The notes under the pieces are model-generated. The model was not told where the DNA came from. It worked only from the letters and a program-made list of their open reading frames with translations, and made no database searches. Below, one piece after another: positions 1 to 64,000 of a DNA stretch of 64,000 bases. Each line of letters starts with the position of its first letter. Positions within the stretch are counted from its first letter, which is position 1. The translations under genes and the position numbers were made by a program. The DNA is from Mustelus asterias (lineage: Eukaryota), in contig NC_135806.1 in NCBI RefSeq assembly GCF_964213995.1, positions 104,718,001 to 104,782,000 on the forward strand, read 5' to 3'.

Positions 1-276
1 TCTTCCACCTTCTTCCGTTGGGAAAAAGATACAAAAATCTGAGGTCACGTACCAACCGACTCAAGAACAGCTTCTTCCCTGCTGCTGTCAGACTTTTGAA
101 TGGACCTACCTTGCATTAAGTTGATCTTTCTCTAGCTATGACTGTAACACTACATTCTGCACTCTCTCGTTTCCTTCTCTATGAACGGAATGTTTTGTCT
201 GTATAGCGCGCAAGAGACTATACTTTTCACTGTATGTTAATACATGTGACAATAATAAATCAAATCAAATCAAAAT
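1..276 (+). mobile_element. Rex1/Babar-type LINE 3' end (cut by window edge)
   Basis: Encodes FHLLPLGKRYKNLRSRTNRLKNSFFPAAVRLLN, then a 3'UTR ending tgtgacaataataaat(caaat)n; near-identical to the 3' part of 29926-30574. Confidence 0.8.
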
Positions 277-689
277 GGCATTATAGCACCTATCAATGTA
301 AGGTAAATCTCCAATCCATGGATAAACATGCAACGACCATAAAATGTGCCAAATATTTACTAAAGAGCAGGAAAACAAAGCAACACTCAGCCTTACACCT
401 CCAGCAAACACCCATGATGTCTACTGTGTTGTTTTCATTTGTTTATGGACACTGCTCCTTGGGGCCCTCTTATGTTCTTATGTCTGAATTTGCCTTGTAG
501 CTGCCATCTATATAGATCTCTTAAGAGTTTGGAAACTCTCTATTGTCCATTTAATCTGATCTGCTCATCACTTTGTAGTTTTTGGGCACCGCTCAGTACC
601 TCTATTTTTAACACAACACTGAAAACTGGGATCCTCCAGTGACACTGTACTCAGATTTCTTTTAAAATTGTATTGTTGTTTCCAAGTAG

Positions 690-1465
690 CCTCTCGAAAT
701 CTCCTGCCCCTTACCCTAAAATTAAGCCCCTTTGTGATTGACCCCTTAGCCAAGGGGAACAGCTGTTTCCTATTAACCCTGTCTGAACCCTCATAATCTT
801 ATACACCTCAATCATGTCCTCAGTCAGCCTTCTCTGCTCCAAAGCAAACAATCTAGAGGGCGATTCTCCCATCCTGCGGCGCTAACCTTTTAGGGGGGGT
901 GTCAGTGCTGGCCCAGGAATGTTTGGGAGGCCAGTGATCGGACCATGGGGTGGCGAGAGAGCCGGCATTGCGGAGGTTGTGGATCTGGTCAGCAATCGAG
1001 CTGGCCAGCAATCAGGGGGCTGGCTGACAGGGGCCACTGTTCATACACCAATCTTGGTGTTGACAGATGAGCGCATGCACAACGGCCTACTCAGCGCTAT
1101 GCTTCCGGCCTCTTGGGCGGGAATAGGCCTCGCCTACTGAATTCTGGAGTGAATCACGTTGAGGGACTCTGCAGTGCAGAGTGTGGGAGATTCTTCTCTG
1201 TCCCATTGAAAAAAACAGAGTGATTTACTCCAGTTTTCACATAAATTCGACAAAGAATTTGTTTGGGAGAATCCCGGCCATAGTCTTCCTTATAGCTCAA
1301 ATGCTCCATCCCAGGAATCATCCTGGTGAACCTCCTCTGTATCCCTCTTATGCTATCATGTCCTTCCTATAGTGAGGTGACCAGAAGTGCACAGAGTACT
1401 CCAGCTGTGGCCTAACCAACACTCTGTACAACTCCAACATTACCTCCTTACTCTTATACTCTATG
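690..1465 (-). mobile_element. Decayed CR1 LINE RT C-terminal fragment, split by a MITE
   Basis: Reverse complement resembles the RPxLEYxVxFWSP to C-terminal part of the CR1 ORF2s in this window; continues across the 857-1280 insertion. Confidence 0.7.
857..1280. mobile_element. Non-autonomous PIF/Harbinger-type element (short copy of GC-rich family)
   Basis: TIRs gggcgattctccca / tgggagaatcccggcc, flanked by tag...tag; core shared with 25492, 37859 and 47740 copies. Confidence 0.7.
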
Positions 1466-1769
1466 GCATGACTGATCTTATCAAATGGCGGAGCAGGTTT
1501 GAGGGGCTAATTCTTGTGTTCTTATCTCTCACTCCTAATATCCAATTATGTAAAAAGCCCTGATATTTAGACCTCTGAATTTTAGTCCCTTTGAGGACTT
1601 GACATCTGGTAAATGGTTATTTGAAGGAATTCATTGATTAAGCACTATTTTCTTCATAAACGTGCTACTACATAGGGAGAAAATAATTTGTTCTGTAGTT
1701 TTGAGGCCCAACCTATCAGTCAATAGGCTTATAGAGTTGAATAGTCACTAACTGGTCAAGGTGAATATT

Positions 1770-2030
1770 GTAAGTGCCTTTCTTTGGATCAGACATTAAC
1801 CTGTGATCTAGTCTGCTCAGTTTCAGGTGAATGTGAAAGATCCGCAATCCAATCCAAAGAGGAGCTGCAAGTTATCCCTATGTCTTTGCTAATAATTGCC
1901 CAGAGTGGCATGTGTTTTGATGCTCTTTGTGGGATTTGGCTGTGTGCAAATTGGATGGCAAATTTTCCTCCATTTCAGTGATTGCATTCAATGCAAGTGA
2001 AGGTGTGGCAGACATTTCTGAGGGAACTGA
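1770..2030 (+). mobile_element. Ancient DeuSINE relic (SacSINE1/AmnSINE1-like Deu domain)
   Basis: Blocks ctttggatcagacattaacc, tcaggtgaatgtgaaagatcc and tttgtgggatttggctgtgtgcaaattgg match the Deu-domain consensus as I recall it, in the right order. Confidence 0.6.
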
Positions 2031-3254
2031 CCCGACCATTGGGGGCCCTTGTTCACCTTTATGCACCGACCAATATTTTTTTCACCATCAATTATTTGAA
2101 TATCATGCACAGTATTTTCCGCAATTTCAGATGTGTGCTGTCAGTGGGTAAGGGTTCACAGCAGTCAGCGTGCACTTATAAAATTACTCCTGTAATACTG
2201 GATGGAAATCCAGAATTATTCATTCCATTGTTCATTTATATTTAGTGAGAAAATTGGCAGAATATCTTTTCCTCTTGGCCCCAGAAATCAATAGATTTAG
2301 TTCACTCTTAGATCTGCTTGTGACCGCTGTCTTTTTCAAAGTTCATGAGGCCAAGAGGAGGTCAGTTACATGCCAATGATGGTGCCTGTGCCATTGGGTG
2401 CTACTGGGGCACCCCATATAGATAACTGGCTGAAAACATCTGTTAAGGCAGCTAGGCTGAGAATGGGTGAGGTTCCACCCACCAGAACAGCTTGGTTGTC
2501 CTTGGTACTCAAGTGGGCCATATTCAATTTATTTTTACAAAAACACAATTCTGTCCTGAATTTACAAGTAACTCTCACGACAAATAGTTGCGAGGTAAAT
2601 CTGGTCCATATTTTTTCATGGTAAGCAACGTTCTGGGAACTCCTGACATAGGGTGCGTCCATCCTCAGCCTTAATCTTGCTTGCACTGGTGTCTGTGTTT
2701 GGGAAACAATAGTTGTTCTGCTCCCAAAAGATCATTATGGAACCCACTGTATGACCAAACCCCAACATGTCTATGTTATATCTTAGCAGTGTTCTGATGG
2801 ACTTTTGCCAAGAATACAGCAAGAGAACCCCTAATGGCTGTGGAATTTTGGCACCTTTACCCTATCCATTTGCCTTTAATGACCCATTGAACAAGTTGAG
2901 CAATATTCTAAAGGCTTCAAATTGTATATGAAGAAGCAACCTCAGTTGTCTTATTAATTCCTTGGTTCAATACACCCTAATGTTTCCTGGCAAACATCTT
3001 CACAGCTTGGTAATAAATGATAAAAATAAGAAACTCTAAGATTGGAACTTACAACCTTTGTTTGGCTGTCAAATACTCAGTTGCTTGATTTAGTGAGCTG
3101 CTCTGTGAAAATAATATTGATTGATTTTGCAATTGGCATTCAGATTAAACTACTTAAAAAAATTAACGTGACATATTATTTGAGCAAAATCACAAGGTGT
3201 GGATGAACATTTTATAATAATTTGCATTACTGTTACCAGGTTTCTTAGGTTAGG

Positions 3255-3557
3255 TTTTTTTTAGTTTTTTTATTATTGTCACAAGTAGGCTTACATTAAC
3301 ACTTCAATGAAGTTACTGTGAAAATCGTCACATTCCTGTGTCTGTTCGGTACACTGAGGGAGAATTTAGCATGGCCAATGCACCTAACCAGCACATCTTT
3401 CAGACTGTGAGAGAAAACCAGAGCACCCGGGTGAAACCCACACAGACACAGGGAGAACATGCAGACTCTGCGTTGACAGTGACCCAAGCTGGGAATCAAA
3501 CCCTGGTCCCTAGAGCTGTGAGGCAGCAGTGCTAACCATTGTGCCACCATGCCGTCC
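3255..3557 (-). mobile_element. HE1-like V-SINE, tail type B
   Basis: tRNA-like head (ggcatggtggcacaatggttagcact), V-domain (tctccctgtgtctgtgtgggtttc), tail ...cctacttgtgacaataataaa. Confidence 0.85.
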
Positions 3558-3574
3558 TAGAGCCATTATAGCAC

Positions 3575-5737
3575 AAGGTATCATGATGAGGAAACTGAAT
3601 CACAATGTAACCTCATGTATTGGAATAAGCCCTTGCGTGTATTAATGGTGACAAATTTCCTCGAGTCTTCCTCTAGTTCAAGCTGCTGGTACACATGGCT
3701 TAAGTCCAATTTTGTGTACTTGCGGCCTCCTGCCAGTTTAGAGTAAAGACCTTCTATCCTTGGGATAGGATATCTATCTATCCGAGCAGCTCTAGTCACA
3801 GTCAACTTGTAATTGCGACAGAACCTCACTGTGCAGTGTGGTCTTAACACACTGGGCGCAGCCCACTCTGAGAACGGTTTTGGTTTAATTATCCCTATGT
3901 TGTCCAGCCTCTTCAACTCCATCTCAACCTTTTGATGTAGGGCAAAAGGGACAGGCTGGGCTCTAAAGAATCTTGGCATTGACCCAGCGTTCACGTAAAT
4001 TTTAGCTTTTACTCTTCATTTTTTAATTCATTTACAGGATGTGTGCGTGGCTGGCTGGGCCAGCATTCATTGTCATCCCTGACTGTCCTCCATTTCAGAG
4101 GGCATTGAGAGTCAACCATTGCTGTGGTTCTGAAGTCACATGTAGACCAGACCAGGTAAGGATAGCAAATTTCCTTCCCTAAAGGACATTAGTGAACCAG
4201 ATCAGTTTTTATAACAATCAACAATGGTTTCATGGTCATCATTAGACCTTTTAGTTCCAGATTTTTATTGAATTTAAATTTTACCATCTGTGATGATGGG
4301 ATTTGAACCTGTGACCCCAGATCTTGCCCTGAGTCTCTGGGTTACCAGTCCAGTGACAATACAACTATGCCATCACCTCCCCCAGCATCACAGCTCTCTC
4401 TGCAAAACCTCTTTATATGTACAAAAGAGCTCCTGGAAAACCCCATCTGTGATGTTGAATATTTCCTGCCAATTCAACTCGATTTACATCAGTCAGTCTC
4501 GTCCCATAAGGCCAGGCCTCTATCCTTTTACTACCATCAGGGGCAGCGGAGCAGATTGGTGCTGGTAACAAACCAGTGTTGACGTGCTCAATAAGTTAAG
4601 TGTCTCCCCTGTATAGGTTGCCAACTTTGCTGAGGTATTGCCGAGCCTCATAAGTTACAGACCTCCCTGCAAATTTTTTTTGGTCTGTTCACCTATTATC
4701 TTGGCCGAAGCACTTGTATCAACCTCTATGGTTAATGGATGCTCATTAACCATAAGGACGATTCTGACGGTCTTATTTAACTTTACAAATGCTGAGCTTA
4801 TAAACTTGGATTTCTCTTCTAAATTTTCCTCAGTCTTGTTCACTTGGGTCCCTGGTTTTAAAACTAGATGTGGACTCTGCATTTGGCTTGTATGTGGACC
4901 TTCCACTTACATCTGAAATGAATGAACTCTTTACATTTGCATTTGCCTTGGGGATACTCTCCCCCAAAACAATAACACTTGTCAAACCCTTGTGGCTGAT
5001 GATTTCTCTTCCTTCTCACGGGCTCTTTCAGGCCTTCACTACCGGTATTCTGAGCATCCACCCTCTCTCGCTAAGTTTAGTTCACCTTGCCCTGCACGCC
5101 TTGCAGTTGAACAGCGTTTTGTTCAGCATTCTCTGTCGCTTGAGCTAATTCAACTGCTTTATCCAGGGATATTTTAGTTTTGTGAGCAGTTTCTTTTGGA
5201 TGATCAAATTGTTAATACCACATATGAGACGATCGCGTAACACATCACTTAATGATTGGTCAACAGTGTTCGGCCATTTGGCGAAGCGTAGCGGCAAAAG
5301 CAGAAACTGTCTCCTCTGGGTGCCGAATGACTGAATGGAATTTATATTGCTGCATAATAATGGAATATTGGGGATTATAGTGGTCCCTTACTAGAGTGAT
5401 GAGCTGGTCAAAGCATTTCGTATCTGGTGCCTCCAAAGATCTAAAGCTTCTGACGAGGTTATATGTTTGAGGCTTGCAAACCGCAAGTAAAATAACTTTC
5501 TACTTTTCTTCAGAAATTGTTTTGTTGGCTGCAAAAAAGTATCAAAGTCTTTCGATGTACTGGCCCCAACTTTCAACTTATGGATCAAACAGATCAATTT
5601 TCCCGAACAATGGCAACTAAGGTTTGCACAATGACTTTTGACCTTCCTTGCAGGTTTTTCCTTCAGGGACTCACCCTTCCCCTTCCAGATGTTGACGTCG
5701 TAATGACTGTCGGCTGATTTATTCTGGTCACCAATAT
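3575..5737 (-). mobile_element. Decayed Gypsy/Ty3 retrotransposon internal region (gag, protease, RT start)
   Basis: gag start LPLFGKIDLFDP..SWGQYIERL near 5620; protease EVDTSAS; RT SEWAAP...DRYPIPRIEGLYSKLAGGRKYTKLDLSHVYQQ...TINTRKGLFQYMRL; PBS-like tggtgaccag next to the LTR. Confidence 0.85.
4016..4383 (-). mobile_element. tRNA-derived SINE with L2/CR1-type tail, inserted in Gypsy pol
   Basis: Head ggggaggtgatggcatagttgtattgtcactggact with B-box ggttcaaatccc; tail gctggcccagccagccacgcacacatcc; reverse-oriented sister of 57547-57893. Confidence 0.75.
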
Positions 5738-5975
5738 TGTAGCGTGAGGAATCAAGACGAGGAAGCCTTGAATCACAACGGTGATTTATTGAAGGAAAGA
5801 TAAAACTATATACAAACAAACTCAATACAAATGCAGGTCTAGTTCCACTGACTCCTGGGCTCACAGGAGTTCTCTTCTACCGGAACCCACACCCTAACAC
5901 CCAACAGATGATATTTCATACATTTTCTCCTGATAGACTCCAAGAGAGCCTACAAACACTCAGAGGGGCCACACA
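5738..5975 (-). repeat. 5' LTR of the Gypsy element
   Basis: TGT...ACA ends, aataaa on the minus strand, abuts the PBS. Confidence 0.6.
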
Positions 5976-6960
5976 ATCACAAGAGCAGTAGATACAAGTG
6001 TTTTCCTTTCGGATGCAAACTGTTCCAAAAGAGTAAAATGTGTGAACTGGGGATAAAGTCTGTTACAATACTCTTGGGAGAATGGTTGACTCCCCGATAA
6101 TTAATTTCCTCCATGTTGTAAAATGTTGAAATGTAAATAACGAAAATAGAAACAAAACAAAAGCTCATCAAGAGCTTGTTAACTGCTTGTTCCAATCTGA
6201 AATATGCCGGTTGCCCAGATACATTTAGTATTTTCCCTAAGATAGAGGCGATATATGAATAATGTCTGTGATTCATTTTCTAACAGAGCTGAAGTGGTTT
6301 ATGTCTCAGTGGGACATCCTGTTTGAAACAGTCCATCTGCGTTTTAAAGCATGGAAATCATTCCACTTTCATTAGCAATCCAAACTCTACAGTTCCACAT
6401 GCCCTTCTTATCCATCATGACCTCTTTGATCAAAACTGATGTGACCTGTTACAGCTGCAGTTCAACTGCATATATATTTCCTTAACATGCCTGAAGTATA
6501 CTCTCAGCAAAATAAAGTGGAAGCATAACTATCTTCTACAGAGGGCTCACAAACTGTAAATTATATATTATACAAAGGCAATTATTGGGATGAAGTAACA
6601 GGACTTCTTGCATTGAGTTGTGCTATCTTTACGCCAATTCTAAAAAAGGATTTTGCCCACCAGAGGTCAGGGGAGGTTACATGAGTTCATTCGTAGGCGC
6701 AATCGAGTAGTATTTGAAGTCATGAAAGATCTATATACTTTTTAGGAGTAGATGGAAATTAGAATGCAGCCTTTAAAATGTCAGTTTTGCCTGAACAATT
6801 TGGCAGCAGTGTGTAGACTGGGCAAATAAAGAATTATTGGTGGTCAAAGGAATAGCATAGAGTCATAGGCCAAGATTTTCCAGCTCTTTTGAGCACGTGG
6901 TCAGAGGCAAGAAGTCTATCAGAATGGTATGGAAAGGCAACAGGTGGAAGGCCTACCACC

Positions 6961-9272
6961 ACAGGATTAAGGAGAATCCCAAGGCATTTTATTCATACGT
7001 TAGGAACAAAAGGGTTGTAAGGGAAAAAATCGGACCTCTCAGGGACAAAAGTGGGGACTTATGCTTGGAGCCCAAAGAGGTAGGGGAGATCCTAAATGAA
7101 TACTTTGCGTCGGTATTCACTAAGGAGAGGGATGTGTTGACTGGGAGTGTCTCGGAGGGGAGTGTTGAACCGTTGGAGAAAATCTCCATTACAAAGGAGG
7201 AAGTGTTAGGTTTGTTAGAGAATATAAAGACTGACAAATCCCCAGGGCCTGATGGAATCTATCCAAGGCTGCTCAGGGAGACGAGAGGTGAAATAGTTGG
7301 GCCTCTGACGCAAATCTTTGTCTCGTCACTGGACACAGGTGAGGTCCCAGAGGATTGGAGGCTAGCCAATGTGGTCCCGTTATTTAAGAAGGGTAGGAAG
7401 GATAACCCGGGTAATTATAGGCCGGTGAGCTTGACGTCCGTGGTGGGGAAGTTGTTGGAGAAGATTCTTAAAGATAGGATGTATGCGCATTTAGAAAGGA
7501 ATAAACTCATTAACGATAGTCAACATGGTTTTGTGAGAGGGAGGTCATGCCTCACGAACCTGGTGGTGTTTTTTGAAGAAGTGACCAAAATGGTTGACGA
7601 AGGAAGGGCCGTGGATGTTGTCTATATGGACTTTAGTAAAGCGTTTGACAAAGTCCCTCATGGTAGGCTAGTGAAAAAGGTTGGATCCCATGGGATAAAG
7701 GGGGAGGTGGCTAGATGGGTGGAGAACTGGCTTGGTCATAGAAGACAGAGGGTGGTAGTGGAAGGGTCTTTTTCCGGCTGGAGGCCTGTGACTAGTGGTG
7801 TACCGCAGGGCTCTGTATTGGGACCTCTGCTGTTTGTGATTTATATAAATGATCTGGAAGAAGGAGTAACTGGGGTGATCAGTAAGTTTGCGGACGACAC
7901 AAAACTGGCAGGACTTGCAGATAGTGAGGAACATTGTCAGAGGCTACAGAAGGATATAGATAGGCTGGAAATTTGGGCAAGGAAATGGCAGATGGAGTTC
8001 AATCCTGATAAATGCGAAGTGATGCATTTTGGTGGGAATAATGTAGGGAGGAGCTACACGATAAATGGAAGAACCATAAAGGGTGTAGAGACGCAGAGGG
8101 ACCTGGGTGTGCAAGTCCACAGATCTTTGAAGGTGACGTCACAGGTGGAGAAGGTGGTGAAGAAGGCATATGGCATGCTTGCCTTTATAGGACGGGGCAT
8201 AGAGTATAAAAGTTGGGGTCTGATGTTGCAGATGTATAGAACGTTGGTTCGGCCGCATTTGGAATACTGCGTCCAGTTCTGGTCGCCACACTACCAGAAG
8301 GACGTGGAGGCTTTGGAGAGAGTACAGAGGAGGTTTACCAGGATGTTGCCTGGTATGGAGGGGCTTGGTTATGAGGAGAGATTGGGGAAACTGGGGTTGT
8401 TCTCCCTGGAAAGACGGAGGATGAGGGGAGACTTAATAGAGGTGTATAAAATTATGAAAGGCATAGATAGGGTGAACGGTGGGAAGCTTTTCCCCGGGTC
8501 GGTGGTGACGTTCACGAGGGGTCATAGGTTCAAGGTGAAGGGGGGGAGGTTTAACACAGATATCAGAAGGACATATTTTACACAGAGGGTCGTGGGGGCC
8601 TGGAATGTGTTGCCGGGCAAGGTGGTGGAGGCGGACACACTGGGAACGTTTAAGACTTATCTAGACAGCTATATGAATGGAGTGGGAATGGAGGGATACA
8701 AAAGAGTGATCTAGTTTGGACCAGGGAGCGGCGCGGGCTAATTGTTCCTGGTTTCTCGTTTCAAGGCTTCATTCTACGATCATCTTGCTGGTGCCAGTAC
8801 AGAGTGAGACTGCGGATAGTTGGGAACCTGTCTCGGGGGCAGGGGATTCATATGGTGTTCGTGGAAGTGGAAATGACTAGGGTTGGGAAGCATTTTCCGA
8901 TCGGGGCCATTGTGATCTCCTGGACTCGTTTCGATCGCCTCAGGGGGTCGGAGAGGAATTTCCCAGATTTTTTTTCCCCATATTGGCCCTGGGGTTTTTC
9001 ACTCTGGGTTTTCGCCTCTCCCTGGAGATCACATGGTCTGGAATGGGGGGGGTGGGGGTAAGTTAATAGGTTGTAATGAACAAAGCATCGTAGCTGTGAG
9101 GGACAGCTCGGTGGATAGGATATTGGTATGTAGATAGGCTGGAAAATTGGGCGGGGATCCTGGATTCAGGATTCAATCCTGGACCGGGGAGCGGCACGGG
9201 CTTGGAGGGCCGAAGGGCCTGTTCCTGTGCTGTATTGTTCTTTGTTCTTTGTTCTTTGTTCTTTGTTTGTTC
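6961..9272 (+). mobile_element. Young 5'-truncated CR1 (HER1-like) LINE with long 3'UTR and (gttcttt)n tail
   Basis: Open RT frame, 3' hairpin gggccgaagggcct, heptamer tail. Confidence 0.95.
6963..8714 (+). CDS. CR1 ORF2 reverse transcriptase (5'-truncated, uninterrupted)
   Basis: [37 protein letters not shown] and FADD motifs; the first ~22 aa of the listed ORF are flanking DNA. Confidence 0.9.
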   Translation, partial: RIKENPKAFYSYVRNKRVVREKIGPLRDKSGDLCLEPKEVGEILNEYFASVFTKERDVLTGSVSEGSVEPLEKISITKEEVLGLLENIKTDKSPGPDGIYPRLLRETRGEIVGPLTQIFVSSLDTGEVPEDWRLANVVPLFKKGRKDNPGNYRPVSLTSVVGKLLEKILKDRMYAHLERNKLINDSQHGFVRGRSCLTNLVVFFEEVTKMVDEGRAVDVVYMDFSKAFDKVPHGRLVKKVGSHGIKGEVARWVENWLGHRRQRVVVEGSFSGWRPVTSGVPQGSVLGPLLFVIYINDLEEGVTGVISKFADDTKLAGLADSEEHCQRLQKDIDRLEIWARKWQMEFNPDKCEVMHFGGNNVGRSYTINGRTIKGVETQRDLGVQVHRSLKVTSQVEKVVKKAYGMLAFIGRGIEYKSWGLMLQMYRTLVRPHLEYCVQFWSPHYQKDVEALERVQRRFTRMLPGMEGLGYEERLGKLGLFSLERRRMRGDLIEVYKIMKGIDRVNGGKLFPGSVVTFTRGHRFKVKGGRFNTDIRRTYFTQRVVGAWNVLPGKVVEADTLGTFKTYLDSYMNGVGMEGYKRVI

Positions 9273-9710
9273 CCACCACCATGCCATTTCGCCAGTGGTG
9301 GGAAAGGTGGCAGATGATCTGCTCGTACAGAATCACATTAGGACACTGAAGTGACCAGTTAAGGGCCCCTTCCCACCTCCATTAGCATTTTACCCCAACT
9401 GCCTCCCAAGGGGCTCTGGGGAGGGGCTCTATTTTTGCTACCCTTTAGCCCCTGAAGGCAGGAGCAGCCAGAGCAGTGGACAGTGCTCGTGGTTGTTCTG
9501 CTAGGTCTAATGTGCTGTTAGCCTATTGATTGGCTGGGCAATTCTTGGGAGTGCTCAGCTATCCTTCATCGGATGGTAGCCCCTGAAGCAGCCACGTAAT
9601 TGGCTGTAGTCTGTAAAATACACCCCTTGCTCCTGCCACCCCAAAGCAGGATTGTCCTCTGCTTTTGGCCTTGGTGGCGGGATCCCTGCTGCCTCTAAAA
9701 ATTCCAGACC

Positions 9711-9870
9711 ATTGCATCGTTATGGTGTGAAAGGAGACCTTTTGGCCCATTGAGTCCCTACCGGCTCTTTGTAGAGGAATCCAGTCAGTCCCATTCCCTT
9801 GCTTTAGCCCATAGCCTGGCAAGTTTATTTCGTTCAAACGGCTATTCATTTACCTTCGAAAGCTTTGATG
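9711..9870 (-). mobile_element. Old CR1 3' end fragment
   Basis: Reverse-strand 3' hairpin/UTR signature (gaccttttggcccattgagtc). Confidence 0.55.
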
Positions 9871-10410
9871 TGAACTCAATCATTCCTACCAGCAACAACA
9901 GTATCTAGTTTGCACATAAAGGAGAAAAAATTATATTAAAAAATTGTGATGCTGGGAAAGTGGCCCCTCAAGTTATGTGCCTTCAGATGTCAGTCCTCCC
10001 CACACAATTTAAAATTGGCAGCTTTAGTGTTCAAATGTACCACAAGTTGTAATTATGACTAAATGTAATATGTATATGATATTATTTTATGCTGCAGTCT
10101 TGAACAATACATAATAAAACTGGCAAATGTACAATATCAGCCCAGTAGGTTGTGAAAAAATAAAACATTTTAAATTCAGTACAGGATTTGAGTATAGGGA
10201 TAGAAATGTTTTGCTGCAATAGTATAGGGCATTGGTGGGGCCACACCTGGAGTATTGTCTGCAGTTTTTGTGTCCTTATCTGAGGAAGGATGTCCTTGCT
10301 ATAAAGGGAGTACAGTGAAGATTTACCAGGCTGATTCCTGGGATGGCATATGAGGAGAGGTTACGTCAGTTAGGGTTATATTCACTGGAGTTTAGAAGAG
10401 TGAGAGGGGA

Positions 10411-10759
10411 TTCATAGATTCATAGAAACCCTACAGTGCAGAAAGAGGCCATTCGGCCCATCGAGTCTGCACCGACCACAATCCCACCCCGGCCCTACCC
10501 CCATATCCCTACATATTTAGCCACTAATCCCTCTAACCTACGCATCTCAGGATACTAAGGGGCAACTTTAGCATGGCCAATCAACCTAACCCGCACATCT
10601 TTGGACTGTGGGAGGAAACCGGAGCACCCGGAGGAAACCCACACAGACACGAGGAGAATGTGCAAACTCCACACAGACAGTGACCCAAGCCGGGAATCGA
10701 ACCCAGGTCCCTGGAGCTGTGAAGCAGCAGTGCTAACCACTGTGCTACCGTGCCGCCCC
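10411..10759 (-). mobile_element. HE1 V-SINE, CR1-derived tail (type A)
   Basis: tRNA head, V-domain, tail ggccgaatggcctc...ctgtagggtttctatgaatctatgaa. Confidence 0.9.
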
Positions 10760-10819
10760 AAATAGACAATTCCACAATTTCCCAAGTTATCCTCTATTTG
10801 CCAGATCTTTGCCCACTTA

Positions 10820-11170
10820 TATAGAAATATAGAATTATATAGAAACCCTACAGTGCAGAAGGAGGCCATTCGGCCCATCGAGTCTGCACCGACCACAATC
10901 CCACCCAGGCCCTACCCCCACATATTTACCCGCTAATCCCTCTAACCTTCGCATCTCAGGATTCTAAGGGTCAATTTTTAACCTGGCCAATCAATCTAAC
11001 CTGTACATCTTTGGACTGTGGGAGGAAACCGGAGCACCCGGAGGAAACCCACGCAGACACGAGGAGAATGTGCAAACTCCACACAGACAGTGACCCGAGC
11101 CGGGAATCGAACCCGGGACCCTGGAGCTGTGAAGCAGCAATGCTAACCACTGCGCTACCGTGCCGCCCCC
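10820..11170 (-). mobile_element. HE1 V-SINE, type A
   Basis: Near-identical to 10411-10759. Confidence 0.9.
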
Positions 11171-11500
11171 ACTCTCATAGAAACTTAGAAAATTCTAAAA
11201 GTGTCAGACAGGGTAGATTCAGAAAAAAAACGTTCCCAATGGTGGGGGAGTCCAAAATTAGCGGTCATAGTTTGAGGATAAGAACTGAGGTGAGGAGAAA
11301 TTTCTTCAGCCAGAGGGTGGTGAAAGTGTGGAATTCACTACCATAGAATGTAGTTGAGGCCAAAATGTTGTCTGATTTCAAGAAGAAATTAGATATAGCT
11401 CAATAGGGGCTAAAGGGATCAAGGAATATGGGGGTAGGGGGATCAGGATATTGAATTTGATGATCAGCCATGATCAAAATGAATGGCGGAGAAGGTTCGA

Positions 11501-11635
11501 ACTATTGGATAGGCACATGCAGCACACCAGGATGATAGGGAGTGGGATAGCTTGATCTTGGTTTCAGATAAAGCTCGGAACAACCTCGTGGGCCGAAGGG
11601 CCTGTTCTGTGCTGTACTGTTCTATGTTCTATGTT
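11501..11635 (+). mobile_element. CR1 extreme 3' end
   Basis: gtgggccgaagggcctgttctgtgctgtac followed by (gttctat)n tail. Confidence 0.75.
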
Positions 11636-11639
11636 TTAT

Positions 11640-13848
11640 GACCTCCAGTTCTGGACTAGTTACGGTGAAGAGGAATGGTGTGGAGTCTATAGGGGCAGGG
11701 AGGTTGAGGGTGGTAGGGGAAAGAGAGATGCTGCAGGGTCATGGAATGGGTGAGATGGTTTGGAGCAGGAGAGTGGGAAGGCATGTGGTGGAGTGTGGGC
11801 AGGTTGTGCAGGTGCGAACAGGCATAGAGGGGAAGAGGGGAAAGAGGTTCCAGGGGAGGGATCTGTGGTGCCAACTGATGAATCCTGGGGAACATACTGA
11901 AGGAATTATTGATAGGAAAGATGGTGATGATTAAACAGAGCTGTGGGAGCCAGTAAGGTGGGAGGTTGATGTCCTGCGATGATGGGTGAATGGACACTGA
12001 GGGTTTCTGAGGGGACACAGAGGTAAAACTGGATTCTCGGGATAGGTAGGATGAGAGATCACATCTGTCATCAGCAGGTGGGCTCCTTAAGAAGGTAGTA
12101 TATGTGGACATTCGCTGGCACAGGGCGGAGGGTGATAGGGGAGGCTTGCAAGTTTACTATGGGAAGGTCAAAGGTGACATTGGGAGGATCAATGGTTATG
12201 GAGGTCAGGGTGTATGTTATGTGGGGAGGTTGGAAGGTGTTGGGCTCAACCTGAAAGGTCACGCACCATGGTCACTTGCAACTATCCAGAGCCCTGAGGT
12301 GGAGATCTCAAGATGGGAGTTGGGTGAGGGTGGATGGATGAAGCTGCAGGTCAGCTCAGCTGGCTAACTGAAGGGGTACCCCAACATGAGGCACTGACAT
12401 TGCCGAGGTGTTTCAGCAGATTAGCATGTGAAGGGCAAAGGCTCAGTGTGCATGAGAGGCTTCTTGCACAAGGACCCTGGTTTGGTTCCTTCCCTGCCCA
12501 CTCCTCGAACTCAGTGATGTTCGAGAGGTCAGGCGGGCCCTGTCTTCTCTTCTCTCTCTTTCTGCTCTTGTGCTGTAACTTTTCCTGTGCAAAGAGAGAA
12601 GATGGGGTTCAGAGACACTGGGTTCCAGTTATCTTTCTCATGATTCCACTCTTACAAATAACCCACTGCATTGTGTGCCATGTGATTGATGCACTGCAGG
12701 TTGTCCACAAATGTTCTGGGGCAAAGCAGCGAGCCCATGCAGATTGAAGGATAAGCCTCTCTGAGGCACGTCATTCGTAGTATGTGCTGGTGCCCTCAAT
12801 GCCTAAATCCCCTCCCCTCCAACCCCCTCATCCTCCCAGGCAGCATCTGAACTCTCTGTGTGGAATGGTCAGGGGCGCACAGTGGCCTCTCCACCTGCAG
12901 ACTAGATGGACTGCAGCAGGGCTCACCTGACCACATTGAGTAACTCCTTTATGTGAGTGTGAGCAGTTGAGGATTCACGTACATGATGGTGCGGATGAGG
13001 TTCATCCATCGGTGTCCAGCACTTCAGGACAGTCTCTGGTGGAGACTGTGGGCAGTGACCACCCTCCCTCCCGATGCAGGTTTGGTCACATGGTTCGGCC
13101 TCCTCCTTCTATCCTTGGGGTACAGAATGCCCCTCCTGGTCTCCACTGCGTTGAGCAGCACTTTGAGGGGAGCATCATTGAATTTGGGGGCAGAGTTCCC
13201 AGGGAACAGTTCCCGTAGAAGAATGAGGGGAGATTTGATAGAGGTGTATAAAATTATGATGGGTATAGATAGAGTGAATGCAAGCAGGCTTTTTCCATTG
13301 AGGCTAGGGGAGAAAAAAACTAGAGGACATGGGTTAAGGGTGAAGGGGGAAAAGTTTAAAGGGAATATTAGTGGGGGCTTCTTCACACAGAGAGTGGTGG
13401 GAGTGTGGAATGAGCTGCCAGATGAAGTGGTGAATGCGGGCTCACTTTTAACATTTAAGAAAAACTTGGACAGGTACATGGATGAGAGGGGTGTGGAGGG
13501 ATATGGTCCAGGTGCAGGTCAGTGGGACTAGGCAGAAAAATGGTTTGGCACAGCCAAGAAGGGCCAAAAGGCCTGTTTCTGTGCTGTAATGTTCCATGGT
13601 TCTATGGATCAGGTGGCCATCTTGTCCTTCAACAGTGGGTTCACGCTGAAGAAGTTGATATTCGGGCATTTTTAAGATAAACGGCAGGATGTGCATCACC
13701 CAGCTCACCCTGCTGAACAATAAATACATCATAATCAATGCAGCCAGCATCATCTGGTTCGGCACAAATTTCCACTGGGCTCTGTGGCGGGAAACATTCC
13801 CGGTTCCCACTGCTGCAGTGGGATTTAGTCCCGGAATGGAAAATCCCA
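11640..13848 (-). mobile_element. Decayed Harbinger derivative with a Myb/SANT-like gene remnant
   Basis: APKFNDAPLKVLLNAVETRRGILYPKDRRRRP at ~13080-13200 is Myb/SANT (Myb_DNA-bind_5)-like; TIR-like end ggaaaatccc near 13845; left boundary uncertain. Confidence 0.55.
13216..13606 (+). mobile_element. CR1 3' fragment inserted in the Myb/SANT remnant
   Basis: RRMRGDLIEVYKIM...FFTQRVVGVWNELP, hairpin gggccaaaaggcct, tail. Confidence 0.9.
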
Positions 13849-15371
13849 AGTTTTCAAATAAATATAGCCTAGCGAATGGGATAATGTTGGTCTAATTGTA
13901 TTGGATAAAATTGTAATGATGGTGCACGTTGTAATTTGCCTCGGTTCTTTCTGGATGCAGTATTCTGTGCCCTTTGACTACTTGGCAGGTGAACAGTGCA
14001 TCATTGACTAAAGAGGAGAGCCATATAGTTTGCTGAGAAAGTGCTGATGCCTTTGATGAGTTAAAGATTTACAAACAATAACAAACCATTTGAAAGCCTT
14101 TGGGGAGGATCCTTCATTTTACTATCAAGTTTCTCTTCTCACAAACAAGCCACAATTTACAAGCAGAGAAGATGGTGTCATACAATCGAAACATGTAGGT
14201 CCACAGTCTCTCATTGACATCTGGCTTTGACTAAGGAGTTCAGTGTCAAAGCATTTCTTGGTGCTGTACCTGGCTCTCAAGCACTAATTACCAGTACTGA
14301 GTGCAGAAGTTAGGGGATCCTGGGGATTCATGGCCAGTTTTCACATGGTCTTTACACAAAGGGGGTCCTGTTCTGCATTATGCTGTTAGCCTTAATTAGG
14401 AAGTGAGTTTGTTGTAAGCCAACCACATTAAGAGCTACATGATTACAGCACTGCATTAGGACAAGTTTATTTTAATGACATTTGTGTACATGCACTAAAC
14501 CCACGAGGGATATATCCTTTTGTTAACTGATCTTAGGAATTGCCTCAAGCAATTTCAGCTGTTTTCAGAAAGCTTAAATGAGAGCTTTAGTCAAGCTTTT
14601 TAGAATGTTTCAGCCTAATGTTTTGTGATTCACATATATACATTCTGTAACAAATACATAACAATTATCCCCATGAATTTTCACTGCTCATAGAACTCAA
14701 ACCTTGAAATCTTTTTAGTTATATCTTCATTCCTTGTTTGTCATAGTTCCTCCTTCAGTCGGCAGAGCATGATGGTCAGGCCCATAGATTTGTTCGTCAC
14801 TGTTGTCAATACTGTTTATTATAGCTTTCTCTAATAAAATAGTCCTATAAAACATCTTGCCTACTCGTTATAACACTTTTTGTATGAATGCCACAGATAA
14901 GTTCAATCAATGTGAAAATAAACTGGCGCACAGACATACAAAAAAAGCAGGTCCACTAAAGTATAAGAGAAAGCTGCTCTGTGTCAGTAAGCCACGTTGG
15001 ATAAAAGAGATTAGCATTGACTCGAGATTATTGTGAAGTGCATTATTTTGCACTAGAGTATAATTTGTATGTTTTATATGTTATAGGAACTATAGTGTTA
15101 ACTGCTGCAATAACTGACGATAATATGATTCCCCATGCGGTGTTGTGTCAAAGTCATCATTGTTGGAGCAAAATGGCTTCCCATCGTGTCAATAACATTA
15201 GAAGCTGTTTCAGACACTTTTGTTTCACGCGTCTTTTGTTGACATTGCTTTTAAAAATTGTTTCATAAAGTAAAGCAGGGGTGAGGTGGGCTGGAATTTT
15301 TAAAGTACTTTCTGCTGGCTCTAAGTATGGCTTTGAGGGTAACGGGTCGCTCCAGACTATTGTGATCTGAT

Positions 15372-18128
15372 TACTTCAATGCCAGGAGTATTCGCAATAA
15401 AGTGGGTGAACTTGCAGCGTGGATCAGTACCTGGGACTTCGATGTTGTGGCTATTTCAGAGACATGGATAGAGCAGGGGCAGGAATGGATGCTGCAGGTC
15501 CCGGGGTTCAAATGTTTTAGTCGAAGTAGGGAAGGAGGTAGAAGAGGGGGAGGGGTAGCATTATTGGTCAGAGATTGTATCACAGTGTCAGAGAGGAGGT
15601 TTGATGAGGACTTATCTGTTGAGGTAGTATGGGCGGAGATTAGAAATAGGAGAGGAGAGGTCACCCTGTTGGGAGTCTTTTATAGACCTCCTAAAAGTTC
15701 TAGAGAGGTTGAGGAAAGGATTGCGGAGTCAATCCTGCTTAGGAGTGAAAGTAATAGGGCAATTGTTATGGGGGATTTTAACTTGACTAATATTGACTGG
15801 AATTGTTATAGCTCTAGCTCGTTAGAGGGGTCAGTTTTTGTTCAAAGCGTGCAGGAAGGTTTTTTGACTCAGTATGTAGACAGGCCAACTAGAGGTGAGG
15901 CTATATTGGATCTGGTGCTGGGAAATGAGCCAGACCAGGTGCTAGACTTGGAAGTTGGTGTGCATTTTGGTGATAGTGACCACAATTCGGTTACGTTCAC
16001 CTTAGTGATGGAAAGGGATAGGCATGAACCTCGGGCCAGTGGTTTTAGCTGGGGGAAGGGTAATTATGAGGCTATTAGGAGAGAATTAGGAAACATAGGT
16101 TGGACTAGGAGATTACAGGGACTGGGAACGTCCGACATGTGGAGTTTTTTCAAGGAGCAGCTACTGCGAGTCTGTGATAGGTATGTCCCTGTCAGGCAAG
16201 GAGGAATTGGTAGGGCTAGGGAACCGTGGTGCACCAAAAAAGTTTCTTTGTTGGTTAAAAAGAAAAAGGAGGCTTATGTTCGGATGAGACGTGAGCACTC
16301 GGGTAGTGCACTAGAAAGCTTTAGATTGGCTAAGAGGGAGTTGAAGAGCGAGCTTAGAAGGGCTAAAAGGGGACATGAGAAGACTTTGGCGGATAGGGTT
16401 AAAGAGAATCCTAAGGCGTTCTATAGGTATGTCAAGAACAGAAGGTTGGTTAGGGCAAGTTTAGGGCCAGTTATAGATGGCAGAGGGAAGTTATGTGTGG
16501 AACCGGAGGAGATTGGTGAAGCATTGAACCAATATTTCTCTTCGGTGTTCACGCAAGGGGACATGAATATAGCTGAGGAGGACACTGGGTTGCAGGGGAG
16601 TAGAATAGACAGTATTACAGTTGATAAGGAGGATGTGCAGGATATTCTGGAGGGTCTGAAAATAGATAAATCCCCTGGTCCGGATGGGATTTATCCAAGG
16701 ATTCTCTGGGAGGCAAGAGAAGTGATTGCAGAGCCTCTGGCTCTGATCTTCAGGTCGTCGTTGGCCTCTGGTATAGTACCAGAAGATTGGAGGTTAGCGA
16801 ATGTTGTCCCATTGTTTAAGAAGGGGAACAGAGACTTCCCCGGGAATTATAGACCGGTGAGTCTCACTTCTGTTGTCGGCAAGATGTTGGAAAAAATTAT
16901 AAGGGATAGGATTTATAGTTATTTGGAGAGTAATGAATTGATAGGTGATAGTCAGCATGGTTTTGTGGCAGGTAGGTCGTGCCTTACTAACCTTATTGAG
17001 TTTTTTGAGAAAGTGACCAAGGAGGTGGATGGGGGCAAGGCAGTGGACGTGGTATATATGGATTTTAGTAAGGCGTTTGATAAGGTTCACCATGGTAGGC
17101 TTCTGCAGAAAATGCAGATGTATGGGATTGGGGGTGATCTAGGAAATTGGATCAGGAATTGGCTAGCGGATAGGAAACAGAGGGTGGTGGTTGATAGTAA
17201 ATATTCATCATGGAGTGCGGTTACAAGTGGTGTACCTCAGGGATCTGTTTTGGGGCCACTGCTGTTTGTAATATTTATTAATGATCTGGATGAGGGTATA
17301 GTTGGGTGGATTAGCAAATTTGCTGATGACACCAAAGTCGGTGGTGTGGTAGACAGTGAGGAAGGGTGTCGTAGTTTGCAGGAAGACTTAGACAGGTTGC
17401 AAAGTTGGGCCGAGAGGTGGCGGATGGAGTTTAATGCGGAGAAGTGTGAGGTAATTCACTTTGGTAGGAATAACAGATGTGTTGAGTATAGGGCTAACGG
17501 GAGGACTTTGAATAGTGTGGAGGAGCAGAGGGATCTAGGTGTATGTGTGCATAGATCCCTGAAAGTTGGGAATCAAGTAGATAAGGTTGTTAAGAAGGCA
17601 TATGGTGTCTTGGCGTTTATTGGTAGGGGGATTGAATTTAGGAGTCGTAGCGTTATGTTGCAACTGTACACAACTCTGGTGCGGCCGCACTTGGAGTACT
17701 GTGTGCAGTTCTGGTCCCCACATTACAGGAAGGATGTGGAGGCTTTGGAGAGGGTGCAGAGGAGGTTTACCAGGATGTTGCCTGGTATGGAGGGGAGATC
17801 CTATGAGGAGAGGCTGAGGGATTTGGGATTGTTTTCGCTGGAAAGGCGGCGGCTAAGAGGGGATCTTATTGAAACATATAAGATGATTAGAGGTTTAGAT
17901 AGGGTGGATAGTGATAGCCTTTTTCCTCTGATGGAGAAATCCAGCACGAGGGGGCATGGCTTTAAATTGAGGGGGGGTAGTTATAGAACCGATGTCAGGG
18001 GTAGGTTCTTTACCCAGAGGGTGGTGAGGGATTGGAATGCCCTGCCAGCATCAGTTGTAAATGCGCCTAGTTTGGGGGCGTTTAAGAGATCCGTAGATAG
18101 GTTCATGGACGAAAAGAAATTGGTTTAG
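15372..18128 (+). CDS. CR1 ORF2, APE endonuclease + reverse transcriptase, no internal stops
   Basis: YFNARSI, ISETW, YRPP, MGDFN, LDLVL, SDHN (APE) and full RT motifs including FADD; ~918 open codons. Confidence 0.95.
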   Translation, partial: YFNARSIRNKVGELAAWISTWDFDVVAISETWIEQGQEWMLQVPGFKCFSRSREGGRRGGGVALLVRDCITVSERRFDEDLSVEVVWAEIRNRRGEVTLLGVFYRPPKSSREVEERIAESILLRSESNRAIVMGDFNLTNIDWNCYSSSSLEGSVFVQSVQEGFLTQYVDRPTRGEAILDLVLGNEPDQVLDLEVGVHFGDSDHNSVTFTLVMERDRHEPRASGFSWGKGNYEAIRRELGNIGWTRRLQGLGTSDMWSFFKEQLLRVCDRYVPVRQGGIGRAREPWCTKKVSLLVKKKKEAYVRMRREHSGSALESFRLAKRELKSELRRAKRGHEKTLADRVKENPKAFYRYVKNRRLVRASLGPVIDGRGKLCVEPEEIGEALNQYFSSVFTQGDMNIAEEDTGLQGSRIDSITVDKEDVQDILEGLKIDKSPGPDGIYPRILWEAREVIAEPLALIFRSSLASGIVPEDWRLANVVPLFKKGNRDFPGNYRPVSLTSVVGKMLEKIIRDRIYSYLESNELIGDSQHGFVAGRSCLTNLIEFFEKVTKEVDGGKAVDVVYMDFSKAFDKVHHGRLLQKMQMYGIGGDLGNWIRNWLADRKQRVVVDSKYSSWSAVTSGVPQGSVLGPLLFVIFINDLDEGIVGWISKFADDTKVGGVVDSEEGCRSLQEDLDRLQSWAERWRMEFNAEKCEVIHFGRNNRCVEYRANGRTLNSVEEQRDLGVCVHRSLKVGNQVDKVVKKAYGVLAFIGRGIEFRSRSVMLQLYTTLVRPHLEYCVQFWSPHYRKDVEALERVQRRFTRMLPGMEGRSYEERLRDLGLFSLERRRLRGDLIETYKMIRGLDRVDSDSLFPLMEKSSTRGHGFKLRGGSYRTDVRGRFFTQRVVRDWNALPASVVNAPSLGAFKRSVDRFMDEKKLV

Positions 18129-18226
18129 GTTGGAGGGTCACAGTTTTTTTTTTAACTGGTCGGTGCAACATCGTGGGCCGAAGGGCCTGTTCTGCGCTGT
18201 AATGTTCTATGTTCTATGTTCTATGT
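15372..18226 (+). mobile_element. Young CR1 LINE truncated at the start of ORF2
   Basis: Open ORF2, short 3'UTR, gggccgaagggcct hairpin, (gttctat)n tail. Confidence 0.95.
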
Positions 18227-18231
18227 AACAA

Positions 18232-18436
18232 TGGTGGGGGCCTGGAATGCGCTGCCAGGCAAGGTGGTGGAGGCGGACACACTGGGAACATTTAAGACTT
18301 ATCTAGATAGCCACATGAATGGAGTGGGAATGGAGGGATACAAAAGAATGGTCTAGTTGGGACCAGGGAGCAGCGCGGGCTTGGAGGGCCGAAGGGCCGA
18401 AGGGCCTGTGCTGTATTGTTCTTTGTTCTTTGTTCT
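18232..18436 (+). mobile_element. CR1 3' end, same family as 6961 and 49559, short 3'UTR form
   Basis: High identity to 50251-50452; (gttcttt)n tail. Confidence 0.9.
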
Positions 18437-18597
18437 AACACTAATGACATGTGATATAAACTGAAGCGATACCTGGCCAGTCATGGAAGAAAGTTGAAGT
18501 CTCTACTGTTGTGTTACACCTTTAAGTGGGTGTGGTTATGTTTCTGTCTAGATCACAAGAGGGGAAGTGATTCAATGTATCATGTGATTCAGACTTA

Positions 18598-21500
18598 GGT
18601 CCAGCTTTTTGCCCCAGGCCAGGTGCGCAGGATTAAAATTCCAGGCTCCACTAATTGGACCTTTAAAAATGGCTGCCTGAACATTTTGCTTTAGGGGGCT
18701 GGCCTAGAACAGGAGTTGGGGCAGGCGACCCCTGAAGAAGTTCAGAGATCATCAGGCACACAGGTGGTCTGGACGGGAATCTTGCCTTGGGGCTCTGGCA
18801 CTGTGTCCTAAACTAAACACTATCAATGAAAACATAAAAAATCCCTCCAACCCTCATCCCTCACTCCCCCCACAATCCACATGGCCCAACCATGTTGACC
18901 CATGCCACCTCATGCCCTATATCCAACCCCCATGGCCAATCATACTCTCCAGGCTAACCTATGCCCCTGTGCCAACCCTCATGGCCCTTTATAGCCTCTA
19001 TGCCAATTCATGTCCCTATATCCACCTCCCATAACACTTAATAGGCCTATGAAAGCCTATGCCCCTGTACCCACCCCATGGCCCCTCATACACACCCCCT
19101 CCCTCCATGCCAATATATGCCTCTGTACTCACCCCACAGCCTTTTATAACCCTTATGTCAACTTAGTGCTAACCCGTCTCCCTCATCCACTATCCTTTAC
19201 CCTTAGTTTACAATGCCAATTCACATTTCCACCATGAGCAGACATCAAGATATATGCAGAGATTAGATAAAATCAAGTTCTAAAGTTTTAAGTGTCTACT
19301 GCAGACGTCACACAATTTTAAAAAAGCACTCATAGAAAACGCATTTACTACATTTCCGTTCCTTCCCCTAAATAAAATCTTATAACAATCATTTCATTGA
19401 AGTGCACAATATCTTATGACAACAAACATTGGAATTCATTGTCCCACCTCAAAGGGTTTGCAACCACTTGAAGCTGTCAAACTGTGAAGTGGATAGCATC
19501 CTAATTCAATCCTGCAGCAGTAATCTATCAATGGGAGCCCTCGGGTTTCAGTCAACAGACAGTGTGAAAATGCAAGAAATCTTTTTGAACACTCCAGACA
19601 TGATATCAAAAATCTAAAGTGCTGGACTTTTAAATGCCTAAACAGTTTGAGAGCTCCTCTTGACAGGTGCTTGAGAGATGATTCCTCCATCCAAGGAGGA
19701 GGAAACATGCTAAGAGGAGGACAAGGCATCCATGGCTGACGAAGGAAGTCAAGGACAGCATAAAAGCAAAAGAAAAAGCACACAAAGTGACAAGGATTAG
19801 TGGGAAACCAGAGGATTGGGAAGCCTTTAAAAGCAAGCAGAGGACAACTAAAAAAGCAATAATGGGGAGAAGATGAAAGATGAGTGTAAGTTAGCTAGTA
19901 ATAGAAAAGAAGATGGGAAGAGTTTTTTCAATATATAAAAGGTAAAAGAGAGGCAAAAACAGCCATTGGACAACTGAAAGATGAGGCTGGAGAAGTAATA
20001 ATAGGAAACAAAGCAATGGCAGAGGAACTGAATAGTTACTTTGCATCAGTCTTTACGGTGGAAGACACCAGTGGGATGCCAGAGCTCCAGGAGTGTCGGG
20101 GGCACAGGTGAGTGTAGTGGCCATCACTAACGAGAAGGTTCTGGGGAAACTGAAAGGTGTGAAGGTGGATAAATCACCTGGACCGGATGGAGTACACCCC
20201 AGGGTTCTAAAAGAGATGGCTGAGGAAATTGTGGAGGCATTGGTGGTGATCTTTCAGGAATCAATGGAGGCAGGGATGGTACCAGAAGAATGGAAAGTAG
20301 CGAATGTAACACTGCTATTTAAGAAGGGAGGGAGGCAGCAGATGGGAAATTATAGGCCAGTTAGCAAGATTGGCAAGATTTCAGAGTCTATTATTAAAGA
20401 TGAGATCGCAGAGTACTTGGAAGTGCATGATAAAATAGGACTGGGTCAGCACGGCTTTGTCAAGGGGAGGTCATGCCTGACAAAGCTGTTAGAGTTCTTT
20501 GAGGAGGTAACAAGGAAGTTAGATAAAGGAGAGCCTGTGGACATGATTTATTTAGATTTCCAGAAGGCCTTTGACAAGGTGCCGCATAGAATAAGTTACG
20601 AGCCCATGGTGTTAAGGGTGAGATCCTGGCATGGATAGAGGATTGGTTGACTTGCAAAAGGCAGAGAGTGGGGATAAAGGGGTCTTTCTCAGGATGGCAG
20701 CCGGTGACTAGTGTGTGCCTCAGGGGTCAGTGCTGGGACCACAACTTTTCACAATATACATTAAGGATTTGGAGGAAGGAACTGAAGGCACTGTTGCTAA
20801 GTTTGCAGATGATACAAAGATATGTAAAGGGTCAGGTAGTATTGAGGAAGCGGGGGGCTGCAGAAGGACTTGGACAGGTTAGGAGAGTGGGCAAAGAAGT
20901 GGCAGATGGAATTCAATTTGGAAAAGTGTCAGGTTATGCACTTTGGAAGAAGGAATGGAGGCATAGACTATTTTCTAAATGGGAAAATGCTTAGGAAATC
21001 AGAAACACAAAGGGATTTGGGAGTCATTATTCAAGATTCTCTTAAGGTTAACGTGCAAGTTCAGTCGGCAGTTAGGAAAGCAAATGCAATGTTAGCATTC
21101 ATGTCAAGAGGGCTAGAATACAAGAGCAGGGATGTACTTCTGAGGCTGTATAAGGCTCTGGTGAGACCCCATTTGGAGCATTGTGAGCAGTTTTGGACCC
21201 CAAATCTAAGGAAGGATGTGCTGGCCTGGGAAAGGATCCAGAGGACGTTCACAAGAATGATCCCTGGAGTGAAGAGCTTGTCATATGAGGAATGGTTGAG
21301 GACTCTGGGTCTGTACTCGGAGTTTAGAAGGATGAGGGGGGATCTTATTGAAACTTACAGGATACTGCGAGGCCTGGATAGAGTGGACGTGGAGAGGATG
21401 TTTCCACTGGTAGGAAAAACTAGAACCAGAGGGCCCAACCTCAAGCTAAAGGGACGACCCTTTAAAACAGAGATGAGGAGGAATTTCTTCAGCCAGAGAG

Positions 21501-22331
21501 TGGTGAATCTGTGGAACTCTTTGCCTCAGAAGGCTGTGGAGGCCAGGTCATTGAGTGTCTTTAAGACAGAGACAGATAGGTTCTTGATTAACAAGGGGAT
21601 CAGGGGTTATGGGGAAAAGGCTGGAGAATGGGGATGAGAAAAAAAATCAGCCATGATTGAATGGTGGAGCAGACTCGATGGGCCGAGTGGCCTAATTCTG
21701 CTCCTATGTCTTATAGTCTTATGATTTTGAAAGGTCTGTTGACAATTCCAATGACCTTGACAGTAATGGGTTTATGTACTTTTTACATAAAACATTCCTC
21801 CAGCCCTCACCTCTCACTTCCACACACACTCTCCATGCCCTATCCATATCGGTCTATATCACCTCATGCTCTGTACCCAAATCCCCCATGGGCCATCATA
21901 TTCTCCATACTAACCTATCCCCCTGTACCAACTCCCGTGGCCCTTTATTCCTAATTCCATGTGGCATTTGACTTAACCGAGTGGGCACCTGACCTCCACT
22001 AAGGGCAAGATCCAAAGAGTATTTAACCTCCCAGGACCAGATCCAAAGGGATATTTTCCATTCCAAAGGGGTACCCTGGCTATCCAAAGCCACCAGTCCA
22101 TTCCTGGTCTAACCTGCACACGTTGGGTTTCACACTCCTGGCCTACTAAAATCCCATGTCAGTGGATGTAGTTGATGATTTAAATTGCCATCTCAGAAAT
22201 GCGTCAGCCCCCTTTTGATGCCCTCGCAAAAATGGGAAGTGCCATGTCAGGGGCACAACATCCAATTTTCAGGCATTTCCCTTATTTTTGCCAGAATAGT
22301 GAGCCTCTCCATTGTGGCAAATATCTGAGCC
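18598..22331. mobile_element. Non-autonomous Harbinger-type element with internal ccatgcc-rich low-complexity DNA, interrupted by CR1
   Basis: Imperfect TIRs ggtccagctttttgcc / ggcaaatatctgagcc and TTA on both flanks. Confidence 0.6.
19670..21723 (+). pseudogene. CR1 LINE, 5'-truncated, frameshifted RT
   Basis: RT split over ORFs 20093-20638 and 20870-21637; 3' hairpin gggccgagtggcct and tcttat-type tail. Confidence 0.9.
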
Positions 22332-22589
22332 TTAGTCTCCACTTGTTGTGAGGAGGCTATCAACTCAGACATTTGTACAATTTCTCCAACTGTGTATTAT
22401 TGCTACTAACAACTCAAATTGTTTATAAATAACCCTATACATTATTGTGCTAAGAAATCCCTTGTGCCTGGTCGGTGCCTTCAAATCTGTCTACTAAGTA
22501 AGCACAAGGATTAGAAAAAGACAACATCTACCATCTCTATTCATAACTCCAGACTGCACAAAGGAGTGCATGTTTCCACAACTCACACT

Positions 22590-23000
22590 CCTAGGAATGA
22601 AAAGCTTGATGCATGAGCAGCATTAGAGAACTTTGTGTCTGTACTCAATAGAGTTTAGAAGGATGAGGGGGGATCTCATTGAAACTTACAGAATATCGAA
22701 AGGCCTGGATAGAGTGGACGTGGGGATGATGCTTCCATTAGTAGGAGAGACTAGGATCCGAGGGCACAGCCTCAGATTAAAGGGATGAATCTATGGAATT
22801 CATCGCCACAGAAGGCTATAGAGGCTAGGTCATTGAGTGTATTTAAGACAGAGATTGATAGGTTCTTGATTGGTAAGGGGATCAAAGGTTACGGGGAAAA
22901 GGCGGGAGAATGGGGTTGAGAAACTTATCAGCCATGATTGAATGGCAGAGCAGACACAAAGGACCAAATGTCCTAATTCTGATCCTGTATCTTATGGTCT
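22590..23000 (+). mobile_element. CR1 3' fragment with internal deletion
   Basis: Similar to 21260-21720. Confidence 0.8.
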
Positions 23001-24759
23001 CTGAGTGTGTTGTATGAGCAGCAAGGATATTAGGCACTTTGCCAATTTCAAGCCAGATGTTGCTAGATACCTTGCAGGCACAAGCAGTATCAAAGTGCAT
23101 GTCACCTGATCTGCATTCGTGGATTCACCCCATCTAAATTAGTCTGATTTACTCCAGGTACAGGTCTCTCTCTTGACAAGACTTGTGTCTGCAAATGGAG
23201 GTGGTAATCTAAGCTGCCAGGGGTGAAACAACAGTGATGGCCACTAGATACAGAACCTTCTGGCTGCTGTCTAAAGACAGAGGGCCATCGTCTTGGTGCT
23301 GCCACAAATGGGCAGCTGCCTGGGGTATCTAGAGAAAAATAAAGTGGAAAGCTCCATTACTGATTATCTGCTACATTTGTGCCACTCAGAACATGACCTT
23401 TCGCTTTCTCCCTGGGAGAAATTAGGGTGAGGGTTCCTCAAAAAAATCCATGAAAACCTGAAAAGGGGGCATAAAGAATTTTTTATGGAAAAGTTGTGCT
23501 GAAGAATCTTCATTAGTGCTATTATTTTTTTTCCAATTAAATAAGCATATGTGGACAACAGCTATCACTTTACACTGATTATTTTGCATATATACCAAGA
23601 TGGCGGCTGTGCATGTCCAGTTCGTCATGATTGTGTGGTTCCTGTCCACCATACTGAAATCTTAGCAGGCTGCTTAAAACCTGGAAAAATGTCTGTGTGC
23701 TGCTGAATTTCTAGGTCTTGGTTCCTTATGTGTCCGCAGGGAAGAGTTTTATTCATGAATCTATTAATTCAAGTGCTAACCCTGTTGGTACAAATTCTGC
23801 TTGGCTGTTCATTGCAATCTCTACTGTTGGTTAACAATTGCACATTGTATAATTAAGATGGCTAAGTGTTGTGAAGACGATTAGGCTCCATACATGAACT
23901 GCTCGTTTCTAATAGTATTTCCTGGATGAGCAGGAACACTGTAATTTTAGTATTGTACTGAAGAGCTGATGCTGTGGGGTGTAATTGAAGACAGAATGAC
24001 AACATAAAACAGCAGTTTTATTCCTTTGCTGGTTAAAAATTGTTTCAAAAATTTATGAGCCCGCAGCAGACAAAATCATCCTTTTGTGCAATCTTGTTCT
24101 AACTGGTCTGCAGTTAATAGACTCACAGTGTAAAGGAAAGAGCAACAGATGGGTCTTGTTACTGCACATAGAGCTGATTTTGGCAGTTCCTCCAGAAAGT
24201 AAATTAAAGCTTTAGGTAGTCAAGAAAGTGACAGCATGTAGACCCTTGCTGCAGGGGAAACTTGAGTTCATTCTGTGGGTTTGCAAGTAGAGTTTAAGGA
24301 AATAGCTATTTCCTTAAAAAGTTGGCCCTAAGAATTGTGCTGAGTTTTTTTTTATTTCTGAAAAAAGTTCAGAAATTAGCTTATGTATTTCACATTGAAT
24401 GAGGTGCTGAGCTGCTGATGTAACTATTGATATTGAATTGGTACACCGCTGTAATAATCTGTATGGTGTCTATCGTTGGACTATTGCCATGAACAGTTAT
24501 AGTTCATTTCATTATTGAATTTTTATTCTAACAATACATGAGCAATTGTTACCAAGGCCTATGCCAATGTTCCCAAAGAAACCATAGCATTCATTTTGTT
24601 TTCATTATAAAAGTTACCATGACAGCTGAGAGAATGGGAACATGGACATTTCTTGAAATCCATCAGTGTTTGTGGGTAAAAGGCAACAACTCATGGCATC
24701 CATTATTGTGTGGGTTGTTTAATGTGTTGCCACTCCTGTTGCTATGACCACTAGACTTT

Positions 24760-27100
24760 AGAAGGCAGTTGTCTATGTTTTAAACAGTCTCTTGTAATTT
24801 GAGGTACAATAGAATGCCCCAAAAAAGGGGATGGTGTGAAGTTGTACTGAACTCTGCCCATAGACAGGCTCATCTGACTGTTTGCCAGGGAACAGAGGAC
24901 CCAGGGCAAACCCCTGTTGAAAGTCAGATGCAAGCTTTAAGGCCTGGACCCAAAGGAGAAGGCAGCTGTTCTTGCTGTTTGCTGACGCACAGATGCTAAG
25001 AGGCAGTCAATCCAAAGGCAGAGTAGACCAGGACAGGTACTGCTATGCTAGGCATAAGGAAATGGGTCAGTAAGCTTTGGCAATCTGAGAGGATTCCTTT
25101 GTACTTGAGTACTTTCAATGCCATGAATTTTGGATTTGTCTTGCAGATCTTTCTAAATCCTTCCATAGGAGTAGCTACGATCACCAACTCAACAATTCTG
25201 TCTGCTAGCACTGTATTTGAAAAATCACAGTACATACCCTTTTCTCTGCATCTGCTGACAAAGTGGTTGATAGATTCCTTGGCTGTTGTCAAATGACATG
25301 AACCCTAGTCGATGAATATGGACATTTGACTTGATTCTGAACCAGTCTTCCAATGTAGTCCATAGCTTTTGGGGATCCTTCAGCTCTTCTGTTAGTCCTG
25401 AGGTGCTCAACCTGTGTAGATCTTTATTCCCAACTGCAAGGCAAATTAATCTGGATTGTTTGGTTCAGATACACTTGAATTAAGAAACAATGGGGGCGAT
25501 TCTCCTATCCCAATGCCGATTTGTGGGATTCGCACATGCATTCCCACCGCGCACATCACCCAGTGCCGGATATCCGGCACCATCGGAACCACGCTAGAAA
25601 CCGGCAGGAACAACAGGTAAGTTATTTAAATATATTTTACATATCTTTTTAATGTGATTAGTGAGCCAGGGACTGAATTCTCCGGGCCCGCTTGCATCTC
25701 CCACCCCCTCAGGAGTATTTCACTCCAACAGGGTCCTGACTAGCTCCCCACTTTCAGGGAACTAGTGGGATGACCCCGCTGGAGTGAAGGGGGGAAATCG
25801 GGGCCCCCCGAGGGGGTCAGGCGGTGGGAGGGTGGTGCCCCCTGGTCATGGGTACCCTGATAGTGCCAGCCTGTGCCCCCGACACTGCCCAAGGGCAGAG
25901 TGCCCATGCCCAGGGGGCACCTTGGCACCACCCCTGGGCGTAAGATGGGACCTAGGGGGCAGGGCCTAGGGGCGATTGGTGGGGGTGGGGAGCCCTGCTG
26001 CCACTCTGCATGGGGATCGGTCAGGACTGGAGGGAGGCCAGTGATCGGGGCGGGCTGGGAGGGGGTGGTCAGAGCGGAGGGGTCTGCCGTGGGGGCGGGG
26101 AGGTGGGGGGGATTGTCACTGCTGGGGCGGGTCGCTCTGGGACAGGTATGAGGTCGGGAATGGACCGCGAATGGACGGGAGGGGGGGCTGCGATCGAGCT
26201 GGCCTGCAAGTGGGAGACTGACATTTCGGGGCCACTGTGCATGCGCAGAGGCCCGCTGGTTTTAGCTTCCCAGGTGGGAATAGGCCTCACCCCCTGAAAT
26301 TTAATGATACTCATGATTGTGGCCTCTGCATTGCACAGAGTGTAGGAGATTCTAATGTGAACTCCCACTAGTTTTCCTGCAAATTCAGCACTTCGAGCTT
26401 TTTTGAGAGAATCGCAGCCCTTGGTTTTGTACACTATTCAAACATTTTAAATTTGGGATAATAGGTTAGCTGCCTCCCAATTCAAACTGGGGAATTCTGT
26501 GCACATTCTGACAATATTCCTTTGATCTTTCTTCTTCTGTAGTACATAGGATGAGTGTAGCTGCTTTCACATGCTTTTCTGAAGCTCTGCCCATGAAGTC
26601 AACTTGTGGTGGGAATGCAGGATGGAGTAATTGGGTCTTTGCCTTTTATTTGATTTATTGTTCCCAACTCCCAAAGCCACCCATTATAATCACAACTTTC
26701 TCTGGTCTGATTTTTACGACTTTATTTTGTATGACTCTCCCTAGCTCCCTGTCGATCCGACCCATACCCTGCTCACTCGCCTTTCCCAATTGAGCTGCGC
26801 GGTTCTAATTCTCTCAATACACTGTCCCACTCATGGAACTGACAGACAATGAGTTACAATCTCACCACGAGGGATTGTCTGCTGATCAACTCTTTACTTG
26901 AGCACTAGCTCATCGCTGTGTCTCCAAAGCTTTTCTTTGCAGTGATTCTGCTGTGTTCTCAGCATGCTACAATGATGCAAGTTCATTGCAGTCTGACCAA
27001 ATCATCGAACATCTTCTCGTGCCATGCAGCATGATCGAAGGTTATTCACCATATTGTAACAACACTTAAACCTGCTGCCACCTGTCTTAATTGATCGCCA
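24760..27100 (-). mobile_element. Gypsy-type LTR retrotransposon leader/gag remnant
   Basis: FPSLNWEAAN..., STSGLTEELKDPQKLW...HIHRL, ESINHFVSRCREKGMYCDFS...RIVELVI; PBS-like tggcgatc at 27093-27100. Confidence 0.65.
25492..26420. mobile_element. GC-rich non-autonomous Harbinger-type element
   Basis: TIRs gggggcgattctcc / gagagaatcgcagccc; interrupts gag. Confidence 0.75.
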
Positions 27101-27579
27101 TGTCGTGTTATCATAATGATGTAAAACCTTGAGCTTATTTGCTGGATAGGACACAGGGCATCAATCACACATAAGGGCCTGGGTAAACATATTGTGGATT
27201 GATCTATTAAGACTAGGGCCAGAATTTGCCAGCTGCTCATGCAAGTGGGATCTTCTGGTCCCATGGGCAGCACACCCCACCGTGGGTTTCCTGGCGGCAT
27301 GGGGTGCAGTCAATGGGAAATCTCATTGACAACGCGGACTAGAAGATCCCGCTACAGGCAACAGCACACCATCTCCTGCTGTGAGAAACACACTGCGGGG
27401 AGGCCAGGGAATCCTCTGCTTGGGACATGAGAACAGTTATACAAAGGTACAAAGCTTGAAGGTGTCAGAGCTGTGTGTATTTGCTCCACTCAAAGCAAAA
27501 TTGAAACAAAGCTGGATCACATGGCACATTTCCCTTCTAGTGATGTCATGCTAATATCCCTTAAAGGTACATTGCAACA
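27101..27579 (-). repeat. Gypsy 5' LTR (contains a MITE)
   Basis: TGT...ACA; colinear with 51512-51777 (gatcacatggca...atatcccttaaagg). Confidence 0.65.
27216..27420. mobile_element. ~200-bp MITE
   Basis: Starts gggccagaatttgccagctg; central gtcaatgggaaatctcattgac; sister of 53251-53457. Confidence 0.65.
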
Positions 27580-27739
27580 TCACCTAGACTGTTCATTGGC
27601 TGTACCTTTTAGCATAGGGTCAAAGATCATTAATAACTCACAGAATTTAAAGCTAGCTGGCACTGCTTAAAGTTAGTATGCATCCCTTAAAGGTGAGGTG
27701 CTGGGAATCACTGTACAAGCGAACCTGCACTGGGAAAGA

Positions 27740-29300
27740 ATAAAGAATGACTGAGGAAGGGAGAGGGGAGGCTCAACATTTTCAGACATTGCACTTGATG
27801 TCTTTGTGGAGGAGGTGGAAAGGAGGATAAAATTCCATGTAACCTCAGTGAGGGTGGGAGGGAGCGGGACAAGAGATCCTCCAGAAACACAATGAGAAGA
27901 TGGTGGAAACAGATAACCGTGGAGGTCAATGCCAGGAATCGAGCCCTGAAGACCTGGATTCTGTCCCGCAAGAAATTTAATGACCAGTGGTCAAGATCAG
28001 TGAATGCATCATCAAATGCCATATCCTACCAATTACACTACTAGCCCCGCACAATGTTCAATTAAACCACATCAGCTCTCAATAATCTCTATATACCACC
28101 TCACCCTCACATACTTAGCACTGCAGCAAGCCTCAAACACATAATCACAGCTCGCACACACCACTAGCTATTCACCTATGAATGCCATATCACCAAAATT
28201 TATTGCAAAACACTCACTGACATACTTCCGTCTCTCTTGCAGGAGAAAGTGACACACAGAGGCAGCAGAAACTAAATGGGCAAGGAGAGCAGGACTGCGT
28301 GTCTTAACTCTCATCAAGGAGAGGATGCTGGGCAATATGGAAATGTAATTGCTGAGGCTATGGTCTTGGGGACCAGCAGGGCTGAATCCATTGAAGATGA
28401 CAGTTTCCTTCCTCCCTATCTTCCTTTTCACATCCACCTACGCCCTCATCCCTAACTCACTTAGTTAAAGTTTATTTATTTGTCACAAGTAGGCTGACAT
28501 TAACACTGCCATGAAGTTACTATGAAAATCCCCTGGTTGCCACACTACGGCACCTGTTCAGGTACACTGAGGGAGAATTTAGCATGGTCAATGCACCTAA
28601 CCCGCATGTCTTTCGGACTGTGGGAGGAAACCGGAGCAACAGGAGGAAACCCACGCAGACATGTCCACACAGACAGTGACCCAAACCAGGAATCAAAGCA
28701 GGGTCCCTGGCGCTGGGAGGCAGCATTACCATCCACTGTGCCACCATGCCCCACTTCTGATCAACAAGTTGCAGATTGTGTAAGTATACACCTCTTACTT
28801 TCCTCTCTCCCCCTCACCACAATACACTGCTTATCCCTTTGTCTTTTCAGACATCCAGGAAGTGCAACATCTTCAGACAGTGATGGAAGAGCAGGAGGAC
28901 ACTGAAGACGAAGAGATACAGTCACTTGATTTCACACTCGCAGTCACCAGCTTAGATACTGACACTTGTGAATTAATGGGGATAGAATAGCAGTTGGACC
29001 TGCATACGTTGAGACACTGAATACAAGTGAGCTGCCGACAGGACAGGGAGAAAGGGAGTGAGTGCAAGTGCCAGTTGCCGGAGAGTGAGGCTGCGTGCTA
29101 GTTCTAGCACTAAGGATTCAGATGAGTCCGTTCTTTGCGTTTGACTACAGATAAGGGTGTACACATTGAAATGCTTGGTGCATTGGAAAAGTTTGGTAAA
29201 AAGCCAGCATACAATTTCAAGGCACAAACTTGGCATTTTGTGAAATACTTGCAGCCTATTCTTTCCATCATGGAACTGGTGGCCTCCCTTTCTTTTCCTC
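27740..29300 (+). pseudogene. Harbinger Myb/SANT-like gene remnant with apparent exons
   Basis: FSDIALDVFVEEVERR...WWKQITVEVNARNRALKTWILSRKKFND; acceptor-like ctcttgcag|gagaaagtg (~28243) and cttttcag|acatcc (~28851). Confidence 0.7.
28467..28751 (-). mobile_element. HE1-like V-SINE, tail type B
   Basis: Same organisation as 3255-3557. Confidence 0.85.
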
Positions 29301-29329
29301 TCTTACGCCTCTCCTCTTCCTGGTACTCC

Positions 29330-30900
29330 TTCTGGACCTCCTCCATTTCCTTGTGCTCCTGCTCTACAGCTTCCTGGCTTATAGGTGGTGGTAAAGGCTA
29401 TTCCCTCATGATTGTGCAGCAAACAGCAGGCTGCTCCACATCTTGAGACTTGCCCAGTGGAGCAGGGATCCTTCAGAGCACGCTCTGTAGTGGCGTTGTT
29501 GTTTCAGAATGTCAGTGGTCTGCTCTATCAGATTTCTTGTGGCAGCGTGCCTCTCAGTGGCTGTGTATTGGAATCATGAGTCATGTCATCTCCAGATAGC
29601 CATTGTCGCCCGGGAGCCACCATTAAGCTTGACATAGTGGTTGAAATACAGCTCGTACGGAGGAATGGTGATAAATAAATGATACCAGCCACACATTGAG
29701 GGAGTGGAGTACCTTTCATTTCCAATACATAGCAGAGTTGACAGGAGATGCAAGCAAAACAACATGTGTGCAGTCTATGGCACCTTTCACCATGGGGAAA
29801 CTTGTAATACTTATGAATCCTTATGTTCGCACTGCCTGCTTCTTTCCAGCAAGAGGAAATGAAATGATGTTATCTCTTTTTGAATAGGGAGCTTCAGTGA
29901 CCTCCCTTTAAAAGCAGTGCAATGGTCAAGATCTTCAAGTTTTTTGGTGTCCAGATCACCAACAACCTGTCCTGGTCCCTCCATGAGGATGCTATAGTTA
30001 AGAAAGCCCACCAACGCCTCTACGTTCTCAAAAGACTAAGGAAATTTGGTATGTCTGCTACAACGCTCACCAACTTTTACAGATGCACCATAGAAAGCAT
30101 TCTTTGCAGTTGTATCAGAGCTTGGTATGGATCCTGCTCTGTCCAAGACTGCAAGAAATTACAAAGGGTCATGAATGTAGCCCAATCCATCACGCAAACC
30201 AGCCTCCCATCCATTGACATTGTCAACACTTCCTGCTGTCTCAGAAAAGCAGCCAGCATAATCAAAGACTCCACACACCACAGGCATTCTCTCTTCCACC
30301 TTCTCCCATTGGGAAAAAGATACAAAAGTTTGAGATCACATACCAACCAACTCAAGAACAGTTTCTTTCCTGCTGCCATCAGACTTTTAAATGGACCTAT
30401 CTTGCACTAAGTTGATCTTTCTCTGCACCTTAGCTATGACTGTAACACTACATTCTGCACTCTCTCCTTTCCTTCCCTTCCCTATGTACAGTTTGCTTTG
30501 TCTGTATAGCGCACAAGAAAGAATACTTTTCATTGTATACTAATACATGTGACAATAATAAATCAAATCAAAATCACTTACCTCCACACCAGCATGGAAG
30601 AAGCCGGACGTACAAAGGTTCATAGCCACAGTTATGTTCACAGCCACTAGCAATGAGGTCCTTGTCTAGCCACAAGGACATGGAAATCCTTGGTTGGAGG
30701 AGGTGGAGTGCTGCATATTGACAGGTTTCAGTGATGACCTCCTTAGTGAAGCACTGACACCTCAAACATTGTTCATTGCTGAAGCTTATGTCGGATTTCT
30801 GGTTGGATTTAGCCTTCTGCTGAGGTCCCTTCTTTCTCTTCTCCTCACTACTCCTCCAGAAATGTGTCCTGCTCTGCATGGCCTCTCTTTATTCACCTAG
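29330..30900 (-). pseudogene. Harbinger (HARBI1-like) DDE transposase remnant, split by Rex1
   Basis: SNEQCLRCQCFTKEVITE; VAVNITVAMNLCTSGFF; FPMVKGAIDCTHV; HSLNV; WLPGDNGY; HAATRNLIEQT; ACCLLHN, all in the correct order. Confidence 0.85.
29926..30574 (+). mobile_element. Rex1/Babar-type LINE 3' fragment
   Basis: FKFFGVQITNNLSWS...KKAHQRLYVLKRLRKF...FYRCTIESIL...NSFFPAAIRLLN; (caaat)n tail. Confidence 0.88.
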
Positions 30901-32002
30901 TTATGTTTGGTTTTAAGAGAAAGTTCTGTTAATGCAGCCATATCGATCCAAAAGCAAAAGTTTGTGCAGATACTTTGAAGTTACTGAAAAGAAATCCTAA
31001 TAGCAATGAGCACTACCAAGTTCAATTTTAACCCAATGTCTGTTTAACTGCTGGATATCTTGTGTATGTTTCCACCATCAGTACTATGCATATCAGTCCT
31101 CCCATGGGTGTGCTATTGTATTTTAAACATCATAAAGCTTCAAAGTTTGATATTCAATACCTAAAGGCCTAACCTTTTTAAAAGCAATTTAAAATTCTGT
31201 TTCTACAGATGTTCTCATGAACATTTGAATCTTGTTCTGCTATGCAAAACTACATGCATTAGCATCTACTAAGTGTTGGTAGTGAAGGAAAACATTTTTA
31301 AAATTAACATGCACAGTATATGAATAACAAATCTGTAAATGGATGATGTGGTTAATTCCCCAATGTTTCTCTTGTCGACATTTATCATCGAATATGTTAT
31401 ATGTGTTAATACTTTGCTGCTTTCTGCAAGTTTTTAATGTGGAAAACGAAAGAAATTTGAGACAATATTTTCCTGATGTCATGGTTCACTATGGATTTTA
31501 CTGGTACCAGTTTAATATGAGATTCCTGCCAGATGTATTACAAGTTTACAATCTGTGTTAATATCAAGTGTAAGCATTCATCAATACCCAACTAAAAAAC
31601 AAAACAAGAGAATTTTTGGCAGCAGGTTCAGGCGCTGAAGATCCTCCGGGTTGACGGCTTGAGCTGAAAAGCTGGTTTAGTCCAAGTCATTCAGCATCTA
31701 CAGTAAGATACCACTTTGGTAAAGGAGTTGAAGCTTGCGCTATGAATGGCTAGATCATTAAAGGGCTGATTGTCATTTAAGTGACATGTGTGTCATAGAC
31801 AGGAGAGAGAAGTGGGATAATTTCTCCCTTTTACCCATCTCACGACTGACTGCAACAAGGTGTATTTTTGAGAAGGAATGTTTTAATCCTTTGACTTTAA
31901 AGCACAGACAGGAAACAGGCTTTCTTATAAATAAATGATAAATATTTAATCTTCACAACACCTACACTGTAAATGCAACAAACATTCATTCTTCAAACAC
32001 AT

Positions 32003-32208
32003 AGTAAGAAGTATCACAACACCAGGTAAAAGTCCAAAAAGTATCACGAACTTTCGGAACGCTGCTCCTTCATCAGGCTCCTTCATCACTCACCTGATGA
32101 AGGAGCAGCACTCCAAAAGCTCGTGATACCAAATAAACCTGTTGACTTTAACCTGGTGTTGTGACACTTTTAATTGTGCCCAGCCCAGTCCAATGCTGGC
32201 ATCTCCTC
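32003..32208. mobile_element. Penelope-like element terminal repeats in inverted pair
   Basis: cacaacaccagg.../...cctggtgttgtg inverted arms carrying decayed hammerhead motifs. Confidence 0.8.
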
Positions 32209-32214
32209 AAAAAC

Positions 32215-32652
32215 ATAGTATTAGAAGGTTGGATGGAGAGAAATTTGTTGAGTGTATTCAAGAGGAAATTCTCATTCAGTATGTGGATGGCCCGGCTAGA
32301 GAGGGGGCAAAACTTGACCACCCTCTTGGGAAATAAGGAAGGGCAGGTAACAGAAGTGTTAGTGAGGGATCACTTTGGGACCAGTGACCATAATTCTATT
32401 AGTTTTAAGATAGCTATGGAGAATGATAGGTCTGGCCCAAAAGTTAAAATTCTAAATTGGGGCAAGGCCAATTTTGATGGTATCAGGCAGGAACTGTCAA
32501 AAGTTAATTGGGGGAGTCTGTAGGAAGGCAAAGGGACGTCTGGTAAATGGGAGGCTTTCAAAAGTGTGTTAACCTGGGTTCAGGGTAAGCACATTCCTCT
32601 TAGAGTGAAGGGCAAGACTGGTAGAAGTAGGGAACCCTGGGTGACTCGTGAT
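32215..32652 (+). mobile_element. CR1 endonuclease C-terminal fragment
   Basis: QYVDGPAREGAKLD; HFGTSDHNSISF; LNWGKANF; REPW. Confidence 0.85.
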
Positions 32653-34230
32653 GCTTTCCCTAATCAAAAGTGCAACTCCCCCTCCTCTCTTACCTTCTGT
32701 TCTATCTTTCCTATAGCATCTGTACCCTGGAACATTGAGCTGCCAGTCCTGTCCCTCCCTTAGCCATGTTTCAGTCATTGCTATAATATCCCAGTCCCAC
32801 GTACCCATCCATGCCCTGAGTTCATCTGCCTTGCCCGTCAGGCCTCTTGCATTGAAATAAATGCAGTTTAATCTGGACTTCCCTTGCTCTCTGTCTTGCT
32901 TCTGTCTGATCTGTCTGGTACTAGGATTACTGACACTGTCTTTACTAATTAATGTGCTTTCTTTGACTTCCGTGCTGTCCTCAAACTTCTCTTCTGTCTC
33001 CCTACTGCTTTGGATCCCACCCCCCCTGCCAAACTAGTTTAAATCCTCCCGAGTGGCTCTCGCAAAACTCCTCGCCAGGATGTTAGTCCCCCTCCAGTTC
33101 AAATGTAACCCATCCCTCTTGAACAGATCAGCCCTTCCCCAGAAAAGATCCCAATGATCCAAAAATCCCTGCCCCCTGCATCAGCTCTCAAGCCAGGCAT
33201 TCATCTGCCTAATCCTCCTATTCCTACTCTCACTAGCACGTGGTACCGGTAGTAGTCCTGAAATTACTACCTTTGAGGTCCTGAACTTTAGTCTTCTGCC
33301 TAACTCTCTATATTCACATTTCAGGACCTCATCCCTTTTCCCACCTATGTTGTTGGTACCAATATGTACAACGACCTCTGGCTGCTCACCCTCCCCCTTA
33401 AGAATGTCCTGCAATCGCTCAGAGACGACCTTGACCCTGGCACCAGGGAGGCAACACACCATCCTGGAGTCTCGATTGCGGCCACAGAAATGCCTATCCG
33501 TGCCTCTAACTAGCGAGTCCCCTATTACTACTGCTCGCTTGCTCTTTGCCCAACCCTTTCCCACAGCAGAACCAGCTGTGGTGTCACAGGCCTGGCTGCT
33601 GCTGGTATCTCCCCCTGACAGGTTATCCCCCTCAACAGCATCCAAAATGATATGCCTGTTTGAAAGGGGAAAAGACACAGGAAACTCCTGCACCACCTGC
33701 CTGCCTCTCCTGGCAGTCACCCATCTACCTGTCTGACCCTGTGGTGTGACAACCTCCCTGTAACTAGTGTCTATCACACTCTCTGCCTCCTGTATGCTCC
33801 GCAGTGCATCCACCTGCCGCTCCAACCGAACAATGCAGTCTGTGAGTAGCTGCAACTGGACTCACTTCCAGCAGACAAAGTTGTTAGGGAGACTAGATTG
33901 CTCCCTAATTGCCCACATCTGGCAAGAGAAGCATACCACTGCCCTAGCTGCCATTTTGCCCTTATACGGATAGAAAAAATTGCAACTCACCTCTCCCTTG
34001 CTTGTGGTCCTCCTGCCAACTTTTTTTTTGGTTAGAGGAGGAGGGAGGGAGGGAAACATTGAAGTAGTGTTTGGGGGTTAAGTGTCCCTTCACAGCAGCT
34101 CCTCCACAAACCACCTTCTGGTCACAGTGACCTGCAACCGCCAATCACCTTTGCCGGTAAGTTAGTTTAATACTCACAGTTATGCTCAGCTCCGCCCTCC
34201 GACCGCTCCCTGCAGACGAGGCCAGTTACT
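32648..34230 (-). mobile_element. CR1 5' portion: 5'UTR, ORF1 and endonuclease start
   Basis: ORF1 followed by YFNARGL...WDIIAMTETW...GGGVALLI. Confidence 0.88.
33035..33952 (-). pseudogene. CR1 ORF1 (Cys-rich N-terminus, coiled coil, SGNH esterase)
   Basis: MAARAVVCFSCQMW; VIGDSLVRG; CLPGARV; VHIGTNNIG; DGLHLN; one stop and a small deletion. Confidence 0.85.
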
Positions 34231-34335
34231 GCTGGAGCTGTGAAAAGAACCTCTGAAATACATTGGGAAACTTTCTGGGGCACTTTGGCACAATATCACC
34301 AACACTCAAGGAGTATTTACAGTCATAGGGTCATA

Positions 34336-34967
34336 GGCTGGAACTTTACAGTCTTCAGGGGGTGGGATGGAAAGAGGAGGTGGATAAAGCACTGCCACCT
34401 ACCCACTCCTGCCCATACATGCTGTGATTTTACTCACTGTAGGGGAGGTGTGGGTGGCCTGCTTGCCAATCTAAGTCCTTAATTGGTCAATTAGTGAACT
34501 TAGCATTGCTGAGATTTTAGCCACAGTGGTAAAGGCCAGCACCAAGTGTCCAGGCTGTCAGGTTTTACCTGATGGACTGGTGGTTTGGCAAGGAGAGTGC
34601 ACCTCTTTTTTGGGTGTCTATCGGAGGCCCCCTCAAGGTAATTCTCAACCCCCACCCAGCTATCCTTTCTTCTCCTGTCCAAACAATCCTAGCCCTTCAA
34701 TGTTCTCATTGACTTTCCTTTAAATTTGGGCTTCAACAGCATCTCCTCTTCAGGACTGCATGCTATCCCAGCAATTGCCACTGGTCCTGGTGGCGCTGCT
34801 GGGACAAGAGCGATGTGGGTCTTCTGATTGACTGGTAGCTTCTAACTGCAGGAATTTCTCTCCAATAGGGAAGGAAGATCTGCCTTGAGCCAATTTTACA
34901 TCCGTAAAAGGCTCTGGGGCAAGCTTGCTAAGTGGGCAGGGATCCACTCCAACATAAAATTCAGTCT
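34336..34967. mobile_element. Decayed Harbinger-type MITE
   Basis: TIR-like ggctggaactttac / ataaaattcagtct, ata flanks; similar layout to 6868-9710. Confidence 0.55.
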
Positions 34968-35580
34968 ATAGAGTTAGCCATTCAGAAGACAGCCATTCAG
35001 CCTATTGAGTCAGTTACTAGCTCTCTGTAGAGTAATCCAATCAGTTCCATCCCCCGTTCTAACTTTATAAGTTTATCTCCCACAACTGCCCATCAAATTT
35101 CATTTTGAGATCATTTATCGTCACTGTTTTCACCACCCTCATGGGCAGCAACCCGAGATCATTGCCACTCACTGCATAAAATAGTTCTTTCTCACATTCC
35201 CCAAGCATCTCTTTCCTGAAACCTTAAGTCTATGTTCCTCTAGTCCTTATACCACCAACTAATGGGAACACCTTTTCTTTGGCTATTTTACCCTAATCTG
35301 CCATAATCTTGTACGTCCATATCAATTCTCCCCTCAGCCACTTTTGCTCCAAGGGGAACAACTTCAAACTCTCTAACCTAACCTTTTTGCTAAAATGTTT
35401 CATCACTGGAACCATTTTAATAAATTTCCTCTGCATCTTCTCAAGGACCCTTACATTGTTCCTAAAGTGTGGTTACCAGACCAATACTCTTGTTGTGGTC
35501 TAACCAGAGGTTTCACACAGATTTAGCATACCTTTCCTGCTTTTGTACTCAACATCTCTATGTATGAAACCCAAGGTCAT
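34968..35580 (-). mobile_element. Old CR1 3' fragment
   Basis: Reverse-strand CR1 C-terminus and 3'UTR. Confidence 0.7.
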
Positions 35581-35699
35581 TCCAGAAATTCTCTGAGTAC
35601 CACTTAAAATAATGCAAAATATTACTGAGATAATAAAACAATTATAAATCATAAATAGGGTAATAGATCTTAGGATTGGAAGAGTTTTAGAAACCAACA

Positions 35700-36960
35700 A
35701 ATAGCTTCCAGAAAATTGATAAAAGGGAGAAAATAGAATATGAGCTACTATGAGACTAGGTGGAAATGTTAAATAAACAGAATATAAGAGCTTCTACAAG
35801 TATGTAGAAAGGAAAAAGTAGGTATCAGTCCCTTAGAAACTGAGACAGGAGAACAGGGAATAAGGAAATGGCACATAAATAAATGATTTTTGTCTGTCTT
35901 CCCAGTAGAATACCAGGTTAAAGTCCAACAGGTTTATTTGGAATCACGAGCTTTCGGAGCACTGCTCCTTCATCAGCTGAGTCCACTCACTTTAACCTGG
36001 TGTTGTGAGACTTCTCACTGTGCCCACCCCAGTCCAATGCCGGCATCTCCACATCATGGCTATCACTGACACCGCAAATCACCAGCTCACCTGATGAAGG
36101 AGCAGCGTTTTGAAAGCTCGTGATTCCAAATAAACCTGTTGGACTTTAACCTGGTGTTGTGAGACTTTTTATTGTGCCCACCCATCTCCACATCAAGGCT
36201 TCACAGTAGAAAGCACAATAGCTATACCAGAAACATTGGAGAGCCAGGGTCCAATAAAGTGAGGAACTTAGAGTGATTAATATTACTAAGAAAAAAGTGC
36301 TGGAGAAATTAATGGGTCCAGAAGCCACCAAATCCTCAGGACCTGATACCCTATATACTAGAGTTCGAAAGCACATGGCTGAAGCGATAGTAACTGCACT
36401 GCATGTGATTGTCCAACATTCCCTAGATTCTGGAGAACTCCCAGTGGAGTGGAAAGTAGGAAACTTCGGCACAGGCATATCTCTTTTCAAGAAAAGGAAA
36501 GAGAGGGAGAACAGGGGATTACAGGCAGGTTAGTCTGAAGTCAGTACTGGGAAAATTGTTGGAATCTATTTTCAAGGAACTGGTAAAAAAGACACTTAGA
36601 GAATCATAATATGATTATGTAGAGTCAGCATAGTTTTGTGAAAGTGAGATTGCATTTGACAAATCTATTAGAGCATTTTGTAGATGAAACTAAGAGTAGA
36701 TGAAGGGGAATCAATTATTGTTGTATACTTGGATTTCCAAAAGGTTGTGGGCAACATATTGAAATAGATAAAGTATTGATGAAAGAGCAAAAATAGAGAG
36801 TAGGAGTAAATGGGTAATTTTCAGGTTGGCAGGGTGTTACTAATGGGAAACTGCCGAGATCAGTCCTGGGTCTTAAACTTTTTACAATCTGTATGAATGA
36901 TTTAGATGTAAGGACCAATGTTTTGTATCCACCTTTTCTAATAATACAAAATGAGGTGGG
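35700..36960 (+). mobile_element. Heavily decayed CR1 RT fragment
   Basis: ITKKKVLEKLMG..KSSGPD..., gtcagcatagttttgtg, ttggatttccaaaagg. Confidence 0.7.
35911..36198. mobile_element. Penelope-like repeat cluster (one inverted + two direct units)
   Basis: 13-bp TSD cttc(c/a)cagtagaa at 35898-35910 and 36199-36211; hammerhead motifs on both strands. Confidence 0.8.
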
Positions 36961-36986
36961 TGAGCTTTCAGGAAGACAAAAAATTC

Positions 36987-39350
36987 CATGCAGAATTTAT
37001 ACGGCCTCTTCATTTGACTGATTTTAGCGTTCAGCTGAGCGAGACCCCTGCTGGGTGCAAGGTCAGTATGTATTTCAGTTAGCCTACATTTCTTAAAGGA
37101 AGCTTCTTAAAGGGAAGGTGCACTCATTGTAGGGATGTTACTGCTAACTACTTGTAATGCAAGGGTCTGCAGCTGACAACCTGGCAGCCTTGTCTCAAGA
37201 AGTTCAATGCCCTTTCATAGGTGGTTAAGGTCAGTGAATTAAGGTCAGTGGGTGCATCCTCACATTAGATCTCCAACATGATACATTCCCAACTTCTCAC
37301 ACTGCTCAATACACTGCACCCCTGTCAGTCACCCAGCAACACTGCTTGGACTCACACCTAACATCCAGATACCTCATCCTTACCCACGAGTCATTTCTTC
37401 CTGTTTGCACAAACCTCCCGCTATTCAGCTGCGGAAGGCAAATCACTCAAACACCTTTCAGCACAAAGTGACCCATGACCGCAGGGGGAAGAGCAGAACT
37501 GGAGGGCAACAGGCAAACCTGTATCACGTGAGCCTTCTGGACGAGACCGTGTTCCACAGCATGAGAATGACTGTCAACGAAACCATTGCATCTGACTTCT
37601 CTGAGACCGTTCGGGATGACATTACTTTTCTGTCTTATTCTCAAACACCAGCTCACCCTGATCCTGCTGTGTGACATGTGGAGAAGGCTGCAGGTAGTGT
37701 TGCTATGGGTGCTTTGCTTTCCACCCCATCCACCTTCGCTCACTCCTACCCTCCCTTTCTGTTTTCAGATACCTAAGAAGTATTGCCAGTCCAGCCGCTG
37801 GTATCTAGAATGAAGGGCCAGAAGAACAATGTTCCTCTCAGAAAGAAGTACTATCATTGGGGCAGGATTCTCCCAAAAAAATTCAAAGTGCCAAATTCAT
37901 GTAAAAACTGGAGTAGATCACGTTGGGTTTTCAAAATGAATCTCCCAAACCCTGAGCACTGCAGAGTGCACTAGCAGGATTCACGTTGAAAATCAGGGGA
38001 CGGGGACTATTCCTGCTGGTGAGGCCGGCAGCATAGCGCTGAGTGGGCCACTGCGCATGCACCGATCTGTCAGCACCGAGATCGGCGCATGTGCAGTAGA
38101 CCCGCACGGTCGGCCTCCTGATCGCTGTCCCCCCCCCACCCCCCCGACATCCCAATCGCTTGCTTCCCTGATGTCTCCAGGATAGCCCCAACCCAGCCCC
38201 TCCCTCCACTCCCCCGGTCCACCTTGATCTCCCCCCCATCCCCCTGCAGTCCCGATCTCTCGACCATCCCCCCACCAGCAGCCCCAACCCCCACACCCAC
38301 CCCCCACTCTGAAGGTTAGCCCTGATTGCTGTCCTCCCTCCCCCTGTCAGGAATATCCCACCTCCGCCAATCTCCTCGCCCCCCCCACAGGCCCCACCCC
38401 CAATAGGCCCCATCTCCTTGCACTGCCTGATGCCCAGTGGGCAGAGCTATGGTGCCCCTTGGGCATTGCCAGATTGCCCCTTGGGCAGCGCCAGGGGACC
38501 AGGCTGGCATTGCCAGGCTGGTAATGCCCAGGGGACACGTCCCCTTACCCCCAATCTCCTCAAGGGCATCCATGGCCTCCCTTCACTCCTGCAGGGTCAG
38601 GCCACCAGCTCCCCATTGGTAGAGAGTTGTTGTAAACCCTGCTGGAGTGAACCTCTCCTGGCAGTTGGGGAGAGGCTAATGGGTCCGGAGACTTTAGTCC
38701 CAGGCCCGCTAATCAGATTCAAATGAATGTTTAAATAGTTTAATCAGCTTCGCACCAATTTCTGGCGCAGAGCTGACAGCCCTGGAAATCCGGGGCTTGG
38801 AGATTCATGGAGGCCACGGCGCCCCACGGGAAGCTCGCTAAACAGCCTCCGCTTATGTCTCCCAGCCCGCTGCACTGCTCGATCAACACAGCGGGTTGGG
38901 GAGAATCACCCCCCCTGGTTTATCACTCACAGCCACCAGCTGAGATACTGGCACAGTGTGTACATTGGAGGGCAGTGTACAGTCATGAACGTCAGAATGG
39001 TAAGTGGGCATGAGTGAGCTACTGACAGGCTGGGAAGATAACACAGTTTATTTCCCATTTCCCCAAAGCACGAGGTTGCAGATGAGTTCTGCTACAGGAG
39101 GAAGTTGATGGGGTGGCGAGAGGTGGGTTCTGACGGTATGTGCATTGGTGCATTGGAAGGACTGTGAGATTCTTGACACTACCAATGATCGTGGAGAATC
39201 CATATCCAACTTTGGACAGAGCCTGGAGCCTAACCTTTCCAAAACTGGAAATGGAGGCCAACTCCACGACAGTAGTTGTGAATCTGCCTCTGATGCAGCA
39301 TCTGATCACCGAGGTCCCAACTTGCACTGCAGCACAGTGCAGCAATGTTT
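36987..39350 (+). mobile_element. Harbinger Myb/SANT-only remnant interrupted by a GC-rich element
   Basis: HKVTHDRRGKSRTGGQQANL parallels the 28243 exon; acceptor ttttcag|atacct parallels 28851. Confidence 0.55.
37859..38914. mobile_element. GC-rich non-autonomous Harbinger-type element (opposite orientation to 25492)
   Basis: TIRs ggggcaggattctccca / ggggagaatcacccc. Confidence 0.75.
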
Positions 39351-39752
39351 AAAGGATGTCCCCTTTAAAGAAAATAATAAAGATGTAAGAAACTGGTCAC
39401 AAAAAAGCAACTACATCAGCAAGACCGAGTAGAGGCAAAGAATAACATCTCGGCTAATCTGGAGTGACCACCCATCCAGAAAGCTATCTGGGAGATCAAA
39501 CCACCATTCCACATCCGGCCTGGGACATTCACTGTTTCTGAATTTCATGGCTGTGACCTGTCAGCAAACATAATATTTTTTAATGTCCTGTGACATGCTT
39601 AATGGATCAATGTAATGTGTTCACATTTCTTTTGCACAGTAGAGATTCAGTTTGAGTTGTTTAGCTTGTTGCAGCCTCTTGTGTGAAATAAGTGGCTTAC
39701 TACAATTTATAGTTTGTGGACTGTTTCAACAATATAATTGTTCTATTATATT

Positions 39753-40058
39753 GGCGGCACGGTGGCACAATGGTTAGCACTGCTGCCTCACAGGGATCCG
39801 GGTTCAATTCTCAGCTTGGGTCATTGTCTGTGTAGAGTTTGCACATTCTCCCCATGTCTGCGTGGGTTTCCTCCCACAGTCCAAAGATGTGCAGGTTAAG
39901 TGGATTGACCATGCTAAATTGACCCTAGTGACAGGGGATTAGCGTGGTAAATATGTGGGGTTACGGGAATAGGGCCTGGGTGGGATTGTGGTCGGTGCAG
40001 GCTCAATGGGCCGAATGGCCTCCTTCTGTACTGTAGGGCTTTGATGATTCTATTCTAT
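39753..40058 (+). mobile_element. HE1 V-SINE, type A
   Basis: ggcggcacggtggcacaatggttagcact head; gggccgaatggcctccttctgtactgtag tail. Confidence 0.88.
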
Positions 40059-40341
40059 GCAGAATTTCATCCCACCCTAAATCGAGGTTGAAGCTAAAAG
40101 TAAAGGCCGCCTGGACAATCGGCCCATCCACCAACCCATGTTAAATAGCTTTCAATTGGCCCCTTAATGGGCTTAATTGCCTGTTTAATTGTCGGTAGGA
40201 ATGCTTCTGACTCTCATGCGCATCCGCTGATTGAAATATCATGTGAATTACATCGGGACACGTGTCCTATATCTTCTCGTGTGATTTCACGTGCTTTCCG
40301 GTCAGATGCACGCCCGCCTGAGCAACGTAATATTCTGGCCC
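40059..40341. mobile_element. Decayed MITE
   Basis: Right TIR-like gtaatattctggccc; left end degenerate. Confidence 0.45.
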
Positions 40342-41169
40342 TAGAAGCAAAACCAAATCTTCTTGTTCTGAGAAGAGTTAAAAAATGGCTATTAGGGTAT
40401 TTTATTTTCATGAATTAAGTATCGCTAGTTGCTTATTGCTCTACATTTGTTATGATTATGTTAGTTGTAGTTTCTTCTTATGCTAAGACACCCCAATACC
40501 TCTCACAAGAAGAATCACTTTGAGTGCAGCAACTTTTCTTACAAATTGCATACATTTCCAGCCATCCCCATGAGCTTTGATTATCAATAAACCAGCACAG
40601 CCCCCTTGAGCTGGAACAATCATTAATTACAGCACTTTCGAGGTCTACATTAACCCACATCCTCATGAATCCTAAATCAGCATAAAACACTCGAATTTTT
40701 AGCTGTATAAAAGGATTATTTACTCAAAGCACATTTTGCTAATCCACACAGCTGTGACCATGCCCTTTTAATGTGTGTTTGGCGGGATTAACTCTTTTAG
40801 ACATTTCTGCCTGACATGAGAACTGAAGGAAATCCAAAGAGGGTTCAATCTACAGAATATGAACTAATCCTGATTTGATTTTATCTATTGATGAAAGAGT
40901 GTGAGCGAGATTTAACCCTATTACTGGAAGATGTATCTGAAAGTAATTTCCATCAACACTCCCAAGCCCTTTTCCAAAACATCTTAACTGTTTAGTCTGT
41001 TTAGATTAAATACCTCTCAATGCTTTTAAACACTTTTAAGAAAAAAGCAAGTTAATGAAAATTGTTGCTGACAGTTACTATTCAGGAATCTGGTACCAGT
41101 TGTGATTAAGCAACAAGTGCTGGCCTTGCCAACAACATTTACGCACATGAAAGAACAAAACAAAATTGG

Positions 41170-41935
41170 TGCTCAGAACCACGGAATAGTTATAACATAA
41201 AAGGAAGCCATTCATCTGTTATGTTTCCACTGGCTCTCTGTAAGAGCAATTTAGTGCCACACCCCTGCTTCATCCCCATTGCCCTACACATTATACCTCT
41301 TCAGATAGAAATCCAATCCCCTCTTGAACGTCTCGATTAAATCCTGCTTCCACCTTGCTCTGAGGCAATGCATTCCAGATCCTACCCACTGATTGCACGA
41401 ATAAGTTTTTCCACGTGTGGACCTTGTTTCTTTTTCCAATTACCTCAGATCTGTGTCCTCTTGTTCTTAATCCTTCCACCAATGTGAACAGTTTCTCCCT
41501 CTCTACTCCCTCCGGCCTCCTCATGATTTTGAATACCACGATCAAATCTCCTCTCAACCTTCTTGTCTCCAAGGAAAACAGTAACTGAAGTTCCTCATCC
41601 TTCTCATGGATCTTTTCTGCACCCCCTCTCATGTGATCTTTCCTAAAGTGTGGTGTCCAGAACTAGATGCAATACCTCAGTTGAGTCTATTCTATAGACG
41701 TTTAACATAATCTCCTTACTTTTATGCTCTATTAATAAAGCCTAGAATGCTGTATGATTTATTAACCACACTCTCAACCTGTCCTGCCACCTTCAGTGAT
41801 TTATGTATAGATGCACCCTGTTCCCTCTGCTTCTGCATCTCCTTTAGAATTGTTCCCTTTATTGTTTCTCTGTGTTCTTCCTGCATAATGAATCATTTCA
41901 CACTTCTCTACATTAAATTTTATCTGTTTCTTGTA
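41170..41935 (-). mobile_element. Old CR1 3' fragment
   Basis: LFSLETRRLRGDLIVVFKIM...RTRGH...RIWNALP. Confidence 0.8.
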
Positions 41936-43263
41936 CGTCCGTTCCGGACAAGTAACACTGATCACTATCAGGTGATGCGGCCCCTTTAAGGGGGCGATCC
42001 TTTGAGGACCGTGTGATTGGGTCAGACCCTATGGAGAGGCTCTGGGAGGTGGGAGGTGGGGGAGGGGGGTGGCTGACCCCGTCAGGAGCAAGGGTATGTA
42101 TTCTGGGATAGGAAGGAACCTCAGTTGAAGCCAGTGGGGAGAAGAGGGTAGATGAGTATAAGAACTAAGAACTAGGAGCAGGAGTAGGCCATCTGGCCCC
42201 TCGAGCCTGCTCCGCCATTCAATAAGATCATGGCTGATCTTTTTGTGGACTCAGCTCCACTTACCCGCCCGCTTACCATAACCCTTAATTCCTTTACTGT
42301 TCAAAAATTTATCTATCCTTGTCTTAAAAACATTCAATGAGGTAGCCTCAACTGCTTCACTGGACAGGGAATTCCACAGATTCACAAACCTTTGTGTGAA
42401 GAAGTTCCTCCTCAACTCAGTCCTAAATCTGCTTCTCCTTATTTTGAGGCTATGCCCCCTAGTTCTAGTTTCACCCACCAGTGGAAACAACTTCCCTGCT
42501 TCTATCTTATCTATTCCCTTCATAATCTTATATATTTCTATAAGATCTCCCCTCAAGTTTCTGAATTCCAATGAGTATAGCCCCAGTCTCCTCATAAGCC
42601 AACCCTCTCAACTCCGGATTCAACCTAGTGAATCTCCTCTGCACCCCCTCCAGTGACAGTATATCCTTTCTCAAGTAAGGAGCCCAAAACTGTACACAGC
42701 ACTCCAGGTGTGGCCTCAACAGCACCTTATACAGCTGCAACATAATCTCGCTGTTTTTAAACTCCATCCCTCTGGCAATGAAGGACAAAATTCCATTTGC
42801 CTTCTTAATTACCTGCTGCACCTGCAAACCAACTCCTTGAGATTCCTGCACAAGGACACCCAGGTCCCTCTGCACAGCAGCATGCTGCAACTTTTTACCA
42901 TTTAAATAATAGTCCATTTTGCTGTTATTCCTACCAAAATGAATGACCTCACATTTACCAACATTGTACTCCATCTGCCAGACCCTCACCCACTCACTTA
43001 GATTATCTATATCCATTTGTAGACTTTCATCGTCCTCTGCACACTTTGCTGTTCCACCCATTTTAGTGTCATCTGCGAATTTTGATACACTACACTTGGT
43101 CCCCAACTCCAAATCATCTATGTAAATCGTAAACAATTGCAGTCCCAACACTGGTCCCTGAGGCACACCACTATTGCAGTTCTGTCAGACCCTTAACTTG
43201 TATATATATTATTATTAATAAATCAATAACTTGAAGGTGTAATGAGCCACCTTCGACTTTACA
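41935..43263 (+). repeat. Probable solo LTR split by a CR1 insertion
   Basis: GC-rich U3-like left part; right part with aataaa and terminal ...ctttaca; left end uncertain. Confidence 0.4.
42158..43172 (-). mobile_element. CR1 3' ~1-kb fragment
   Basis: PQGPVLG, FADD and the C-terminus with a frameshift; (ttcttag)n tail. Confidence 0.92.
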
Positions 43264-43428
43264 ATAACCATAAAAATGTAACCTGTGCAACGTGCACTTT
43301 TGTAAGACACCCACCAGAAGCAAGTTAGCAACAAGGGCACACAAATTAAATAGATAACCTCAGCTTGATAGGGGAAATGAAAACTCAGGAATCTCATTGG
43401 TCTACAAAACCTTTGTTCTAATGTAACC

Positions 43429-43690
43429 AAAAGAGAAAATGCTGGAAAATCTCAGCAGGTCTGGCAGCATCTGTAAGGAAAGAAAAGAGCTGACTTTTCG
43501 GGTCCAGATGACCCTTTGTCAAAGCTTTGTTGGACTTTGACAAAGGATCATCTGGACTCGAAGGATCATCTGGACTCGAAACGTCAGCTCTTTTCTCTCC
43601 TTACAGATGCTACCAGGCCTGCTGAAATTTTCCCGCATTTTCTCTTTTAGTTTCAGATTCCAGCATCTGCAGTAATTTGCTTTTATTTTG
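43429..43690. mobile_element. Penelope-like element (second family), inverted terminal repeats
   Basis: aaagagaaaatgctggaaaatctcagcaggtctggcagcatctg and its reverse complement; hammerhead-like motifs. Confidence 0.75.
43488..43526 (-). ncRNA. Minimal hammerhead ribozyme motif with U3-A8 core
   Basis: AGCU UUGACAA A GGGUC AUCUG GACCC GAAA AG UC AGCU. Confidence 0.6.
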
Positions 43691-44664
43691 TTTTTACGTG
43701 CTGCATGGCCAGCTAGGATTTCAAAATGGGGTCCAAGATGCGCACATTCACATTCAATGGGAAGTGAGTAGGGCACCATCTTGGTAAAGGAGTGTGTGTG
43801 CGTATGTGTGTGCACGCGCACCAAATCACCACTGGGAGAATACAAAGCAGCCACAATCATGAAGTGAATCAATGTACCATTCTGATCTAAAGCCACTGCT
43901 GCCACTTTAGAACTCCATAGCTGGTAGATATACCAACTGAAGATTTGAACTCACCCTCTCACCTTGATAACTCATGTCAGATCATTAAAACATCTTCCTG
44001 CACTGCATCAATGTTCCTAGAGTGATGCTCCTGTCATAGATCTCTCCTATCACCTCCTCCCACTGCCTCCTGAACATATGTCTGGAGGTCTCCTGCCCAA
44101 TATCCATATGAAAGTCAGAATGCAATTCCCTCCCTGAGATTGGTTTGATGCTGGGGGAGCATTTAACCTTGTGGGAGGATGATTGGCCAGCTGCTTTAAG
44201 GGGAGGGATTTGTATCAGGCTTCTTGGTCCCAGGGAAGGCCCGCCCCTGCCCAGTTAAGTGCCTAATTAGTGACGTGAGGCTATCGCCAGCACTCCAGCC
44301 AACAGACAAGACCTCTGTTGCCTATGTTGCATTTCTATTTTTTGCACCAATCGAATAGTAAAGAACCTTATCAGGTGTTTTCACATGTTCCTCAAAGCAT
44401 CACAGCAAATAGTTTGTTTTCAAATTCCCACCACTTTTTACAGCCTGAACACACATCTCCTTTCAGAGGTGCAGACTCTTTCATTGTTAGATTGTCTCGG
44501 AGTGGCTTACTCTAGTAAGAGATCTGGCTGGAGGCAAATATCTTTGCTTACACGTTCTTTTGTTAACATAGCTAAGTATATACCAGTTTACGGAACATCT
44601 GGACAGAGTGATTGCTCCTCTCTTAGGTTCTTCTCACTCATCTCTCTCTGAGTGACATCAGTAT

Positions 44665-44958
44665 GATAGAACCATAGAATCCCTACATGCAGAAAGAGAC
44701 CATTTGGCCCATCAAGTCTGCTTTGAAGCTCCGAAAGAGCATCTTACCCAGGCCTACTCACCCTTGCCCTATCCCCGTAACCTCTTGCATTCACCAAGGC
44801 CAATCCACCTCACCTACACATCTTTGTACAGTGGGAGGGAGCTGGAACCCCTGGAGGAAACCCCTGGGCAGAACAGACAGTCATTCAAGGCTGGAACCGA
44901 ACCTGAGTCCCTGATGCTGTGAGGCAGCAGTGCTAACCACTGTGCCACTGTGCCACCC
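44665..44958 (-). mobile_element. Diverged HE1 V-SINE, type A
   Basis: gaggcagcagtgctaaccactgtgcc head; catagaatcc tail. Confidence 0.75.
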
Positions 44959-45032
44959 TTATGCACAGATATCCTTATGCACATGCTCAGTGGCCTTTAT
45001 TAGAGTTAACTCTTTACTCTACATCTATTCCT

Positions 45033-45132
45033 GCCGCCCCCCCACCCCACCGCCCCTCCCCCCCTCCCCCCCCGCCCCCCCGCCCCCCCTCCCCCTCCCC
45101 CCCCCCCCCCGCCCCCCCCGCCCCCCCGCCAC
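45033..45132. repeat. ~100-bp poly-C/poly-G tract
   Basis: Interrupted C homopolymer. Confidence 0.9.
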
Positions 45133-45433
45133 CTTTATCCCTATCTATTGTATATATGTTTTCCGATACAGCTGCCTTCAAGTAGTGCTAGCCGCTTGGG
45201 ACCCTGGGTCATTTGTTGATGCAGTCAGTGATATGTCCATGTAAGTAAAGTTCACAAATCACAGTGCAGCTGTGCTAACTTCAAATGAGTCATTCAGGGT
45301 CGTTCATTTGGAACGTAAAAGCCTAGCATCCACGGAGGTGTAATGTCATGGACATTGAGGAATGAGTTTTCTGATTGCAGCTTAAACTGCCATAAGAATG
45401 GTGACAATTTCTAATGTGGCGGCAGACTGAAAG

Positions 45434-45762
45434 TCATAGAATCATAGAAACCCTGCAGTGCAGAAAGAGGCCATCTGGCCCATCGAGTCTGCACCGACCA
45501 CAATCCCACCCAGGCCCTACCCCCATATCCCTACATATTTACCTGCTAATCCCTCTAATCTACGCATCTCAGGATACTAAGGGGCAATTTTAGCATGGCC
45601 AATCAACCTAACCCGCACATCTTTGGACTGTGGGAGGAAACCGGAGCACCCGGAGGAAACCCACGCAGACACGAGGAGAGTGTGCAAACTCCACCCAAGG
45701 AATCGAACCCAGGTCCCTGGAACTGTGAAGCAGCAGTGCTAACCACTGCGCTACCGTGCCAC
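45434..45762 (-). mobile_element. HE1 V-SINE, type A
   Basis: Near-identical to 10411-10759 with a small deletion. Confidence 0.9.
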
Positions 45763-46599
45763 CAAAGTCCATTGTGACTTTTTCCACAGTATTGTTTCTG
45801 CAAAGAATGAACAGTGACAGGTTATCTTATTTCATACACAACATTGGTTCCAATTATATTTATATAAAACAGTCAGAAATAGGACATTATGCAAAGAAAC
45901 TTTGAGCTTAATTTGATAGGTTGTGTGGGTTGCTGACTGCAGTAGAATGGATAGAATTTGGGATGGTGCATTTTAGGTAATTAAATTTGCAATATGATCA
46001 GTGAAAGGATAAATAGATTTAATGCAGAACCTGTACTTTCTGAATTTCAACAGGATTTGAATGCTGCATTTTCTGTCTATATATATCCTTTTTATTAGAT
46101 TTATACTCATTCAGAATGTTCTTCTTATGCACTTCCGACCTGTTTATAATTTCATCTTAAACAGTTATTTTCTGAATTCACAACTCAAATAGCAGCATGG
46201 CATTGGGCTATACTGGACTAGAAGCAGCTGTTTTATCAATGGCTGCTTAATGACCAACATGTTATTATATCTGTGGATTAATCAGACCATTTAGAATCTG
46301 AGTTAATGGAACTGTGTGTTTGTTGGGAAATATGTGTTCCATTTACTGCACATTTCAGAAAACGAACATATCCACAACGTCATTGTTAACTGATTTAGCC
46401 TTTTGCTTTTAAGAATGTTGCCTGTGAATGTTCTTTCCTTCACAGGAGTATTCCTCATTTGCTCTTCAATTGCGCAACCCAGCTTCAAGTCCTGTTGCAA
46501 ATCCTACTGCTTAGATGAGCTCCAACTCAAGTTTATCAGGCCCAGGAATCTGATCAACACCAACTGAAATCTGAGCAGCTGAAATTGGCAAAAAAATGA

Positions 46600-46865
46600 T
46601 TCAATTATCTCACTAGTCCCTCCACCAACCCCAGGAGTTCTGATCTTGAAGACAGGGAAGTGGTGACATTTTGAAATCATTACTGTTTTGACAGTGTACA
46701 GGAGGGATGAGATGCTGTCCAGGAGGCAGAAAACCCTCTGGGCAATGCCTACAACAGCAGCGGAAAAAGGTTATACAGGAGGTTAATGGGAGAAGATCTG
46801 TATCTAGGAAATTGTTGCAATGTGCTGAAACAAGTTCAGTAATCTCACCAGATCTGTCAAAGTAA
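46600..46865 (+). mobile_element. Decayed Harbinger Myb/SANT remnant
   Basis: PGGRKPSGQCLQQQRKKVIQEVNGRRSVSRKLLQC pattern parallels the 27740 exon. Confidence 0.45.
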
Positions 46866-47124
46866 GAAGGACAAGGGCAGCACCACCACCTGGAAATTCC
46901 CCTCCAAGTCACTCACCACTCTGACTTTGAAATATACCACCGTTTCTTCAGTGTCACTGAGTCAAAATTCTCGAGCTCTCCCCCGTACAGCAATGTGGGT
47001 TTACCTATACCAAATGGATTACAACTGTTCAAGAAGGCACCACTACCTTCTCAAGACAAATTAGGGATAGACAATAAAAGCTGGCCTAGCTAGTGATGCC
47101 CACATTCCATGAATTAATAAAAAA
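46866..47124 (+). mobile_element. 3' end of an L2/CR1-group LINE
   Basis: aattcccctccaagtcactcaccactctgact...ttcaagaaggca...gctggcctagctagtgatgcccacattccatgaattaataaaaa. Confidence 0.65.
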
Positions 47125-47457
47125 CGTAATTTACCTCTTGGCTCAACTATTCCATCCACATACAGGCACCACCTGAAGCCCCATGACTCACAATACTCCC
47201 CTCCCCACTTTAATTCACCTCCCACAATCACTGCTACACACTTCACACCACCACTTTCATCTCTTACCCACACACAGATTAGCACTGTGTGTAATTTAGA
47301 GGATAGGCTAAAGATGGGGTCTTCAGGTAATGAATCATGAGCCAGAAGAAGGCATGAGCTACAGAAGGATAATAAGATGCTATTTATCCCGTCTCACAGA
47401 ACCTCTGGCTCACACTGCTGCCATGGAAACTTACACAGCAGATATTGTGGTCCCAGG

Positions 47458-47650
47458 ACAAAGGCAGAAAATGCTGGAAAATCTCAGCAGGTTTGGCAGC
47501 GTCTGTGGAGAGGGAATAGAGCCAATGTTTCGAGTCTGGATGACCCGTCATCACAGCTAATAGCAAAGAACATCAGAAGAGATTTATAGTACGAGTGTGG
47601 GGATGGGGGGGCTGCAATTGGACAAAGGGAATATAAATGATGATAAAGAA
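47458..47650 (-). mobile_element. Penelope-like fragment (second family)
   Basis: gaaaatgctggaaaatctcagcagg; decayed hammerhead at 47520-47558. Confidence 0.65.
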
Positions 47651-47739
47651 AGGGTGATTCTGGACTCCACTGTTGACAGGAACTTCCAAGACAGCTGTTT
47701 AAGATCGCACACCACAGGACTAAAAGATTAGTGCGGCAG

Positions 47740-47928
47740 GCCAGGAGATTTCAGTGGGGCCAGATGAGCGCAATCCACGCTGGGTGTCCAGATCCGAGTG
47801 CATCTCCCAGTGCTAGATTTCTGGCGCCGTCAGAAATAGGCGCAGAGCTGAATTAGGCATGCAAAAGAGCATGCAAATCTAATTTAAATATCATCAGCGG
47901 GCCTGGAGACCACCCCCCACCTCCCACC

Positions 47929-47973
<45 letters not shown>

Positions 47974-48935
47974 ACCACCAGGAGTGTTTCACTCCAGCAG
48001 GGTTTACAGCAGCTCCCACTTTCAAGGAGCTAGCAGCCCGACCCTGCTAGCTAGGAGTGATGGGGGGACAAAGAGGGCTCCCTAGAGGGTTGGGCGCCCT
48101 AGGGCATTGGCATCCTGGCAGTGCCAGCCTGTGCTCCCTAGCACTGCTCAAGGGAAAAAGTGCCAATGCCCAAGGGGCACTAGGGAAAAAGTGCCAATGC
48201 CCAGGGGGCACTATAGCACTGCCCACTAGACATGGGGCAGTGCCAAGGGGGTGGGGCCTAACTGGGGCAAAACCTGATGGGGACAGGGCCACTGGGGGCA
48301 ATCGGTGGAGGGTCCCGCTGCCACTCTGCACTTTGGGATCCTGAGCAGAAGGAGGGAGGTCAGTGATCGGAGCTGGCCATCTGGGTGAGGGAGGACAGCC
48401 TGCTGGGGAGGGCGGGTAGTGATCTAGGTGGGCTGGGGGTAGGTGGGGGGCGTCGGGGCTGGGACCTGGCATGCTTGGAGGGGGGGGGGGGGGGGGTGCC
48501 AGCAATTGGGCCATGGGGGGGTCACATGGCTGGCGTTGCAGAGGTCGTGGGGCTGGCCAGTGATCGAGTTGGCCAGCAACTGGGAGGCCAGCAGAGGGGT
48601 CACTGTGTATGTGCCGATCTCGGTGCTGACAGATCAGTGCATGCACAATGGCCTGCTCAGGTCTATGCTGCCGGCCTCTCCTAGCTATGACTGTAACACC
48701 ACATTCTGCACTCTCTCCTTTCCTTCTCTATGAACAGTATGCTTTATCTATGTAGTGCGCAAGAAACAATACTTTTCACTGTATACTAATACATGTGACA
48801 ATAATAAGTCAAATCAAATCAAAATAGTACACTCTGCAGTGCACAGAATGCGGGAGATTCACTTTAGAACTCCCACTGAAAAAGCAGCATGACTTACTCC
48901 AGTTTTCACGCAAATGTTTTGGGAGAATCGCCCCC
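47740..48935. mobile_element. GC-rich non-autonomous Harbinger-type element with poly-C/(CA)n and a Rex1 tail inside
   Basis: Right TIR tgggagaatcgcccc; core cggtgctgacagatcagtgcatgcac shared with other copies; left end degenerate. Confidence 0.7.
48681..48824 (+). mobile_element. Rex1/Babar 3'UTR-only fragment
   Basis: ctagctatgactgtaacac...tgtgacaataataagtcaaatcaaatc. Confidence 0.85.
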
Positions 48936-49558
48936 CACATCTTTGTGAAGTGTCCTGGATGCAATCTCAGCCTGGTGCTCGATCTCAGTGAAGATATCAA
49001 GGCTGTAACCATTGACGAAGCAGTATGTCGGAACACAGCAATAGGTAAGTCAGTGCACCAGGCAGTTAGTAAAAACAATTCTTAAGTATTCCTTTTAAAT
49101 ATTAAACACAATGAAAATTGAATTGTCGGGTAAAACATTTTTTCTCCATTTGGTGTTGGTGTTAATATGTGTGATGAAGTAATGACAAGACTCATAAGGC
49201 TGGACCAAAGGAAGAGAATTGAGTGGTTATCATCGGGATGGTGTTGAGAAAGATTATGGGACCACTGGTATATTCAGTTGGGAAGGATGACTAATGTAAG
49301 TCCCCTAAACCATCATCTATGCACATTAAGGACAGAATGTTTTAAAAATGCCATGAAGTGGGGACTTTAGTGGATGTATCTGGGAGTGGACGTAACTGGG
49401 GGTGGCACAATTAATTGAGGAAATTCATGCTTATTGAAAATTTAGCATGAAGCAGTCTTAATCATTCCCTTGTAAATTTCCTTGGAAAGAAACAATGGAA
49501 CAATGAAACCCCAGGAAATGATAATAAAATTTGACTTTGCTCAAAAAATTATCCCCTC

Positions 49559-50452
49559 CACAAAATTGGCAGGACTTGCAGATAGTGAGGAGCATTGTCA
49601 GAAGCTACAGAAGGATATAGATAGGCTGGAAATTTGGGCAAAGAAATGGCAGATGGAGTTCAATCCTGATAAATGCGAAGTGATGCATTTTGGTAGAAAT
49701 AATGTAGGGAGGAGCTATATGATAAATGGCAGAACCATAAAGGGTGTAGATACGCAGAGGGACCTGGGTGTGCAAGTCCACAGATCCTTGAAAGTGACGT
49801 CACAGGTGGAGAAGGTGGTGAAGAAGGCATATGGCATGCTTGCCTTTATAGGACGGGGCATAGAGTATAAAAGTTGGGGTCTGATGTTGCAGATGTATAG
49901 AACGTTGGTTCGGCCGCATCTGGAATACTGCGTCCAGTTCTGGTCGCCACACTACCAGAAAGACGTGGAGGCTTTGGAGAGAGTACAGAGGAGGTTTACC
50001 AGGATGTTACCTGGTATGGAGGGGCTTAGTTATGAGGAGAGATTGGGTAAACTGGGGTTGTTCTCCCTGGAAAGACGGAGGATGAGGGGAGACTTAATAG
50101 AGGTGTATAAAATTATGAAAGGCATAGATAGGGTGAACGGTGGGAAGCTTTTCCCCAGGTCGGTGGTGACGTTCACGAGGGGTCATAGGTTCAAGGTGAA
50201 GGGAGGGAGGTTTAACACAGATATCAGACGGACATATTTTACACAGAGGGTGGTGGGGGCCTGGAGTGCGCTGCCAGGCAAGGTGGTGGAGGCGGACACA
50301 CTGGGAACGTTTAAGACTTATCTAGACAGCCATATGAACGGAGTGGGAATGGAGGGATACAAAAGAATGGTCTAGTTTGGACCAGGGAGCGGCGCGGGCT
50401 TGGAGGGCCGAAGGGCCTGTTCCTGTGCTGTATTGTTCTTTGTTCTTTGTTC
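49559..50452 (+). mobile_element. Young CR1 3' fragment, short 3'UTR form
   Basis: Near-identical to 7899-8739, open frame, (gttcttt)n tail. Confidence 0.93.
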
Positions 50453-51219
50453 ACACACTGTTTGGAAATAATCACAGTGACATTTTGTGCTTTCTTCATA
50501 AATATTGCTACCTCCTGCTGATCTCATGATGAATAACTCTTTGCAGCTTTGACATTTGTTAATTCCTGGATTAGGGCCACTTCTGCCCCAGTCAACTTTG
50601 GCACACGCTATTTGGCAGCTAAATCCTAGTTTAGGCCAACATGACATTTATCATTCCATATTGAGGGAATCTATTAAATGAGGATATCCCCACTTCTTGT
50701 GTAGTGTTTTTTGCTTCCAAGGCAGCTGAGAAGGAAGATGTGAAAGACCCTTGCAAAATTTTAGAATGACTCCCTCCGGGTTTTCAGTAAAACTGCCCTG
50801 TACTGATCAGTGGCCAACCTGTGGCTGGGCCTGGCCACTGCAACATGGCAGCAGTCATTCAATATGATGCCCTTTTCTCTCGTAACAGTCCTTCCACCGA
50901 GCTCCTCTCCCAAACAACAGAGAAGAGGCTGAGCCAGGCTGCACGGGAAACCACAGAAGAAGTTTGGTCACACCAGATTTAACTGTCATGCGATGGAGAC
51001 CACTTCAGCCTCAAGCTGCTATTGCTCCAAACAAAAGGAAGTAATTGAAAACAGTATGTCATTAGGACTTTTCCGCGAGATATGCTGATCAGTAACTAAG
51101 CTTCAGGAAGAATTTTGCACCAAAAAAATCTCAGATTTAACTATTCCAATGTGGGCATTTTGTAAGGTCAACATTTCAAAGCCTTGTTTAAATGTTGTGA
51201 ACCTAGGCGTTCTTTTAAC

Positions 51220-51777
51220 AATCTGTCTTTCTCTATGAGTTGCAACAATCTGTGTGCTCCTGTACTCTTCTAATGTTGCCATCTTTCTCCACTTTGTCTA
51301 GTTCGAGCTTCAATTTGTCTTATCTGTGGATGCTGCACTTTACATGGTAGATCAACTTGCACTCTCCTGCAAGTGTAATGTTGCGACTTCCTTGAAACTG
51401 CCAATTTTGTCAAAGGGCCTTCCCATGTCGTGCAGCACTGTCTAAGGCTGTTCACCATGTTGCACCTGCACTCAATCTTGCTGCCACTTGTCTGACCACC
51501 ACTGATCACCATGCTGAGTTATTATAATGATATAATATCTTGAGTTTATTTACTGTACAAGACACAGGGCACCAATAAGGGATTTGGTAAACATGTTGTG
51601 TGTTCATTTATTATGAATCGGCACATGTGAACGGTTATGCACAGTTATAAATCTTGAAGACATTCGAGCTGGTGAGTGTGCCCTGCTCAAAGTAGAAGTG
51701 AAACTAAGGTGAGATCACATGGCATATTTTCCTTCCAATAATGTCATGGTGATATCCCTTAAAGGCATACTAAAACA
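51220..51777 (-). mobile_element. Internally deleted Gypsy: LTR (51512-51777), PBS, pol fragment
   Basis: LTR colinear with 27101-27579; tggtgatc PBS; KCSIHR.DKLKLELDKVEKDGNIRRVQEHTDCCNS. Confidence 0.6.
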
Positions 51778-51779
51778 TT

Positions 51780-52325
51780 ATCCATATGGATTCACCCATC
51801 TTGACCACACATGTGAGGTGGTGAGAACTCTTATGGTATTGTAACCCATTTCAAATGCCGAGATTTGATCTCAGTGGTGACTTTCTCCCAATCTCATCTG
51901 TGTGTGATCCTGGAGGACCTTCTGGCTGCCCACAGATCTCTGGCCTTTCTCCTCCTGTCCACCACCGCTAATAATCCTCCAGCACCACGTCGGCAACCGT
52001 GAAGCTCAGTCCTTTTCTGCGGTTTCATTCTTTTTGTTCTTAATTACAGCAACAGTATTCAGTAGCAGTGAAAACATTCACTGCAGCTTCCCTTTAGGAC
52101 AGATAGATTGTCTTTAAGGACAGAAGCGTGGCTGCACCACATGTTTTCAGCAAATGCTGCTCGGCTCCCTGCTAAGCACAGCAGTAGGCAGCTGTGTAGC
52201 AGACATTCAACACACTGATATAATTGAGTAAATGAGGTGGCAGCACCAAATCTGCCTGCAACTTACCTTCATCTGAGCCACAGGGACAGGTGGTTCCTCC
52301 TGATGGTGCAAACCAAGTTCCAGCC
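51780..52325 (-). mobile_element. Possible decayed Harbinger Myb/SANT remnant
   Basis: Weak similarity to the first Myb/SANT exon; TIR-like aagttccagcc. Confidence 0.35.
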
Positions 52326-52398
52326 AATTTCTTTTTAAATTTTACATTTAGTTTTCATACAGACCTGGATGGAGATTTTGTACATATTAAATGACACA

Positions 52399-53197
52399 TG
52401 ATGTGGAGATGCCGGCGTTGGACTGGGGTAAACACAGCAAGAAGTCTCACAACACCAGGTTAATGTCCAACAGGTTTGTTTGGTAGCACGAGCTTTTGGA
52501 GCACTGCCCCTTCATCAGGTGAGTGCAGGATTTGATTCACAAACAGGGCATATATAGACACAAACTCAATTACAAGATAATGGTTGGAATATGAATCTTA
52601 ACAGGTAATCAAGTCTTTACAGGTACAAACAATGTGAGTGGAGAGAGGGTTAAGCACAGGTTAAAGAGGTGTAAATTGTCTCAAGCCAGGACAGTTAGTG
52701 AGATTTTGCAAGCCCAGGCAAGTCGTGGGGGTTACAGATAGTGTGACATGAACCCAAGGTCCCGGTTGAGACCGTCCTCATGTGTGCGGAACTTGGCTAT
52801 CAGTCTCTGCTCAGCGACTCTGCGTTGTTGTGTTTTGTGAAGGCCGCCTTGGAGAACGCTTACTCGAAGATCAGAGGCTGAATGCCCTTGACTGCTGAAG
52901 TGTTCCCTTCCTGATAGGAAGGGAACACTTGCAAAATCTCACTAACCGTCCTGGCTGGAGACAATTCACACCTCTTTAACCTGGTTAACCGTCTCTCCAC
53001 TCACATTGCCTGCACCTGTAAAGACTTGATTACCTGTAAATACTCACATTCCAACCATTATCTTGTAATTGAGTTTGTGTCTATATATGCCCTGTTTGTG
53101 AACCAAATCCTGCATTCAGCTGATGAAGGGGCAGCGCTCCGAAAGCTCGTGCTACCAAATAAACCTGTTGAACTTTAACCTGATGTTTTGAGACTAC
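52399..53197 (-). mobile_element. Penelope-like element 3' part with GIY-YIG C-terminus and inverted pLTR
   Basis: EHFSSQGHSASDLRVSVLQGG...AEQRLIAKFRTHEDGLNRDLGFMSHYL*; ~270-bp inverted arms; 12-bp TSD ttaaatgacaca. Confidence 0.9.
53117..53151 (+). ncRNA. Minimal hammerhead ribozyme motif
   Basis: CAG CUGAUGA A GGGGC AGC GCUCC GAAA GC UC GUG; core intact, helix I mismatch. Confidence 0.6.
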
Positions 53198-53250
53198 TTA
53201 AATGACACAATGTAATACATAAAAATTACAACATGGAAACAATCCATGTT

Positions 53251-53457
53251 GGCCAGACTTTCCAGCTGTTCACAGTGGTGGGTTCTCCGGTCCCGCCAGC
53301 AGCGCACCCCCACCTGTGGGTTTCCCGCCGACGTGGGGTGACGTCAATGGGAATTCCCATTGACAGCGGCAGGACCAGAGAATCCCTCTGCTAGCAAACA
53401 ACGCGCCACCTCTCACTGGCAGGAAACATGTGGCTGGGAGGCCGGAGAATCTCACCC
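53251..53457. mobile_element. ~200-bp MITE
   Basis: ggccagactttcc / ggagaatctcaccc ends; central 22-bp palindrome. Confidence 0.7.
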
Positions 53458-53789
53458 ATTGTCCTTAGCCCCTCACATGAGAAAATAACCCTGACCACAT
53501 TTAATGGTATTGTTTCCATAATCCGCACTTCTGATTTTCTTTATACCGTCAACAACCTTTCATCAATTATCAAATCTAAGCTTGAATGTTGCCATCAGCT
53601 CTTCCTCTGTCACTAATGCACGGCTATAACAAATCCATGAATAAGATAGACTTTCTTGCTTTCTGTTCTAAATCACTTACATTTAATCTTGTGCCTACGG
53701 AATCTTATTCTTGACATCTCTAAATATTCAAAAATACAGTTGGCTTCTGCCTACCACCCTCCCCAACCTTCTAAAATTTGAAACACTTC

Positions 53790-54676
53790 TATCATGTTTT
53801 CCACTTTAGTAGCAAAACCTGGAAGGCAGATTATTACCTGAATGGCTATAGATTGAGGGAGGGAATGTGCAATGAGACCTGGATGCCCTTGTACACCAAT
53901 CACTGAAGGTAAGCACACAGGTGCAGCAGGTGGTGAAGAAGGCAAATTGTTTGTTGGCCTTCATAGCGAGAGGATTTGAGTACTGGAGCAGGGATATCTT
54001 GCTGCAGTTGTACGGGCTTTGGTGAGACTACACCTGGAATACTGGGTGCAGTTTTGGGGCTCCTTATCTGAGGAAGGATGTTCTTGCTATGGAGGATGTA
54101 CAGCAAAGGTTTATCAGATTGATTCCAGGGATAGCGAGCCTGATGTATGAGGAGAGATTGAGTCGGTTAGGATTATATTCGCTGGAATTTAGAAGAATGA
54201 GGGGGAGGGAACGTTAAAGAAAACTATAAAATTCTAACAGGACCAGACAGAGTGGATTCCAGAACCAGGGGTCATAGTCTAAAAATAAAGGACTGAGATT
54301 AGGAGAAATTTCTTCACTGAGAGAGTGGTGAACCTCTGGAAGTCTCTACCACAGAAAGCAGTTAAGGCCAAATCATTGTGGACGGAATTTTATTGACCCG
54401 CCCGCCACGGGAATCGGAGCGGGAGGGGGGCAGACCATGGAAAGGTCCGTTGACCTCGGGAGGGGGGTTTACGGTTTTGGGATGAGCAAGACCGTAAAAT
54501 CCCGCCCTGCATGTTTTCAAGAAGGAGTTACATATAGCTCTTTGGGTTAAAGGGATCAAAGGATATGGGGGGAAAAGGGGAACAGGTTGGATGATCAGCC
54601 ATGATCATGATGAATGGTGGAGCAAGTTTGAAAGGCAAAATAGCTGATTACTGTTCCTTTTTTCGATGTTTCTATT
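53790..54676 (+). mobile_element. Decayed CR1 3' fragment
   Basis: cagcaggtggtgaagaaggcaaat...cacctggaatactgggtgcagttttgg...gaaatttcttcactgagagagtggtg. Confidence 0.8.
54380..54507. mobile_element. 128-bp Harbinger-type MITE
   Basis: TIRs ggacggaattttat / gtaaaatcccgccc; reverse-oriented sister at 58743. Confidence 0.75.
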
Positions 54677-54877
54677 TGACGCCTAAAATCTGAACCATTC
54701 TACAAAGTTGACGTACGATGTAGTGCAGTTGATTCTGATGCTAAGAATGCAGAAAAAAAGTGAAGAAATTATGCTGAACCTCCAAATAACAAACCTAAGG
54801 TTGGCATGACCAAATGGATGCCCATTCACGTGATTCAGATAATTATGTTATCTATAGTTGAAAATTTGAGTACGCGA

Positions 54878-55187
54878 GGCAGCACCGTGGCACAGTAGTT
54901 AGCACTGCTGTCTCACAGCGGCTGGGATCCGGGCTTGACTCCCAGCTTGGGTCACTGTCTGTGTGGAGTTTGCACATTCTCCCCGTGTCTGCATGGATTC
55001 TCTCCGAGTGCTCCGGTTTTCTCCCACAGTCTGAAAGACGTGCTGGTTAGGTGCATCGGCCACGTTAAATTCCCCCTCAGTGTACCCGAACAGACAGGGC
55101 CAGAGTGTGGCGACTGGTGGATTTTCATAGTAACTTCATTGCAGTGTTAATGTAAGCCGACCTGTGACACTAACAAATAAACTTTAA
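54878..55187 (+). mobile_element. HE1-like V-SINE, tail type B
   Basis: Head, V-domain, tail cattgcagtgttaatgtaagccgacctgtgacactaacaaataaac. Confidence 0.85.
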
Positions 55188-56864
55188 AAGAAAGAATTCC
55201 TTGAAGGCAGCTAACACAAACAATGCAGGAGGTCTAATCCATCACTTGCATACTCAGCTGCCATTTTGGTTGACAAGAATGTTAGAATGAAGTTGCTGTG
55301 GTCATTAGCTTGTAAAGATCTGGCACCCCGGCATGACTCTAATGATGTGTGCACATAGTTTGGCACAAAATAGACCATTCTCATCCAACGTACCAGAGTG
55401 ATCTCAATCCAGGAACAAGGGAGGGATTTTCTCTGTAGCTCGTAGAACATAGCACCAATAATCCTTCACTCGGGAGGAAATAAAAACTTCGTCAAACACA
55501 ACAAAACCTTGAGAATAACAAAACAAATGTGTCCTTGGAAGACAAATTAATAAGTTTTTATTACATTTCCTGATGGAATATCAATTAATCGCCACACCAA
55601 GTAACTGGCTCCTGCTTTAAATAATGAAGCTGTTCATTGAGGATAAAGATGGGCAGAAGATAAACAAAACTGCACGAGGTTGACTGTATCTCATCAAATC
55701 CCATGCTTAGGACTGGACATCCCAGAGGGCAAAGACAGTTAAACGGGGAAATAAGATTACTGGTCTGAACCTTTTCTGGGATGAATGAGGGAGACAGTTC
55801 AAAAACAGTTGCATGGAGGGGATTCTCTCTGGAATCCTGGCCGCCCTGAACAGGAAGCAATTTTACAACCCAAACCCAACCCTCCCTCTCCCCCCCTTCT
55901 TTATTTGGCTGTGCCAAAGAAAAATTAAGTCAATCTGGAAGGCAGTGCAAAGGGAGACATGCTAAGGGTCAAGGGAAATTGGCAAGGCTAGATGGCATTT
56001 ACTTTAGTGCAAAGAATCTTACAAATAAGGCTGATGAACTTAAGGCGTTGATTAACACATGAGAGTATCATATTATTGCTGTCACAGAGACATTGTTAAG
56101 GGAAGGGCAGGACTTCCAGCTCAATATTATGGGGTATAGAGTCTTCAGGCGAGATGGTGGGATGGGGAGAGCAGGGTGAGGTGAGGTATAAAAGAGGAGA
56201 TGGTGTTGCAATGTTGATCAAGGAATCAATTGCTGCAATGAGGAAGGATGATATGTTAACAGGCTCTGCAATTAAGGCCATATGGGTGAAACTTAAAAAT
56301 AATAAGGGGGCAATCACATTGCTGGAGTATACTACAGGCCCTTCATCTGTCATGGAGAGAAAGAAGAACAGATGTGGACAAATCTCAGAAGCGTAAAAAT
56401 AATAGGATAATAATAGTCGGGGATTTCAACTTTCACAATATTAATTGGGACAACAGAGTGTGAAATGCTTAAAGGGGATGGAATGCTTAAAGTGAGAGTT
56501 TTACAGCCAGCACAGAGAGAGTCCTACAAGAGTGCGGATGGTACTAATTTTAGGGAATGAAGCCAGGCAGGTGTCAGTGGGGAACATTTCGGTGATAGTG
56601 ACCATATCTTGGTAAGATTTAAAGTAGTTATGGAAAAGGACAAAGGTGGACCGAAAATAAAGGTTCTGAATTGGGGGAAGGCTAAATTTAATGGGATAAG
56701 ACAGGATCTGACCAAAGTGGACTGGGAGCAGCTACTTGTAGGAGAATCCATGTCAGAGCAATGGGTGTCATTCAAAAAGGAAATAGAGAAAATACAAAGT
56801 CAACATGTTCCTGTAGAGGTAAAGGGTGGGACCAACTAGTCCAGAGAACCCTGGATGCCAAGGG

Positions 56865-58003
56865 TGTTAGGGACCAGATCAGAAACTCCAAGGTATGTTA
56901 TAAAGTTAGCCTAGATCCCAACTTTATTTGATTTTGGCATTAGTGCGAGCATGAGGTGTTTCACTCCAGGTGTGATTCTATTGACCCACTAGATAGTTTT
57001 TACCAAAACAAACTTTATTTAAGAACACAGTTAGAATATAACATAAAAGAATTAGCATAACTTTTACCAATTAAAATACTTAAACATGACAAAGTATAAT
57101 TCTTAACAGCTATCTACCTTTATAGTTCTAATTTAAACAATATCCCCATAGACATAAATACTACTTCAGAACCAATTAGCACCAGAAACAGATAAGCTCA
57201 CATGGATGCTAGATTTCCAGCCTTTTAACCCCTCTGGACAGAGAAAGAAGTACACCTGCCTTCTGATTCTTATGTAGCAGTTTCCAGAGAAAGATCTACC
57301 TTCAAGCAGCAGAACTTCAGAGAAAGGGATCTATTTTCTGGCAGATCCCAGTTTCAATATTCATAGGCTCAGAACTATTTCTTCTCTCTACAACAACTGA
57401 GCTGTGTTTCTCTCTGTGAGCCTGGCCCTGCCCAGTCACATGATTTTTCCTGTCAAAACTGACTCAAGTCCCACTCTGAAAAACCTCAGAGGAAAACACT
57501 AAAATAACAACCCTGCATTAGTCCATATTAAAACAACCATTTTAGAGGGGAGGCAGTGGCATCATGGTATTGTCACTGAACTAGTAATCCAGAGACCCAG
57601 GGTAATGCTCTGGGGACCCGGGTCCGAATCCCACCACAGCAGATGGTGAAATTTGATTTTAATAAAAATCTGGAATTAAAAGTCTAATGATGACCACGAA
57701 ACCATTGTCAATTGTCATAAAAACCCATTTGGTTCACTTAATGTCCTCCAGGGAAGAAAATCTGCTGTCTTTACCCGGTCTAGCCACCATGTGACTCCAG
57801 AATCACAGCAATGTGATTAACTCTTAACTGCCCTCAGGGATGGGCAATAAATGCTGGCACTGACAGTGATGCCCACATCCCACGAATGAAAAGAAAAGGA
57901 TCAATTATGCTGCTGCAGGAACAACAAGGCTGCCAGATGCAGACTAAGCAGCGCCAATAATAAAACACACTGCTACATTTCTTAAAGGATCAGTATTGTC
58001 ACA
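56865..58003 (-). repeat. Solo LTR (~790 bp without the nested SINE)
   Basis: TGTT...CACA ends, 4-bp TSD aggg at 56861-56864 and 58004-58007; CR1 sequence resumes after it. Confidence 0.75.
57547..57893 (+). mobile_element. tRNA-derived SINE with L2/CR1-type tail
   Basis: ggggaggcagtggcatcatggtattgtcactg, B-box ggtccgaatccc, tail gatgcccacatcccacgaatgaaaa. Confidence 0.78.
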
Positions 58004-58742
58004 AGGGAAACACAGCACTGGATAAGAAAATAAAGGGAGGCTTATGGCAGATTCAAGGGCTCAAAACAGTGGATGCCCGAGCAGAGTATAGAAAGTTAGA
58101 GGGATACTTAAAAAAGAAGTTAAGAGAGCCAAGAGAGGGCATTAAAGAACACTGATGGGCAAAATAGAGGAAACTCTCAAGGTATTTTGTAAGTATATTA
58201 AGGGCAAGGGGGCATCTAGGGAAAGAGTAAAGCCCATTAGGGATCAAAGTTGCAACCTCTGTGAAGCTAAAGGACTCGGATGAGGTATTAAATGAGTATT
58301 TTGAACCTGCGTTCACTGTGGAGAAGGATGATGTAGATATGGAAAGCAGGGAGGGGGGCTGTGATATAATTGAACAGATTAGCATTGACAGAGAGGAGAT
58401 GTTAGAGGTTTTGGTGGGCTGAAAAGTGACTAAATCCCTAGGCTCAGATGAGATGTATCGTAGGCTGTTGTGTGAGGCAAGAGAGGAGATTGCAAGGGCT
58501 CAAAGGCAAATTTTCAAATTCTCTCTAGTCACAGTTGAGGTGCCAAAGGACTGGAGGACAGTGAATGTGGTACTATTGTTCAAAAAGGGAAGTACGAAAA
58601 ACCAGGTAATCACAGGCCAGTGAGTCTAACTTCAGTGGTAGGGAAACTATTGAAAACAATTCTGAGCGACAGAATTAATCTCCACTTGGAGAGACAGGAT
58701 TACTCAAATATAGTCAGCATGGCTTTGACAAGTGGAGATCAT

Positions 58743-58869
58743 GGGCAGGATTTTACAGCTTCGCTCGTCCCGAAACTGTAAAATCCCGCCCGAGGTCAAC
58801 GGACTTTCCCATTGTCCGCCCCTCGCCCGCTCCAATTCCCGTGGCGGGTGGGGCGGTAAAATTGCGGCG
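58743..58869. mobile_element. 127-bp Harbinger-type MITE
   Basis: gggcaggattttac...gtaaaattgcggcg, cat flanks. Confidence 0.75.
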
Positions 58870-59277
58870 CATATCTAACAAATTTCATTGAATCATAGAA
58901 TCACTTCAGTACAGAAGGAGGCCATTCGATCCATCGAGTCTGCATTGACTCTCCCACAGAGCAAAAGAAGAGACATATCCTCTAAGCAGAGGGGTCAATA
59001 ACTGGGGGCATAGATTTAAGAAAAAGGAGCAGGAGATTTAGAGGAGATTGTGGAAAACCTTTTCACCCAGAGGGTGAATCTGGAATACTGCTCGAAAGGG
59101 TGGTAGAGGCAGGAACCCTCACAACATTAAAGAAGCATTTAGATGAGCACTTGAAATTCCATAGCATACAAGGCTACGGACCAAGTGTTGGAAAATGGGA
59201 ATAGAATGGATAGGTGTTTGATTGTTGGCACAGACATAATGGGCCAAAAGGCCTCTTCCTGTGCTGTAAGACTCTAT

Positions 59278-60554
59278 GGGCCTGATTTTACCATTTTCAT
59301 TCTAAGTGCTGAATCTGGGCACAATTCAGATCCGACTTGGAAATCTGTTCTCAGGCGCCCCCATACGCACTCAGCCTGAAAAAACAAATCGCGGATCTGA
59401 ATCGCGCTGTGGGCTTAGTGCACGCAGAACGATCGGAGCCTCTGAACTGCGCATGCGCAGTTAGAAAAACAACTTGAAAAAGCGCGCCCGTGTCAGATCG
59501 CTCCCGAGACATTGAAAGTGGAGAAAGTGGCCCGGGAGTGAAAGGCGGGAGCGATGGCCCCCACAGACATCACTGTCCCCCTTATCCACCCAACCCCCGC
59601 TACCCAGACCGATCGCGACCACCTGCCCCCCTTCCCCCCCACCGATCACCCGCAGAGTGGCAGCGGACCCCCCTGCCCCCCGTTCCTCCCCCCACCAGAG
59701 ATACATCTTACCCGCCTCCCTCCCCGCCCCCCCCCACCCCACCCGAGAACGATCTGGCCTCACTCCCCCTCCCCTGCCAGAGAATGATCTGGCCTCACTC
59801 CAGCAGCACCTCCCCACCCACCAGAGAATGATCTGGCCTCACTCCCCCCCCACCCCACAGAATGATCAGTCCTCACTCTCCCCCTCCCCAGAGAATGATC
59901 TGACCTCACTCCCCCCCCCACCCCCCACCAGAAAACGATCTGGCCTCACTCACCCTCCCCCCACAGAGGTACATCTGACCCGCCTCCTCCCCCCTCCCCA
60001 CCCCCTCTTCAGAGATCCATCTGGCCCGCCTCCCTCCCCCCCAACCAGACAACAGTCTGCCCTCCCCCGCCAACCAGACAACAATTGGCTCTCCCCTCCC
60101 CCAACCAGACAACGATCGGGCCTCCCTCCTCCCCCCCCCAACAGAGAATGATCTGACCCACCTCCCGCCACCCGCCCCTCCTCCCCCAACCCCACCGATC
60201 TGAATCAGAGAGCCGTTGGAAGGTTTGAACTCGCCTCTTCAGCAGCTGGAGTGACCAATTCAGACTTTTATTCAGCAGGGCAATTTCGGCATGATTCCGG
60301 TTCGGTGAACACGGCGGTAAAGGGGGAAATGCTGATAACGTTGGGCAGGCAGTTCATTAATTCAATTTAAATGCATGCAAATGCATTTAAATCGCCATTG
60401 GGCCCGTTTCAGGCGTGAATCAGATCGTGGCCATTCCCGGGTCTCGGTAAAGTGGCCATCTGCGCGGGCGCGGATCGCGTTAATGGCCTCACACCCGACT
60501 TTACCACGTTTTTGCGCCCGAAAACAGGTGCGACGCAATGGTAAAATCAGGCCC
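59278..60554. mobile_element. 1277-bp non-autonomous Harbinger-type element with internal repeat array
   Basis: Perfect 18-bp TIRs gggcctgattttaccatt / aatggtaaaatcaggccc and TAT TSD. Confidence 0.88.
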
Positions 60555-60764
60555 TATGAGTTGCTACTTGAATTTCATGACTTCAGTGGGAAGGTCAACA
60601 TCTGAAAGCAAGTGATCCCTTTTACTTCCCTTCAGGCTGTTCCATTACTAAAAGTTTCAGTAAAGTCCCGACATAACAATGGCCTTCGAAATGCACAGAT
60701 AGGATTTAGTTCTCAGATACAACTGATCTGAATCTCTCCATGAATTGGAGTCATAGTTACAACA

Positions 60765-60880
60765 AAGGAAGATGGTTGATGGAGTCCAATCATCTCAAAC
60801 CCAGGACATTGCTGCAGATGTACCTCATGAGTTGTGCTTAGGCCCCCAACTATCTTCAATTACCTTCCCTCCATCCTAAT
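60765..60880 (+). mobile_element. Small decayed LINE RT fragment
   Basis: QSSQTQDIAADVP..CLGP pattern corresponding to [10 protein letters not shown]. Confidence 0.45.
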
Positions 60881-60927
60881 AATGTGGATGCACATAATAT
60901 GGAGGGTACTAATGCTTTCTGGATCTG

Positions 60928-61347
60928 TGTGGTGAACCATCGTTGGTTCACCACTGGGGTTGTTATTGTGTTACTGTTGGGCTAGGGTGTTGTTGTTATG
61001 GGGGTTGTACTATGTTGTTGGGTTAGGGTGTTTACCTGTCCCAAGTGTTATCATGGCACACTCCAGTGGGGTCCCGCCTCCGGTGGCAGGGTATAAGACC
61101 CCCTGCTCCGGCAGGACCCCTTCAGTCTGAACGGGTGAATTTGTGTTAGTAGTTTCATTGTTAATGTATTAAATTTAATACATTAACTGAGAATATGGAA
61201 CAGATCCTAAAACCGGATCGTCTGACACTGGACTCACGTGCGGTCGGTGCAGCTAACACGTTCGAACATTGGTGGAAGTGCTTCGAGGACTACCTGGCAG
61301 CCTTCAGTTCTAAAGCCTTGTTTCCGGGTGCTCATTGAGGTGCATCA
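60928..61347 (+). mobile_element. 420-bp collapsed Gypsy element (LTR ends + gag start)
   Basis: TG...CA ends, 5-bp TSD atctg, TATA-like gggtataag, MEQILKPDRLTLDSRAVGAANTFEHWWKCFEDYLAA. Confidence 0.75.
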
Positions 61348-61526
61348 ATCTGCAAGTGTAGTTACTCCCTGCTAACCTTACGAAATCGCTAAAAGATTTC
61401 TGGCACTGTATTTGAAACGGTGTTGACTGCCTGAGTCACCTCCCTTGATGCTTCCTGACCCATTATTTTATCAAAACCTTGGTCATTTTGGCCAGCCCCC
61501 ATTGCTACTCTTTAATCCTCTTGTGA

Positions 61527-61688
61527 TCTCTTTCTCTCTCACTCACTCTCTTTTTATCTCTCTTTCTCCCTCTCTCTCTCCCCCCACCCCCCCTCTCTTT
61601 CTCTTTCTCACACACACTTTCTTTCTCTTGCTCACACACACTCTCTCTCTCCCACTCTCTCTCTCTCTTTCTCTTTTTCTCTCTCTCC
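61527..61688. repeat. Degenerate (TC)n/(CA)n microsatellite
   Basis: Directly visible. Confidence 0.85.
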
Positions 61689-62559
61689 AGGCCTATAACT
61701 TTTGACAGCCTATTAATTGCTGCATCTAAACTCTATTTCCTGTTATCCCAGCAATGAAGAAACAGCCACGAGGGACATTCCAGCTTTAAAGTCATCGGTA
61801 ATATTAAAATAGACCACCTGACCCCATCCCCATGCAGCCTGAACTGCCAATTGAATCAAATGAGTGGATAGATGTCCTATCTAATAGACATAGAAAAATC
61901 AAGAACAATGTCTGCAACTCCTTAACTGTGATGAAACTGCAATGTAATGCTTGGATTTAGACGAACACTAAACTTAATGACTGTAACTGATGTTATTTGG
62001 AAACCTTCACAAAGTTGTTTCCAACATTGAAACAAAAGTTGGAAGCTTGCATACTTGTTCCCAATGGATGACCATGTTAACCAATGTAACATGCCAGTTT
62101 CTGGGAGTTTTCTTGCCATTAGAAATGTTTCTAATAGGCAAGACTTTGCCTCTATTGTTGCAAACTTGGTCAAAGGTTACAAATTAGCTTAGTAAGGTTT
62201 ATAATCTGTCCTGTATCCAAATTTAAAATCTTTCATTCCCAGAGTGGATTAAACCCTGAATGTTCTAGATAACAACTGTTGAAAGGCAATGGTCACATGT
62301 GAAAAAGAAAATGAATAATCCATTAATACTACTTCATCTGTTGAAATTCTTAACTTCAATGTTTCATCTGAGCTCAAGTCGATCTCCCACATCAACTTTA
62401 TTGTTCTAGCCCCCTCCAGGAATTTGTGCCAGACACTTTTTTTCTCCTCAACATTTCTTAATTCTTTATGATCTCAAATCTCTCCAATACTCTTCTCTTT
62501 TCTGCAGTTTTTTTATCATCTTACTCTCATGCTCCTGATCAAGAGACTAGAAGACATAT

Positions 62560-63250
62560 CACTGATCATAGCATATAAGTCAACCCAGCGGATAAGACGA
62601 GCCTATCCTCTCAGTACCAACATTCATGTTTAGGCCTAGAGTCGGTACATTGCTTGACCCTTTCTTCTGCTAAGAAATTGCTTTAGGAGTTGGCCTCAAA
62701 TTTTCACCTCAGAAATACATGTTTTCCTCACCTTATATGTCAACACAAGGGATCCAGCAGGCCGTGTTGTCAAGAAGATGTTCAGGAGTTTGAGACACAC
62801 CCACACATAGCAGACTGTGCACAGTGAGTAACAACCAGAAATGGGTCCTCCGGCAGAAGAATGGAAGTATGAGCTGGTTTCAAGCTTTAAGTCATACCAT
62901 TTGTTAACTCATCAAGCAACTGTGCTGAAGTGAGGCAATTTGGTATGAGTGAAAATTTGGTGTGAGAATGGAAGAAGGAATCCGCCCTGAAGAAGATGCC
63001 CAAGGCCAAATGCATCAGAAAAACAAGGACCAGCTACTGGCCTGATTTTAAACAGCATGTATTGGAATGGATCCTCAAAAATTGTCAGAATGATTATATC
63101 ATCACCAGAACTGCAATGTGTCCATGCGCACTTAAGTGGGCCATTCAGACACTGAGTCCAGCAAAGATTTCAGCACAACAGCTAGCTGGCGTACCCACTT
63201 TAATGAATGAAAACAGCTAGTGTTACAACAGCAGACAAAGATTGCTCAGA
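62560..63250 (+). mobile_element. pogo/Tigger (POGK-like) transposase N-terminal remnant
   Basis: RQFGMSENLV*EWKK..LKKMPKAKC...WPDFKQHVLEWI...YIITR...DFSTTASW...QQTKIAQ (Brinker-like DBD + CENP-B HTH); upstream ataagtcaaccc/ataagacgagcc repeats. Confidence 0.75.
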
Positions 63251-63453
63251 GATTCAAAATTGGCTGAATAATAGGAAGCAGAGAGCATTGGTTCATAGAT
63301 ATTTTTTAGGCTGGAGGAAGGTTTGTAGTGGTGTTTCCCAGAGGTTGGTATAGGGACCCTTGCTTTTCCTGATATATATTAATGATCTAGATCTCGGTGT
63401 TTCAAAATTTGAGGTATTGTAAACTGTGTGGAGGACAATGTAGAACTTCAAAG
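63251..63453 (+). mobile_element. Old CR1 RT fragment
   Basis: aattggctgaataataggaagcagagag...gtggtgtttcccag...atattaatgatctaga. Confidence 0.7.
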
Positions 63454-64000
63454 GTGTGGAGATGCCGGCGTTGGACTGGGGTAAGCACAGTAAGAAGTCT
63501 CACAACACCAGGTTAAAGTCCAACAGGTTTATTTGGTAGCAAATACCATAAGCTTTCGGAGCAATGCTCCTTCGTCAGATGGAGTGGTCTCTGTTCTCAA
63601 ACAGGGCACAGACACAGAAATCAAATTACAGAATACTGATTAGAATGCAAATCTCTACAGCCAGCCAGGTCTTAAATGCACAGACAATGTGGGTGGAGGG
63701 AGCATTCAACACAGGTTAAAGAGATGTGTATTGTCTCCAGACAGTACAGCTTGTGAAATTGTGCAAGTCCAGGAGTCAAGCTGTGGGGGTTACTGATAAT
63801 GTGACATAAATCCAACATCCCGGTTTAGACCGTCCTCATGTGTGCGAAACTTGGCTATCAGTTTCTGTTTCGCACACATGAGGACGGTCTAAACCGGGAT
63901 GTTGGATTTATGTCACATTATCAGTAACCCCCACAGCTTGACTCCTGGACTTGCACAATTTCACAAGCTGTACTGTCTGGAGACAATACACATCTCTTTA
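63454..64000 (-). mobile_element. Young Penelope-like element 3' part with fold-back (runs off window)
   Basis: KLIAKFRTHEDGLNRDVGFMSHYQ*; pLTR; perfect inverted arms. Confidence 0.9.
63546..63582 (-). ncRNA. Minimal type I hammerhead ribozyme motif, intact
   Basis: CCAU CUGACGA A GGAGC AUU GCUCC GAAA GC UU AUGG: helices I and II fully paired, palindromic AGCU at helix III. Confidence 0.75.

What the first reader, a model, noticed from the sequence alone, without database searches (positions are those of the whole stretch)
63546..63582. Family of minimal hammerhead ribozymes in Penelope repeats, with helix-I covariation
Seen: seven related motifs at 32045-32077(-), 32091-32125(+), 35945-35979(-), 36087-36123(+), 52487-52521(-), 53117-53151(+) and 63546-63582(-). 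They follow helix I-CUGANGA-A-helix II-GAAA-GC-UH-helix I'. Most have CAC/GUG in helix I, while this copy has CCAU/AUGG, so pairing is kept although the sequence differs. Helix III is reduced to a palindromic AGCU. Established: Penelope-like elements carry minimal type I hammerheads thought to cleave as dimers. Inference: this copy is catalytically competent, whereas two copies lost G12 by CpG decay (cgaaa to caaaa).
Basis: partly seen in the sequence, partly recalled or inferred. Interest (0 to 1): 0.7.

Follow-up and report, generated by a model that had tools for sequence, protein, structure and literature searches.

The report
Penelope retrotransposon minimal hammerhead ribozyme
This is one of more than 120,000 copies of a tiny hammerhead-ribozyme motif that jumping genes of the Penelope type carry through this animal genome; the motif type is already known and likely cuts RNA slowly in pairs, and this copy is likely just an inert passenger from a very recent jump.

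Summary
The motifs are real. The focal 37-mer has a complete minimal type I hammerhead core, 2,565 exact genomic copies, and lies 211 nt behind the stop codon of an 892-aa RT + GIY-YIG Penelope-like element. Four full-length copies with open ORFs carry two direct hammerheads 3,016-3,017 nt apart. At least 123,000 intact-core motifs exist genome-wide (control 3). The helix I change C-G to U-A is genuine but looks like one lineage event with a U·G intermediate, not many independent changes. Better support comes from two helix II compensations and a second Penelope family whose helix III palindrome is ACGU instead of AGCU. The focal copy is intact because it is young: a 5'-truncated head-to-head insertion whose read-through RNA is predicted to bury the motif in duplex. 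Most insertions span the cut site, so the copied RNA was uncut there. Cleavage was not tested. This is the known class of Cervera and de la Peña 2014; the added value is copy number, a natural compensatory series and intact young elements for testing what the ribozyme does.

The parts
63546..63582 (-). Focal minimal type I hammerhead: helix I 5' strand 63579-63582, core CUGACGA 63572-63578, extra A 63571, helix II 63558-63570, GAAA 63554-63557, palindrome AGCU 63551-63554, U17 63550, helix I 3' strand 63546-63549
   Evidence: 2,565 exact genomic copies, reversed control 0
63549..63550 (-). Predicted scissile bond, between U17 (63550) and A1.1 (63549); triplet CUU; in full-length elements U17 lies 98 nt before the ORF's AUG
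   Evidence: position by hammerhead numbering; cleavage itself not tested
63455..63867 (-). 5'-truncated 3' end of a young Penelope-like element (end of endonuclease, pLTR, hammerhead, tail); 100% identical over 413 nt to other loci
63790..63870 (-). Last 26 codons and stop (63790-63792) of the GIY-YIG endonuclease domain
   Evidence: tblastn 96% to residues 867-892 of P0001
63455..63487 (-). ~33-nt 'tail' present on one arm only; its end lies a few nt before the ORF start codon of full-length copies
   Evidence: tail described in PMC8557442, PMC11167929, PMC3846280
63867..64000 (+). Inverted (head-to-head) second arm; runs on beyond the window to 64229 with an identical hammerhead at 64135 (+)
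   Evidence: (L034), 43: arms 63488-64229, 98% complementary
63443..63454 (+). Left copy of an 11-12-bp target site duplication; right copy begins at 64229 beyond the window
31999..32209 (.). Older head-to-head pair with decayed hammerheads at 32045-32077 (-; 5' helix I lost, palindrome broken) and 32091-32125 (+; G12>A)
   Evidence: best match among fetched loci 89.5%
35909..36183 (.). Older rearranged insertion with hammerheads at 35945-35979 (-; G.G mismatch in helix I) and 36087-36123 (+; helix II weakened by C>T changes)
52402..53200 (.). Older head-to-head insertion with endonuclease codons 52738-52905 (-) and hammerheads at 52487-52521 (-; G12>A) and 53117-53151 (+; G.G mismatch in helix I)
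47458..47640 (-).
43422..43685 (.). Head-to-head pair of the second family with decayed or truncated hammerheads; the + arm keeps GAAA-CG-UC

Best explanation
It is the minimal type I hammerhead motif in the terminal repeat (pLTR) of a young, very abundant endonuclease-bearing Penelope-like retrotransposon, which likely self-cleaves slowly as a two-copy (double) hammerhead in the RNA of active elements, while this particular truncated copy is likely an inert passenger. Shown: motif, host element, two direct copies 3,016-3,017 nt apart around an open 892-aa ORF, conservation of core and pairing across lineages. Inferred: two copies pair through their AGCU palindromes to build helix III, each cutting after U17, 98 nt before the AUG; the fold is marginal and would need the element's protein or a host chaperone. 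Inferred: cleavage processes tandem or read-through transcripts to unit length but is not part of target-primed reverse transcription, because insertions end 60 or ~98 nt downstream of the cut site and extend upstream through it. The focal copy is intact because it inserted recently; selection acted on the replicating lineages, not on this locus.
For: Host element: full-length copies L036-L039 with 892-aa ORFs, 98.2-98.7% identical, PF00078 RT (E 5e-10) and VYLI...YIGET endonuclease motif, hammerhead 211-212 nt after the stop and 98 nt before the AUG. Abundance: 123,271 intact-core matches vs 3 in control. Pair 2.1:1.1 genome-wide: C-G 80,753, U-A 38,829, C.A 4,478, U.G 3,872. On 16 hand-picked variants 171 of 176 cells (97.2%) pair and 7 of 11 pairs change on both sides; slid controls give 30-47%. 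Helix II: A-U > G.U > G-C at 10.3 and G-C > A-U at 10.4 in 1,462 matches. Free positions vary (N7 C/U/A, H17 U/A/C, loop 2 of 3-5 nt) while G17, which cannot be cleaved (PMC3138052, passages), was seen in 0 of 243 copies and 0 of 57 anchor-detected copies. A second Penelope family (~30% aa identity) uses ACGU: 25 of 40 copies, 13 more being the CpG-decay forms ACAU/AUGU. Two adjacent bases cannot pair within one strand, so kept self-complementarity points to a dimer. With detection independent of the core, 57 of 67 copies had a recognisable motif, 13 of 26 core changes hit the CpG C11.1/G12, and no non-CpG core change recurred as a lineage. Same architecture as in PMC4209133 (parts 1-2 of 4 read); cleavage shown for a relative in PMC11167929.
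Against: No cleavage assay and no usable RNA reads. Nearest-neighbour energy does not favour the double hammerhead (-18.1 kcal/mol) over two monomers (-19.2) or a helix II duplex (-31.1). Helix I probability is 0.23 in context, with a competing 3' hairpin. No clear pile-up of 5' ends at the scissile bond (hand count of the 100 listed rows: 5 start at 1.1, 13 at H17, 3-14 at each other position; 23 rows set aside as the +2-spacing lineage, ambiguous or deleted). In the anole element the ribozyme needed protein, was dispensable for insertion in vitro, and no RNA-seq reads ended at the site (PMC11167929); Naiad elements thrive without one (PMC8557442). The 16 variants are related and were chosen by me among intact motifs, so that score is not a probability. 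AGCU is invariant within the focal family. CUU is not one of the fast natural triplets (GUC, GUA; PMC3138052). Rfam gave no hammerhead hit.
Confidence: 0.75

Rival explanations
1. The fold is kept as a binding or positioning structure for the element's protein, which closes helix III in a single copy; cleavage is monomeric and protein-assisted, or incidental, and dimers play no part.
For: The anole hammerhead cleaved only when protein was added (PMC11167929). Same-strand partners are rare in the genome: 3 same-strand neighbours within 3.5 kb against 20 head-to-head pairs among 67 copies. The dimer is not favoured by energy.
Against: The palindrome is kept through a two-sided change between families (AGCU vs ACGU). 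Dimeric and trimeric constructs of a Schistosoma motif cleaved where the monomer did not (PMC4209133). Active elements do hold two direct copies.
Confidence: 0.15
2. The motif is a vestige or hitchhiker that is no longer under selection; it looks conserved only because the lineages are closely related.
For: Many Penelope clades lack it and PMC8557442 raises the idea that it may simply parasitise the elements. The block just downstream of the motif is as conserved as the core (usable as a 34-nt anchor), so high identity here is not specific to the ribozyme. Helix I covariation is about one event.
Against: Changes between lineages fall on N7, H17 (never G), loop 2 and paired positions with compensation, and not on the 11 catalytic nucleotides, also between two families only ~30% alike in protein.
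Confidence: 0.07
3. This locus is a host-adopted ribozyme whose distinct CCAU/AUGG helix reflects selection at this site.
For: It is the only one of the seven window copies with core and both helices free of changes.
Against: The same 37-mer occurs 2,565 times and the 413-nt arm is 100% identical to other loci; intactness is explained by age. The insertion sits among LINE fragments and folds back on itself.
Confidence: 0.02

Closest known systems
Minimal hammerheads (min-HHR) of metazoan Penelope-like elements, Cervera and de la Peña 2014 (PMC4209133; parts 1-2 of 4 of the text read, figures and supplements not seen)
   Same: Type I, in pLTRs of Xena, Poseidon and Neptune elements of fishes; short helix I, one unpaired base between 9 and 10.1, G10.1-C11.1, palindromic 15.2-16.2, tandem copies ~3 kb apart, opposite-strand pairs 100-700 bp apart, families with compensatory changes.
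   Different: Counts there were ~4,000 (coelacanth) and ~9,000 (Xenopus tropicalis); here at least 123,000 intact cores, though descriptors differ. Helix II is 5-6 bp here (7-8 bp in Schistosoma). Sequences in their supplements could include this family; not seen.
PAc, Poseidon element of Anolis carolinensis, Frangieh et al. 2024 (PMC11167929; parts 1-2 of 4 read)
   Same: pLTR hammerhead near the ORF start; two 3' ends defining a 30-40-nt tail; insertions copied from uncleaved RNA.
   Different: In PAc the cut lies 26 nt inside the ORF; here 98 nt before the AUG, and the long end falls at the start codon. This protein has a C-X4-C-X2-C linker (residues 754-762), the mark of Neptune/Nematis rather than Penelope/Poseidon.
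Neptune clade of EN+ Penelope-like elements (PMC8557442, passages; PMC3846280, passages)
   Same: RT then C-terminal GIY-YIG, CX2-5CxxC linker, 5' truncation, inverted 5'-truncated copy, optional tail, ~8-12-bp target duplication.
   Different: Clade was judged by the linker motif only, no tree with reference elements; Nematis shares the linker.
Lünse, Weinberg and Breaker, small hammerhead variants of Penelope-like elements cleaving as dimers (paper not held; known only from the review PMC6765202, passages)
   Same: Short palindromic stem III, dimer cleavage.
   Different: Could not compare sequences or rates.
Non-LTR retrozymes (bioRxiv 10.64898/2026.07.22.740005; part 1, section 12 and passages read)
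   Same: Type I hammerheads related to pLTRs of Penelope-like elements in vertebrates.
   Different: Those are short non-coding tandem arrays (at most 14,255 active copies, axolotl); the copies here are dispersed or inverted ends of an autonomous element.

Membership tests
Minimal type I hammerhead of Penelope-like elements | Conserved core C3 U4 G5 A6 N7 G8 A9, G12 A13 A14 A15.1, U16.1 H17 | tested here: met
Minimal type I hammerhead of Penelope-like elements | Helix II with G10.1-C11.1 and one unpaired base between 9 and 10.1 | tested here: met
   extra A in 242 of 243 copies; G-C in 16 of 16 variants
Minimal type I hammerhead of Penelope-like elements | Short open helix I kept by pairing | tested here: met
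   about one independent two-sided change within the family, more against the second family
Minimal type I hammerhead of Penelope-like elements | Helix III reduced to a palindrome | tested here: met
   AGCU here, ACGU in the second family
Minimal type I hammerhead of Penelope-like elements | Located in both pLTRs flanking an RT + GIY-YIG ORF | tested here: met
   L036-L039
Minimal type I hammerhead of Penelope-like elements | Self-cleavage as dimer or with protein | not testable with these tools
   no assay; only assembled contigs available
Rfam hammerhead families | Match to an Rfam covariance model | tested here: not met
   no hammerhead family among 12 matches up to E 10
EN+ Penelope-like elements | Single ORF with RT and C-terminal GIY-YIG endonuclease | tested here: met
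   PF00078; DKG 297, YIDD 533, VYLI 792, YIGET 806; no Pfam GIY-YIG hit, so the endonuclease rests on motifs I recognise from recall and PMC8557442
EN+ Penelope-like elements | pLTR, inverted 5'-truncated copy, 30-40-nt tail, short target duplication | tested here: met
Neptune clade | CX2-5CxxC linker between RT and endonuclease | tested here: met
   residues 754-762 of P0001; shared with Nematis per PMC8557442
Neptune clade | RT phylogeny groups with Neptune references | not tested
   no reference sequences fetched
Non-LTR retrozymes | Non-coding head-to-tail arrays of short units, each with a hammerhead | tested here: not met
   window copies are head-to-head ends of a coding element; arrays elsewhere in the genome were not searched for

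The most novel reading that the evidence does not exclude
The hammerhead is a switch that splits the element's RNA between two jobs. Cutting 98 nt before the AUG would release an uncapped messenger for the downstream unit and at the same time strip both reverse-transcription start sites from the upstream unit, so only uncut RNA is copied into the genome. A competing hairpin over the 3' strand of helix I would hold the template uncut. The genome's hundreds of thousands of dated copies would then record selection for a catalytic but deliberately throttled ribozyme, and the intact young elements would let this be tested in a vertebrate.
Probability: 0.2. Interest if true: 0.6.

Novelty: new member of a known kind. 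Interest (0 to 1): 0.33.

Why it matters
The motif class is known, so the finding by itself is ordinary. What it adds: one of the densest ribozyme-motif loads I could find reported for a vertebrate (at least 123,000 intact cores, against 4,000-14,000 in the two papers read, with different descriptors); a natural series of compensatory changes with wobble intermediates; and young full-length elements with open ORFs. Whether Penelope hammerheads serve the element or ride on it is an open question (PMC8557442, PMC11167929); the lineage pattern here argues for selection on catalysis, and these elements are ready material for the test.

Tried and rejected
Rfam scan: no hammerhead hit; the miRNA hits are only inverted-repeat arms. 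PDB sequence search of the ORF: nothing up to E 1. NCBIfam: only weak RT hits below cut-off. RNA evidence: no RNA holder listed on record; four guessed-RNA runs from other organisms were contigs only and cannot show ends, strand or level; they hold related sequence with loose ends at the two insertion ends, not used as evidence of expression. Pile-up of genomic 5' ends at the scissile bond as a fossil of in vivo cleavage: none clear. First candidate for a full-length element (L031, two copies 3,974 nt apart) was a tandem duplication of flanking DNA. Folding z-scores of the motif (-2.16) and the downstream stem (-1.80, -0.58, +0.73 in three stretches) are weak, so the downstream stem is not claimed. 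Single-linkage clustering of upstream sequence merged lineages and was replaced by a tree (127 of 262 copies had full upstream sequence, thinned to 68). Earlier findings of this scan: nothing. Lünse et al. not held. Literature searches listed no paper describing this family or counting hammerheads in such a genome; subscription papers, Repbase/Dfam entries and supplements were not seen and may well hold it. Locus-specific exaptation rejected (2,565 exact copies).

Full report
Observation. All seven motifs are present. The focal one reads, on the minus strand, CCAU-CUGACGA-A-GGAGC-AUU-GCUCC-GAAA-GC-UU-AUGG. A general minimal-hammerhead descriptor finds 8 hits in the window against 0.13 on average in 30 dinucleotide shuffles. 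Only 3 of the 6 other copies have CAC/GUG; two have a G.G mismatch and one lost its 5' strand. G12>A in two copies is confirmed; the window has a CpG observed/expected ratio of 0.31. Rfam has no matching hammerhead model hit.

Host element. The window lies in a 3.68-Gb genome; contigs of related sequence come from fish-associated runs, and the repeats look like those of a cartilaginous fish by my recall only. The focal 37-mer has 2,565 exact copies. Upstream lie the last 26 codons of an ORF. Of 20 loci fetched around the ORF's 5' part, 4 (L036-L039) hold an uninterrupted 892-aa ORF between two same-strand hammerheads 3,016-3,017 nt apart. The protein has a Pfam RT domain, DKG and YIDD motifs, a C-X4-C-X2-C linker and VYLI...YIGET. 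That is an endonuclease-bearing Penelope-like element; the linker marks Neptune or Nematis (PMC8557442, passages). The core starts 211-212 nt after the stop; U17 is 98 nt before the next AUG.

The focal insertion. It is two 5'-truncated arms head to head, 63488-64229, 98% complementary, with a ~33-nt tail on one arm and an 11-12-bp target duplication, the arrangement described in PMC3846280 and PMC8557442 (passages). The arm is 100% identical over 413 nt to other loci, whereas the other window insertions are 89-93% to their best match among fetched loci. So the motif is intact because the insertion is young. Its mate is on the other strand, and a read-through transcript is predicted to pair all 37 nt in the long duplex. 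In 60 arbitrary 10-kb stretches there were 20 head-to-head pairs and 3 same-strand neighbours among 67 copies.

Abundance. An intact-core pattern gives 123,271 matches, control 3. This is a lower bound: the pattern family (127,932 in all) predicts 21 matches in my 600 kb, and I found 38; the stretches all come from large contigs. An anchor outside the motif finds 67 copies in 600 kb, reversed control 0, which would scale to roughly 400,000 including fragments; the window's 7 per 64 kb is ordinary for this genome.

Covariation. For pair 2.1:1.1 the genome holds C-G 80,753, U-A 38,829, C.A 4,478 and U.G 3,872; many C.A cases follow C17 and fit CpG decay (listing). These counts reflect ancestry. 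On a tree of 68 thinned copies built only from upstream sequence, all 35 U-A copies fall on one side of a 100/100 branch, together with a small lineage that has CCAU opposite GUGG; the tool counts 3 changes for the label, which I read as one two-sided event through a wobble. Independent support lies elsewhere: 10.3 goes A-U, G.U, G-C; 10.4 goes G-C to A-U in 1,462 matches; loop 2 varies in sequence and length; N7 and H17 take three states each, and G17 was seen in 0 of 243 and 0 of 57 copies. A search for other helix III letters (7,979 matches, control 188) revealed a second family, with endonuclease remnants ~30% identical upstream in several of 37 loci, whose palindrome is ACGU in 25 of 40 copies and its CpG-decay forms in 13 more. 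On 16 variants that I picked, 97.2% of cells pair and 7 of 11 pairs change on both sides, against 30-47% paired for slid structures; RNAalifold recovers helices I and II. Relatedness and my choice inflate these numbers. With core-independent detection, 47 of 57 recognisable motifs have an intact core, half of the changes hit the CpG, and no other core change recurs as a lineage; a rare broken lineage would be missed at this sample size.

Mechanism. Shown: sequence, position, conservation pattern. Inferred from PMC4209133: two copies pair through AGCU to form helix III and cut after U17; there, monomers were inactive and dimers weak. Inferred from folding: the double hammerhead (-18.1 kcal/mol) is no better than two monomers (-19.2), a helix II duplex is better (-31.1), and helix I forms with probability 0.23 in context, partly because a hairpin takes its 3' strand; help from protein fits PMC11167929, where cleavage needed the element's protein. 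Insertions end about 60 or 98-100 nt after U17, matching the two start sites of reverse transcription reported for the anole element, and 59 of 67 copies extend more than 20 nt upstream of the anchor, past the cut site. The template was therefore uncut (or religated) at this site. I looked for 5' ends piling up at the scissile bond: 5,151 matches are truncated or changed around it, and in my hand count of the 100 listed rows there is no clear peak. So cleavage, if it occurs in vivo, belongs to transcript processing or control, not to insertion.

Comparison and verdict. Every sequence-level feature of the min-HHR class is met; cleavage could not be tested; it is not a retrozyme array. The searches listed no description of this family, but repeat libraries, supplements and the paper of Lünse et al. 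were not seen. PMC6155905 (passages) gives G12 as general base, so the G12>A copies are likely dead.

Noticed in passing
window 47458-47640 (-) and 43422-43685: Three more decayed hammerheads of a second Penelope-like family with ACGU palindrome; downstream of the motif is a pyrimidine tract ending in CAG-ATG that looks like a 3' splice site.
   Followed up: partly
window 63455-63545 (-): The block downstream of the hammerhead is very conserved across lineages and can fold into a long stem (GUUGGACU with AGUCCAAC) whose inner hairpin ends at the short insertion end; possible protein-binding or priming structure. Folding z-scores are weak and it was not recovered in an older copy.
   Followed up: partly
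window 63534-63548 (-): A hairpin (UGGUA/UACCA) overlaps the 3' strand of helix I; younger lineages have 6-10 extra nt here and some form a similar hairpin in another register; possible brake on cleavage.
   Followed up: partly
L039:3061-3066, L032, L033: The long end of insertions coincides with the ORF start codon, and the reading frame is open for 20 codons upstream of the AUG.
   Followed up: no
L038:4529 and 1513; L004: Some full-length or tandem copies carry different loop 2 variants in their two pLTRs (UGU and AUU), suggesting template switching or recombination between subfamilies.
   Followed up: no
window 32045-32090: A 13-nt piece of the hammerhead's 5' half is duplicated at the inversion junction; a similar 19-nt duplication sits at 43541-43581.
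   Followed up: no
window 7194-8756, 13220-13503, 16626-18398, 20857-21566, 49559-50417, 54061-54391: Many related repeats that look like 3' ends of CR1/L2-type LINEs (label recalled, not tested).
   Followed up: no
window 3348-3576, 10412-11187, 28554-28773, 39791-40053, 45434-45783, 54878-55093: A family of ~200-300-nt SINE-like repeats (resembles HE1 of cartilaginous fishes, recalled, not tested).
   Followed up: no
window 59683-60175: Degenerate C-rich tandem array of ~35-47-nt units (12 copies).
   Followed up: no
L031 (G000:C1:12276800-12283800): A ~2-kb tandemly duplicated unit in which alternate units carry a short Penelope end with the hammerhead; same-strand hammerheads 3,974 nt apart arise here by duplication, not by an element.
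   Followed up: partly
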